A stretch of 48,373 nt of DNA from Candidatus Thorarchaeota archaeon (GCA_016839605.1 JAEOTX010000140.1:1-48373); one strand, 5' to 3'. Shown: positions 1-48,373, numbered from the stretch's first letter. Translations and numbers: made by a program. The notes: generated by a model from the sequence alone, not told the origin.

Positions 1-99
1 TTATTCGTCGTCGTCCCAATCATCATCCCATTCGTCGTAGTCATCAGCCCAGATGTCGTCATCATCATCTTCTGGTCCAAAGCGATATCTAAAGTTCAT
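1..99 (-). CDS. 32-aa Trp-containing hyperacidic peptide (MNFRYRFGPEDDDDDIWADDYDEWDDDWDDDE)
   Basis: Manual translation: ATG at 99, TAA at 3-1. A canonical archaeal SD (GAGGTGA) lies ~5 nt upstream. Too short for the ORF track. Confidence 0.7.
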   Translation of the reverse strand: MNFRYRFGPEDDDDDIWADDYDEWDDDWDDDE

Positions 100-339
100 T
101 AGATTCACCTCACGATAATGCTAATCAAAAAAGGAGTAAAGAATGACTATCAAAAGTAAAGGTAGAAAGAAGCCTTGAAATCAAATTTAGAGAATTGTAA
201 ACGCTTCTTGCCATAATTTGGAGATTTTCAAGTTGATTTCTGAATGAAGGAGATTATTGACCTCGTAGACAAGGATATTAGCAAATATGGCGTGCGCGGT
301 GATGTGTCACTATTTGTCGTTTCGGAGAACTGATGTATT

Positions 340-1161
340 GTGAGCGATGCGGACGTATCTGATTCCACTGCAATTGATGTCACAATGAAGGGACTGTCGC
401 AGCTTGTTGTAATTCTAGGTGATGCCAAGATAGTAAAAAAAACAGCAAAGAAACTCGAATCTCATGGGAAAATGGTTAGAGTTGGAAGAGGTGCATTTCT
501 TATTCATGTCCAAACTCATATCGGGAAACCACCTTTGCTGGACTTGCCAATTATAGCTTTCAAAAAGGCACGCGAGATTCCAAGTGTCAGTGAACGTGGA
601 GAAGAAGCTGGCAGCAGGCGTGTTTATTCAGTCGTTTCTTATCGTTTCAGGAGTCCTACCTCTACACAGAAGAAGAGAGTAGAGCGACTAGTTCGAAGAT
701 CAAGCTCAATTCGATTACGACCCGGAGTCCTCCTATTTCCCGTTCTGAGATCAAAGGAAAGACGAAAATTACTAGAATCCGATGAAAAGTATGTGCTAAT
801 GGATTCCAAAAAACTGAGTGAAGAGCTTCGTGGTCTCGGAGCGGAGGTGTTCAGGTGGTCGCGGCTCAAAATAGATGGTCATCTGTTCGAAATACAAAAT
901 GCCGTTGCTCGTACGTTATCACATGATTTCACATCATTTGAAACGCTGGCTAAGGATTTACGCAATCAAGCCAAAGAGCCCGAGGCGCAATTCAAGACTC
1001 TAAGGAAGCGATATGCGATTCTTTCTAAGAGATATGGTGAACTGAAATTCAAATGGAGTCGTGCTAACAAGATTTGGAGTTATGATACAACGAAATTGCT
1101 TACACGTGGCTATAATATGTTGTTGAGTGTTAGACGTGTTATTGATTCATCCGCCTCCTAA
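340..1161 (+). CDS. Basic hypothetical protein with a ChrB-N/PaaX-like (Cas2-type ferredoxin fold) central domain and a helical C-terminus
   Basis: VYSVVSYRF..S.QKKRVERLVRR..SIRLRPGVLLFP...EELRGLGAEV resembles the ChrB N-terminal/PaaX pattern; by-eye only. Confidence 0.45.
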   Translation: MSDADVSDSTAIDVTMKGLSQLVVILGDAKIVKKTAKKLESHGKMVRVGRGAFLIHVQTHIGKPPLLDLPIIAFKKAREIPSVSERGEEAGSRRVYSVVSYRFRSPTSTQKKRVERLVRRSSSIRLRPGVLLFPVLRSKERRKLLESDEKYVLMDSKKLSEELRGLGAEVFRWSRLKIDGHLFEIQNAVARTLSHDFTSFETLAKDLRNQAKEPEAQFKTLRKRYAILSKRYGELKFKWSRANKIWSYDTTKLLTRGYNMLLSVRRVIDSSAS

Positions 1162-1194
1162 GGTAGAGAGAAGTGTAGGCGGCGGTGAGATAGA
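1160..1194 (+). repeat. Intergenic repeat block A, copy 1
   Basis: AAGGTAGAGAGAAGT-GTAGG-CGGCGGTGAGATAGA; both 15-bp arms are identical to 11786-11820. Confidence 0.85.
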
Positions 1195-1210
1195 GTATTG
1201 GGGGATTACC

Positions 1211-1250
1211 CATTGCTGAGCGCCCTTTCATTTCGCAGTTGTTGGGGCGC
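1211..1250 (+). repeat. Intergenic repeat block B, copy 1, with hairpin
   Basis: CATTGCTGAGCGCCCTTTCATTTCGCAG; GCGCCC (1220-1225) pairs with GGGCGC (1245-1250). Confidence 0.85.
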
Positions 1251-1388
1251 CTGTGATTAATTAGTCCGGGGCAGGTCCGAAACCAAGGCATGACTGGCCA
1301 CCATCAAAGTGTTTGCTTACAGGATTAGCCTAAAAGGTAGTGCATACATCATTCTTGCGAGCTAGTTAACCTCAGCGGGTTGCAAATA

Positions 1389-1952
1389 ATGTCTAAGATA
1401 GAGATTAGTCCCGAGATTGCTCCATTTCCGAAGCCCATTGCCCTTGTGGGTTCGATGGTAGGCGGTCGTCCCAACTTCATTACTGTTGCTTGGTTCAATC
1501 GCCTCAACCGTAGCCCAAACATCTGGGGCGTTGCCATAAGCAAGAAGAAGTACACCCTTGAGGGTATCAAACAGCATGGCAGCTTCAGCGTAAACCTCCC
1601 CAGTGCAGACTTAGTCGAGAAGACCGACTACTGCGGACTTTACTCTGGAAGAAATGTCGACAAGTCAGTACTCTTCAACATTTTCTATGGCAAACTTGAA
1701 AATGCTCCCATGATTCGAGAGTGTCCTTTCTGTGTGGAGTGTTCGGTCTATGATTTCATCAAGCTGCCCGCAAGCATACTCGTTCTTGGAGAAGTCCAGC
1801 ATGCGTATGCCGAGGAACGCTGCATGACCGATGATGACCTTGACCCAAAGAAGATCAATCCCTTTGTCTTCACTAAACCTGGTGACAAGTATTGGGCGCT
1901 TGGCGAAGCTATTGGTGATGCATGGTCTGTAGGGAAGCACCTTGCGGAGTGA
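1389..1952 (+). CDS. Flavin reductase-like (flavoredoxin) FMN-binding protein
   Basis: P.PIALVGS..GRPNF, TLEGI...GSFSVNLP, DYCGLYSGRNVDKS, APMIRECPFCVEC; start set to ATG 1389. Confidence 0.9.
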   Translation: MSKIEISPEIAPFPKPIALVGSMVGGRPNFITVAWFNRLNRSPNIWGVAISKKKYTLEGIKQHGSFSVNLPSADLVEKTDYCGLYSGRNVDKSVLFNIFYGKLENAPMIRECPFCVECSVYDFIKLPASILVLGEVQHAYAEERCMTDDDLDPKKINPFVFTKPGDKYWALGEAIGDAWSVGKHLAE

Positions 1953-1981
1953 GTTTCTGGTCTGTACAGATACATCAGCGC

Positions 1982-2010
1982 AGAGAGATGTGTAGGCAGT
2001 GGGGGTAGAG
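1982..2010 (+). repeat. Repeat block A, degenerate copy
   Basis: AGAGAGATGTGTAGGCAGTGGGGGTAGAG aligns to 1165-1195. Confidence 0.65.
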
Positions 2011-2064
2011 GCGTGTAGGAACCAGGTTCTCCAGCACTAGATTGGCACTTGCCCTGGCTCATGC

Positions 2065-2093
2065 TGCTGAGCACCCTTTCTCTTTTGCTTCAG
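2065..2093 (+). repeat. Repeat block B, copy 2
   Basis: TGCTGAGCACCCTTTC...; CTGAGCA (2067-2073) pairs with TGCTTCAG (2086-2093) with a 1-nt bulge. Confidence 0.85.
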
Positions 2094-2173
2094 TTTCTCA
2101 AACTAGCAAAATTTGGTATTGAATTGAGATACGGTTATTTTCATGAACGCCATTAAGACAATAGGTCAATGAT

Positions 2174-2752
2174 ATGGGTTCCACTCTCCCACCTATCTTA
2201 TTCACAGATCGCCTCGTTATCCGTTCATATTGTTTAGGTGACGAGAGCTGGTACTATAAAATGAGTCAGAGAAACCGTGCACACTTAGAGAGATATGAAC
2301 CAGAAAATCCAGCAATGGCTATCAAGACTGAAGAAGATGCGAAGAAGATGATAACTGATTTTGTAAACGAGTGGAAGAAGGGTAGTCATCACTTCATGGG
2401 AGTATTCCTCAAAGAGTCCGAGCAGTTTGTCGCTCAGCTCTACGTTGGTCTTGTAAATCGAGAGGTGCATGAGTATGGAATTGGTTATTTCTCAGATGTG
2501 GAACATGAAGGCAAAGGATACGTGACAGAGGCTGTCAATACAGTAGTTAAGATGCTCTTTGAGAGTCTTAAAGCTCACAGGATTCGTATTGAAACTGATG
2601 ATACTAATCTAAGAAGCATAAATGTTGCAGAAAGATGCGGTCTTGTAAGGGAGGGCCACATTCGAGAGAATAAGAAGAACCCTGACGGCACCTACTCTGG
2701 CACTTTGTACTTTGGACTGTTGAGAAGTGAGTTTCTATTTAGTAGATCATAG
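2174..2752 (+). CDS. GNAT N-acetyltransferase, RimJ/RimL family
   Basis: TDRLVIR, YGIGYF....GKGYVTEAV, N.RS..VAERCG..REG..R motifs. Confidence 0.9.
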   Translation: MGSTLPPILFTDRLVIRSYCLGDESWYYKMSQRNRAHLERYEPENPAMAIKTEEDAKKMITDFVNEWKKGSHHFMGVFLKESEQFVAQLYVGLVNREVHEYGIGYFSDVEHEGKGYVTEAVNTVVKMLFESLKAHRIRIETDDTNLRSINVAERCGLVREGHIRENKKNPDGTYSGTLYFGLLRSEFLFSRS

Positions 2753-2778
2753 AATGTAAAACAACTCTCCCCTTCCTC

Positions 2779-2803
2779 TGTTGAGCACCCTATCATTTTT
2801 CAG
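2779..2803 (+). repeat. Repeat block B, copy 3
   Basis: TGTTGAGCACCCTATCATTTTTCAG vs TGCTGAGCGCCCTTTCATTTCGCAG (copy 1). Confidence 0.8.
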
Positions 2804-2875
2804 AATCCTCTAAAAGCATAGCTAAGATTTCCATTCAAGCTTCTGATTCAATAAACCAAACGCTAGTCCGATGGG

Positions 2876-4066
2876 CTATTTTACTTTCCTAGCAAACTCT
2901 CTTCCATACTCGTAGGCCTTCGTAAGTTCATCATCAGTGGGCACCCACTTTAGCACAAAGGGTTCCAAGACTATATCCATCTTGCCGCGCTCCATCGACT
3001 CCTGAATACGCTTCACTGATCCCCCTCCCCATCCATATGAACCAAATGCAGCACATTTCTTGCCAACTGGCTTTAGCACTTCTAAGTCCGAGAGGATTGG
3101 TGCTACAGTGGGAAGAATGTCGTTATGCAGCGTAGGACATCCCACCAAAATCCCTCTGGCTTCCAAAAGGTCTGCCATGATGTCACTCCGATCACTATGT
3201 GGAATTAGATGCAGCAATGGTGTTAGTCCTTCATCGTTCACTCCTGAGGCAATGGCCCTCGCAATCTTTGTAGTGCTCTGCCACATTGTGTCCCAGGTGA
3301 TTACAACTTTGCTGTTGATGCGTTCTCCCTTGGCCCATTCGAGATATCTGGTCACAATCTGGAGGGGGTCCTTGCGCCAAATCAGCCCATGGGAGGGTGC
3401 AATTGTCTTGATTGGTAGACCTAGCTCGACAACTTCCTCAATCTTTCTCTGCACCATGCGACTCAGTGGCCATAGAATATTCGCATAATACTTCTCTGCT
3501 TCCCGCCATAGAACGTTCTGATCCACCTCATCAGAAAACCGCTTTTCTGTTGCATAGTGTTGTCCGAATGCATCATTGGGCAATAGCATCTCTTCTTCAA
3601 CATAGTATGTAAACATGCTTTCCGGCCAATGGAGCATGGGGGCCTCATAAAACCGTAAGGTCTTTCCTCCAAGATCTACTTCTTCTCCAGTCTTGACAGT
3701 TTGTATATTCCATCCATCTGGATAGTGTTTCTTGAGAACATCAGTAGCTCTGGCAGTGCATACAAGAGTTGCATTCTTGACTCGATCAAGCACCTCAGGA
3801 ACTGCACCTGAGTGGTCCATCTCTGCATGGTTTGATATCACATATTGAATCTCGTCAGTACTGACAACACTTGATATACGCCTGAACATCTCATCTGAGA
3901 ATGGTCCATAGACCGCATCAATGAGTGCTGTCTTCTCGCCTGTGATTAAATATGCGTTATAGGTTGTCCCGTGATGGGTTGTATAGCTATAGCCATGGAA
4001 GTTGCGGACATCATAGTCAATACCGCCGACCCAATAAACATCCTTGATAATCTCGACCGCCTTCAT
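2876..4066 (-). CDS. fprA: Flavodiiron protein (A-type flavoprotein; O2/NO reductase)
   Basis: GTTYNAYLI, NHAEMDH, HWPESM, DAFGQH, APSHG, plus a flavodoxin domain (AFGSYGWGG). Confidence 0.95.
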   Translation of the reverse strand: MKAVEIIKDVYWVGGIDYDVRNFHGYSYTTHHGTTYNAYLITGEKTALIDAVYGPFSDEMFRRISSVVSTDEIQYVISNHAEMDHSGAVPEVLDRVKNATLVCTARATDVLKKHYPDGWNIQTVKTGEEVDLGGKTLRFYEAPMLHWPESMFTYYVEEEMLLPNDAFGQHYATEKRFSDEVDQNVLWREAEKYYANILWPLSRMVQRKIEEVVELGLPIKTIAPSHGLIWRKDPLQIVTRYLEWAKGERINSKVVITWDTMWQSTTKIARAIASGVNDEGLTPLLHLIPHSDRSDIMADLLEARGILVGCPTLHNDILPTVAPILSDLEVLKPVGKKCAAFGSYGWGGGSVKRIQESMERGKMDIVLEPFVLKWVPTDDELTKAYEYGREFARKVK

Positions 4067-4130
4067 AATACACACATCCTATCTCACTCCACACTGAGAT
4101 TAAAATATTGACTCGGAAATGCTGTCCTCA

Positions 4131-4193
4131 CATTGCTGAGCACCCTGTTATTTTGCATTATTTCGTTCTGAAATTGAATTTAGGGTGCTTCAG
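4131..4193 (+). repeat. Repeat block B, copy 4, with long bulged hairpin
   Basis: CATTGCTGAGCACCCTGTTATTTTGCAT; CTGAGCACCCT (4136-4146) pairs with AGGGTGCTTCAG (4182-4193) with a 1-nt bulge. Confidence 0.9.
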
Positions 4194-4200
4194 TCATCAA

Positions 4201-4431
4201 TCAGATTGCAATACAGGTCTCTGTTCTGGTGATTCCCTCTATCTTATGGATGCTTTCTAAAAACTGCTTCAACTCATTTACTGAGTTCAGTTCTGCATAT
4301 ACAATTGCATCAAATGTTCCCACCACAACTTGTACAGTCTTAACGCCCTCGATCTTTTCAATTTCTTGGCAGATGTCCCATATCCCAGTTCCAACAGCCT
4401 GTATCAGGACACTCATTCTCAGATTGCTCAT
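4201..4431 (-). CDS. Stand-alone Lrp/AsnC ligand-binding (RAM) domain protein
   Basis: 76 aa; IEGV..V.VV.G.FDAI....IHKIEGITRTETCI; SD GGAGGT upstream. Confidence 0.9.
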   Translation of the reverse strand: MSNLRMSVLIQAVGTGIWDICQEIEKIEGVKTVQVVVGTFDAIVYAELNSVNELKQFLESIHKIEGITRTETCIAI

Positions 4432-4477
4432 AGATTACCTCCTTTCGTGCATATGCCAAAAATACACGGGATCACAT

Positions 4478-4497
4478 TTATGAATTCTTATTCATAA
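4478..4497. promoter_or_regulatory. 20-bp palindromic operator-like site
   Basis: TTATGAAT-TCTT-ATTCATAA; same ATGAAT-N4-ATTCAT core as 6431 and 12792, and a near match at 16177. Confidence 0.65.
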
Positions 4498-4520
4498 TAA
4501 GATTGAGAGTGCTCATCTTA

Positions 4521-4548
4521 CATTGCTGAGCACCCAGTCCTTTTACAT
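4521..4548 (+). repeat. Repeat block B, copy 5
   Basis: CATTGCTGAGCACCCAGTCCTTTTACAT; first 15 bp identical to 4131. Confidence 0.9.
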
Positions 4549-4581
4549 TGAATCAAGCATATTGTTGTCATAACGAAGTTA

Positions 4582-5352
4582 CTACTCTCGTTTCTTGATA
4601 CTCTCATGAAACTTGAAACTCAGATACAAGAACAACAGACTTGTGACAACAAGGGCGATGATACTTGCTTCTAATGGAATATTGAAGGATTCGACACCTA
4701 ATCCTCTGCGAACTAAAACCAAGGTGTGTGTTAATGGTGATAGGCATGCAACGACCTGACCTATGAGTGGCAGTTCCCCAATCGGAATGAAGACCCCGCT
4801 AATGAACAAGAGTGGAATCCTGACAAAGTTAAGAGGCATCATAATGTTGCCCACCGATTCAGTGGGGACTGAAGCGAACATGATTCCCATGGCTGCAAAC
4901 GCAAAACATGAGAGAATGATGCCAAGAGCTAGTGCAATGACATTCATGACTCCGGCTTGAAAAATAAAGATGCCAATTAGGAGTGGGGCGATGGACACTA
5001 GGAGACCAAAGAAGATTCCAGCCAGTGTCTTTCCTAGGAGCACAGAGAAGAGAGACATTGGTGCGGACAGGTAGCGATCAAATGTCTTTGTCCTTCTTTC
5101 AAGGGGGATGACAACTGGACCGACGGTTGATGAAGCCCAAAAGACGGTCTGTGAGAGTAGAATTGGGAGCGACTGCAAGGAACTTAGGTTTCTTCCAACC
5201 GTGAAGGTGAAAAAGAGAGCGATTGGGAATAGGACTCCAAACATCAGCGATGGTGGAGTTAGATAATATGTTCTCATGTCTTTCCATGCTATTGCCCAAG
5301 CTCGAGCGGATTCCTTCCTCAGTCTGTCTAATCTTACTCCCTGTTGCATCAA
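4582..5352 (-). CDS. ABC-2 type exporter permease
   Basis: ~6 TM segments, ERRTKTFDRYLSAPMS, FISGVFIP, SPLT motifs. Confidence 0.9.
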   Translation of the reverse strand: MMQQGVRLDRLRKESARAWAIAWKDMRTYYLTPPSLMFGVLFPIALFFTFTVGRNLSSLQSLPILLSQTVFWASSTVGPVVIPLERRTKTFDRYLSAPMSLFSVLLGKTLAGIFFGLLVSIAPLLIGIFIFQAGVMNVIALALGIILSCFAFAAMGIMFASVPTESVGNIMMPLNFVRIPLLFISGVFIPIGELPLIGQVVACLSPLTHTLVLVRRGLGVESFNIPLEASIIALVVTSLLFLYLSFKFHESIKKRE

Positions 5353-6353
5353 TGATCGGACCTCCTTGGTCCAACTGGACCCCGTCTTCCAGACATTTTT
5401 CCCAAGCCCTTTGGCCTTTCAACAATCTCCTCGCCAGTCATCTCGAGGAACACGTCCTCCAGACTTGGACTGAGAGTATTGACGCTGAGGAGTCGTATAT
5501 TGTTTCTCTCCGAAAATTGAAAGATTCCAGCAAGCACCTCAGGCGGACTGAGCGTCAGTAGTCGAAGCTTGTTGCCTCGTTTCTGAACTCCTCGAACTCC
5601 ATGTAGCTCTTCCATTTCTTTTACTAGATGTGAGCTGCTACTGTCAAACACAACCTCAACAGAGTGAACCCGATCCATTGCCTGCTTCAATCTTTCAGGA
5701 GTGTCAATGGTGGCAATTCTCCCCTGACTAATGATTGCCACCCGATTGCAAAGCTCGCTTGCTTCAGTCATGTTATGAGTAGTCAGAAAGATTGTAGTAC
5801 CGCTCGAATTCAATTTCATGATCAACTCATGAATCACCCTCACGCTTTGAACATCTAGTGCGGTCGTTGGTTCATCAAGAAAGAGCACACTCGCATCGTT
5901 CACAAGAGCCATTGCAATAGTCAGCCGCCGTCTCATCCCTCCTGAAAAGCCCTTCACGCTCTCATGACGGACATCATAAAGACCGAACATCTCAAGGAGC
6001 TCTCTTGCCTTATCTAGACGTTTTTCTTTGGGAAGCCCATAGAGTTTTCCCGTGAAGATTAGATTCTCTTGTGCGGACAGGTCAAGATACACATTTGAGA
6101 TGTCTGTCACTACTCCCATCTGCTCCTTTGCGTCAAAGGCTTGCTTTTGAATGTCGAAGCCCATAATCTGAGCTGAACCTTCTGTGGGTGTCGATATACA
6201 TGTCAACATCCTAGTCGTGGTAGTCTTCCCAGCACCATTCGGACCAAGAAAACCAAAGATCTCCCCTTGTGACACGGAGAAATTGATATGATTGACCGCA
6301 AGCAGTTCCCCGTAGGCTTTTGTCAGATTCCTTACTTCTATTGCAGATACCAA
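5349..6353 (-). CDS. ABC exporter ATP-binding subunit (DrrA-like)
   Basis: Walker A GPNGAGKTT, signature FSGGM, Walker B LFLDEPT, H-loop TTH. Confidence 0.95.
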   Translation of the reverse strand: MVSAIEVRNLTKAYGELLAVNHINFSVSQGEIFGFLGPNGAGKTTTTRMLTCISTPTEGSAQIMGFDIQKQAFDAKEQMGVVTDISNVYLDLSAQENLIFTGKLYGLPKEKRLDKARELLEMFGLYDVRHESVKGFSGGMRRRLTIAMALVNDASVLFLDEPTTALDVQSVRVIHELIMKLNSSGTTIFLTTHNMTEASELCNRVAIISQGRIATIDTPERLKQAMDRVHSVEVVFDSSSSHLVKEMEELHGVRGVQKRGNKLRLLTLSPPEVLAGIFQFSERNNIRLLSVNTLSPSLEDVFLEMTGEEIVERPKGLGKMSGRRGPVGPRRSDH

Positions 6354-6430
6354 TCAACGCATCTCCTGAGATATCTCAATCCCGCAGAATCCAATGATGA
6401 ATGATTCGTCGAGTTGATGAACACACAAAA

Positions 6431-6450
6431 TAATGAATCAAGATTCATTA
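6431..6450. promoter_or_regulatory. Perfect 9-2-9 palindrome, operator-like
   Basis: TAATGAATC-AA-GATTCATTA in the divergent intergenic region; arms identical to 12792-12811. Confidence 0.75.
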
Positions 6451-6756
6451 AAAAGAAGCCGGTCTGATAAACGCTTCATAATTTCAAAGCAGTGTCATCA
6501 TTCAGAGCACAGGTTTAGCACCAAAGATACATCTTGGAAGTACCAATTAATCATTAGAACAATCAGTTTTCGAAAAATTGAACTTCTTGACGAAAACAAA
6601 TTAATGAAATTCGTGCCGAATCTACATATATGCTAATTATTCATATTCGGGTTGGAATCCGATTGGATTTCCCATAATGCGGGGAGTACCAGAATACGTC
6701 ACCACCACAATCCAATATGGATAATCCCTCAGCATAGATGCTATGAGGCGGTCCGA

Positions 6757-9700
6757 TTGAGGAGAAAGTCGTATATCCTGGTAATAGTTCTCACAGCCTT
6801 ACTGGCTTGGCTACCATACTCCAATTCTACGATGAACTTGTGGCAATCTGAAACACACTTAGACCAAACAGTCGAACGTGAGGACATTGGCTACTCATCA
6901 GCAGACATTCAAACTGGATATTTAGATGCTCTGACCATAGAGCAATCTGGTGCTGACGCAGAACCAGTTAATAATCCTCAGGTTCGAACTGACCAAGTTC
7001 ACTATCCACAATGCAGCCTTGATCTTGATGTTGCATCTGACTGGAAAGGCAAACAGATCGAAGTGAAAGTCGATAATCTGAAGAGGCTCTATGCCTTAAA
7101 CGGAACTTTCGACGAGGGCATCCCAGGTGTGAATCTAAATCCAAATGGCGGTGTGTCATTTCATCCCCTTGGGTGGGACGCTTACAGCGACGACATAAGC
7201 TTCTATGAATATCAGCGTGCATCCTACGTTGACCAGTCGCCCTCTTACATTTCCGTGGAGAACCAAGGACGAACCTATACAGACTCGGGCGACTTGGAAT
7301 ATTTCCGCCATTACTCTGGTACCTATGTTCTATGGTCACAACAGATAAGTTCAGTTCCTTCCACCGAAGACTTCCTATTCAGCATTGATTTCCTGTACGA
7401 TAGTGGTCCTCTGGGCTCGAGATTTAGCAGTGACTTCTTTCTCAGGGCTGTGTTGAAGGATGGATTCACTGAGTGGCCAATCTGGGAGATAGACCCGACG
7501 GGTCTTGCTGAGAGAGATGTCTGGTTCAACGTCGACTCAGTTCCTGTGAGCTTCTCCAGTCTGCCTTCTACGCTTGAGATTCAAGTGGGTCTAACAATCC
7601 AAAATCAAATGTATATTGATTGGGACGATTCCAACTGTGATGGTGACCCTGGCAATTCCAAGTTCATAAGAGCGTTCTTCGACAATGTTTCCTTAGTTGC
7701 GGCCACGCCCCCAGAATTCATTGATGTAGGACTACAGGCCTCTGTTCAGCCTATAGGCGCAACACCCCTAGTTGGCAGTGCAGGAATCGGTCAAGCTTTG
7801 TTGAACCATAGTTTTTGGGAGAGCGACCCAATTACAGTAACACTGTCATCGAGCCTGCCAGTGTCCTTCGATTACGAAGCGAGATTCAGTCATGTGGTTC
7901 GATGGCTCAACTCAAGTCATACTAGATCTCCTACAGATTTTGGTGTATCATATTCGGTCGACTTCGGTAGGAGCCCTCGTTTAACACTCTACACACATAT
8001 AGAATACCATGGTGAATATAGTAACTTTACAGTAGGACTGAACCATCCTAGGGATTGGGAGAACACAACAGTGCTTGATTCGTTTTCCAATGATGTGACT
8101 GGACAATGCAACATCGGGCAAGACAATTTCGAGATAGGTGGAGGTATCCTTGATTCTCTAGGCTGGTGGAGTGTTTCATTCGATGCTCCAAATTATGCAA
8201 TGAGTCTAAGTCCGCAATGGTTCAACAATACTTCTACCACATGGCAAGATGAAATGATGTTCAATTGCGGAGATGACATCCGTGCATCACTCAAAATTGG
8301 TACTCCGGTTTCTGCTCCTGTATCTGTTGATGGAATTGATGTATCATGGTACCTCCCCAATGAAACAATGTGGTCAAGCGAGGAGCTAAGCGGGAGTGGA
8401 GGAGTTGATATCTTCAGTAGCGGTCAAATTCTGGGCGCAGTTAACACAACACCAGGTATATGGGATCTCGTGATACTATGGACCAACGGATCTGAAGTGG
8501 CCTATGACAAGATGGATTTTGAGGTCCACCATTCACTGGTTCTAGTGCCGGTCTTCACATCAATTCAGGCAGAGATGGGAACCAATGCCACAGGTGCAGT
8601 CAGGCTGATTGATTCAGACAACGGAAATCCACTACTTGACGGATTGGCTACAATTACCGGCAATTGGTCGGGTGCCAGTGTTCAATTCAAACCAAACAGT
8701 GCCAAAGGATGGTGGGAGGCTGACTTCAATACAACTCTGATGGGCACTGGGAATTTCACAGTGATTGTCAATGCATCACGTTCATACTATGAAGAAACCA
8801 CTAGTTCCTTTGAGATTCAGATCATAACTGATGCTGTCATGGAGTTTATGGATACAGAATATGTTGAGATAGGGCTTAGTGGTACGTACCCTGCCGTATT
8901 CAGATACCAATATCTTGATGGCACTGGAATATCTGATGCATTAATACAGGTGATGACATGGACAGGTCCTGATGGCGGTCTGATCAGTAGTGCTACGACA
9001 CAGGTGTCAGGACAACCTGGGAATTATTCTATTGACTTTAGTGCCATACTCAGTGGGACCTACTATATCATAGTTTCAGGATCAAAAATCAACCACAAGA
9101 CGACCACATCTTCCTTCTATCTGGTAGTGGGAGAGCTTGGAACACAGCTTCTCCTTCTGAATGAGTCTGCTGCTACTATCGACGCAGAGGGTAACTATAC
9201 AGTGGCGGTCCAATACTTGAATGGCACCGGAGAGGGGCTGAGTGGTGCAGAAGTTGGTGTTATCAGCATGGCACCAGAATCCGGTCTGAACTTCTCCGTG
9301 TCGAATTATCATGGAAATGGGACCTACTCGATTTTTCTGCACCCCGAGAATCATGGGACCTTCTCGCTCATTATTGGAGCGAGCTTGGTCAACCACGAGT
9401 CTCAATTTGTTTCTTTCACGCTAACTGTATCACCACTTGCAAGCATTCTTTCATTAGACACATCAACAGGTCACATTGCTCTTGATAGAAATCACACCCT
9501 TACTCTCACGTTTCAGGATGAGGGTCTAGCTGGCCTTGAAAATGCAAGTATCACTATACTATCCATAATTCCTTCCACAGGTGTTGATTTTTCGAATCTA
9601 ACTGACCTCGGAGGAGGCAATTACTCCATAATCCTGATTCCATTAGTGGGAAATGACTATGAGATTGTGTTCAGAGCATCTCTTCCTAGATATCAGAATG

Positions 9701-11763
9701 CGACCGCAGTATTTACTCTCTACGTCACAGATGCTGAAACGACTCTTCGAACGGCTGATGGCTTGAATATTGGGAATACATACTATAATGAAACGCTCGA
9801 GATTACCCTCCTATTTGAGAGAGTGGACTTCCCGGCTAATATCAGCTTAGCCATTATAGAAGTAGAAAGTGCTGAGGGTTTCAGCTTTGCTGTTGCTGAA
9901 CAACTTGATAGATATATCCTACAAGTCAGATCCACGGTACTTGGGACTTACTTCTTGACAATCAGAGCAACAAGAAGTGGCTATCAGAACGGGACCTTGG
10001 TGTTCAAACTCATTGTATATGAAACACCGACAAGTGTAGTAGGCTCAGGTCCAGCTGCTATCATGTATTCTGGTGTTTCAAATTCATTCATACTGTGGTA
10101 TAATATGAGTGACACTACTGGAATTGATGAGGCCACAGTCAACATCACATATACTCCCTTTGACATCACTTGGTCGGAAGTGGGGAACGGGTATTACGAA
10201 TTCAACTTCACTTCAGGTGCCCCCGGCGACTATTCAATTTCGATACGACTCTCAAAGCACGGATTCCAGATAGTGGATCGGGTATACACATTCGAAGTGA
10301 GAAGGATTCCTACTACTGTACATTGTATTGATCCACCTGCTGCATTTTACTTGACGCGCACCTACAACATATCGTTCTTTTTCAACTCTAGCATAATTAA
10401 TGGCATAGATGGTGCCGATTTCTATCCGCCTCCTCAGATTGAAACATTCTTCTTATTCGAGTCCGGAGGACATGGCTGGTATAATTTCACCCTGACACCT
10501 ACAATTCTTGGTGATTGGAATGCTACTTTCCGCTTTGAAAAGTCAGGCTTCGAAACTCATGCTCTCAGTTTCATAATGGTAGTTGAGAAGATACCCCTTG
10601 CAATTGCGCCAGGCTACGAATTCGAATCGACATACCAAAAAGGTGAATTCAACCAAATGGATATGACTCTGGGATTAGTCGCCGCCGACACCGGTGAGGC
10701 TGTAGCAGACGCAATAGTTGAATACATAATCTTGGACTATGCAACTCAGCAGCAACTAGGAATTGTCCGAAGCTTCATAGAAACCTCTGGTTTGTACAGC
10801 GTTCGCATTGAGATGCCTCCAGCGGGACTATACGTCCTTAACATCACAATTTCAAAGGAAAATCACGGGACTATCTCGGTAACATTGCTTCTTGATGTGG
10901 AACCAGATTTGACAGCTCGGATGATGATCTCCATTCGAAGCTTTCTACCTTATGGAGCGCAAGTGCTTGGTCTAGCCATTGCAGCAATACTTGGTCGTCA
11001 GGCTTACAAGAAAAGAAGCGCCCGAAGGAACCTTGAGCTTCTGGCTTTAGAATCCCGCTTTCAGGATGCCAGCAGTATCATTGGTTTCTTTGTAATCCAT
11101 CGACATACTGGCTTACCGGTTTTCTCCAGGGTGTTGAAAGGCGGACTTGAGGAGGCTCTCGTGAGTGGTTTCATTTCAGCCATTTCTCAATTCAGAGCTG
11201 AGTTTCAAGAGGAGGAGCGGCTGTGGACTGCAACTCCAATCTCGGAGATTATCACTGCTGTACAGACCGAGGTGCTGATATGCGCCATTTTCACAACAAG
11301 CTCACCATCATCAAGGCAAACTGATAATCTTGAAGCTGTTGGAAGGGCTGTTGGGGCATTGTTTGACCAAGATACCGAAACACTCACACGCATGACAATG
11401 AGCGCAGAAGCAGCCGGAGCGTTCGAGAGAACTTTCGATCAGATTTTTGGCGAGTTTCTTGATGGTAAATTGCTCGATTTGTATACGGGCATCGAAACGG
11501 AGCATCTGTCCAGAGAGTACAGACCACTTGAACGAGTGATGGGCGATATCGATGCTAGTGAAGGAGTGAGGCCCATTGAATTAGTCAAGAAGATGGTCTT
11601 AGCAGGAACAGACGAGCTCAAGACATATAGTCTAGTTCTAAGAGCAATTGAAACAGGTCTACTAACTCTGCCAGATCCAGACCATCGTTCTAGTTCTGAA
11701 ATCTACGGAATACCTGAAGAAGGTCGAGATGATTTGCTCTTGGATGACACCGATGAAATCTGA
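6757..11763 (+). CDS. Large single-pass surface glycoprotein (Ig-like beta repeats) with a cytoplasmic longin-like domain
   Basis: Probable TTG start at 6757 after GAGGCGG. Signal peptide RRKSYILVIVLTALLAW; more than 30 N-x-S/T sequons; repeated GNYSI/G.Y.I.I.AS units; TM near FLPYGAQVLGLAIAAIL; tail IIGFFVIHRHTGLPVF..LVSGFISAISQF. Confidence 0.75.
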   Translation: MRRKSYILVIVLTALLAWLPYSNSTMNLWQSETHLDQTVEREDIGYSSADIQTGYLDALTIEQSGADAEPVNNPQVRTDQVHYPQCSLDLDVASDWKGKQIEVKVDNLKRLYALNGTFDEGIPGVNLNPNGGVSFHPLGWDAYSDDISFYEYQRASYVDQSPSYISVENQGRTYTDSGDLEYFRHYSGTYVLWSQQISSVPSTEDFLFSIDFLYDSGPLGSRFSSDFFLRAVLKDGFTEWPIWEIDPTGLAERDVWFNVDSVPVSFSSLPSTLEIQVGLTIQNQMYIDWDDSNCDGDPGNSKFIRAFFDNVSLVAATPPEFIDVGLQASVQPIGATPLVGSAGIGQALLNHSFWESDPITVTLSSSLPVSFDYEARFSHVVRWLNSSHTRSPTDFGVSYSVDFGRSPRLTLYTHIEYHGEYSNFTVGLNHPRDWENTTVLDSFSNDVTGQCNIGQDNFEIGGGILDSLGWWSVSFDAPNYAMSLSPQWFNNTSTTWQDEMMFNCGDDIRASLKIGTPVSAPVSVDGIDVSWYLPNETMWSSEELSGSGGVDIFSSGQILGAVNTTPGIWDLVILWTNGSEVAYDKMDFEVHHSLVLVPVFTSIQAEMGTNATGAVRLIDSDNGNPLLDGLATITGNWSGASVQFKPNSAKGWWEADFNTTLMGTGNFTVIVNASRSYYEETTSSFEIQIITDAVMEFMDTEYVEIGLSGTYPAVFRYQYLDGTGISDALIQVMTWTGPDGGLISSATTQVSGQPGNYSIDFSAILSGTYYIIVSGSKINHKTTTSSFYLVVGELGTQLLLLNESAATIDAEGNYTVAVQYLNGTGEGLSGAEVGVISMAPESGLNFSVSNYHGNGTYSIFLHPENHGTFSLIIGASLVNHESQFVSFTLTVSPLASILSLDTSTGHIALDRNHTLTLTFQDEGLAGLENASITILSIIPSTGVDFSNLTDLGGGNYSIILIPLVGNDYEIVFRASLPRYQNATAVFTLYVTDAETTLRTADGLNIGNTYYNETLEITLLFERVDFPANISLAIIEVESAEGFSFAVAEQLDRYILQVRSTVLGTYFLTIRATRSGYQNGTLVFKLIVYETPTSVVGSGPAAIMYSGVSNSFILWYNMSDTTGIDEATVNITYTPFDITWSEVGNGYYEFNFTSGAPGDYSISIRLSKHGFQIVDRVYTFEVRRIPTTVHCIDPPAAFYLTRTYNISFFFNSSIINGIDGADFYPPPQIETFFLFESGGHGWYNFTLTPTILGDWNATFRFEKSGFETHALSFIMVVEKIPLAIAPGYEFESTYQKGEFNQMDMTLGLVAADTGEAVADAIVEYIILDYATQQQLGIVRSFIETSGLYSVRIEMPPAGLYVLNITISKENHGTISVTLLLDVEPDLTARMMISIRSFLPYGAQVLGLAIAAILGRQAYKKRSARRNLELLALESRFQDASSIIGFFVIHRHTGLPVFSRVLKGGLEEALVSGFISAISQFRAEFQEEERLWTATPISEIITAVQTEVLICAIFTTSSPSSRQTDNLEAVGRAVGALFDQDTETLTRMTMSAEAAGAFERTFDQIFGEFLDGKLLDLYTGIETEHLSREYRPLERVMGDIDASEGVRPIELVKKMVLAGTDELKTYSLVLRAIETGLLTLPDPDHRSSSEIYGIPEEGRDDLLLDDTDEI

Positions 11764-11785
11764 GCTTGATCAATCAATATCTTCC

Positions 11786-11820
11786 AAGGTAGAGAGAAGT
11801 AGATTCGGCGGTGAGATAGA
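11786..11820 (+). repeat. Repeat block A, second full copy
   Basis: AAGGTAGAGAGAAGT-AGATT-CGGCGGTGAGATAGA; 30/35 identical to 1160-1194, with all differences in the 5-bp centre. Confidence 0.9.
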
Positions 11821-11908
11821 AAGTCATAGCACAAGTTGTCTGCTATCAACATATTCAATCGAGTGGCAAGGCTGATGCATTTGTCAGATTTCGAGGCACA
11901 TTTTATCA

Positions 11909-12742
11909 TTACAGCCCAATTATTTCACTGATTTGACTGACTACAGCACCAAAGGCCTTGGCTGCTTTGGAGTCTGGATTCTCCTCCACAAATGGTGTCC
12001 CCTTATCAGACAGGCTGATGATTCTCGGGTCCAATGGTAATGACCCTAAATGGCGTATTCCAAAATCGTCTGCAGCCTTCTTAGTCACTCCTTCTCCGAA
12101 CAGCTTGTATGTTTCACCACACTTTGGACACACAAACTCGCTCATGTTCTCTACTATACCCAAAATAGGAACGCCCATTCTTTCCACAAGTCGAATCGCC
12201 CGACGTGCATCAAGCACAGCAACTTCCTGAGGTGTTGATACAATGATTACTCCATCTATATCTGGAATTGACTGAAGAATGCTTAGTATCTCATCTCCGG
12301 TGCCAGGAGGCAAGTCTACGACTAGAACATCCATTTCTCCCCACATCACGTCACTCAGGAACTGACGAATAGCTTTTCCAACAAGTGGCCCTCTCCAGGC
12401 GATCGCGTCATCTGTCTGTCTGAGAAGAAAGCCCATACTCATTACTTTAAGATTGAGTGGTCCCCTTATGGGTCGAATTCTTTCATTCTCTGCTTCTGGA
12501 TGAAGACCCTCGAGACCCAATAGCTTTGGGACATTTGGTCCATATATGTCAACATCGAGAATACCGGACTTCAGCCCTTTCTTGGCGAAAGACATTGCTA
12601 AATTCGTAGCCACAGTGGTTTTCCCAACGCCGCCTTTACCAGAGAGTACCACGATCTTATGCTTTACATCTTTCATGTTCGCTCTGACCTCGGGCGGAAC
12701 CAAGTCCTTTCCGTCAGTAACTGTGTTGGTCATGCATGACAC
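11909..12742 (-). CDS. mrp: Mrp/ApbC/NBP35 family Fe-S cluster carrier ATPase
   Basis: SGKGGVGKT, DVDIYGP, WRGP, DLPPGTGDE, VENMS..CPKC. Confidence 0.95.
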   Translation of the reverse strand: MSCMTNTVTDGKDLVPPEVRANMKDVKHKIVVLSGKGGVGKTTVATNLAMSFAKKGLKSGILDVDIYGPNVPKLLGLEGLHPEAENERIRPIRGPLNLKVMSMGFLLRQTDDAIAWRGPLVGKAIRQFLSDVMWGEMDVLVVDLPPGTGDEILSILQSIPDIDGVIIVSTPQEVAVLDARRAIRLVERMGVPILGIVENMSEFVCPKCGETYKLFGEGVTKKAADDFGIRHLGSLPLDPRIISLSDKGTPFVEENPDSKAAKAFGAVVSQISEIIGL

Positions 12743-12791
12743 CTGCTTGGTTGTTTCCTTTCAGTCCATTAAGAATATACAACCACACGAG

Positions 12792-12811
12792 TAATGAATC
12801 CTGATTCATTA
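12792..12811. promoter_or_regulatory. Perfect 9-2-9 palindrome upstream of mrp
   Basis: TAATGAATC-CT-GATTCATTA. Confidence 0.75.
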
Positions 12812-12891
12812 TAAAGGAGTCGGTACAGGAACTGCTTGCTATTTCAGAGGTCAGTAGCGATGTGCTATCAGTTCGACTCAGTAATTTTATT

Positions 12892-12908
12892 CATTGCTGA
12901 GCATCCTG
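12892..12908 (+). repeat. Repeat block B, copy 6
   Basis: CATTGCTGAGCATCCTG (16/17 to the 4131 copy). Confidence 0.8.
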
Positions 12909-13029
12909 GTGAAGATTAGAAGCACGGCAAGTATGTAGCATGCGACCGGCCGTTTTCATGCATCTGAAAGGGATGGATAAGTTCCGAGAGAGAAACTTCC
13001 GAAGTACATATGATAGTGAACTGAATTTA

Positions 13030-13524
13030 CTATTTCAGCTGATAGTAGTGATCACAGCAAGTATCACCGCTCATTAGCTTCTTTGTTATTTTAAACTCCA
13101 TTTTCGGATTGAATCCAGCTACAATGTGAGGGTCTGTGCTGCAATGAAATATCAGTCCATACTCTGGTTTTCCAATTTCAAGATAGGTGTCTGCCATTGG
13201 GCATTTCGTGCAATGAATCTGTGCTGAATCTTCAGTTCTCTCTACGGTGAATTCTCCGCCTACGGAACTAAAAGATTTCCAGAGAGTATCAAGAATTCCG
13301 TCAATGCCGATGTTTTCTCTCTCCGAAGCAACTTCAGCCCAAACCTCTCTGGTCATTTCAGCGATTATATCCAGAACTTGCTCATTGGCCTCGGTTCCAA
13401 AATCATTCTCATACTTCTCGAGGAGATCTTTTAGCTTCTTGGGATTTGATCGGGCAGCACGAATGTCATTAACAAGCTCTCGCAGCTCATGACTTGTTGA
13501 TTCTGATTCATTCATTCTTTTCAC
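13030..13524 (-). CDS. L-2-amino-thiazoline-4-carboxylate hydrolase-like (V4R-related) protein
   Basis: CTKCP....G..E.G..FHCSTD....GFNP...F..TKKLM.GD.CCDH. Confidence 0.8.
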   Translation of the reverse strand: MKRMNESESTSHELRELVNDIRAARSNPKKLKDLLEKYENDFGTEANEQVLDIIAEMTREVWAEVASERENIGIDGILDTLWKSFSSVGGEFTVERTEDSAQIHCTKCPMADTYLEIGKPEYGLIFHCSTDPHIVAGFNPKMEFKITKKLMSGDTCCDHYYQLK

Positions 13525-13650
13525 AAGCTTCAGCTCACAGTTTCAAACATAAAAGCAGGCAGCTTCGCGCAGGATAAAACAGGCCTGGGCTTTTTCGGAG
13601 GTGACAATCTAATTCGAGATTCTATTATGCTATACTCCTATGGCAGATGC

Positions 13651-14004
13651 ATGAGTGTATTGCTGATTCTGAACAATCCTGCCTACGGTACAGAACGCTC
13701 ATACAACGGGCTGCGTCTAGCCCGGCAACTGAAGAAGGAGAATCCTGACCTGGATGTGCGTGTCTTCTTGATTGGTGATGCTGTATCTTGTGCAGTGTCT
13801 GGTCAAAAGACCCATGATGGCTACTATAATCTAGAGAGGATGATACGAGCTCTAATCCCAAAGAAAGTCGCCATCAAATGCTGCGGAACATGTCTTGATG
13901 CGCGTGGTCTGACTGAGGGTTCCTTGGTTTCTGGAGCAAAACAAGGGAGCATGAGTGACCTAGCAAAATGGACTTCTGAAGCTGATAAGGCAGTCACTTT
14001 CTGA
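13651..14004 (+). CDS. DsrE/YchN family sulfur-relay protein
   Basis: PAYGTERSYNGLRLA, VFLIGDAV, CGTCLDARG, LAKWT..ADK..TF. Confidence 0.9.
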   Translation: MSVLLILNNPAYGTERSYNGLRLARQLKKENPDLDVRVFLIGDAVSCAVSGQKTHDGYYNLERMIRALIPKKVAIKCCGTCLDARGLTEGSLVSGAKQGSMSDLAKWTSEADKAVTF

Positions 14005-14008
14005 AGAT

Positions 14009-15082
14009 CTAGTCTGTTTCAGCTCTCTTCATGCGTTCACGAATGGCCTCGATTTCCTTGTTCCTCTTCTCTAACCAAGCCTCTTTTCGCTCGTTGGTCT
14101 TCACATATTCTTCATATGCCTCTGACCACTCTTGCCTAGTTTGTTGAAGCTGCCGTTTCAGGTGTTCGTACATAATTCTCTTGACATGTACCGTATTCTT
14201 CAGATTGAGTAGGGCTGTGTCAAAGTCCGAAGTGACTTTCGAGAGTTCCGATTCAGATTCCTTCAGCTCAGTACGTAGATTATGAATCTCAATTGATGCC
14301 TGTTGCCTCGGATCTTCATGAACCCCCGAATCTGGAAGGACCGCGCTCGTTTCAGCACGTTCAGATTTAATGGGACTGAAAAGACTCGCAGCTTCACTAC
14401 TTGCAACATCATCTGATATCGAAGGCGAAGCGGCCACTTCATCAGTTATGGGTGTAGGTCTATCCTGTCGAAGCTGAGAAGGTATCCTTTTTGCAGTATC
14501 GATAAGTCGGCCAGCAGCTTTATCGATCATCATCTTGGTCAGTCTTTCGAAGGCGTCATTGATATTCTCGCCTGTCAATGCCGATGTTTCAATGAATATA
14601 GACGGTGTATTCAACTCCTCGCCAAACCTTTTGGCGAATGCTTGCCCCTCTTTGTATGATACGATTTCTGCTTCCGAGTGACTTGGTCTTAGGTCAATCT
14701 TGTTACCTATGATAACCAGGGGAGGAAGCCTGCCCATGAATCCGTGCGCTTCGACAAGCCACTTCGATGCATTGTCGAAGGACTCTCTATTCACCACAGA
14801 ATACGCGAGAGCCAGGCCGCTGGCTCCTTCATAATACCGTCTGCGAAGCCCTTGGAAAAGAGGCTGTCCAGCTATGTCCCAGATTATCAGATACACGGGT
14901 TTTTTCTTCAGCATAATGGCCTTCTGGGCAAAATCAACCCCCAGGGTCGCGATGTAACTTCTCTTGAATACTTTGCCCATAAATGTTCGACGAATGCTCG
15001 TCTTTCCGACAAATCCGTCGCCGATCAGACATATCTTAAACTGTCGGCGGAGAGGCCCGGTTCTAATAGCTACTCCCTCCAT
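14009..15082 (-). CDS. Rab-like small GTPase with a low-complexity linker and C-terminal coiled coil
   Basis: G1 GDGFVGKT, TLGVDF, G3 WDIAGQ, YYEGA, G4 NKID, G5 ETSAL; C-terminal ~95 aa are E/K/R-rich with heptad character. Confidence 0.9.
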   Translation of the reverse strand: MEGVAIRTGPLRRQFKICLIGDGFVGKTSIRRTFMGKVFKRSYIATLGVDFAQKAIMLKKKPVYLIIWDIAGQPLFQGLRRRYYEGASGLALAYSVVNRESFDNASKWLVEAHGFMGRLPPLVIIGNKIDLRPSHSEAEIVSYKEGQAFAKRFGEELNTPSIFIETSALTGENINDAFERLTKMMIDKAAGRLIDTAKRIPSQLRQDRPTPITDEVAASPSISDDVASSEAASLFSPIKSERAETSAVLPDSGVHEDPRQQASIEIHNLRTELKESESELSKVTSDFDTALLNLKNTVHVKRIMYEHLKRQLQQTRQEWSEAYEEYVKTNERKEAWLEKRNKEIEAIRERMKRAETD

Positions 15083-15219
15083 TCATAGAAGGCGGCGCGG
15101 TTTTCCTAACTATTTGTCGCTTATAGTGATATTGTAGCTGTGCAAGTTAGTCTTCAGTAACTCTATTGTATCACCCGTGTATCACCCTTGGAATCAATCA
15201 GAGATATCTTCCTACGCAG

Positions 15220-15936
15220 CTATTCCTCGACTGCTCCGCCAATCTTTTTGAGGTGTTGTCTAAATGTGAGGGCTGGATCCTTCTTCCTGGCACGAAGATA
15301 TCTATCAAACTGCAATTGCTCACTCAGATTATTTCCATCTCTAATCTTCTTAGATTGGCTTTGTTCTTTCTCCATTATTGTCTTAGCAACTTTCAACACA
15401 TTGGAGGTGTTCTCGATTGATATGAAGAGGACTCCATCGGGGTCTCCGAATACGACATCTTCACGAGTCACTGTCAAATCCCCAAATCTAGCTAAGCTTA
15501 GTGCATCTGGGCTTCGTTTGTCGACTCTTTGCGGTCCAGCAGGATATGTACCGTAACTCATGATTGGAAGCCCCATCCCCATCAGCTCCTTAGTGTCCCT
15601 GTGTGAGCCCCAGATAACAATCCCTCCAAGACCACGCTCCTTTGCCTCAAGTGCGATGAGGTCTCCTATGCATCCCTCATCACTTCTACCGCCGTTGTCA
15701 ATCACAAGCACGTCACCATTATCTGCCTCTTTCATGACTTCTAGGAAGATATCTACACTTCCAAAATGTTGGCATGGGAGTGATTTGCCTGCAACACACA
15801 TCTCTCTGTCAATCTGCTTGATTCCGGGTGGGCCAATTCTAGGAGTCAAACCAAGACGAATGCAGGCATCGGCCAACAGCGGTGTTGAAAGTAATGAGAA
15901 GGATTCTGCAATTAGGATATTCTCCAATGTTGTCAC
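15220..15936 (-). CDS. RraA family (HMG/CHA aldolase-like) protein
   Basis: [10 protein letters not shown]...[23 protein letters not shown]. Confidence 0.9.
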
Positions 15937-16176
15937 CTCTATATTGAATCAATCTGGTCTTGTCTTTGCCTTAGAGTATTGCGCTTCTTGCTGCCTTCCA
16001 ATGGGGCACACCTCTGAATCCATAACGCCCAATCTGTTATTTTACTCTTCAACCGTCATCTGACGGCTCTCGCAGTGTTTCGTGAAAAGCCAAGATGGCA
16101 TGGTTCAGTCAGCTTCAGTCATTGGTGAATCAATCATTGATTATTCGCGCTCAAAGCAAACACCCAAATAGCAGCA

Positions 16177-16196
16177 TAATGAATATTGATTCACTT
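16177..16196. promoter_or_regulatory. Degenerate copy of the 9-2-9 palindrome upstream of the hdr cluster
   Basis: TAATGAATA-TT-GATTCACTT (15/18 arm positions match); a TTTTAAG TATA-like box lies ~27 bp downstream. Confidence 0.6.
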
Positions 16197-16259
16197 AACA
16201 CAAGTCGCTTCCTGAGGAACGATTTTAAGCCGCGCTTGGCCAGATGTGAGTTGATAGCT

Positions 16260-16787
16260 GTGACTCCTACTAGCATATCGTCTGACCTTGAGTTTAGAAA
16301 CTGGATTCTTAAACAACCAGAAGGGGAAACACTGCTAAGATGCTATCAGTGTGGGCGCTGCACTAGTGCATGTCCAATAGCTGAGATTGACCATTCGTTC
16401 AATCCTCGTCTTTTCCTTGAGAAAGTCATCTTAGCAGATGAGTCTCTTGCAGAGAATCAACTCATCTGGACCTGTCTGACCTGTGAGCAATGTGAAGTAC
16501 GATGTCCTGAACATGTCAAGATACCTCAGATTCTGATACTCGCTAAGGTCAGAGGCTTGGTGTCAGGAAACACACCCGAGACGGCATTAGATCGAGCCAG
16601 GTCTATCTTGTCACAGGGACGTACAATCCAAGTCAGTGAACCTATGCTCAAAACCCGTGATAAGATGGGACTGCCTTCTCTTGGAAATCCACCTGTTAAG
16701 CAGCTTGCTAAGGCTCTCAAGGAACTAGGTCTCGCTGAGAAGCTCGAGAATATCAAGTCGATCTATGGAGGTGATGGGGATGAGTAA
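16260..16787 (+). CDS. hdrC: Heterodisulfide reductase subunit C-like (2x[4Fe-4S])
   Basis: CYQCGRCTSACP and IWTCLTCEQCEVRCP; start uncertain (GTG 16260 preferred over ATG 16095). Confidence 0.9.
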   Translation: MTPTSISSDLEFRNWILKQPEGETLLRCYQCGRCTSACPIAEIDHSFNPRLFLEKVILADESLAENQLIWTCLTCEQCEVRCPEHVKIPQILILAKVRGLVSGNTPETALDRARSILSQGRTIQVSEPMLKTRDKMGLPSLGNPPVKQLAKALKELGLAEKLENIKSIYGGDGDE

Positions 16788-17682
16788 AGCGATTGAATAT
16801 ACTTACTTCCCCGGCTGCATGATTCCCTTCAGACTTCCACACTTCGAGCTAACTATGCGAGAGGTTCTAAGTCGTCTGAATATTGAGCTGGTAGCAGATG
16901 AAGGACACAGTTGTTGTCCAGAGCCAACTACCTTTACAGGAGTGGATTTCGAAGCATGGCTAACTGTTGGGGCTAGAAACATTGCAGTTAGCGAGTCCAC
17001 TGGAAGAGACACAATGGCGCTCTGCAGTGGATGTTTCCATACTTTGGCTATGGTTGGACACACACTTCAATCCGACAGCAAAACCCGTGAGCGGATAAAC
17101 AAGAGGCTGAAAAGAATTGGAATGGAAGCCACGGGGGAGGTCACCGTGAAGAACATCCTACATGTCTTGCATGAGGATGTGGGTCTAGACAAGATTCGAA
17201 AGAGCATAGTTCAGCCTCTCAAGGACATCTCTATTGCTGCCCACTATGGCTGTCATCTCGTAAGGCCAATTGAAGCAACCCACATGGATGATGCAGAGGA
17301 TCCGATGTGGATGGAAGATTTGATTGAGGTGACAGGTGCCAAGCCAGTAGACTATCCTGACAAGATGGCATGCTGCGGAGCGCCCATCTCTCCCTCGGAT
17401 GAGCCCAAGTCTTTTGTCTTAGCAGCGGATAAGTTGCGAAAGATACGAGATGCAGGTGCCGATGCCATCGTGTTGGTGTGCCCAACCTGCTATACTCAGA
17501 TGGAGATGCAGCAGAAGAAGGCAATCGAACATCTTGGTCCAGAGTTTAGCCTTCCTGTTCTCTATCTGGGTGAGATGATGGCGCTTGCGATGGGAATGTC
17601 AGATCTAGTAGTCAACAATGCCCGGAGATATCATCGAGTGAAGCTTCAGCCTCTGTTGGAGAAGATGGGGGTTGGAAAGTAA
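16780..17682 (+). CDS. hdrB: Heterodisulfide reductase subunit B-like (two CCG domains)
   Basis: YFPGC, SCCP, LCSGC, HYGCH, CCGA, CPTC; SD GGAGGTGA before ATG 16780. Confidence 0.92.
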   Translation: MSKAIEYTYFPGCMIPFRLPHFELTMREVLSRLNIELVADEGHSCCPEPTTFTGVDFEAWLTVGARNIAVSESTGRDTMALCSGCFHTLAMVGHTLQSDSKTRERINKRLKRIGMEATGEVTVKNILHVLHEDVGLDKIRKSIVQPLKDISIAAHYGCHLVRPIEATHMDDAEDPMWMEDLIEVTGAKPVDYPDKMACCGAPISPSDEPKSFVLAADKLRKIRDAGADAIVLVCPTCYTQMEMQQKKAIEHLGPEFSLPVLYLGEMMALAMGMSDLVVNNARRYHRVKLQPLLEKMGVGK

Positions 17683-18947
17683 TGGGCGATACAGTTGTTG
17701 TTGTTGGTGCTGGTCTCGCAGGCATTCAGGTTTCTCATCAACTGGCTGATTTGGGCTTGAAAGTGCACTTGGTAGAGAAGGAAGCCACTGTAGGGGGACT
17801 TTCTGCACATCTTGGCAAGGTATTTCCCACAGATGACTGTGCTCTATGTCTTGATGCATGTGAAGAGTTGTTTAGTGGGCATCATCGGAGATGTCAGTAT
17901 CGAAGCCTACTAGGCAATCAGAAGAAGTTGAACCTTCATACTCTGACAGAGATAAAATCAATCAAACAGGACGGTGGCAGGTTCTCTGTTTCTCTAAAGA
18001 CTACACCAAGATATGTAATGCTTGACCGGTGTGTTGTATGTCTGGAATGCATCAATGTCTGTGATGTTGAAGTTCCTGATGAGATGAACCTAGGACGAGT
18101 TATGAGAAAGGCGATCTATCGTTCAATTCCGCAAGGAGTCCCTCTTGCTCCTGTTATTGACATGAACTCGTGCACAAAGTGTACTAAATGCGTTGATGTA
18201 TGTAAGGTTGGTGCCATCGACTTGGAGCAGAGGTCTAAGACCAGGACCATAAAGGCTGATGCAGTAGTCTTGGCAACAGGAGTAGAGGAACGGTCTCCCA
18301 GTATACTCCCAGGCTATGCGTATGGCCTGTGTAAGGATGTTCTTACACAGAGGGAGCTCGCACGTCTTCTGGACTCAACAGGAGCAACTAATGGAAAAGT
18401 TCTCACTGCATCAGGAAAGCAAGTAGAGTCCGTAACAATGATACTCTGTGCTGGAAGCAGAGACCTGAATGCAATAGACTATTGCTCACAGGCATGTTGC
18501 ACATATAGCCTGAAACATGCAATCATGCTCAGGGAACAAGGTGTAGGTGTGACCATTTGCTACATGGATCTTCGTGTTCCACTGCATAGCCACAGCTTTC
18601 TCGAACGTGCTAGGGAATCAGATGTGACGTTTGTGAGAGGAAAGCCAGATCATGTAATAGTCCATGAAGGCTCTCCCGTGACCATTGTTGAAGACACTGA
18701 AGCCCTGAAACGCTTGGAGATAGAGTCAGATCTTGTTGTTCTTGCCTCACCACTAGTACCTCATGCCGCTGAGAAAGAGGTCTTCAATTCATTTCTTGGT
18801 GATTATGGATTTGCTGCACGTCATGATGCACCAAAGGGCATCTATGCCTGCGGGACCGCTACCGGTCCAACCGACATTCCTGCAAGTGTTGCAGAGGCCA
18901 ATGCAGTTGCGTTAGAAGTCTACATGGCCTTGAAAGGAGGTGCCTAG
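17682..18947 (+). CDS. Short HdrA-like (QmoA-like architecture) FAD/Fe-S protein
   Basis: GAGLAG FAD motif, FPTDDC, inserted 2x[4Fe-4S], CAGSR..CSQACC; lacks the N-terminal and C-terminal ferredoxin domains of canonical HdrA. Confidence 0.85.
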   Translation: MGDTVVVVGAGLAGIQVSHQLADLGLKVHLVEKEATVGGLSAHLGKVFPTDDCALCLDACEELFSGHHRRCQYRSLLGNQKKLNLHTLTEIKSIKQDGGRFSVSLKTTPRYVMLDRCVVCLECINVCDVEVPDEMNLGRVMRKAIYRSIPQGVPLAPVIDMNSCTKCTKCVDVCKVGAIDLEQRSKTRTIKADAVVLATGVEERSPSILPGYAYGLCKDVLTQRELARLLDSTGATNGKVLTASGKQVESVTMILCAGSRDLNAIDYCSQACCTYSLKHAIMLREQGVGVTICYMDLRVPLHSHSFLERARESDVTFVRGKPDHVIVHEGSPVTIVEDTEALKRLEIESDLVVLASPLVPHAAEKEVFNSFLGDYGFAARHDAPKGIYACGTATGPTDIPASVAEANAVALEVYMALKGGA

Positions 18948-20912
18948 ATGAAGAAGTTGTTCCTATGCACCTGCAATGGCACTCTGAATAAGCTGCTAGA
19001 CTTCACAAAAATCGGGAAAGAGGTAAAGGCACTCTATGATGTAGTTGAGGTTGTAGATAATCTCTGTTTGGAGGAGGGGCTTACAAAACTGGAAAAAGGA
19101 CTTTCAGAAGATGACAGACTAGCAATAGGTGCCTGTAGCTCGCAGATTATTGGAGTCCCCATGAAACAGAGAATCAAGAATGACCTTGTTACGTTCGTTC
19201 CACTGAGGGAACAAGTGGGATGGGTCCATGTTGAAGAGAAGGAGTCTGCCACCAACAAGGCGATAGTGTTACTGTCTGATGCATCAGTGCAGTTGGATCA
19301 TATGGAGTCACCAACTGAGTTCACTGAGAGTGTAGTAGATCGAGTTCTGGTTATGGGAGGCGGTATTGCTGGCTTGAAGGCCGCATCAGACCTCCATCGA
19401 CTGGGTGTTGAAGTGACTCTCTTAGAACCGTCCGGTCAGAATAACGAACGATATCTCCAGACCAGCGTTTTCATGAGCGACACTGACACACTCATAAACG
19501 AGCTTCAAGCAATTCAGAAGACCCTCAAGAAAGTAGAGCGGTTTGAAGGAACATTTGGTGAGGTCACAGGGCAGACAGGGTCCTATGATGTCACTCTGAA
19601 TGGTGTGAACGGTAACGAGAAGATTCGAGAATACGGTGCTATAATAGTCGCTTCGGGAAATCAACAGTATTTGCCACGTTCTGCAAAAAAGATGCGTCAC
19701 GGCAAGTCTGAACGTGTTGTCACCCTGGATAGTCTAATGTCGAGATTAAAGAAGAAACGTGCCAAGGAGAGTTCCACTATCCTTGTTGCAGTGGACTTTG
19801 ATGCTCCTATGTTCTCCGTGGAGGGAAGCCATCTCCTTAGATCCACCCGAAACCTAGCAACTCGGGGTTACACAATCATTGTGGTACACTCAGACATCAG
19901 AACCGAGGACGAGAATCTCTACCGAGAGGCACGCGACTCAGGAGTCATATTCATACGCGGCAAGGTGACTCGTATTAGAGAGAATGAAAAAGGACTGACC
20001 TGCCGCATTGAGAACACTCTGGAGTCAATGGAGAGAGAAGTCATAGCAGACCTTGTTGCAATCCCTCAGATGGTTGGACCCGTCAACGAAACTGCACTAC
20101 TTGCTGACAAGCTGGGAGTGGATTGTGACAATAATGGTTTCATCAGGACCCGATACAGCAAGATGAAGCCTGTCCAGACCTCCAGACGTGGTATCTTCGT
20201 GGCTGGTGGTGCGAAGATGCCAATGAGTTTGTCTGATGCTATGGCCTCTGCTCAAAATGCTGTTCTTGAGGCCTTCAAAGTGGTACGATCTCCTTTGACA
20301 CGGTCCGGATGGATTCCAGTTATAGACGATGAGCAATGTGATGTCTGCAAAGCATGTTTAGAAGCCTGTCCGAATGATGCACTGCGACTAATGGATGATC
20401 GAATAGTGCATGTTCCAGCACACTGCGAGTTCTGTGGCATCTGCGTGTCTGCCTGTCCGACTCGGGCAATCGAGTTTCAGTCTCATAGGAAAGAGAGCTG
20501 GTTTGCACGGTTCGAGGCAGTAGCAACCACCCATAGACGACTTGAGGGGAAGAAGCCATTCTCATTCGTCTTTGCATGTAGCGAGTGTGCCAATGCATCG
20601 ATTGACCAAGCCGGGTTTGCTGGCAAGCAGTACGGCACAGGAAGCTATGTCATTCAATTTCCATGTGCTGGAATGGTTTCGCCTATTGAGATTCTCAAAG
20701 GCCTCGTTGTCGGGGCTGAACATGTCATTGTAGCCCATTGCCCACCAGGTGGGTGCCATCACCAGACTGGTGATCATCTTTCAGAGCTCGTTGTCAGCTT
20801 TACCAGAGATATGTTACGTGAGATAGGACAGGATCCTGAACGTGTTCAGGCCACATACATGATAGCAGCAATGCCTGAAAAGATGCAGAAGGAGGTGCCA
20901 GTCCGTGGATAA
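18948..20912 (+). CDS. Degenerate HdrA-like protein fused to ferredoxin and MvhD (QmoB-like architecture)
   Basis: N-terminal CTC..LC..AC..LREQ, GGGIAG, C-terminal 2x CxxCxxCxxxCP, MvhD motifs CSECA..PCAG..HCPPGGCHH. Confidence 0.85.
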   Translation: MKKLFLCTCNGTLNKLLDFTKIGKEVKALYDVVEVVDNLCLEEGLTKLEKGLSEDDRLAIGACSSQIIGVPMKQRIKNDLVTFVPLREQVGWVHVEEKESATNKAIVLLSDASVQLDHMESPTEFTESVVDRVLVMGGGIAGLKAASDLHRLGVEVTLLEPSGQNNERYLQTSVFMSDTDTLINELQAIQKTLKKVERFEGTFGEVTGQTGSYDVTLNGVNGNEKIREYGAIIVASGNQQYLPRSAKKMRHGKSERVVTLDSLMSRLKKKRAKESSTILVAVDFDAPMFSVEGSHLLRSTRNLATRGYTIIVVHSDIRTEDENLYREARDSGVIFIRGKVTRIRENEKGLTCRIENTLESMEREVIADLVAIPQMVGPVNETALLADKLGVDCDNNGFIRTRYSKMKPVQTSRRGIFVAGGAKMPMSLSDAMASAQNAVLEAFKVVRSPLTRSGWIPVIDDEQCDVCKACLEACPNDALRLMDDRIVHVPAHCEFCGICVSACPTRAIEFQSHRKESWFARFEAVATTHRRLEGKKPFSFVFACSECANASIDQAGFAGKQYGTGSYVIQFPCAGMVSPIEILKGLVVGAEHVIVAHCPPGGCHHQTGDHLSELVVSFTRDMLREIGQDPERVQATYMIAAMPEKMQKEVPVRG

Positions 20913-21819
20913 ACGCGAGCGTCTTATTCAGAAGCTTCGTAACATCGCAGTGCAGACTCCTACAGCCATCTTGGAAGTCCCTGAGAAGGTAGAGGGTTTT
21001 GGGAGTATCAAATACAGACCGGAGCCCTGCAGTGTATGCAAGAAATGCATTGAGGCATGTGAGGTAGAAGCCCTGGACATAGACTTCACGGTGCAATTGC
21101 CAGCCTATCTGGATGCTACAATACCTGAAGGGGGCTTCAGGTCCAAGAACCGTGAAACACTGATTTCCCTCCTTCAGACTCTGAAAGGGGAGGGCGATGT
21201 TCAGGCAATCTCAGTTCCTACTGGTCTGGCTGGATATGGATCAGTCGTCTGGTTTACTGAGAAGTGCATAGCCTGTAACAAGTGCGTTGAAGCTTGTCCA
21301 GAGGATTGCCTCGACCTAGAGAAGCAGTACGACCTACCAACAATCATTGGTGATGTAGTAACTCCCCCGTCGATTTCTATTACTGAGTGGGAGCCATTCA
21401 TAATTTGTTTTGTGTGCTGGGAGTGTTCTCATGCAGCTGCTGACCTAGCTGGCCTCATGCACTTACACTATCCTGCCAACATACGAACTGTAAGGGTGCC
21501 ATGTAGTGGTGCAGTTGAACCTATCCAGATAATGACCGCAATGGAGAATGGTGTTGATGGGGTCTTGGTCACAGGATGCCTTCTCTCAGAGTGTCACTAT
21601 GGTGGTGATGATCCATTAGCTGGCAACTTCATGCAGCAAGACTTCGTTCATTTCTGGCAAAGTGTTTTTGAGGAGATAGGTCTAGGTGGTCGGTTGCACA
21701 TCGATTTCGCATCTGCTGCAATGGGCATTAGATTTACAGAGATAGTCACAGAGTTTGTTGAACGAATCAAGAAGATAGGACCTAGCCCTCTAAGAGGTAA
21801 ATTGGAGGTGGAATCTTAG
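20905..21819 (+). CDS. Ferredoxin-MvhD fusion protein
   Basis: Two CxxCxxCxxxC motifs, then MvhD CWECSHAAADLAG..RVPCSG..DGVLVTGC...CHY. Confidence 0.88.
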   Translation: MDKRERLIQKLRNIAVQTPTAILEVPEKVEGFGSIKYRPEPCSVCKKCIEACEVEALDIDFTVQLPAYLDATIPEGGFRSKNRETLISLLQTLKGEGDVQAISVPTGLAGYGSVVWFTEKCIACNKCVEACPEDCLDLEKQYDLPTIIGDVVTPPSISITEWEPFIICFVCWECSHAAADLAGLMHLHYPANIRTVRVPCSGAVEPIQIMTAMENGVDGVLVTGCLLSECHYGGDDPLAGNFMQQDFVHFWQSVFEEIGLGGRLHIDFASAAMGIRFTEIVTEFVERIKKIGPSPLRGKLEVES

Positions 21820-23853
21820 ATGCCTAAGAAGAAGAAGGATGAACATCGAATTGGTGTGTTCATTTGTAGTTGTGGAACCAACATCGGAGGTGTGATTAAT
21901 GTACGAAAACTTGCTCGGGATTTCAAGGACTATCCTGGAGTTTCGTTCACCACCTCCAATATGTTCACCTGCTCAAAGGATGGTCAGGATAAGATCGCTG
22001 ATATGATTAAGGAGAAAGAACTCACAGGAGTCGTCATTGGGGCATGCACACCCAAGCTCCACGAACAGCTATTCAGAGAGATTTTGGAAGAGAATGGCCT
22101 TAATCCATTCCGGCTTGCCCAAGCAAATCTACGTGAGCATGATACTTGGGTCCATGGTGACAATCCAGAGGTCGCTTACAAGGTTGCCTACGATTTAGTG
22201 GCAGGTGCAATTGAACGGGCCAAAACGCTGGAGGACATTGGATTTGAGGAGTATCCAGTCGACAAGAGTGTCCTCGTGATAGGTGCAGGAATTGCAGGAA
22301 TTCAATCTGCTCTTGATTTAGCAGATAAAGGAATCAAGGTCTATCTTGTGGAGAAGTACACCTCAATAGGTGGCTATATGGCACGTCTAGAGAAGACGTT
22401 TCCAACATTAGACTGTTCGATGTGTATTTTATCACCAAAACTATCAGCAGTAGAACGCCACAAGAACATCGAGTTACTAAGTTATTCGGAAGTCATCGAA
22501 ACCGAGCGGGACTACGGGAATTTCAAAGTCCGTATCAAGAAGAAGCCCAGATACGTTAGTATTGATGACTGTATTAACTGTGGAGCCTGTGAGCGCAACT
22601 GTCCTGCTACAGGCCTAGATGAATGGAATCTTGGACTCGGAGAGCGCAAGGCGGTCTACACGCCCTTCCCTCAAGCGGTCCCTGGCGTTTACTTCCTCGA
22701 TAAGGAGTCATGTACTCATTGGACTGATGGATGCACTATCTGTGCTGAGAAGTGTCCGCGTGATGCCATCTCGTATGATGTCGAGCCAGAAGAGATTGAA
22801 CTCAAAGTGGGAGCTATAGTGGCCGCCACTGGGTTTGTTGAGATGGACATTGAGGAGCTGCCCGAGTATGGCGGAGGCAAGTTTGCTCATGTATTGACGG
22901 CAGGTCAGTACGGTCGCCTCTTGAGTCTTGTTGGACCAACAGAGGGCAAGATTCTCCTACCTCCAGGTTTTGAGCAGAGTCCTAAACGCATTGCGTATAT
23001 CAATTGCGCGGGATCACGTGATGAGAACCATAGACCATGGTGCTGCAACTTCGGTTGTATGTACACCCTCAGACATGCTGAGATGACGCATAGGCTCTAT
23101 GGTGATGACATTGACCAATGGATAGTCTATCATGAGCTTCGAGCAGGTGGTAAGGAATACGAGCAGTTCTACAGAAGAGTGAGAGAGAGTGGCGTACAGT
23201 TTGTACGAGGCTTTCCAAGTGACATGGTTGAAGAGAAGGATGGTAGTATCAGCTTTTCAGTGTTTGATCAGGGGACCGGGAGTCTGCTACGTCTAAACTT
23301 CGATATGGTGGTTCTGACAATGGCCGTCGACCCATCACCTGGAGCTGCTCATCTCGGCCACATGCTGGGTGTGGATCGGAGTGAAGGTGGTTTCATGAAG
23401 GAACTCCATCCGAAGCTCGAGCCTGTCAATACGAAGTCCAGGGGGATTTTCATTGCAGGAGCCTGCCAGAGTCCTAAAGACATACCTGCAAGCGTTGCTG
23501 ATGGCAAGGCTGCAGCAAGTGCAGCAGCATCTCATGTACTCAAGGGAAAGGTCCGTGTACAGATGGACAAAGCAGTCGTAGACGAAACTCTATGCATTGG
23601 GTGCGGTCTATGTGAAAAGGTCTGCCCATTCACTGCAATCTCCATGACTTTGCGTGATGACGAGAGCCAGCTTGCCGAAGTAAGTTCAATACTGTGCACA
23701 GGCTGTGGAAAGTGTCAGGTAGTTTGTCCAACAGGAGCCATTAAGCGAAAGCATTTCACGACCGAACAGATAGAGGCCGAGGTCTTAGGTCTCATCTCTG
23801 CACACAGGAAGCGAGAGCAGGCTGAGAAGACATCCGGAGGTGTTTCTTCATGA
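21820..23853 (+). CDS. hdrA: Heterodisulfide reductase subunit A (full length)
   Basis: RIGVFICSCGTNI, ANLREH, GAGIAG, LEKTFPTLDCSMC, inserted and C-terminal 2x[4Fe-4S], ELHPKLEPV. Confidence 0.95.
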   Translation: MPKKKKDEHRIGVFICSCGTNIGGVINVRKLARDFKDYPGVSFTTSNMFTCSKDGQDKIADMIKEKELTGVVIGACTPKLHEQLFREILEENGLNPFRLAQANLREHDTWVHGDNPEVAYKVAYDLVAGAIERAKTLEDIGFEEYPVDKSVLVIGAGIAGIQSALDLADKGIKVYLVEKYTSIGGYMARLEKTFPTLDCSMCILSPKLSAVERHKNIELLSYSEVIETERDYGNFKVRIKKKPRYVSIDDCINCGACERNCPATGLDEWNLGLGERKAVYTPFPQAVPGVYFLDKESCTHWTDGCTICAEKCPRDAISYDVEPEEIELKVGAIVAATGFVEMDIEELPEYGGGKFAHVLTAGQYGRLLSLVGPTEGKILLPPGFEQSPKRIAYINCAGSRDENHRPWCCNFGCMYTLRHAEMTHRLYGDDIDQWIVYHELRAGGKEYEQFYRRVRESGVQFVRGFPSDMVEEKDGSISFSVFDQGTGSLLRLNFDMVVLTMAVDPSPGAAHLGHMLGVDRSEGGFMKELHPKLEPVNTKSRGIFIAGACQSPKDIPASVADGKAAASAAASHVLKGKVRVQMDKAVVDETLCIGCGLCEKVCPFTAISMTLRDDESQLAEVSSILCTGCGKCQVVCPTGAIKRKHFTTEQIEAEVLGLISAHRKREQAEKTSGGVSS

Positions 23854-24392
23854 CGGAAATTGGTGAAAAGAAGGAATTACCGGATGTCTTCATAGACCCC
23901 ATAGATATGTCCGAACTTGACAGGGGCTTTAGGAAGGAGATTCAGAGTATGCCAAATGGAGAAGAGCTCTCAGCCTGTTTTGCCTGCTCCACCTGTACGT
24001 CTGCCTGTCCGATTGCAAATATCTGGGAGATTAAACCACACCAGCTGATTCGGATGATTATCCTTGGTATACGTGAGAAGGTCCTTTCCTCAAAAGAGAT
24101 CTGGCTCTGTCTGACTTGCTTTGAGTGTCAGGAGAGATGTCCACAAGGGGTTCGGGTCACAGACATATTCTTTGACTGCAAGAACCTTGCAACCGAGGAG
24201 GGCATGATACCCGCCAGTATTGTCGCCCTTGGGAAGGAGCTAATTGAGAAAGGCCAGCTTTATACTGTGACTGCTGACTGGGAACGTGAAGACTTGGACT
24301 TGGAACCTGATGTTCCTGGGCTATCCACTGATGCAGTGAAACGAGTCCTTGGTAGCACTCGTACCGGTCGACTCGTCAAGGGAGGTAGATGA
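23850..24392 (+). CDS. hdrC: Heterodisulfide reductase subunit C (second copy)
   Basis: CFACSTCTSACP, IWLCLTCFECQERCPQGV. Confidence 0.92.
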   Translation: MTEIGEKKELPDVFIDPIDMSELDRGFRKEIQSMPNGEELSACFACSTCTSACPIANIWEIKPHQLIRMIILGIREKVLSSKEIWLCLTCFECQERCPQGVRVTDIFFDCKNLATEEGMIPASIVALGKELIEKGQLYTVTADWEREDLDLEPDVPGLSTDAVKRVLGSTRTGRLVKGGR

Positions 24393-24393
24393 G

Positions 24394-25260
24394 ATGTCTA
24401 CCTACAGTGTCTATATTGGTTGCAGTGTGCCTGCAAACTATCCCAACTATGAAGCGTCAATGTATAAGGTTGCGGAGTTATTCGGCCTGACTCTAGAATA
24501 CTTAGAGGATGTAGCATGCTGTGGTAGTCCTAATCTGAGGGCTATGGACTACTGGGGATGGACTCTTGTTAATGCACGAACACTCGCAATAGCTGACAGT
24601 ACAGAACATGATATTGTGACACCCTGCAACGGATGCTTTGGCAGTCTAAAGGATGTATATCATCTGCTAAAAAGTGACACAGATTATAGAAACCGCATTA
24701 ATGCCGAGCTTGAAAGAGAGGGTCTTGAGTTTAGAGGGACAAGCAAACCCCGTCACTTCATAGAAGTCCTTTATACTGATGTGGGTCTTGAGTCGATAAG
24801 GAAGAAGATTACGAAGCCATTTGATGGTATTGGCATAGCAATTCACTATGGATGCCATCTTCTGCGACCTGGAGACGTGACTGAGATCACACCTGAAATC
24901 CTTAGTGAGCTCGTCAGAGTCACGGGTGCGGATGTAGTCGAATATGCACTATGGAAGCAATGCTGTGGAGCCACGGTATTGCCGGTGGATGAGGCTCTGG
25001 CAATAAGACTTGCTCGAGATAAACTCAAGTCTATGAAGGATGCAGGTGCTGCTTTTGCCACAGTTGTCTGTCCGGCATGCTGCAATCAATTGGACCTTCA
25101 GCAGCTCGGACTACGAGAGTCATATGGCGAGCAGTTCGACCTTCCAATCCTCTTCTACCCTCAAATCCTCGGTCTCGCACTGGGTCTTGATGAGGATGAG
25201 GTGGGTCTTGGTATGAACAGGGTGCCTGCGAAGCCGATTCTCCAACACTTCTCCAAATAA
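24394..25260 (+). CDS. hdrB: Heterodisulfide reductase subunit B (second copy)
   Basis: YIGC, CCGS, PCNGC, HYGCHLLRP, CCGA, CPAC; SD GGAGGT before ATG 24394. Confidence 0.92.
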   Translation: MSTYSVYIGCSVPANYPNYEASMYKVAELFGLTLEYLEDVACCGSPNLRAMDYWGWTLVNARTLAIADSTEHDIVTPCNGCFGSLKDVYHLLKSDTDYRNRINAELEREGLEFRGTSKPRHFIEVLYTDVGLESIRKKITKPFDGIGIAIHYGCHLLRPGDVTEITPEILSELVRVTGADVVEYALWKQCCGATVLPVDEALAIRLARDKLKSMKDAGAAFATVVCPACCNQLDLQQLGLRESYGEQFDLPILFYPQILGLALGLDEDEVGLGMNRVPAKPILQHFSK

Positions 25261-25273
25261 CTGTAAAGCACTA

Positions 25274-25921
25274 TCATCCAAGCTCATAGCCGCATTCTTC
25301 CCATGCTTCTCGCATCACTGGATTTCGTCTAAGAAATGCATCCACTATTTCTTTAGGGACGCTATTCAATGGGCATGAGAAGTTCAAGCATCTTGGACAA
25401 ATCTTGAGTTTTAGGACCGTCATCCATGTTCCAATCCCTATTATTGTGAATCCAAGAAAGAGCAATTGGTTGCCCAAAACTAGAAACGGAATCGGATAGC
25501 CAGCAAAGATGATTAATGCAATTATGAACTGGATTTGGTGAGAACGACTCATAGGTTTCGGGTTATAGGGCCATGTCTTGTAGAGTCCGTAGTTGGCATA
25601 GCAGTGCAGGGTATGGCCTTGTCCACCATCCTCAGCATAGAATGGGCAGTGACTACAGAGAACTCTGTTTTCCCAAAGTTCGAAAAAGACCAACCAATAC
25701 ACGAAATATCCGATGAGCCACAGCCCCATACCTCCCAAGATCATGCCCCCTATAGCGGGAATGAAGAATAACATCGCACTTCCGCCAAACATCAGTGTGT
25801 CACTCCGATGCATCTCACAATGTATCTCATTGCAGAGTGAACAGTCACCACACTCTTCCTTTGGCTTCCAGATGCATATATTGTGAGGGTTCTTCTCGAT
25901 ATGGTCGGTGTCCGTATCCAT
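25274..25921 (-). CDS. Cys-rich integral membrane protein of unknown function
   Basis: Four hydrophobic segments; CGDC, CSHCPFY, CPRCLNFSCPLN; start uncertain (25921 or 25975). Confidence 0.75.
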   Translation of the reverse strand: MDTDTDHIEKNPHNICIWKPKEECGDCSLCNEIHCEMHRSDTLMFGGSAMLFFIPAIGGMILGGMGLWLIGYFVYWLVFFELWENRVLCSHCPFYAEDGGQGHTLHCYANYGLYKTWPYNPKPMSRSHQIQFIIALIIFAGYPIPFLVLGNQLLFLGFTIIGIGTWMTVLKLKICPRCLNFSCPLNSVPKEIVDAFLRRNPVMREAWEECGYELG

Positions 25922-26058
25922 AACCGCACGTCCTACGTATCCATCAACACTACTATCACAACGACCATTTAACACCTCTTGAGTTTGTCTTTGAACAATC
26001 CTACCTCATTCAGACAAACTAATAGGCCGCCGAACTGAAATGCAGTTGGGTTTGATTA

Positions 26059-26487
26059 ATGAAGATTGAGCCACTCTTGAATTCGCTTAAGGGAATGTCA
26101 GCGGAATTTCTATCAACTGTGCTGGATACACTTCCAGTTGAGTTCACAATAATCGATGCCGATGACAATGTCATGTTCTGGAACAGACATGGTATTCGTG
26201 TCTTCAAAAGAGGTCCTGCAATCATTAATAGATACGTTGGGATGTGTCATCCAGAACATAGCATTGACAAGGTCGAGTTGGTCATTGAGCGTCTCAAGAG
26301 CGGAGAGGAAGATTACATTGACTTCTGGATAGACCTTCCGGAAGGGGATAATCCCCGTAAGCTCTTGATTCGATATTATGCCATTCGTGATGACAATGGC
26401 ATGTATTTAGGAATACTTGAAACAACAATAAACCTGACACCTCTTCAGGCTTATACTGGCGAATTCCGTCTAGGTGATCTCAAGTAA
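26059..26487 (+). CDS. Stand-alone PAS domain protein (PAS_10/DUF438-associated type)
   Basis: LDTLPVEFTIID.DD.V.FWN, CHP..S..KV..VI..LKSG, IRYYAIRD..G.YLGILE. Confidence 0.85.
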   Translation: MKIEPLLNSLKGMSAEFLSTVLDTLPVEFTIIDADDNVMFWNRHGIRVFKRGPAIINRYVGMCHPEHSIDKVELVIERLKSGEEDYIDFWIDLPEGDNPRKLLIRYYAIRDDNGMYLGILETTINLTPLQAYTGEFRLGDLK

Positions 26488-26514
26488 CCTATAACGGAAC
26501 GGAGGCAGTAGAGA

Positions 26515-27261
26515 ATGAGACTTGAAGGCAAGACTGCAATTGTGACTGGAGTGGGTGCAGGTATTGGAGAATCTACTGCTCGATTATTTGCAAGTGAAGG
26601 CGCTAGCATAGTAGGAAATGACATCTTGGATGAAGCTGAACGAGTCATCAATTCTATTCGCTCAGAAGGTGGAAATGCGGAATTCGTGAAGGGAGATGTT
26701 TCAGACATAAATGATGCTAAACAGATCATTGAAGCTGCCATCGATGTTTACGACAGGTTGGACATTCTAGTGAACAATGCAGGCATTGTCTTGCCTGGTC
26801 GAGTCGATAACACTAATCCTGAGGACTGGGACCGTACAATGGCTGTGAACGTACGTGGTCCATACTTGCTCTCAAAATTCGCATACCCCCATCTGAAAGA
26901 AACTCAGGGGGCTATAATTCATGTGGCATCTGTGGCCGCCTTGATGGGGCTGGGCAACCGAGCAGTATACACTGCCTCAAAGGGCGCGTTGACATCTCTA
27001 ACGCGTGCTATGGCAATGGACTACAAAGATGACAGGATACGTGTGAACTGTATCTGTCCGGGTACTACTGACACACCATCTCTAGCGGACCGACTGTCCC
27101 AATTACCAGACCCAGAGGTTGCTAGAAAGGAGTTCATCGAAAGACAGCCTATGGGTAGATTAGGAACTCCCGTGGAGATTGCAGAGGGCATTCTCTATTT
27201 AGCACTGGCTGAGTTCTGCACAGGGACTATCCTCTCCGTTGATGGAGGAATGTCGCTCTAA
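26515..27261 (+). CDS. Short-chain dehydrogenase/reductase (classical, NAD-type)
   Basis: TGVGAGIG, NNAG, YTASK, IRVNCICPG, VDGG. Confidence 0.95.
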   Translation: MRLEGKTAIVTGVGAGIGESTARLFASEGASIVGNDILDEAERVINSIRSEGGNAEFVKGDVSDINDAKQIIEAAIDVYDRLDILVNNAGIVLPGRVDNTNPEDWDRTMAVNVRGPYLLSKFAYPHLKETQGAIIHVASVAALMGLGNRAVYTASKGALTSLTRAMAMDYKDDRIRVNCICPGTTDTPSLADRLSQLPDPEVARKEFIERQPMGRLGTPVEIAEGILYLALAEFCTGTILSVDGGMSL

Positions 27262-27339
27262 TCTAAGAAGTCTAACTTCCTCAAATCGAATGGTATAAAC
27301 CAAATGTAGCATAACTCACATTGTCTGTCTTTCAAGTGG

Positions 27340-27831
27340 GTGTGCTTATTGGAGTTCATTGTGCAACCGATTGGGGTCATAAAGACATCATTTGAATCTG
27401 GAATGGAAATCCCGATCCAATCCAGCAAATCTGAAACCATTGGAGAGGCTATCATAGAGAATAAGTTCAAAGCTGGGTTAGACTCCCTCGACCTATTCTC
27501 TCATGTGATTCTCCTCTATTGGTTCCATCGTGCGAGCTTTGCTAAACCGAAGGTCGTACCTTATCTGGGTAAGAGTGAACGAGGTCTCTTCTCGACACGG
27601 GCACCCTCACGCCCAAATCCGATTGGCATTTCAATAGTTGAGCTTCTTGAAATCGAAGACAACCGTTTAGTGTTCAAGGGTGCAGACATGCTCAACGGTT
27701 CTCCATTGATTGACATCAAACCGTTTATCCCTGAATTTGACTGCAGACCTGATGCCAATTCAGGATGGCTAAGAGAATATCTGGATAAAGAAGGCCAGCA
27801 GTTTCTTGGTGATACCCGTTTTCAAGAGTAG
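27340..27831 (+). CDS. trmO: tRNA (m6t6A37) methyltransferase TrmO/TsaA family
   Basis: PIGVI, FSHVILLYWFH, GLFSTRAPSRPNPIGIS, DML.GSPLIDIKP. Confidence 0.9.
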   Translation: MCLLEFIVQPIGVIKTSFESGMEIPIQSSKSETIGEAIIENKFKAGLDSLDLFSHVILLYWFHRASFAKPKVVPYLGKSERGLFSTRAPSRPNPIGISIVELLEIEDNRLVFKGADMLNGSPLIDIKPFIPEFDCRPDANSGWLREYLDKEGQQFLGDTRFQE

Positions 27832-27890
27832 TGTTTGTCTCCATCTGAAACCAGAGAACCTATCAGATAGTCGCATGGATAGCAATCGAA

Positions 27891-29390
27891 ATGGTGGTGC
27901 CTAGGCTGCCAAGATTAGAACAGAGAGTTGTTGAAACGGTGAGAAACGCCCTCACTCTGGGGACCACACTCAAACAAATCGCTGCAGCCATTGATGAAGA
28001 TGTAGAGAAAGTTGCGGATTGTATGCAGAACCTGAGTAGCCGCGGCAAAGTTGTTAGAATGGGTCGAGGTCTGTGGATTCTGAAGCAATATGAGAGGATA
28101 GAAAATGATCCTGAATTCATCAGTCCCGCAGAGTATGCCAATAGATTCATAGCTGTGCATGGTCTGCATATATCTGACTATCATAGCGGCCCCATTACCT
28201 TCTCCGAAAACCATCACATGGAAAAACCAATTCAAAGATGGGCGCCTTATGTCCAAGGATTCTCTGCAAGTTTCGTAGATGAGATGCTACAACGCTTCAG
28301 TATTTCACCTGGTCAGACAGTTCTTGATCCCTTCGCAGGAAGTGGAACCGTTCTTGTCGCTGCCAAAATGAAGGGGATTGACGCTATCGGTGTTGACCTT
28401 GTACCACTCATGTCTTTTATGGCACGCACGAAGACTGAATGGGATTTGAATGTTGAAGAGATTCGAACCGCGTTTAGAGGGTTAAACTGGGCTCAAAATC
28501 CAACTATTCAATCACCAACATTTCTCAGGATGTGGGAATCTCATTTCAACAAGGATGTTCTGAGGAGCCTTCTAATCATCAAGCAGTCAATTCAAGATGT
28601 TGAAAATCCGAGGATTAAGAATCTGTTCAGGCTAGCACTGGCAAGTATCCTGGTTGATAATAGCAACCTGAAACGGTCTCCGTGCTTGGGCTATGCTAAG
28701 GAAAAGAATGTGGCAGCAGACGCTCCTTTTACTACCTTCTCTAAGAAAGTAGATGATATGATTCAAGACTTCATGTATGTTAAAGGTCGAGCACATGGTT
28801 CTGTCAACGTGATTACCGGAGACTCGAGAAGCATAAGATACGAGCCTGAGTCTATCGATATTGCCATCACAAGCCCTCCCTACGTGAATGGCCTCGATTA
28901 CATAATCAACTACAAGATTGAAATGGCTTGGCTAGATATGGTCGATAGCTATGATGATTTGAGCAAATTGAAGGATGACATGGTGGCTTGTGATAATATA
29001 TCCAGGGCCATTATCCGGGACTTCTCCGAGAGGGAGGATACCTATAGAGATGAATGGCTAGATGACATAACCAATCGGATATGCAGCCGCATTGAGTCCA
29101 AAGCGGGCTATAGACGAAGAGACATGCACAATGTCGTGCGTAAGTATTTCGATGATGTGTATCATGTCTTCAGAAATGTATACGAGGGCCTCAAAAAGGA
29201 AGGACGCTTTGCCATTGTCATCGGTGACTCACTTATTGCAGGAGTATATATCCCTGCAGATCTCATCCTAGCACGGGTGGGGAAATCTATTGGTTTCAAA
29301 ATTGAATCCGTCGAAGTAGCTAGGTCTCGTCGTTCAGGACAACGAAGATCATTCAAACTCAGGGAAAGTATAGTCATCCTATCAAAATGA
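27891..29390 (+). CDS. Amino-DNA methyltransferase (SPPY type) with an N-terminal winged-HTH
   Basis: Motif I DPFAGSGT, motif IV TSPPY; N-terminal TTLKQIAAAI....V...MQNLSSRGKVVRMGRGLW. Confidence 0.88.
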   Translation: MVVPRLPRLEQRVVETVRNALTLGTTLKQIAAAIDEDVEKVADCMQNLSSRGKVVRMGRGLWILKQYERIENDPEFISPAEYANRFIAVHGLHISDYHSGPITFSENHHMEKPIQRWAPYVQGFSASFVDEMLQRFSISPGQTVLDPFAGSGTVLVAAKMKGIDAIGVDLVPLMSFMARTKTEWDLNVEEIRTAFRGLNWAQNPTIQSPTFLRMWESHFNKDVLRSLLIIKQSIQDVENPRIKNLFRLALASILVDNSNLKRSPCLGYAKEKNVAADAPFTTFSKKVDDMIQDFMYVKGRAHGSVNVITGDSRSIRYEPESIDIAITSPPYVNGLDYIINYKIEMAWLDMVDSYDDLSKLKDDMVACDNISRAIIRDFSEREDTYRDEWLDDITNRICSRIESKAGYRRRDMHNVVRKYFDDVYHVFRNVYEGLKKEGRFAIVIGDSLIAGVYIPADLILARVGKSIGFKIESVEVARSRRSGQRRSFKLRESIVILSK

Positions 29391-29470
29391 AATTTCACTA
29401 TGAAAGGTTATATCGATGTGAATGTGTAGCTCAAAGACAGAAATTGGGGACATATTAGTTGAGTAGTCGA

Positions 29471-29980
29471 ATGAAATCATATGCACAGGTTTTGGCAATC
29501 ATTGCGGTTTCTTTCATTCTATCCTATCTGTTCTATACAACTGGAAGTTTTGCTGTTTCTGCCAATCATAGTTCACGGGTTGAAGCATCAGGTTGGAGAT
29601 ATTATCAGGTATGGGCAATTGAGAACGACACTATGTCAGGAAGTCTTGAGGTCACCACTGACGGTGTCATTGACTTCTATTTTATGACTGAGAGTAATTA
29701 TAGATACTGGACTGGAAGTGGCGGCAATACTGGATCGTTATATCAGAGAACCGGGGTTGAAATGTTGGAATGGAGCGTGTCGATTCCTACCGATGGTATC
29801 TATTTCGTCATATATAGCAATAGGGGCAACTCTGTATCAGAAAATGTTCAAGCCTCCCTCCATGTGACAACTTCAAGATCCCTACTCTGGCCGGTTATTG
29901 CAACAGGGGCCATTCTAACGGCTGCAATCCTGATTTGCATGACAACAATTCGACGAGTAAAAGATACACTGACTCTTTGA
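29471..29980 (+). CDS. Small membrane protein with a beta-sandwich (GOLD-like) between two TM helices
   Basis: Hydrophobic N- and C-termini; IDFYFM....Y..W and DGIYFVIYSN pattern. Confidence 0.6.
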   Translation: MKSYAQVLAIIAVSFILSYLFYTTGSFAVSANHSSRVEASGWRYYQVWAIENDTMSGSLEVTTDGVIDFYFMTESNYRYWTGSGGNTGSLYQRTGVEMLEWSVSIPTDGIYFVIYSNRGNSVSENVQASLHVTTSRSLLWPVIATGAILTAAILICMTTIRRVKDTLTL

Positions 29981-30025
29981 AGCAGTACTGTTGCCAAACG
30001 AATGAAATCCCGATCTGCGTATTTT

Positions 30026-30496
30026 CTAGGCAATTGCAATTCTGTGTGGAACGTAATCTGTCATCTGCACTTCTTTGTCAAGTAGTCGTAGTCCCATGAC
30101 GATTTGGCCCCGATGATAGGCTGCATGGTTGACGAGGTGGAACAGGATCTCGTCAAAGTTGATGGTAATGTCTTTCCCTTTGTTATCGATTGTAATCTTG
30201 TCCACAGTCCTGTCATCGATCATTTTAAGGAATCTATGGACATAGTCCGTAAGAAACTTGAACAGGGCATCTCTACTCATTTCTACGAAGTCAGGTTCAT
30301 CCTCTGGACTCTTGTCAATCCAATCGTGGTACCATTCCCACGTGTCCTGTGCAAGATGGATGTATCGCTTTCTGATGCTGCCGCCGCCTTCTCCGAAAGA
30401 TCTATCGAATTCCTCGTTGCTCAGCTTCTGGACAATACCCCAGATTGTATTGTCCGCCCAAATGAGATACTGGCCCATTCTCTCTAGAAGGTTCAT
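30026..30496 (-). CDS. DinB family protein
   Basis: WADN..W, SI....IHLA, ILFHLVNHAAYHRGQI. Confidence 0.9.
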   Translation of the reverse strand: MNLLERMGQYLIWADNTIWGIVQKLSNEEFDRSFGEGGGSIRKRYIHLAQDTWEWYHDWIDKSPEDEPDFVEMSRDALFKFLTDYVHRFLKMIDDRTVDKITIDNKGKDITINFDEILFHLVNHAAYHRGQIVMGLRLLDKEVQMTDYVPHRIAIA

Positions 30497-30537
30497 ACCG
30501 ACATTGCTGTGAATCATCCACATAAACGTCCGGTTAA

Positions 30538-31878
30538 TCATGTCAGCTCGAAACATCGACTTAGGGATGCTCTATTTCCAGAGGAATCCACTGCAGTCAC
30601 TGTGCAGTCATAACATCCAGGCTCTAATTCAAAGACGACACGACCAAAGGTGCGGTTTGACCAGAATACGGGATTGAGAACGCTCTGAAAACTGAACAAC
30701 TCGCCGTTGCCATAGATCGTCATGTTCACATCGTAAACGAGGCTCTCCCTATCGTACACATCGGCCATGAAGGCAACTCCTTCTTCAGTAGCAAATGTCC
30801 GGAAGTTCTCTATCACTGGTTTTGATGAGTCCTCAGAGATGATTGGAATCACCTTGATCTTCTGACCATGCGGAGCGGAGTCCAACAGGATATACTTTCT
30901 AGCTTCCTCTTCTATCATGAAGAACCTGTGAGAGATCTTGCCCCCATCTGTGACGCTTACATCATTCCAAGATGCAGGTATCTCAATTCGATAGGTGATT
31001 GGTATACCATATCCGAACTCACTCCCAATTGTCGTCACGAACGAAACCATGCCATCAGTGCTTACATGTTTCTTAATGCAGACATTGTTTCTCTCAATTT
31101 GATAAGCAACAGCCTCTCCCCAACTTGTATACCATGTGTCATTTCTATGGGCAATTTCTTGAAGCGCCTCGAAGAATTCATTTCTCTCGCTGTCGCTGAA
31201 CCACCTCGAGTGTCCATAGCATTTGTATGCGCGATGGTCACTATTTTCATTTGAAACCATCTGATTAAAAGAACTGATGAGACTGCGTATTGTAGACCCC
31301 TGAACTCCATGAACACTAGGAAATGAATGTAGGGCATTACTTGGATGTTGGATGGGCCATGAGCCAAGACTATCTCCAGTTTCGTAGGAGATACCTCTGG
31401 CTATCTTGAAGTATTTCTGTGCAATCTCTTGGACAGCTTGGTTCTGAGATCCGTATGGGTATGCAAACAGGATAGGCGTATACTCATAGACGTCTTCAAT
31501 GTCTTCAATACTCTGCTGGAGGAGTTCCTCACAGTATGAGAGGTTGATTGAAGCATAATGCACATGTTCTCTTGAGTGCGACTGAATGTCATGACCACGA
31601 AATAGCATATCTAGTCCCCAGAGCTTTCTGCCCTGAATACGGCTCGTAACTGCGAATGTTGTATGTCGAAATCCCAGTTCATCCTCAAGGAATGAGAACC
31701 GCAGATCATCTCCTCCATCATCCCATGAGAACATGAATGCATACTGCTTTCCACCCCTGAATACATCCACTGTTGGTTCATCTAGGAATATCAGGCCGCC
31801 CGAACCCACTATCTGAATGAACTCTAAAGAGAGCACTAGGATAAGGATGACTGTAAATGCACATTTCTTGGTTCTCAT
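30538..31878 (-). CDS. Secreted polysaccharide deacetylase (CE4-like) with a C-terminal beta domain
   Basis: Signal peptide, SWDDG, GHDIQSHSREH, FAYPYG, D.WY.SW. Confidence 0.85.
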   Translation of the reverse strand: MRTKKCAFTVILILVLSLEFIQIVGSGGLIFLDEPTVDVFRGGKQYAFMFSWDDGGDDLRFSFLEDELGFRHTTFAVTSRIQGRKLWGLDMLFRGHDIQSHSREHVHYASINLSYCEELLQQSIEDIEDVYEYTPILFAYPYGSQNQAVQEIAQKYFKIARGISYETGDSLGSWPIQHPSNALHSFPSVHGVQGSTIRSLISSFNQMVSNENSDHRAYKCYGHSRWFSDSERNEFFEALQEIAHRNDTWYTSWGEAVAYQIERNNVCIKKHVSTDGMVSFVTTIGSEFGYGIPITYRIEIPASWNDVSVTDGGKISHRFFMIEEEARKYILLDSAPHGQKIKVIPIISEDSSKPVIENFRTFATEEGVAFMADVYDRESLVYDVNMTIYGNGELFSFQSVLNPVFWSNRTFGRVVFELEPGCYDCTVTAVDSSGNRASLSRCFELT

Positions 31879-32089
31879 TCTGCCTGACCTTCTATCCACT
31901 AGTTGCTTGATTCACTGATCTTGATGCCGCGTGCCGGGTGTCCTTCACCCGCCGCGCGTGTCTTGTTTCACCAAAAGGAAAGCGTTACTTCCGATTTCAG
32001 AAGCGACTTTCCCCACACCGAGCCACAATGGGGATTTTGAAATTCTACATTGATGCAGGGGCCGTCAAGTCGAGTTCCGACGTGGTTTT

Positions 32090-32105
32090 CATTGTCAGCA
32101 CCCTG
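32090..32105 (+). repeat. Repeat block B, degenerate copy 7
   Basis: CATTGTCAGCACCCTG vs CATTGCTGAGCACCCTG; intergenic and in the same orientation. Confidence 0.5.
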
Positions 32106-32256
32106 AATCATACTACTCCCAATTTGATAATATGCTACGCATTGAACACATATGTCCAAGAACTAGTACACATACCCTGTCCCTTGTTCAAAATCTCGAA
32201 CACACCAATCTCCCAATCCGATAGATTAAGTTGACTTCCCCCACTCTTTGGAGGCC

Positions 32257-33294
32257 ATGAAACTCACTCCGAAACAGAAGGAACGTTACTCGCGGATGCT
32301 TTCCCTCCACGATTTCTCAGAAACCGAAATGGAGTCAATAGCTGCAACAACTGTTTCCGTAGTGGGCGCAGGTGGTCTGGGCAGTCCGGCCCTCCGCTTA
32401 TTGACAGCCATTGGATTTGGTAAGATACGAATAATCGATCGAGATGTTGTTGAGTTGTCTAATATTCAAAGGCAAACAGTGTATCACACTGTTGATATTG
32501 GCATGCCCAAAGCTGAGGCTGCTGCTGCGAATCTTGCATTGCTCAATCCGAATGTTGAGTTTGAACCTATCAGTGCATCTCTTGCTGAGGATAATGCTAG
32601 AACTCTCCTTGACGGGTCTGAAATCATAGTTGATGGCCTTGACTCTTTCAAAACCAGATTCGCTGTGAATCGTGCTAGTGTGTCATTGAAGATTCCCTAC
32701 GTGTTCGCTGGAGCGATAGAGTATCACAGTAACCTGAGTACCTTCATCCCTGACAAGACTGGCTGTCTTCATTGCCTTTCAGGGGACGCGCAGGACAATA
32801 CCGACTATACCTGTGCGAATGTAGGAGTGACGCCTGAGCTTCTCTCCGTTGTAGCATCAGTACAGGTGAGAGAAGCAGTTCTTCTTGCAATAGGACAGGA
32901 ACCTCGCCTAGCGAATCGTCTCATGTTCATCGATGTGGCATCATTGAGCTTTGACTTCTTTGACATCGGTCGAGATGATGCCTGCCCGGTCTGTTCAGCG
33001 AATGCAACTCAGTCATTGGTAACACAGTCTGAAGTCCCAAGAGTGACTACTTTGTGTTCAGGCACTTTCAATTTGACTCCTGGATCACCAATTGAGATTG
33101 ATTTGGACTCGATAGCAGAACGACTTGGAAGTTCATATGAAATCGAACAGGCTAAGAGATGGCTCAAGATTCTTGGGCAATCTGGAGTGGAGGTGACTCT
33201 CATGCCACAGGCAAATGCAATAGTCAAGGGAGTCAAGTCAGAACAAGAGGCTCTTGAGATATATCAGGAGATTCTGATGGACTTGAAAAGATAA
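32257..33294 (+). CDS. ThiF/MoeB/HesA family adenylyltransferase (E1-like)
   Basis: RYSR, VVGAGGLGS, DRDVVELSNIQRQ, CLHC, TCANVGV, CPVC, plus a C-terminal LCSG extension. Confidence 0.92.
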   Translation: MKLTPKQKERYSRMLSLHDFSETEMESIAATTVSVVGAGGLGSPALRLLTAIGFGKIRIIDRDVVELSNIQRQTVYHTVDIGMPKAEAAAANLALLNPNVEFEPISASLAEDNARTLLDGSEIIVDGLDSFKTRFAVNRASVSLKIPYVFAGAIEYHSNLSTFIPDKTGCLHCLSGDAQDNTDYTCANVGVTPELLSVVASVQVREAVLLAIGQEPRLANRLMFIDVASLSFDFFDIGRDDACPVCSANATQSLVTQSEVPRVTTLCSGTFNLTPGSPIEIDLDSIAERLGSSYEIEQAKRWLKILGQSGVEVTLMPQANAIVKGVKSEQEALEIYQEILMDLKR

Positions 33295-33380
33295 TGAGTA
33301 CGGTTGTGCAGGCTTGTCATCCCTACTTTATATTAGGCGGATGAATATTATGAGATTTCTTCGAAGGATGTTGAATTCCA

Positions 33381-35336
33381 ATGGACAAGACCTTTGAGTT
33401 CGGTGGCGAGATTGTCTGGCACCCTACATCTGACTATGTAGAGAATGCGCGTTTGACCAAATTCATGCAGCTGCATGGAATAGGTGATTTTGGCGAACTA
33501 ATGAGCCGCTCAACGGAGGATGTCGCATGGTTCACAGATGCGGTTTTGAAGTATCTCGATATTCAGTTTCATGAGCATTATGAAAAGGTTGTAGACTTGT
33601 TCAGAGGCATTGCATGGCCACAATGGTGCATTGGTGGAAAGATGAATATCGCTCACAACTGCCTTGACAAGTACATTGGGACGCCTGTCGAATCTCAAGA
33701 CGCATTGATTTGGGAGGGTGAAAATGGCGAAACACGATCGATGAGCTACGGGGAGCTGTATCTTGAAGTCAACAAGACTGCTAATGCCTTGATGTCGCTT
33801 GGGCTTGGAAAGGGTGACGCAATCGGCCTGTTCATGCCAATGGTTCCTGAGATTGCAGTCGCGCTACTCGCAATTGCTAAAATTGGGGGCATAATCCTAC
33901 CTCTGTTCTCCGGATTCGGAGAGAGTGCCATTGTGGATAGATTGGCAGATGCTGATGCAAAAGCCCTGTTCACAGTTGATGGTGCGTTTCGAAGAGGGAA
34001 GATTATTCCCATGAAGCCAGTCGCGGATAAGGCCGCGGAGCGAATTCCCACTTTGGAGCACATGATTGTGCTTAACAGAACTAATAATCCTGTGAACATG
34101 GAGGAGGGGCGTGACTACAGGTGGACAGAACTAGTATCATCGCAACCAAATTCTTTCCCGACTGAGATGACTGATGCCGAAGACCCTCTGATGATAATCT
34201 ATACATCCGGAACAACTGGTCTTGCAAAGGGAGCAGTGCACACTCATTGCGGATTTCCAATAAAGGCCGCTCAAGACATGGCTTTCGGTACTGATCTTTA
34301 TCCTGGTCAGACTATCTACTGGATGACTGATATGGGCTGGATGATGGGACCTTGGCTTGTCTTTGGGTCGTTGATTCTTGGAGCAACATTCTTTCTATTT
34401 GACGGGGCTCCCGACTACCCAGGTCCTGGTCGTCTCTGGGAAATGGTTTCACGGCACAAAATCGCAGTGCTTGGTGTTTCACCTACACTCATCCGGCTTC
34501 TAATGACTCATGGAGAGGGGCCTGTTGAAAAACACGACCTATCATCACTTCGCTTCTTTGCTTCTACTGGAGAACCTTGGAATCCTGGCCCTTGGATGTG
34601 GCTATTTGAAAAGGTCGGAAGAAAACGAATACCAATCATAAACTACTCAGGCGGCACGGAAGTGTCTGGAGGAATAGTCATGGGCAATCCATTACTTCCT
34701 CTCAAGGCTTGTGCATTCTCAGGGCCCTGTCCTGGGATTGCTGCCGATGTCTTAGATGAGAATGGTCAACCGGTCAGAAATCAGGTTGGAGAGCTTGTCA
34801 TCAAGGCGCCTTGGATTGGCATGACACGTGGTTTCTGGAAGGACCCCAAACGATACGAAGACACCTACTGGTCACGTTGGCCGAATGTATGGGTGCATGG
34901 GGACTTCGCCGCCATTGATGCTGATGGTCTGTGGTATATTCTGGGCCGGTCAGACGATATAATCAAGATAGCGGGAAAGCGCTTCGGACCGGCAGAGGCA
35001 GAATCAATCATTGTAAGCCATCCTGCAGTGACAGAGGCTGCAGCCATTGGGGTTCCTCACAAGATCAAGCTAAACGAACTTGTAGTCTTCTGCGTTCTGA
35101 TGCCTAGTACTAACCCATCTGATGCATTGAGAAAGGAATTGAGGCAGATGGTTGCTGAAGCTATGGGCAGGCCGCTTACTCCAAAGGATGTCCTCTTCGT
35201 TAGTGACCTCCCAAAGACTCGCAATGCAAAGGTGATGAGACGCATGATACGCGCCGCATACTTGGGAGAGGACCCAGGTGACACTGCTTCACTTGTAAAT
35301 CCCGAGGCGGTCGAGGAGATTCGTAGAGCCAAGTGA
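33381..35336 (+). CDS. AMP-forming acetyl/acyl-CoA synthetase
   Basis: NIAHNCLD, YTSGTTGLAKG, STGEPW, GRSDD, LPKTRNAKVMRR. Confidence 0.93.
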   Translation: MDKTFEFGGEIVWHPTSDYVENARLTKFMQLHGIGDFGELMSRSTEDVAWFTDAVLKYLDIQFHEHYEKVVDLFRGIAWPQWCIGGKMNIAHNCLDKYIGTPVESQDALIWEGENGETRSMSYGELYLEVNKTANALMSLGLGKGDAIGLFMPMVPEIAVALLAIAKIGGIILPLFSGFGESAIVDRLADADAKALFTVDGAFRRGKIIPMKPVADKAAERIPTLEHMIVLNRTNNPVNMEEGRDYRWTELVSSQPNSFPTEMTDAEDPLMIIYTSGTTGLAKGAVHTHCGFPIKAAQDMAFGTDLYPGQTIYWMTDMGWMMGPWLVFGSLILGATFFLFDGAPDYPGPGRLWEMVSRHKIAVLGVSPTLIRLLMTHGEGPVEKHDLSSLRFFASTGEPWNPGPWMWLFEKVGRKRIPIINYSGGTEVSGGIVMGNPLLPLKACAFSGPCPGIAADVLDENGQPVRNQVGELVIKAPWIGMTRGFWKDPKRYEDTYWSRWPNVWVHGDFAAIDADGLWYILGRSDDIIKIAGKRFGPAEAESIIVSHPAVTEAAAIGVPHKIKLNELVVFCVLMPSTNPSDALRKELRQMVAEAMGRPLTPKDVLFVSDLPKTRNAKVMRRMIRAAYLGEDPGDTASLVNPEAVEEIRRAK

Positions 35337-35398
35337 TGGGTCTTTGGCGAGGATTTACTAGCGTCTTTGTGAAATACCAGGAACGCAGAGGGAGATAA

Positions 35399-36358
35399 TT
35401 GGCAATCGATCAAGAAACTGTAAGAAAGAGTGCTAGAATCGAGGAGATTGCAACCAGCTCGGCCATACCAAGAGTATTGCGGATTGACAGCGAACACCTT
35501 CTCCCTTCTACCTACATCGTCGAGTCCTCCAGTGCACTGCAGATTCTGCTTGAGCCTTGGATGGTGGGTGCCCGACTAGCTACCTTCGCACGGGAAAGCA
35601 GTATTGACTTCATTCGTGCGGCATTCAATCTTGTTCCAGAGTTTCAGGAATCATCATTGAGTTCTGTCACAGAAGTCGTGCCTCTGGCTGGTGCTCTCTA
35701 TTACAGCATCGCTGAGGCCTTTGACAGGGTTTTTGGAAACACTATTAGTCGCTGCTTCATCGGTGCGCGACGACATCTTACTCCCACTGGTTGGAAGACT
35801 GATCTGTCTTACAAGAACTTCGAAGCACTCTCTCCCAGCCCTGTGATACTCATTGGTGATACTATTGCAACAGGTGGTACAGTGGAGAGCATCATCGAAG
35901 CCACAATGAACGAGGCGTCAGACGTTCGTACAATTATAGTCTACTCCATTGCAGGTGGACTCCAGGGAGCAATACGTTTGAAGGAGCTCGCAGATAAGAT
36001 CGAACTCCCAATATACACCTTTTACTCGAATGCAATCTTTGGTGTTGAAGAGAACGGAACCGACATGCCTTGGTTGCATCCTGGAACAATAACTGCTCCT
36101 GAAATCCGTAAACAGGCCGAGGAGGCATACGGGTCTGACTTGGCTCGCCGCTGGTGCTGCATCTGGGATTGGGGCGACCGAGCAAAACATCCGCTGAGAC
36201 ATCTCGAGGAATTGCTTGAGAGATGCAACAATGAACTGATTTCAATTGAAGATGGCAAGACCAGCAAAGTGTTGAATGATATTAAGGATGAAGCTGTTAC
36301 AGCGATTGAACAGTGGAGGTCACCATTATCCGTATCAGTAGAAGGTTCGGTTCATTAA
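35399..36358 (+). CDS. Divergent type I phosphoribosyltransferase-like protein
   Basis: PRPP loop VILIGDTIATGGT; C-terminal WDWGDR resembles the UPRTase GD.GDR. Confidence 0.65.
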   Translation: MAIDQETVRKSARIEEIATSSAIPRVLRIDSEHLLPSTYIVESSSALQILLEPWMVGARLATFARESSIDFIRAAFNLVPEFQESSLSSVTEVVPLAGALYYSIAEAFDRVFGNTISRCFIGARRHLTPTGWKTDLSYKNFEALSPSPVILIGDTIATGGTVESIIEATMNEASDVRTIIVYSIAGGLQGAIRLKELADKIELPIYTFYSNAIFGVEENGTDMPWLHPGTITAPEIRKQAEEAYGSDLARRWCCIWDWGDRAKHPLRHLEELLERCNNELISIEDGKTSKVLNDIKDEAVTAIEQWRSPLSVSVEGSVH

Positions 36359-36456
36359 TTTCAGATGGTGCTATACTTTTGTCAAAAAAAAATGATATGA
36401 ATCATATTTCTTATTAAGAGGGAAGTTTTGTTACGGCGCTTAACCCAAAATTGGGG

Positions 36457-38298
36457 ATGGCATATAAAATGGAAAAAGAGCTAATTGCTGCCTATCAGGC
36501 TGTAACTCACAAGCCTGATTGGCTTACAAATGATAGACTTGAGGCTGCCATGAAAGGTCATGGTGTTCTTGTGATGCCTGCCTTAGCAGTGGGCAACTCA
36601 GTTGCAGCTGATCTGAAAAGAGGTCTTGATATTCAACTAAAAGACGCCGCTGCAAAGGAGATAGACCTTGATATTATTATAGAACGAGCGGTCCGTGCTG
36701 CTAAGGAAGCTGGAGCTTCTCCAGAGAATGCTGCCTTATTGGTTGCTGCGACTGTATACCTTGCTGGGTCCGGTGCCAGAGCAGGTGTACCAATGGCAAA
36801 CCGAAAGGTGGGTGCTTCAGCCCGTATCGCTGCGGGCGCAAGTAGGACATCTGCTATCGCGCTACAGACGAACAAGTTCACGAACCGGCTCACTGCTTTT
36901 CCAGCCTACATGGCGATATACGAGGCGATTATGGAAAAGAAAGTAACTAAGATTGATGGTAGTAAACTGCCGCTCTTCCTAAGTGGTGGAGCTATCTACG
37001 GTCATGCATCTCTAGCTGAGGATCACATGGTTCCAGAGTTTGCTCGAAACGCGGCAAAGATTGGTGCACAAGCGATGGCTGCTGCCTTTGCTGGTGCTGG
37101 CATGACTCCTAGTCCGCTATGGTGTGCCCTTCTTTCCGCTGCGGTGACAATGGAGATAGTCCATCCGGATGCATTTGCAGGCGAGGAGTATGGTCCCTTT
37201 GGCACAAAGATGTCAAGCTACTTCGCTGGACTCGGTGCAGTAGAGGGAGCAGGACTCCCAGAGAAGATACACTGGCGAGGGACGAACGAAGAGATTGAAA
37301 CGGCCGATATAATCGGCGACTTTGGTCTGATTCTGAAGGATATTGGAGGGCCATCTCTAATAGGGTCCATGGCTCTCAACGAGATGTTCGCAGGATTCCA
37401 AGAGGCTCCCTTGATGTACGCAGGATTCTCCGGTGGACCCGTTAATCCACCCAGTGGTCACCTGAACTCTGATGTAGCACCCATCCTCCGTATACTCACT
37501 CAGAATGGTTGGGACGTTGAGGATGCCGCAGCCAAGGTGAGAGAGTACAAGTTTGGTGGTTTCATCGATCCTGAGATGGCTCTTGCCGGAATCAACAATG
37601 TAGCAAGAAAGGCAGAACAAGCAAACCGAGGCTTCATCACTGACACACTCATCAAGGCGAGTCAGCCTGTCATGACTAGAGCTGTTACTCGAAGGATTAA
37701 GAAAGCTCACAAAATGATTAAGGCTGGCAAAAGCCCAGGCGATGTGGCAAAGAAGCTAGACGAAGAACGTCTGGCTTATGTCGAAGCACGAGGCTCAGCG
37801 ATTCTGACTTGGTTCCTACAGATGCTTGGTGTCATTAAGGGTGAGGTGAAAATCAAATTCACTGAACTTAGACCACAGGCCCGACGATGTGACAAGTTCA
37901 CAGCAAAATACTGGGGCTTCGACTCTTACATCAGTTATGACCTTGAAATTGAGGGTAAGAAATATCACGTCGATAACCTGTCTTCTGAGGCCACACTTGA
38001 CTTTGTTCTTGAAGGCAAGAACGCAGATGACCCTCTGTATGTTTGGGTCCTGTTCTGTGGAAATGTTGTAGCACAGGAATTACAATACATTGGCTTCAGT
38101 ATCATGAATATCACTGTTCCTGCAGCCATGGGCAGTATCCTCGGCATGGAGCCGAAGAAGGCTGCCAAGGACGCAGAGAACGGGGCATACCTGAGCTGTG
38201 CAATTCCAGGAGCCCGGGAGAACGCAATAAGGGTCGCAGAGTTGGCTAAGGAACTCTATGACTGGTTAGGGCAAGTTAAACACGAAGTTCTTCCTTAG
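36457..38298 (+). CDS. Conserved-looking hypothetical protein (~613 aa, Ala/Gly-rich, enzyme-like)
   Basis: Long ORF with motif-like segments AGVPMANRKVGA, IYGHASLAED, EIVHPDA, GGPVNPP.GH; no family recognised. Confidence 0.85.
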   Translation: MAYKMEKELIAAYQAVTHKPDWLTNDRLEAAMKGHGVLVMPALAVGNSVAADLKRGLDIQLKDAAAKEIDLDIIIERAVRAAKEAGASPENAALLVAATVYLAGSGARAGVPMANRKVGASARIAAGASRTSAIALQTNKFTNRLTAFPAYMAIYEAIMEKKVTKIDGSKLPLFLSGGAIYGHASLAEDHMVPEFARNAAKIGAQAMAAAFAGAGMTPSPLWCALLSAAVTMEIVHPDAFAGEEYGPFGTKMSSYFAGLGAVEGAGLPEKIHWRGTNEEIETADIIGDFGLILKDIGGPSLIGSMALNEMFAGFQEAPLMYAGFSGGPVNPPSGHLNSDVAPILRILTQNGWDVEDAAAKVREYKFGGFIDPEMALAGINNVARKAEQANRGFITDTLIKASQPVMTRAVTRRIKKAHKMIKAGKSPGDVAKKLDEERLAYVEARGSAILTWFLQMLGVIKGEVKIKFTELRPQARRCDKFTAKYWGFDSYISYDLEIEGKKYHVDNLSSEATLDFVLEGKNADDPLYVWVLFCGNVVAQELQYIGFSIMNITVPAAMGSILGMEPKKAAKDAENGAYLSCAIPGARENAIRVAELAKELYDWLGQVKHEVLP

Positions 38299-38300
38299 AC

Positions 38301-38333
38301 GTAGGGGTTTCATCCCCTACCCCCCTTTCTTTC
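38301..38333 (+). terminator. Stem-loop plus pyrimidine tract after the 613-aa gene
   Basis: GTAGGGG-TTTCAT-CCCCTAC followed by CCCCCTTTCTTTC. Confidence 0.55.
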
Positions 38334-38351
38334 AATGGAGGCCTTCAGAGC

Positions 38352-38843
38352 TTGCTTATCATGATTACAGTTGACAACGTGAGTGGTGAGGTGATTCCCT
38401 ATCTCATTGAAACCTCAATCGAGCGCGGAGCCAAGAATATGCATGTAGTCCCTGCTATAACAAAGAAGGGCCGTCCAGAGTACCTAATCTTTGTGGATAT
38501 TGATGAGCCCAATCTAGAGCCAGTCATTGGGTTTCTTTTGGCAGAGCTAGGCTCTCTTGGTTATAGAATAATTAGAGATGAACACTTTCCATCAGATTTC
38601 CTAGTAGAAAAAGTCGAAGTGAATCTGTCCTCACTCGGTATATCACTCAATACAGTTGTGCGGATTAAAGTGATTCGACGACAAGATGGTTCGATTATAA
38701 CAGCAAATCTGGAATATGATGACCTGCTCTCTCTCTCGGAGGAACTCATTAGTGGAGCAACTCATATACCCATGATGAAATTGAAGAGTATGATAGAAGG
38801 ACGATATCTGGAACAGTTATTGGGAAAGGCAAAAGATGATTAG
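38352..38843 (+). CDS. larC: LarC C-terminal-type (LarC2/DUF111) nickel insertion protein
   Basis: TVDNVSGE...Y..E....GA......P.ITKKGRP, ELGSLGYR, LEYDD; the N-terminal LarC1 half is absent. Confidence 0.8.
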   Translation: MLIMITVDNVSGEVIPYLIETSIERGAKNMHVVPAITKKGRPEYLIFVDIDEPNLEPVIGFLLAELGSLGYRIIRDEHFPSDFLVEKVEVNLSSLGISLNTVVRIKVIRRQDGSIITANLEYDDLLSLSEELISGATHIPMMKLKSMIEGRYLEQLLGKAKDD

Positions 38844-38866
38844 TGTTGTTGAAATGGAGGATGACT

Positions 38867-39655
38867 ATGAAAAGCACACAAGAGATTTTGGCGGCTCTAG
38901 CTGAGGGGAAGATTGGCATAGAAGATGCTGAGAAGGAGCTAAGAGCGCTATCTCTTGCTCAAGTTGGCAATATTGGGATGATTGATCTCAATAGGCAAGA
39001 GCGAAGCGGCGTGCCAGAAGTGGTCTTCGCAGAAACAAAGACAATAGAGCATCTAACAGAGATTGTGAAGGTCATGGTTGAGAGGAACGGTGTTGTCCTT
39101 CTCACAAGAGTGAGCAAAGCCAAACTTGATACTCTCAGAAACTCGTTCAAAGGTTTAAATTTTGATGCAGCTGGATATGACGACCACTTGACTGTTCTGA
39201 TTCACGAGAACGACTGGTCAGAACCGCCTAAGAATGGGAAGATAGCCATAATGACTGCAGGGACATCTGACATCGCATACGCTCATGAAGCAGAGGCAAT
39301 CGCCAGATTACTTGGTGTAGAAGCACTCACCTACTACGATGTGGGTGTTGCTGGAATTCATCGTCTTATCGAGCCAGTTAAGAAGGTGATTGAAGAGGGC
39401 GCGGACGCGCTTGTTGTATTTGCTGGAATGGAAGGCGCTTTGCCAACTGTCATTGCAGCACTAGTTGACATTCCTGTCATCGGCGTACCTGTTCCAACAG
39501 GCTATGGACATGGTGGCAAGGGCGAAACCGCGCTTGCTTCGATGCTGCAGTCTTGTGCTCCAGGTCTAGCAGTTGTGAATATAGGCAATGGTCTTGGTGC
39601 TGGTGCAGTGGCTTGTCTCATTGCAAAGAGATGTGCGAATAGGGCGAGAGATTAG
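38867..39655 (+). CDS. larB: Nickel pincer cofactor biosynthesis protein LarB
   Basis: D..R..R.GVPEVVF.E.KT, TAGTSD, DVGVAGIHR, AGMEGALP, PVIGVPVPTGYG, MLQSCAPGLAVVNI.NG.GA. Confidence 0.95.
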   Translation: MKSTQEILAALAEGKIGIEDAEKELRALSLAQVGNIGMIDLNRQERSGVPEVVFAETKTIEHLTEIVKVMVERNGVVLLTRVSKAKLDTLRNSFKGLNFDAAGYDDHLTVLIHENDWSEPPKNGKIAIMTAGTSDIAYAHEAEAIARLLGVEALTYYDVGVAGIHRLIEPVKKVIEEGADALVVFAGMEGALPTVIAALVDIPVIGVPVPTGYGHGGKGETALASMLQSCAPGLAVVNIGNGLGAGAVACLIAKRCANRARD

Positions 39656-39724
39656 TTGCTCTCCTTATGCTTGGATTGCAAAGCTTATTTCACATATCGC
39701 CATCATTGGGACTTGGTGGTCTGG

Positions 39725-40090
39725 TTGGTAAATGTGTGTGTTATTGGAGTCTATGTCGATGACATGGACAAAGCATTGGATTTCTACTGTAACATGCTTG
39801 GATTCAAAGTGAAACACAAGTACGATGACTGTTTAGTCCATCTGGAGAATGAAGGACCTTCGTTGATTCTTGAAACGACGGAAAAACCAGTCAACGCAAA
39901 ATACCCTGGCACATCTCAAGTGGCACTGGGAATTGAAACAAAGAATGTGAAGGAAACCGCTGAAAAACTCAGAGCGATTGGTGCTGATGTTATCCATAAT
40001 GCTCCTCGAAAGTTCCCTGCAGGAATCTTCATGGCTGTCCGAGACCCCGCTGGAAACCTGATCGAGTTATTGCAATTTGACGAGAAATGA
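39725..40090 (+). CDS. VOC/glyoxalase family protein
   Basis: VYVDDMDKALDFY...LGF, RDPAGNLIELLQ; start uncertain (TTG 39725 assumed). Confidence 0.88.
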   Translation: MVNVCVIGVYVDDMDKALDFYCNMLGFKVKHKYDDCLVHLENEGPSLILETTEKPVNAKYPGTSQVALGIETKNVKETAEKLRAIGADVIHNAPRKFPAGIFMAVRDPAGNLIELLQFDEK

Positions 40091-40105
40091 ATCTCTGCGC
40101 AGTCA

Positions 40106-40555
40106 TCATCCAAATGAAAACCCATCAGGCAAATGAGGTTTCAAAGCCATAATTCGTGAGAGTGATTCATGGAACGTCTTCAACTCTGGATTCTGCAGAG
40201 CATCTTGCATGAATATCCACTGATACTCAGTGTGCTCCCAGCTCATTTCCACCTCGCCATCGATGTAACTACACCAGAAATTGATGAAGACCATCGGGAA
40301 TTCTTCTGAGCCGCGATAGAAGAACTCAGTATTAACTGGCATGATGACCTCAGCTTTGAGCTTAGTTTCTTCCTCAATCTCTCTCAAAATTCCTGCTGCG
40401 GGACCCTCTCCTCTCTCAAGTCTTCCAGTAACAATCTCCCATCTATTAGGAGCAAAGTCCTTGTCAGGGGACCTCTTTAGAATCAGTATCTTCCCATCAC
40501 GTACTATCACAGCTCCGAGTCCCACATAGAACTGATCCATTATTCGCTTCCTCAT
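40106..40555 (-). CDS. NUDIX hydrolase
   Basis: Nudix box GRLERGE......REIEEET, plus EHTEYQW. Confidence 0.92.
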   Translation of the reverse strand: MRKRIMDQFYVGLGAVIVRDGKILILKRSPDKDFAPNRWEIVTGRLERGEGPAAGILREIEEETKLKAEVIMPVNTEFFYRGSEEFPMVFINFWCSYIDGEVEMSWEHTEYQWIFMQDALQNPELKTFHESLSRIMALKPHLPDGFSFG

Positions 40556-40999
40556 TCAGGTTGTTGTGAAATTCATAAGGTTGGAGAGTAATCGGCGAAG
40601 ATAATCTTCGACCATTTCTATTTCATTGTCCGTGAAATCATGATAGAAGAGGTTTGTCATCTCTTGGGAAACCTGCTGATACTTGCGGTGCAGCATCTTG
40701 GTCTTCTCTGTCAAACTGACCAAAATCTTACGTTTGTCAACATCTGATGGATTTCTCTCAATAAGCCCCTCTGCGTCCATTCTTTCAAGCATGTCAGTCA
40801 GGGTCGACTTACCAAGCTGAGTTCTATTAGCTAACTCTCGAATAGGAATTCTATCCTCTCGCCAGAGGGCAAAGAGGATTCTGCCCTGACCTGGACTGAT
40901 TTCTATTGCATGTTCCTTGAGCATCTTTGAGAATATCCTGCTTGATAGATGATGTATCTTCGTGATGAGAAACCCTCCCTCACTGACCTGCATTCTCAA
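40556..40999 (-). CDS. MarR family transcriptional regulator
   Basis: QGRILF.LW, ELA..T.L.KSTLT.ML.RM...GLI.R.....DKR...V.LT. Confidence 0.93.
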   Translation of the reverse strand: MRMQVSEGGFLITKIHHLSSRIFSKMLKEHAIEISPGQGRILFALWREDRIPIRELANRTQLGKSTLTDMLERMDAEGLIERNPSDVDKRKILVSLTEKTKMLHRKYQQVSQEMTNLFYHDFTDNEIEMVEDYLRRLLSNLMNFTTT

Positions 41000-41469
41000 T
41001 CACCCAACTCAATCCGGAATGTTCTGCTCTGGTTCCACCCCTTTGCCCTTTTAGCGTGGAACCTGAGAACCGTGTGATCTGGATCGTCATATCCGCCCGG
41101 GTAGTACTTCTCCCACCCATCATGCCATATGGCCTGTTTCATTCCGACATCCGTGACTATCTCAATGGTCCCACCAAGCATTGCTCCACGCCATTCATCT
41201 GGAGTGCAATAATAGACTGATGCCTTTGGATTTGCTCTTACATCCTCTATCTTTGTAGAAGACGTATTTGTAGAGAAAATCACAAAGAAGTCATCTTGCT
41301 GCTTTGAGAAGAAGGATTTGAGTTTCGGGAACTTCTCACTATTCCTGAGGTTGAACATGGCTCTGGTCTGCGGAAAACCCTCTCCGTCAATGGTTGTGAG
41401 GTATACCGGCCATGCCTCATCCATCAGTCGGATGCACACTTGCCTCTCACTATCACTCATCTCTTTCAC
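40996..41469 (-). CDS. Pyridoxamine 5'-phosphate oxidase-like (general stress protein 26 type) FMN-binding protein
   Basis: LTTID.EGFPQTRAM, FSTNTSS.K, NPKASVY, KYYPGG..DPD. Confidence 0.88.
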   Translation of the reverse strand: MKEMSDSERQVCIRLMDEAWPVYLTTIDGEGFPQTRAMFNLRNSEKFPKLKSFFSKQQDDFFVIFSTNTSSTKIEDVRANPKASVYYCTPDEWRGAMLGGTIEIVTDVGMKQAIWHDGWEKYYPGGYDDPDHTVLRFHAKRAKGWNQSRTFRIELGD

Positions 41470-41477
41470 CTGAATAT

Positions 41478-41516
41478 TTGTTCGGTACCGTACTAATTTA
41501 GTATTGTATCGTACTA
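41478..41516. promoter_or_regulatory. Tandem 18-bp palindromes, putative MarR operator
   Basis: TTGTTCGGTACCGTACTA (41478-41495) and TAGTATTGTATCGTACTA (41499-41516), 21 bp apart, next to a minus-strand TTAAATA box. Confidence 0.65.
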
Positions 41517-41611
41517 TTTAAGGATTAACAGCCACGCAATGTCTGGATTACGACTTTACAGGCCAGAATATTACTAGGCCTGGGAATGTTTCACAGGTTT
41601 TAGGAGGGGGT

Positions 41612-42481
41612 CTACTCCTCCTTTTCCTTTCGTCTCTTGTCTTGAATCTTATCCATGAACTCCGCAGTTATCAGCTGAATACCTTCTTCTTTCGCGGCTT
41701 CTACACATCCTGCTATTGCTCTCTTGAGGAATATTCGAGGAACACGAACTAGCTTGGCACATGCATCCTCGGTCCATTCGACACTCGGATCATAGCGCTT
41801 TGCAGCATACCACACTGTGTTCCAAGTGGTACCTTTACCCTCTGCCATCTTCATTGAATAGGGCTTGGAAGATTTCATGAACCAGAAGAACATGTTGTCC
41901 CTGAATCCATAGTCTATAGGTAGGTTCGGAAAAGACTTGGCATCCATACCCCTCACGATTGCATCTTTGTACTTCTTCTTCAAGAGAATGCTGTCAACAC
42001 GGAGGACAAAGTTATCGCCTTCCTCACATAGCTTATGGTTATAGCTTTTGTCCCATGAGCACTCAAAGACTTGTACAGCCTCTTCCACAATCTCGGAATA
42101 CTGGACTCCTGCATCCTTTTCTTCCCTCATTGAAGGGGCCAGGGTGAAGACGCTGTTCTTCATCTTCTCCTCGGTTGTTTCACCCGGATACCCAAGTTCA
42201 ACACACCCTTCAAGCTGCTTCTTATCATCTGCAACGAAGTTAATAGCACACAGTCCTGTTCGTTTGATGTTCATGGCCGTGTTGCTATCTGAGCGTGTGG
42301 CCAACATCATCGAGAACTTTCCCTGATCTGCAATCACAAATGGGAAGACCAGCGAGTATGGTCCCAAGTTTGTCTGTCCTGACTCAGATACAGTACTGAT
42401 GAGAACAACAGGCATTGGAAAGAACGAACTGGTCTGGTAATAGTTATCTAGGATTCTAATGGATTCAAAGTCGGCGACCAT
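41612..42481 (-). CDS. Flavin reductase-like protein with a C-terminal PCP_red-like domain
   Basis: FPMPVVLIST..SG.TNLGPYS, SNTA.NI.RTG..AINF; C-terminal WTEDA.AKL.RVP.IF......E..K.EG...IT.E.M. Confidence 0.8.
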   Translation of the reverse strand: MVADFESIRILDNYYQTSSFFPMPVVLISTVSESGQTNLGPYSLVFPFVIADQGKFSMMLATRSDSNTAMNIKRTGLCAINFVADDKKQLEGCVELGYPGETTEEKMKNSVFTLAPSMREEKDAGVQYSEIVEEAVQVFECSWDKSYNHKLCEEGDNFVLRVDSILLKKKYKDAIVRGMDAKSFPNLPIDYGFRDNMFFWFMKSSKPYSMKMAEGKGTTWNTVWYAAKRYDPSVEWTEDACAKLVRVPRIFLKRAIAGCVEAAKEEGIQLITAEFMDKIQDKRRKEKEE

Positions 42482-42625
42482 TAGTAGAAGCCTTACGACG
42501 GATTAATAATATCATCTAATATGTCATATCAAAGCTATTTGAGAATCTCAGAAATTAAAAAACAAATCTTATACTATCTCTGTTTTTTCAGTCATCTTAT
42601 ATTCAATCTTCGAGAGGAAATTGAT

Positions 42626-42928
42626 ATGAAAGAACATGCTGATGTATTCGATATTGACTCATTCATTGACAGATGCGTAAGGGAACTAGAGCTAAATCCA
42701 GTAGTCGGAAAAGAGGCAAAAGAAATCATGAAACTTGCTGCGGATACTGGCATCTCCTCGGGCGCAAATCCTATTGGTCAGGTGTCTGCAGCTGTCTATG
42801 TCGCCTCGATTCTAACCGAGAACCGTATTACACAGAGGTCTATTGCTGAGTTCGCTGGAGTGTCTGAGGCGACAATCCGGAAACGCTACGTGGAATTGGC
42901 AAAGGGACTGGGATACTACTCTACGTAG
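42626..42928 (+). CDS. Mini-TFB: single C-terminal cyclin fold with BRE-binding HTH
   Basis: SG.NP.G..SAAVYVAS......TQRSIAEFAGVSEATIRKRY.EL matches TFB repeat 2; ATG 42626 follows GAGAGG; 100 aa. Confidence 0.85.
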   Translation: MKEHADVFDIDSFIDRCVRELELNPVVGKEAKEIMKLAADTGISSGANPIGQVSAAVYVASILTENRITQRSIAEFAGVSEATIRKRYVELAKGLGYYST

Positions 42929-43907
42929 AGGGTGATGTTTTATCCAACTCGCTGTTGTTCACTAAACGTCTAGCCTGAAGTACCTGAATCAATGTCACAG
43001 AGAGAGCAAGTATAATCAGACCAATCCAGTCTAAGGGATCAAGAACCTCTCCCAAGAAGACTATGGACAATATGACGATCTGAGGCAGCATTGTACTGTT
43101 TATTACTGTAATATCGACGGCTCGGAGGGTCTGCATGGCTTTGTTCCATAGAGTGAACGCGAAAGCAGTGTTGACGATGCTTAGCCATATAATGTAGAGA
43201 AGTGCAATGGGTGTGACAACTGAAAGTCCTTCCAGTGTCAGACCAGCCACCAGAAGAACTCCTGCTCCAATTGCCATGCTCACACCTGTGACAACGATGG
43301 GAGGAGTGTTTCGTTCCCTGTTTATTGATCTCCCCATTATGGATGAGAATGCATTTGCGACTACACCAATCAAGACAACGATGAGACCAACTGTTTCAGA
43401 GAGGTCCAGGTCGATTGGATAGAAGTATATCATCGCGCCTATAACGACAAGGAAGACCAAGACGGTCTGCGTCCTAGTAGGTACCTCTTTGAGCATAATG
43501 ACACCCAATCCTAGAACAACAATCGGTGTTAGATTCAGAAGCATTGACACAGGGATTGCATCCATCAGGTCCAGTCCAATGAATTGTGCCCCTTGAGTGA
43601 TGGCCACAAACACCAAACCATAGAGAAAGATGGTCTGCCACCACCGTCTATCTTGATTTCTGATCAAAGCTCGATGCACTGGATTTGACAGGATTATCGC
43701 TACGAGTATCCCCGCTGCAATAGAATACCTCAGTCCAGCGAAGGTGATTGGAGGGAGGCCCTCTCCCTCAAGACCAAACTTGATTATGACCCAGGATGAT
43801 GCCCAGAGAACTGTGACAAAGAGGGCCTCGCCCACTGCTATGTAGTGTCGTTTTGGTGCTGTTTCCGATTCCGAATTCTTAGAATCGCGCGCTAGTTCTG
43901 GATCCAT
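42921..43907 (-). CDS. EamA/DMT family transporter
   Basis: LWASSWVIIK.GL, P.TFAGLRY, NTAFAFTLWN, ~10 TM segments. Confidence 0.92.
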   Translation of the reverse strand: MDPELARDSKNSESETAPKRHYIAVGEALFVTVLWASSWVIIKFGLEGEGLPPITFAGLRYSIAAGILVAIILSNPVHRALIRNQDRRWWQTIFLYGLVFVAITQGAQFIGLDLMDAIPVSMLLNLTPIVVLGLGVIMLKEVPTRTQTVLVFLVVIGAMIYFYPIDLDLSETVGLIVVLIGVVANAFSSIMGRSINRERNTPPIVVTGVSMAIGAGVLLVAGLTLEGLSVVTPIALLYIIWLSIVNTAFAFTLWNKAMQTLRAVDITVINSTMLPQIVILSIVFLGEVLDPLDWIGLIILALSVTLIQVLQARRLVNNSELDKTSPST

Positions 43908-43979
43908 ATTATCCGCCTGTGTTTACCAAAGCATTAATGACGAATTAGATTGATGCCGTCATAAGACGGGTGCATATTA

Positions 43980-44624
43980 ATGGTGCTTCAATGTACAATC
44001 GAAGTTGGTGCTGATGACTACTACTCCTGTGACCTCACTCGGAAATTCCCTGTTCGTGTGACACTTGTGACAATCAATGGAGATACGGGTTTTGGGATAA
44101 CAGAGTCTTCGAAAGGAGATGAAGAAGCGATTCAGAACTACATCAAGGGACTCGAAGCCTCGTCTAGCATCAAGGAAGTAAGTATTCTGCATAGGTCTCA
44201 GGAAGCATATTGGACCAGAGTGGTCCATAAGATGGATCGGGCGTCAATACACGAAACCATCCTAGATAGCGGGTGTATGACACGTCTACCAATTATTGTA
44301 GAGCAAGGACTACAGTATCATACCGTCTTGGCACCATCTCAAGACACACTAAGCGAGTTGATTCGTTCACTGCGAACACGGTTCCCTCACGTTCGTATCA
44401 GGCGACTGAAGTCCCAGCCAACAGCATCTTTTGGAGTCGCACTAACAGAGAAGCAACAAGAAGCATTTCTTCTCGCATTTCAGTCTGGATACTATGAAAT
44501 GCCTCGCAAATCACGAATTGACCAGTTGTGTATGAAACTTGGCATCAAGCGTGTAGCAATGCAGGAGCGACTAAGACGTGCAGAGCGTCGAATCATCTCT
44601 GAATTTGCTGAAACATTAGCTTAG
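43980..44624 (+). CDS. Bat-like (HTH_10) archaeal transcriptional regulator
   Basis: C-terminal LTEKQ.EA..LAF..GYYE.PRK.....L...LGI....M.ERLRRAERRI. Confidence 0.9.
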   Translation: MVLQCTIEVGADDYYSCDLTRKFPVRVTLVTINGDTGFGITESSKGDEEAIQNYIKGLEASSSIKEVSILHRSQEAYWTRVVHKMDRASIHETILDSGCMTRLPIIVEQGLQYHTVLAPSQDTLSELIRSLRTRFPHVRIRRLKSQPTASFGVALTEKQQEAFLLAFQSGYYEMPRKSRIDQLCMKLGIKRVAMQERLRRAERRIISEFAETLA

Positions 44625-44637
44625 TTCCTGTTGCTCT

Positions 44638-46650
44638 TCATTTGTCCTTCAGCATTTCCTTGACATGCTTGATGACATTCTCAACAGTGAAACCGTATTT
44701 TTCGAAAACAACATTATTCGGTGCAGAAGCACCAAATGTTTCTACAGCCAGAACCTTTCCTTTGTCGCCAACCCAACGCTCCCAGCCTTGGGACCTGCCC
44801 GCCTCAACTGCTAGGCGCACCTTGACATGAGGAGGAAAGACAGAGCTGCGATAGTCTTCACCCTGTTCCTCAAACAGTTCCCAGCTCGGGAACGAGACCA
44901 AGCGGACATTAACACCCTCTTGTGCCAACTTCGCACCAGCCTTGGTGATGAGACCGACCTCAGAACCTGTTGCCATCAGAATGACATCCAATGGGCCATC
45001 TCCAAGGTCTGCAAGCACATAAGCACCGCAAACAAGCCCGTTCGCAGGACTGTATGTACCCCTATCTAAGACAGGAATCTTCTGTCGCGTTAGTGCCATC
45101 AGCGTAGGTCCTCCCGCCCGGTTAATGGCCACCCTCCATGCTTCAACCACCTCGTTTGCATCACATGGACGGAGAACAATGAGATCTGGTATGGCACGCA
45201 ATGCAACCAATTGCTCCACTGGTTGATGGGTTGGTCCATCTTCACCAACACCAATGCTGTCATGAGTGAATACCCAGATGCTTCTATGCTTCGAGAGGGC
45301 GGAGATGCGAATTGCCGGTCGCATGTAGTCTGAGAATATCAAGAAAGTGGCCCCGTAAGGGATGAAGCCACCATGAGCAGCCATGCCGTTGACAATGGCA
45401 CCCATAGCATGTTCGCGGACGCCGAAGAAGAAATTTCGGCCTTCAGGGGAGTCTCTCTGAAAAGCTGGATGATCCTTTATCCATGTCTTATTTGAGCCTG
45501 TAAGGTCCGCAGACCCTCCAAATAGCTCCGGAAGATGAGGAGCAAGAGCGTTAATTACATCGCCTGATGGGTTTCTGGTAGCTATACCTGCTTCATTAGC
45601 CTCGTAGCTCGGAAGATCCTTGTCCCACCCCTTTGGAAGCTTGCCAGATAATCGGCGCTCGTATTCTTCAGCCAAATCTGGATACTCCTTCCGATAGTTA
45701 TTCATCTTCTTCTGCCATTGCTTTTCCAATTCCTCTCCTTGTGTGATGGCTTCTCGAAAGTGTTCCAACACATCATCTGGAATTAGGAAACGTGGCTCTA
45801 AAGGCCAATCGAGGTTCTTCTTGGCAGCTTCAAGCTCATCCTCGCCTGGAGGCTCGCCGTGTGCTTTCGCTGTGTCCTGTTTATTTGGCATACCATAACC
45901 AATTTGGGTCCGTACCATGATTATTGATGGTCTCTGGTCTTTCTTTGCATTTACTATTGCCTGGTCTATGGCAACAACATCGTTGCCGTTAGCAACTGAT
46001 TGCACATGCCATCCAAGTGACTCAAACCGGGCTTCGCGATGCTCAGTAAATGTCAAATCTGTACTTCCATCAATTGAGATGAGATTATCGTCATATAGTA
46101 GGATTAGCTTGCCGAGCTGATGGTGCCCTGCTAAGGATGCAGTTTCATAAGAGATTCCCTCCATCAAATCTCCATCAGTGACAATGGCGTAGGTGTAGTG
46201 GTCGACGATTTCATGCCTAGGCCTATTGAACACTGCTGCGAGATGTTTCTCTGCAATTGCCATACCAAGAGCATTGCTCATGCCCTGACCTAGAGGTCCC
46301 GTTGTGACTTCGACCCCTGGTGTGCAGAAGTTCTCAGGATGTCCTGGAGTACGACAACCCCATTGTCGGAAGTTCTTGATATCATCAAGCGACACATCAT
46401 ATCCTGTGAGGTGAAGGAGTGCATATAGCAGCATGGAGCCGTGTCCACCAGAGAGCACAAATCGGTCACGGTCCAGCCAATCGGGATTCTGCGGATTGAA
46501 GCGTAGATGCTTGGTCCAAAGAGCATATGCCATGGCTGCTGCGCCCATAGGCATGCCTGGATGGCCCGAGTTTGCCTTTTGCACAGCGTCGGCAGCCAAG
46601 AAGCGAATAGTATTGATTGCTCGGTTTTGAAGATTCTCCGATTCTGACAA
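44638..46650 (-). CDS. tkt: Transketolase (single-chain)
   Basis: [56 protein letters not shown]. Confidence 0.97.
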
Positions 46651-46853
46651 TGCAGGACCTCCTTCCTGAAATGATAGAGTTGCACATCTGTGCTAATGGG
46701 TCCGCAATCCACCTACTTTTGGGTCTTGCGTCATGACCGCGTAGATACCAACCCCTATACAACTGTTACCCTCAACCATATTGCAGGTCAATTCAATAAT
46801 GATATTACTCGGCTCCAACTGACCGCAGTCACCATTTCAAGGGTGAATGACAA

Positions 46854-48278
46854 ATGCCAGTTCCCTCCCCATTAGTTGATCGGCTCAAGAACATCGTAGG
46901 ACCCGAGTATGTGACTGAAGAGCTCTGTGACAGGCTTGTGTATTCTAAAGATTATTCAATAGAAGGCATTGCAGACGACTATACTCCGGACCTTGTGGTA
47001 AAGCCAGGATCTGTTGAAGAGATTGAGCAGATAGTTGCTGCTGCAAACGAGTTCAAAGTACCCCTCTACACTTGGGGCGCCGGTACAAGTATGTCAGGAA
47101 ACCCTCTTGCAGTCTATCACGGAATTGTTCTTGACACCAAGCGCATGAATCGAATTCTTGAAGTCGACCCAGCCAACCTTACCATCACAGTTCAGGCTGG
47201 AGCCACTATGGCTGAGGTACAAGCAGCAGCCAAGAAACATGGTGTCTTTTTCACTCATCAACCGGAGAGCTGCCTCTCTTCTACCATCGGTGGTGCATTA
47301 AGCTGCATGGGTATGAGTATTTTCGGAGCAAAGTATGGCTATGCATATGACCAGCTGGTAGGCGTGGAGGTTGTTCTTGGAACTGGAAAGAGAATCCGGA
47401 TAGGTGGCAAAAGCTATCTCTCAGTCCCATCTCACAATCTCATGAACCTCTTTCTTGGCGCTGAAGGCACTCTAGGCATAATTACGGAAGCTGTCCTCAA
47501 GGTCTACCCTCTTCCGGCAACACGTGACAGAGTCAGTTATGCCTTCTCAGATATCACCACTGCGATGGAGGCCTGCAAGCGTGTTCATGGTGCGGGATGC
47601 TGGCCTGAAACAGTCTACGCCTTTGATAGAAGGTCATTGGTGCAATATATGGAACGATCAAAGACCCCTATTCCTGAGGAGTTATCCATGGCAGTCCTCT
47701 TTGGATGCTCAGGGGATCCTGACCTCGTTGAGAAAATGTTAGAGGTGATCTCAAGGTCCTGCGAGCAGGAAAATGGTGTGCGGATGTCAGACGAAGTGAC
47801 AGAATCATGGTGGGACTCTGTCAACATCAACAGAGAAACTTTTGACAAGAGCAACTTCGCCCTATCTCATACTGACTACGAACCAGACCTAATCGATGCT
47901 TGCGTTCCACTGAGTAAGTTCCAAGAGTACAGTGACTTCTGTGACGAACTTAAGAAGGAGTTTGGCTGGGTCGATATCGATTTTGGCGCGTTCATCGTAG
48001 CAGGACCGCGTGGACCTATACCCTTCTGCATTTACTTCAGCGTTCCAATCGACACAAGGATTCCACGTGAGATTGAGAAGTGGTTCGAGTTCAAGGAAAA
48101 GATGTACAGCCGAGCCATAGAGATGGGCGGCAGTGTTTCCAATGCCAATGGGGTTGGTCTGAGATCTGCTCCTTGGGTGAGGGAGCAGCTCGGTGACGCA
48201 TGGGAACTACTTACCGACATCAAATCACTAGTGGATCCGAATAATATCCTGAATCGTGGACAGAGGGGGTTTGAGTGA
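46854..48278 (+). CDS. FAD-binding oxidoreductase, GlcD/D-lactate dehydrogenase family
   Basis: PDLVVKP, GAGTSMSG, STIGG, GAEGTLGIITE, GGSVSNANGVG, K.LVDPNNILN.G. Confidence 0.9.
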   Translation: MPVPSPLVDRLKNIVGPEYVTEELCDRLVYSKDYSIEGIADDYTPDLVVKPGSVEEIEQIVAAANEFKVPLYTWGAGTSMSGNPLAVYHGIVLDTKRMNRILEVDPANLTITVQAGATMAEVQAAAKKHGVFFTHQPESCLSSTIGGALSCMGMSIFGAKYGYAYDQLVGVEVVLGTGKRIRIGGKSYLSVPSHNLMNLFLGAEGTLGIITEAVLKVYPLPATRDRVSYAFSDITTAMEACKRVHGAGCWPETVYAFDRRSLVQYMERSKTPIPEELSMAVLFGCSGDPDLVEKMLEVISRSCEQENGVRMSDEVTESWWDSVNINRETFDKSNFALSHTDYEPDLIDACVPLSKFQEYSDFCDELKKEFGWVDIDFGAFIVAGPRGPIPFCIYFSVPIDTRIPREIEKWFEFKEKMYSRAIEMGGSVSNANGVGLRSAPWVREQLGDAWELLTDIKSLVDPNNILNRGQRGFE

Positions 48279-48373
48279 TGGTAGAACGACTCGAGAAGTA
48301 TGATGAGTGGGCTCGGGCGTGTATGCATGTTCGTTGTGGGTTATGCAGAGAGAACTGTCCTGCCTATTCACAA
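48278..48373 (+). CDS. 5' fragment of an Fe-S oxidoreductase (GlcF/HdrD-like), truncated by the window edge
   Basis: ATG overlaps the upstream TGA; MVERLEKYDEWARACMHVRCGLCRENCPAYSQ carries a [4Fe-4S] motif. Confidence 0.75.
   Translation, partial: MVERLEKYDEWARACMHVRCGLCRENCPAYSQ

Follow-up and report, generated by a model that had tools for sequence, protein, structure and literature searches.

A strand-locked intergenic repeat borders exchangeable gene modules in Thorarchaeaceae and may mark an integron-like cassette system

Introduction

In a 48,373-nt stretch of a Candidatus Thorarchaeota assembly (the window, meaning the whole stretch that was analysed), single accessory genes alternate with copies of a short repeat, every copy on the same strand. 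This arrangement raises the question of what the repeat is, and whether it has a part in moving the genes that it separates. A first-pass annotation, made from this sequence alone, had marked a motif, block B, in five consecutive intergenic spacers, and read its copies either as recombination sites or scars of an integron-like capture system acting in trans, or as serial insertions of a small non-autonomous element. Single genes are stored and shuffled as cassettes by integrons, to our knowledge the one such system that is well understood, and this requires IntI and folded attC sites.

The repeat unit and its copies

Pattern and profile searches recovered block B on the plus strand at all five positions first given for it (1211, 2065, 2779, 4131 and 4521). 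A 27-mer matched at 1211, 4131 and 4521 with 1-3 mismatches, where 100 shuffles gave an expectation of 0, and the 12-nt core TGCTGAGCACCC was found with 0-1 mismatch at 1214, 2065, 2779, 4134, 4524 and 12895, always on the plus strand. A profile built from six copies re-finds all six (E 1.5e-8 to 3.3e-4) and beyond them gives nothing below E 0.87 across the 3.08-Mb assembly; by this search the copies are confined to 1-13 kb of this contig. All six sit between ORFs, which bears out the early remark that none lies in coding DNA. The two outlying copies of the first-pass annotation fared differently: the one at 12892 is real but only a half copy, and the one at 32090 is recovered by no profile and is unsupported.

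Block B is a true repeat, and its extent had been drawn too small. Its 24-bp core, CATTGCTGAG/CACCCTTTCATTTT (the slash separates the two halves), forms the 3' part of a composite unit of about 85-105 nt whose 5' part is block A. The full unit is asymmetric and reads, from 5' to 3', an optional inverted repeat, block A, a short GGGnnnnnnCCC element and the 24-bp core. Block A (GGTAGAGAGAAGT..GGCGGCGGTGAGATAGA) contains three TAGAG repeats and GGCGGCGG; one copy of it lies upstream of B at 1160, a second, of a long variant, lies upstream of B at 1979, and the one at 11780 is solitary. The only palindrome in the core, by direct inspection, is the 9-bp TGCT-G-AGCA.

Features of the array and its flanks are collected in Table 1. 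The first unit starts at the stop codon of ORF1, and successive copies 1 to 5 enclose one gene each, a flavin reductase (+), a GNAT acetyltransferase (+), a flavodiiron protein with ODP and flavodoxin domains (-) and an Lrp/AsnC ligand-binding (RAM) protein (-), so that ORF and Pfam annotation agrees with the single genes first reported. The G+C content is 45.1% in the array and 46.9% in the remaining contig, and a foreign signature is absent.

Table 1. Repeat units, cassette genes and flanking genes, in window coordinates
Feature	Position	Strand	Remarks
ORF1, conserved flanking gene	340..1161	+	
Unit 1, full short type	1151..1242	+	A 1160-1194, spacer, B core 1211-1237; nhmmer 98 bits, model R1 75.9 bits
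Flavin reductase-like, cassette gene	1380..1952	+	Pfam PF01613 2.2e-22
Unit 2, long type	1968..2094	+	~30-nt insert between A-like start and B core; TGCTGAGCACCC at 2065-2076
GNAT acetyltransferase, cassette gene	2174..2752	+	Pfam PF13302 1e-18
Unit 3, B core only, TGTTGAGCACCC variant	2776..2803	+	1 mismatch; profile E 1.8e-5
Flavodiiron-type protein, cassette gene	2876..4075	-	ODP beta-lactamase fold and flavodoxin
Unit 4, B core only	4115..4160	+	core 4131-4157; 28.2 bits
Lrp/AsnC ligand-binding (RAM) domain protein, stand-alone, cassette gene	4201..4431	-	Pfam PF01037 1.1e-9
Unit 5, B core only	4506..4549	+	core 4521-4547
ABC-2 permease and ABC ATPase, two-gene cassette	4582..6353	-	
Core-like motif cattCAGAGCACagg, tentative	6493..6512	+	left breakpoint of 1703-aa gene; profiles do not detect it
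1703-aa gene	6652..11763	+	missing from G001 contig C8, elsewhere collinear
Block A alone	11779..11821	+	distal end of array, beside mrp 3' end
mrp/NUBPL-type P-loop ATPase, conserved gene flanking far side	11909..12742	-	Pfam PF10609 2.7e-98; synteny
Left half of B core	12887..12907	+	CATTGCTGAG/CATCCT, then unrelated sequence

Spread and strand rule among relatives

A profile scan of the relatives (Ca. Thorarchaeota MAGs) found unit arrays there as well. The unit profile is positive in 69 of 86 genomes and in 13 of the 16 genera of the family, with further co-oriented arrays in other genera; outside the family it is positive, weakly, in 1 of 125 Asgard genomes. A total of 120 units were mapped on 28 contigs from more than 15 MAGs and metagenome contigs, nearly all of them intergenic, with a median spacing of 1.4 kb (range 11-11,393 bp). 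Six copies on one strand are weak evidence by themselves (p about 0.03), and the strand rule is compelling because the relatives' 120 units on 28 contigs are unmixed: none of the 24 contigs with at least two units has mixed strands. The strand of the repeat is independent of gene direction, as annotated. In practice, searches with model R1 or with the core motif could locate the pool of variable genes in these uncultured organisms.

The genes carried in the arrays are diverse, with 179 ORFs falling into 111 clusters that include PIN (5 clusters), ParE, GNAT, ABC-2, MFS, P-type ATPase, CLC channel, and Fe-S and radical-SAM proteins. They lie in both orientations, and some modules consist of four genes. 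A metagenome contig (L067) carries an ABC-2 permease/ATPase pair similar to the one seen here, with units at both sides, and in two relatives the units come after the 3' end of a glutamate dehydrogenase gene. A recurrent array protein of 78 aa looks beta-grasp-like by eye and has no Pfam match.

Exchange of modules at the core

Gene content varies between relatives with breakpoints at the repeat, a pattern that the first-pass annotation had suggested looking for. One flank is common to 46 unit pairs (28 upstream only, 18 downstream only) and both flanks to 4, counts in which mis-joins at repeats could inflate the reshuffling signal, all sequences being metagenome assemblies. On contig C8 of G001, where the flanks are 95-96% identical to those here, other genes lie between the ORF1 homologue and the ABC pair, homology restarts at unit 5 (position 4516), and the right half of the core alone stands at the position corresponding to the half copy at 12887..12907. 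Contig C51 of the same genome has the same long-type unit as unit 2, likewise between flavin reductase and GNAT genes, and in G005 a different gene follows the unit downstream of the flavin reductase. Flavodiiron-type homologues occur without flanking units in four relatives, and on a contig of G009 (C4) the ORF1 homologue is directly beside mrp, with no unit or array between them.

The breakpoints converge on block B. Contigs L018 and L068 have in common a 647-bp antitoxin-ParE module, 97.5% identical and with unrelated DNA on either side, which starts at AG/CACCCTTTCATTTT (AG/CACCC) and ends at CATTGCTGAG/. Lone right half-cores were found three times, against about 0.4 expected by chance, and lone left halves twice, in array contexts. 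Ends of one-flank-shared alignments cluster at -15 to +14 relative to the core, but clustering alone cannot fix the crossover, since conservation of the unit forces alignment ends near its edges. Mapping the crossover by identity profiles of these pairs was rejected as uninformative within the unit, because background identity there is already 60-80%.

Much of this could in principle come about if the unit were a passive conserved repeat and modules were shuffled, inside one cell or between related ones, by gene conversion or common homologous recombination from unit to unit, so that neither a special enzyme nor a special site would be needed. Stretches of 85-95 bp match at 75-95% between units, mosaics occur among them (two units that follow the same flavin reductase gene diverge within block A), and upstream linkage fades gradually inside block A. 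No recombinase was found near the arrays of five genomes, and not all indels proceed unit by unit: a 7-kb module present in G015 is missing in G005, where the site carries no unit, and a second indel between relatives leaves a truncated core. Against such exchange, copies of only the 24-nt core, too short for efficient homologous exchange, border modules with equal frequency, half cores abut unrelated DNA, and the two borders of the ParE module fall at the same core position. It also leaves unexplained how unrelated genes acquire units, why the unit is conserved over 13 genera and why mapped copies are never inverted. Homologous exchange seems an unlikely account on its own, and even if it drives the shuffling, a strand-locked repeat of about 90 bp kept over 13 genera needs explaining.

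A proposed cassette system

The reading that we favour, with modest confidence, is that the units are the recombination sites of an integron-like cassette system, new to the literature searched, whose enzyme is not encoded beside the arrays. Block B would be the core of a site that borders exchangeable gene modules, each beginning with the CACCC... half of one core, continuing with one or several genes and an A block, and closing with the ...CATTGCTGAG half of the core that follows. Modules would be excised and inserted core against core, probably through circular intermediates and by site-specific exchange, and this would hold all units on one strand. The outcome would be a variable chromosomal array of accessory genes, at this locus between ORF1 and mrp, so that the job of a chromosomal integron may be done with a linear duplex site and no attC hairpin. 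The comparative evidence that suits the original integron-like proposal consists of the co-oriented arrays of many genomes, the change of neighbours at the repeat, the convergence of breakpoints on block B, the lone half-cores and the G001 cassettes; counting against it are the lack of a recombinase near the arrays and at least one indel between relatives that is not simple unit by unit.

The putative recombinase would act in trans from a gene away from the arrays. Searches for tyrosine, serine (PF00239) and Y1 recombinases near arrays found none in five array-bearing genomes. A six-frame search of these genomes (77-90% complete) with PF00589 gave a single match, which lies about 79 kb away from the array of G004; the other four had none, and no IntI-like gene was found. 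Recurrent array genes (the 78-aa protein, HTH_10 regulators, an MFS transporter and glutamate dehydrogenase) were considered as enzymes and rejected, being judged cargo. ORF1 was also rejected as the recombinase: it is single-copy, and its family is not specific to the unit, being present in several other Asgard families without it. Its model (pLDDT 85) has ferredoxin-like domains and a bundle of three helices, it matches PaaX and Cas2 only weakly, and a profile search against the PDB returned nothing.

More tentatively, Thorarchaeaceae may possess an independent, non-IntI form of gene capture, with circular modules of 1-4 genes, a 24-bp asymmetric duplex core and an accessory arm of about 60 bp, a recombinase outside the PF00589, PF00239 and PF01797 profiles that is encoded off the array, and arrays that persist through diversification of the family. 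No description of this repeat was found in the literature consulted on aloposons, archaeal integrons (including supplements) and Atabeyarchaeia mobile elements, or by keyword searches. If the proposal is true, it provides a second, unrelated route to cassette gene shuffling, conserved across an Asgard family, and cassette-type capture evolved more than once. It would also give a concrete mechanism of accessory-gene flow in a lineage studied for eukaryote origins, and direct attention to a recombinase, with a compact target of 24 bp, that are perhaps unlike known ones.

Further alternatives

The unit might instead serve expression, as an insulator, a small RNA gene, or a 3' UTR or terminator; it would then be retained beside accessory genes for the sake of regulation, and its place at the borders of modules would be secondary. 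In many cases a co-oriented gene precedes it, with 0-40 nt between the stop codon and the start of the unit, the last part of the unit is a T-rich run, TTTCATTTT, similar to the termination signals of archaea, and a 5' inverted repeat of 12-14 bp (CTTCTTTACCTT-CT-AAGGTAGAGAGAAG and variants) gives a strong stem in about one third of units (z -2.8 to -4.2). Yet about 40% of unit-flanking genes point the opposite way, the copy at 2779 lies between the convergent GNAT and flavodiiron genes, and others are upstream of minus-strand genes, by 56 and 90 bp. As for RNA structure, alifold gives the consensus of the short and of the long units a folding energy close to zero (-2.1 and -1.6 kcal/mol), covariation is weak, and an Rfam scan of positions 1-14,000 with E up to 1 gave no match; column-wise counting found 64% paired cells against 61% in shuffles, so no structural claim is made. 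One consensus frame is open, but a coding role was rejected because copies differ by 1-nt indels. Regulation leaves strict co-orientation and half cores unexplained, and we judge this account improbable.

Serial insertion into one region, whether of a non-autonomous miniature transposon or of transposon ends that abut, appears very unlikely, and the serial-insertion half of the first-pass annotation is disfavoured. Such an element would suit the many similar copies, the patchy distribution of sequence types among genera and a TnpB-like gene within one array region (G007 contig C162); in five searched genomes, TnpB-like genes lie away from the arrays. However, the unit has ends that bear no relation to each other, with no terminal inverted repeats joining them and no target duplications. 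Copies are array-confined and never of mixed orientation, flanking DNA travels with the unit as a module, the Y1 transposase family PF01797 was not found in five genomes (control genomes were positive), and viral contigs hold no exact match to the core pattern.

It is scarcely credible that this is a CALIN, a canonical integron array that lacks its integrase, with attC sites that have merely diverged: the architecture and the toxin- and GNAT-rich cargo recall sedentary chromosomal integrons and attC arrays are described in Asgard MAGs, two of them Thorarchaeaceae (PMC9668308), but single-strand DNA folds of five units on both strands (z -1.8 to +1.6 against shuffles) gave no significant hairpin, R boxes are rare, the five array-bearing genomes yielded no IntI-like gene, and the core motif is not in those text supplements of that study that were searched. 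Nor is there a hairpin at the B end; the hairpins first noted at copies 1 and 4, in which the core pairs with a complement downstream, are no general feature; over 129 units the distribution of best complements equals that of shuffled sequence.

Comparison with known systems

The first-pass annotation had set the repeat apart from CRISPR arrays, dif sites and attC, and these distinctions are upheld. CRISPR arrays have regular spacing and spacers of 25-50 nt, and here spacing runs from 11 to 11,393 bp with whole genes in the gaps. The fixed position and gene-following orientation of an operator are absent, as core-to-start distances are about 56, 85, 90 and 150 bp and one copy sits between convergent genes. 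The unit likewise shows none of the Y1 HUH transposase and subterminal hairpins at both ends that define IS200/IS605, nor the terminal inverted repeats, target-site duplication and dispersed copies in either orientation of MITEs. Like REP/BIME elements, MITEs and neisserial intergenic mosaic elements, it is a conserved, intergenic, lineage-specific repeat; theirs, however, are genome-wide, palindromic or with inverted ends, in both orientations, and do not border modules that move with their flanks.

The pdif modules of Acinetobacter plasmids use XerC/XerD sites of 28 bp (11-6-11) in alternating orientation. There too short sites border discrete modules in different contexts and the enzyme is encoded elsewhere, but the core of our unit has no 11-6-11 dyad and all copies are direct. 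Tandem att-site arrays arise by serial integration at one site, as in tRNA-linked islands such as Prochlorococcus tycheposons. They resemble the present array in that one-strand direct repeats part cargo in a variable island starting at the 3' end of a conserved gene, and differ in that most segments here consist of one gene, with integrase, replication and virion genes absent, and in that the unit belongs neither to a tRNA nor to any other gene that occurs elsewhere in the genome.

From integrons the unit differs in being asymmetric and linear, without an imperfect palindrome, R/L boxes or a single-strand hairpin: of 75 units, 8 have the R' box GTTRRRY (the GTTGAGC core variant) and 1 has the R'' box RYYYAAC. 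Genes of the unit arrays point either way and many have a long 5' region of their own, with up to four genes to a module, and the crossover would fall at CTGAG/CACCC, whereas that of integrons is G/TT. The array nonetheless has the co-oriented sites parting variable cassettes by which integrons are recognised. As in sedentary chromosomal integrons and CALINs, same-strand, lineage-specific repeats part small, diverse accessory modules, toxin-antitoxin and acetyltransferase genes abound in the cargo, the integrase need not adjoin, and content varies among close relatives while the flanks are conserved.

Copies in the window and anatomy of the unit

A pattern search of the window with the 27-nt consensus of block B, allowing up to three mismatches, returned three matches where shuffled sequence would give none, and a 12-nt core found six copies. 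A profile built on these six picked up all of them in the 3.08-Mb assembly, in which the window is contig C67 (E 1.5e-8 to 3.3e-4), and gave no further match under E 0.87 in the entire assembly. The first-pass annotation had described same-strand copies outside coding DNA, independent of gene orientation, with exactly one gene between successive copies 1 to 5; all copies in the window are indeed intergenic and on the + strand, and ORFs and Pfam agree on the single genes. The + strand repeats that it listed from 1211 to 12892 are real, but no profile supports the copy that it placed at 32090.

Repeat finding revealed a second block, A (GGTAGAGAGAAGT..GGCGGCGGTGAGATAGA), which forms the 5' part of a larger unit of about 85-105 nt ending in block B. 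The unit consensus comes from aligned copies of relatives, 48 at first and 75 later. It consists of a 5' segment (cTTTACCTTC TAA followed by GGTAGAGAGAAGTAGAGGCGGCGGTGAGATAGAGTATT), then GGGGAAATGCCC and TTCTCA, and a 3' segment, CATTGCTGAGCACCCTTTCATTTT. Besides short units and long units with an insert of about 30 nt (such as window unit 2), other genera have further types, and in many cases only the 24-nt B core is present. Within the core is a 9-bp palindrome, TGCT-G-AGCA. An inverted repeat of 12-14 bp at the unit 5' end, strong in roughly one unit in three, differs in step between types; because its column-wise statistics are weak, it was recorded as a lead only.

Features of the window, with positions on the contig
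Feature	Position	Strand	Description
Micro-ORF	1-115	-	divergent, acidic; contig start
ORF1	340-1161	+	273 aa, no Pfam match; family in several Asgard families
Block A	1160; 1979 (variant); 11786 (alone)		repeat finding
27-nt consensus, up to 3 mismatches	1211, 4131, 4521	+	block B
12-nt core, 0-1 mismatch	1214, 2065, 2779, 4134, 4524, 12895	+	TGCTGAGCACCC
Cassette gene 1	between copies 1 and 2	+	flavin reductase (ORF, Pfam)
Cassette gene 2	between copies 2 and 3	+	GNAT (ORF, Pfam)
Cassette gene 3	between copies 3 and 4	-	flavodiiron-type protein (ORF, Pfam)
Cassette gene 4	between copies 4 and 5	-	stand-alone Lrp/AsnC ligand-binding (RAM) protein
ABC-2 permease and ATPase pair	after copy 5		ORF, Pfam
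Palindrome	6430-6450; 12792-12812		TAATGAATCnnGATTCATTA, near-perfect, arms 95% complementary
Core-like motifs	6495; 11757		cattCAGAGCAC; aatCTGAGCTTG
1703-aa gene	6652-11763		missing from the otherwise collinear G001:C8
Ras/Rab-like GTPase	14009-15082		C-terminal coiled coil; Pfam Ras 3.9e-40

Distribution and arrangement of units

When other genomes of the genus were searched by BLAST with a 101-nt unit, 12 of 15 proved to have clustered copies on one strand. The wider profile scan that the first-pass annotation had proposed used R1, a model built on sequence only, and found the unit widespread in the family (69 of 86 genomes, 13 of 16 genera) and nearly absent outside it: in a phylum-wide sample, 22 of 26 family genomes were positive, against 1 of 125 from other families, and that one weakly. 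This makes the unit a trait of the family as a whole, its sequence drifting with lineage.

In the loci retrieved, nhmmer found 120 units on 28 contigs, spaced 11 to 11,393 bp apart (median 1.4 kb), and every one of the 24 contigs with at least two units keeps them on a single strand. The same rule holds in another nine loci, drawn from four genera of the family, and on the contigs listed for the R1 scans; on none of these are copies randomly oriented. Two unit regions, on G012:C14 (~21-67 kb) and G015:C15 (~20-50 kb), far exceed the window's array in size, spanning 30-46 kb with at least 15 units on one strand.

Units sit between ORFs, save for two marginal overlaps, which concern an ORF lacking any Pfam match and a start that is probably over-extended. 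About 60% of neighbouring genes are co-oriented with the unit, which frequently starts at or just past the stop codon of such a gene. Only in ORF1 orthologues is the conserved TAA of the unit used as the stop codon; an ArsR-like gene ends at its position, the stop codon being TAA in G004 and TAG in G011. In G004 (L012:703-1491) and G005 (L020:8168-9505), arrays start right where a glutamate dehydrogenase gene ends, just as the window's array starts where ORF1 ends; 3' ends of conserved genes seem to be favoured positions for units.

Modules and their borders

The genes between copies were compared among relatives, and the modules were found to differ, with breaks at the repeat. Downstream of the flavin reductase cassette lies GNAT in the window and in G001, and another gene in G005. 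Over the Ras region and the ABC pair, contig C8 of G001 matches the window at 95-96% identity. In the stretch from its ORF1 homologue to the ABC pair the genes are different ones, encoding a CLC channel, a small beta-grasp-like protein and two further products. Besides the 1703-aa gene, whose indel is tentatively bounded by two core-like motifs, this contig lacks the ATC-hydrolase/DsrE pair. An hdr cluster directly follows the ORF1-adjacent unit in G002 and G011. In G009, the ORF1 homologue and mrp, the gene to the right of the array, are arranged tail to tail, and the roughly 25-30 bp that separate them contain no unit, which makes window 1161-11786, with A+B at its start and a lone A at its end, look like inserted material. 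Of the pairs formed by 57 units with usable flanks, 28 have only the upstream flank in common, 18 only the downstream flank, and 4 both.

A 647-bp antitoxin-ParE segment is common to L018, from G009, and L068, an estuarine metagenome contig (97.5% identity over the aligned stretch, near-identical for most of its length), and the DNA outside it is unrelated on both sides. The segment starts at ...AG↓CACCCTTTCATTTT (arrow, border), takes in the genes and a complete A block, and ends at CATTGCTGAG↓; its left border in L068 is a bare right half-core. A second junction between these loci begins within the T-rich core end despite differing upstream unit types, and homology between the window and G001 resumes at CAT(T/A)GCTGAG↓CACCC of copy 5, upstream of which the sequence is unrelated. 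Among pairs with one flank in common, alignment ends cluster at -15 to +14 of the core, a figure to be read knowing that unit conservation pushes alignment ends to unit edges. Array contexts also contain three lone right halves, where chance predicts about 0.4, as well as two lone left halves. These comparisons suggest the core as the exchange point, most likely around CTGAG↓CACCC, in which case each module would carry block A at its 3' end. Between G015 and G005, a 7-kb module ends exactly at the unit 3' end opposite an empty site without a unit, and a second indel left a truncated core behind; neither indel is clean.

Cargo and neighbouring genes

Array cargo amounts to 179 ORFs in 111 clusters and does not differ from the backbone in G+C content. 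PIN-domain proteins are the commonest family, with five distinct clusters, accompanied by ParE and GNAT proteins, transport proteins (ABC-2 and MFS transporters, a heavy-metal P-type ATPase, a CLC channel), a prismane-family protein, Fe-S and radical-SAM proteins, methyltransferases, regulators and a histidine kinase. A protein of about 78 aa without a Pfam match (MIEVLLYGNLKE...DRDTIELNQ), beta-grasp/ThiS-like as judged by eye, recurs at seven loci in six genomes (L024:890-1162, L012:6732-6977 and five others), and in five of the seven it lies just 3' of a unit on the same strand.

The palindrome in the window lies upstream of the divergent region between the ABC and giant genes and again upstream of mrp, where G001 also keeps it, and may be a shared operator. 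The GTPase with its C-terminal coiled coil is of a kind typical of Asgard archaea, and it helps to assign the window to the Thor-type lineage.

Search for an enzyme

In five array-bearing genomes, six-frame searches turned up a single tyrosine recombinase, no serine recombinase over the curated cut-off and no Y1 transposase, and the TnpB-like genes of these genomes are distant from the arrays. The first-pass annotation had proposed looking for a copy beside a recombinase; none adjoins an array in these genomes, and the tyrosine recombinase lies about 79 kb from the array in G004. The window's own genome has 11 matches to a TnpB/Cas12f-like domain, on other contigs. Scanned cargo holds no mobile-element hallmark genes apart from a 576-aa TnpB/Cas12f-like gene within an array region of G007:C162 (L030:9979-11709).

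ORF1 adjoins the array in the window and in G001, G002 and G011, has degenerate remnants in G010 and G015, and is single-copy in most genomes carrying it. Its model (pLDDT 85) has two ferredoxin-like domains and a three-helix bundle, with weak Cas2 and PaaX matches. As a candidate enzyme it was rejected: the family also occurs in several Asgard families without the unit, and the fold is uninformative. In several same-genus genomes, ORF1 homology extends over the micro-ORF.

Interpretation and comparison with known systems

The evidence is comparative throughout and comes from metagenome assemblies, the MAGs stemming from mangrove, estuarine and other sediments. One conserved asymmetric sequence, never inverted, lies between small diverse accessory modules; these recur in new contexts with borders at the 24-bp core, half-cores are joined to foreign sequence, and content varies among relatives with conserved flanks. 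Directional, site-specific module exchange is the best explanation of this pattern. Its main rival, homologous exchange between passive repeats, would account for the mosaic units and for the absence of a found enzyme, yet leaves the 24-bp borders, the half-cores, the unit conservation and the strand rule unexplained, and seems unlikely. The other readings fit worse than either. A regulatory unit is improbable, and no fixed distance to start codons was found, as a transcription factor site might show. Fainter still is the prospect of a MITE-like element: there is no MITE- or REP-like dispersal, and viral contigs gave no exact match to the core pattern. That the array is a canonical integron is scarcely credible, as the units have no attC boxes; as first described, their spacing is also not CRISPR-like, and they match no Rfam family, show no consensus fold or significant single-strand fold, and have no general hairpin partner for the core.

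Integrons with canonical attC have been described in some Asgard MAGs (PMC9668308), and aloposons and integrated elements of Atabeyarchaeia in published work. The accessible portions of this literature hold no description of the unit repeat, and the core motif is missing from the text-form part of the integron paper's supplements (PMC9668308). There is a substantial chance that the unit system is mechanistically new. Integron-like capture in trans, as originally proposed, fits the exchange of modules at the repeat. Directional, site-specific exchange would make the system a functional analogue of the chromosomal integron, and on the sequence comparisons we lean towards this reading, with an unrelated site and a putative enzyme encoded in trans.
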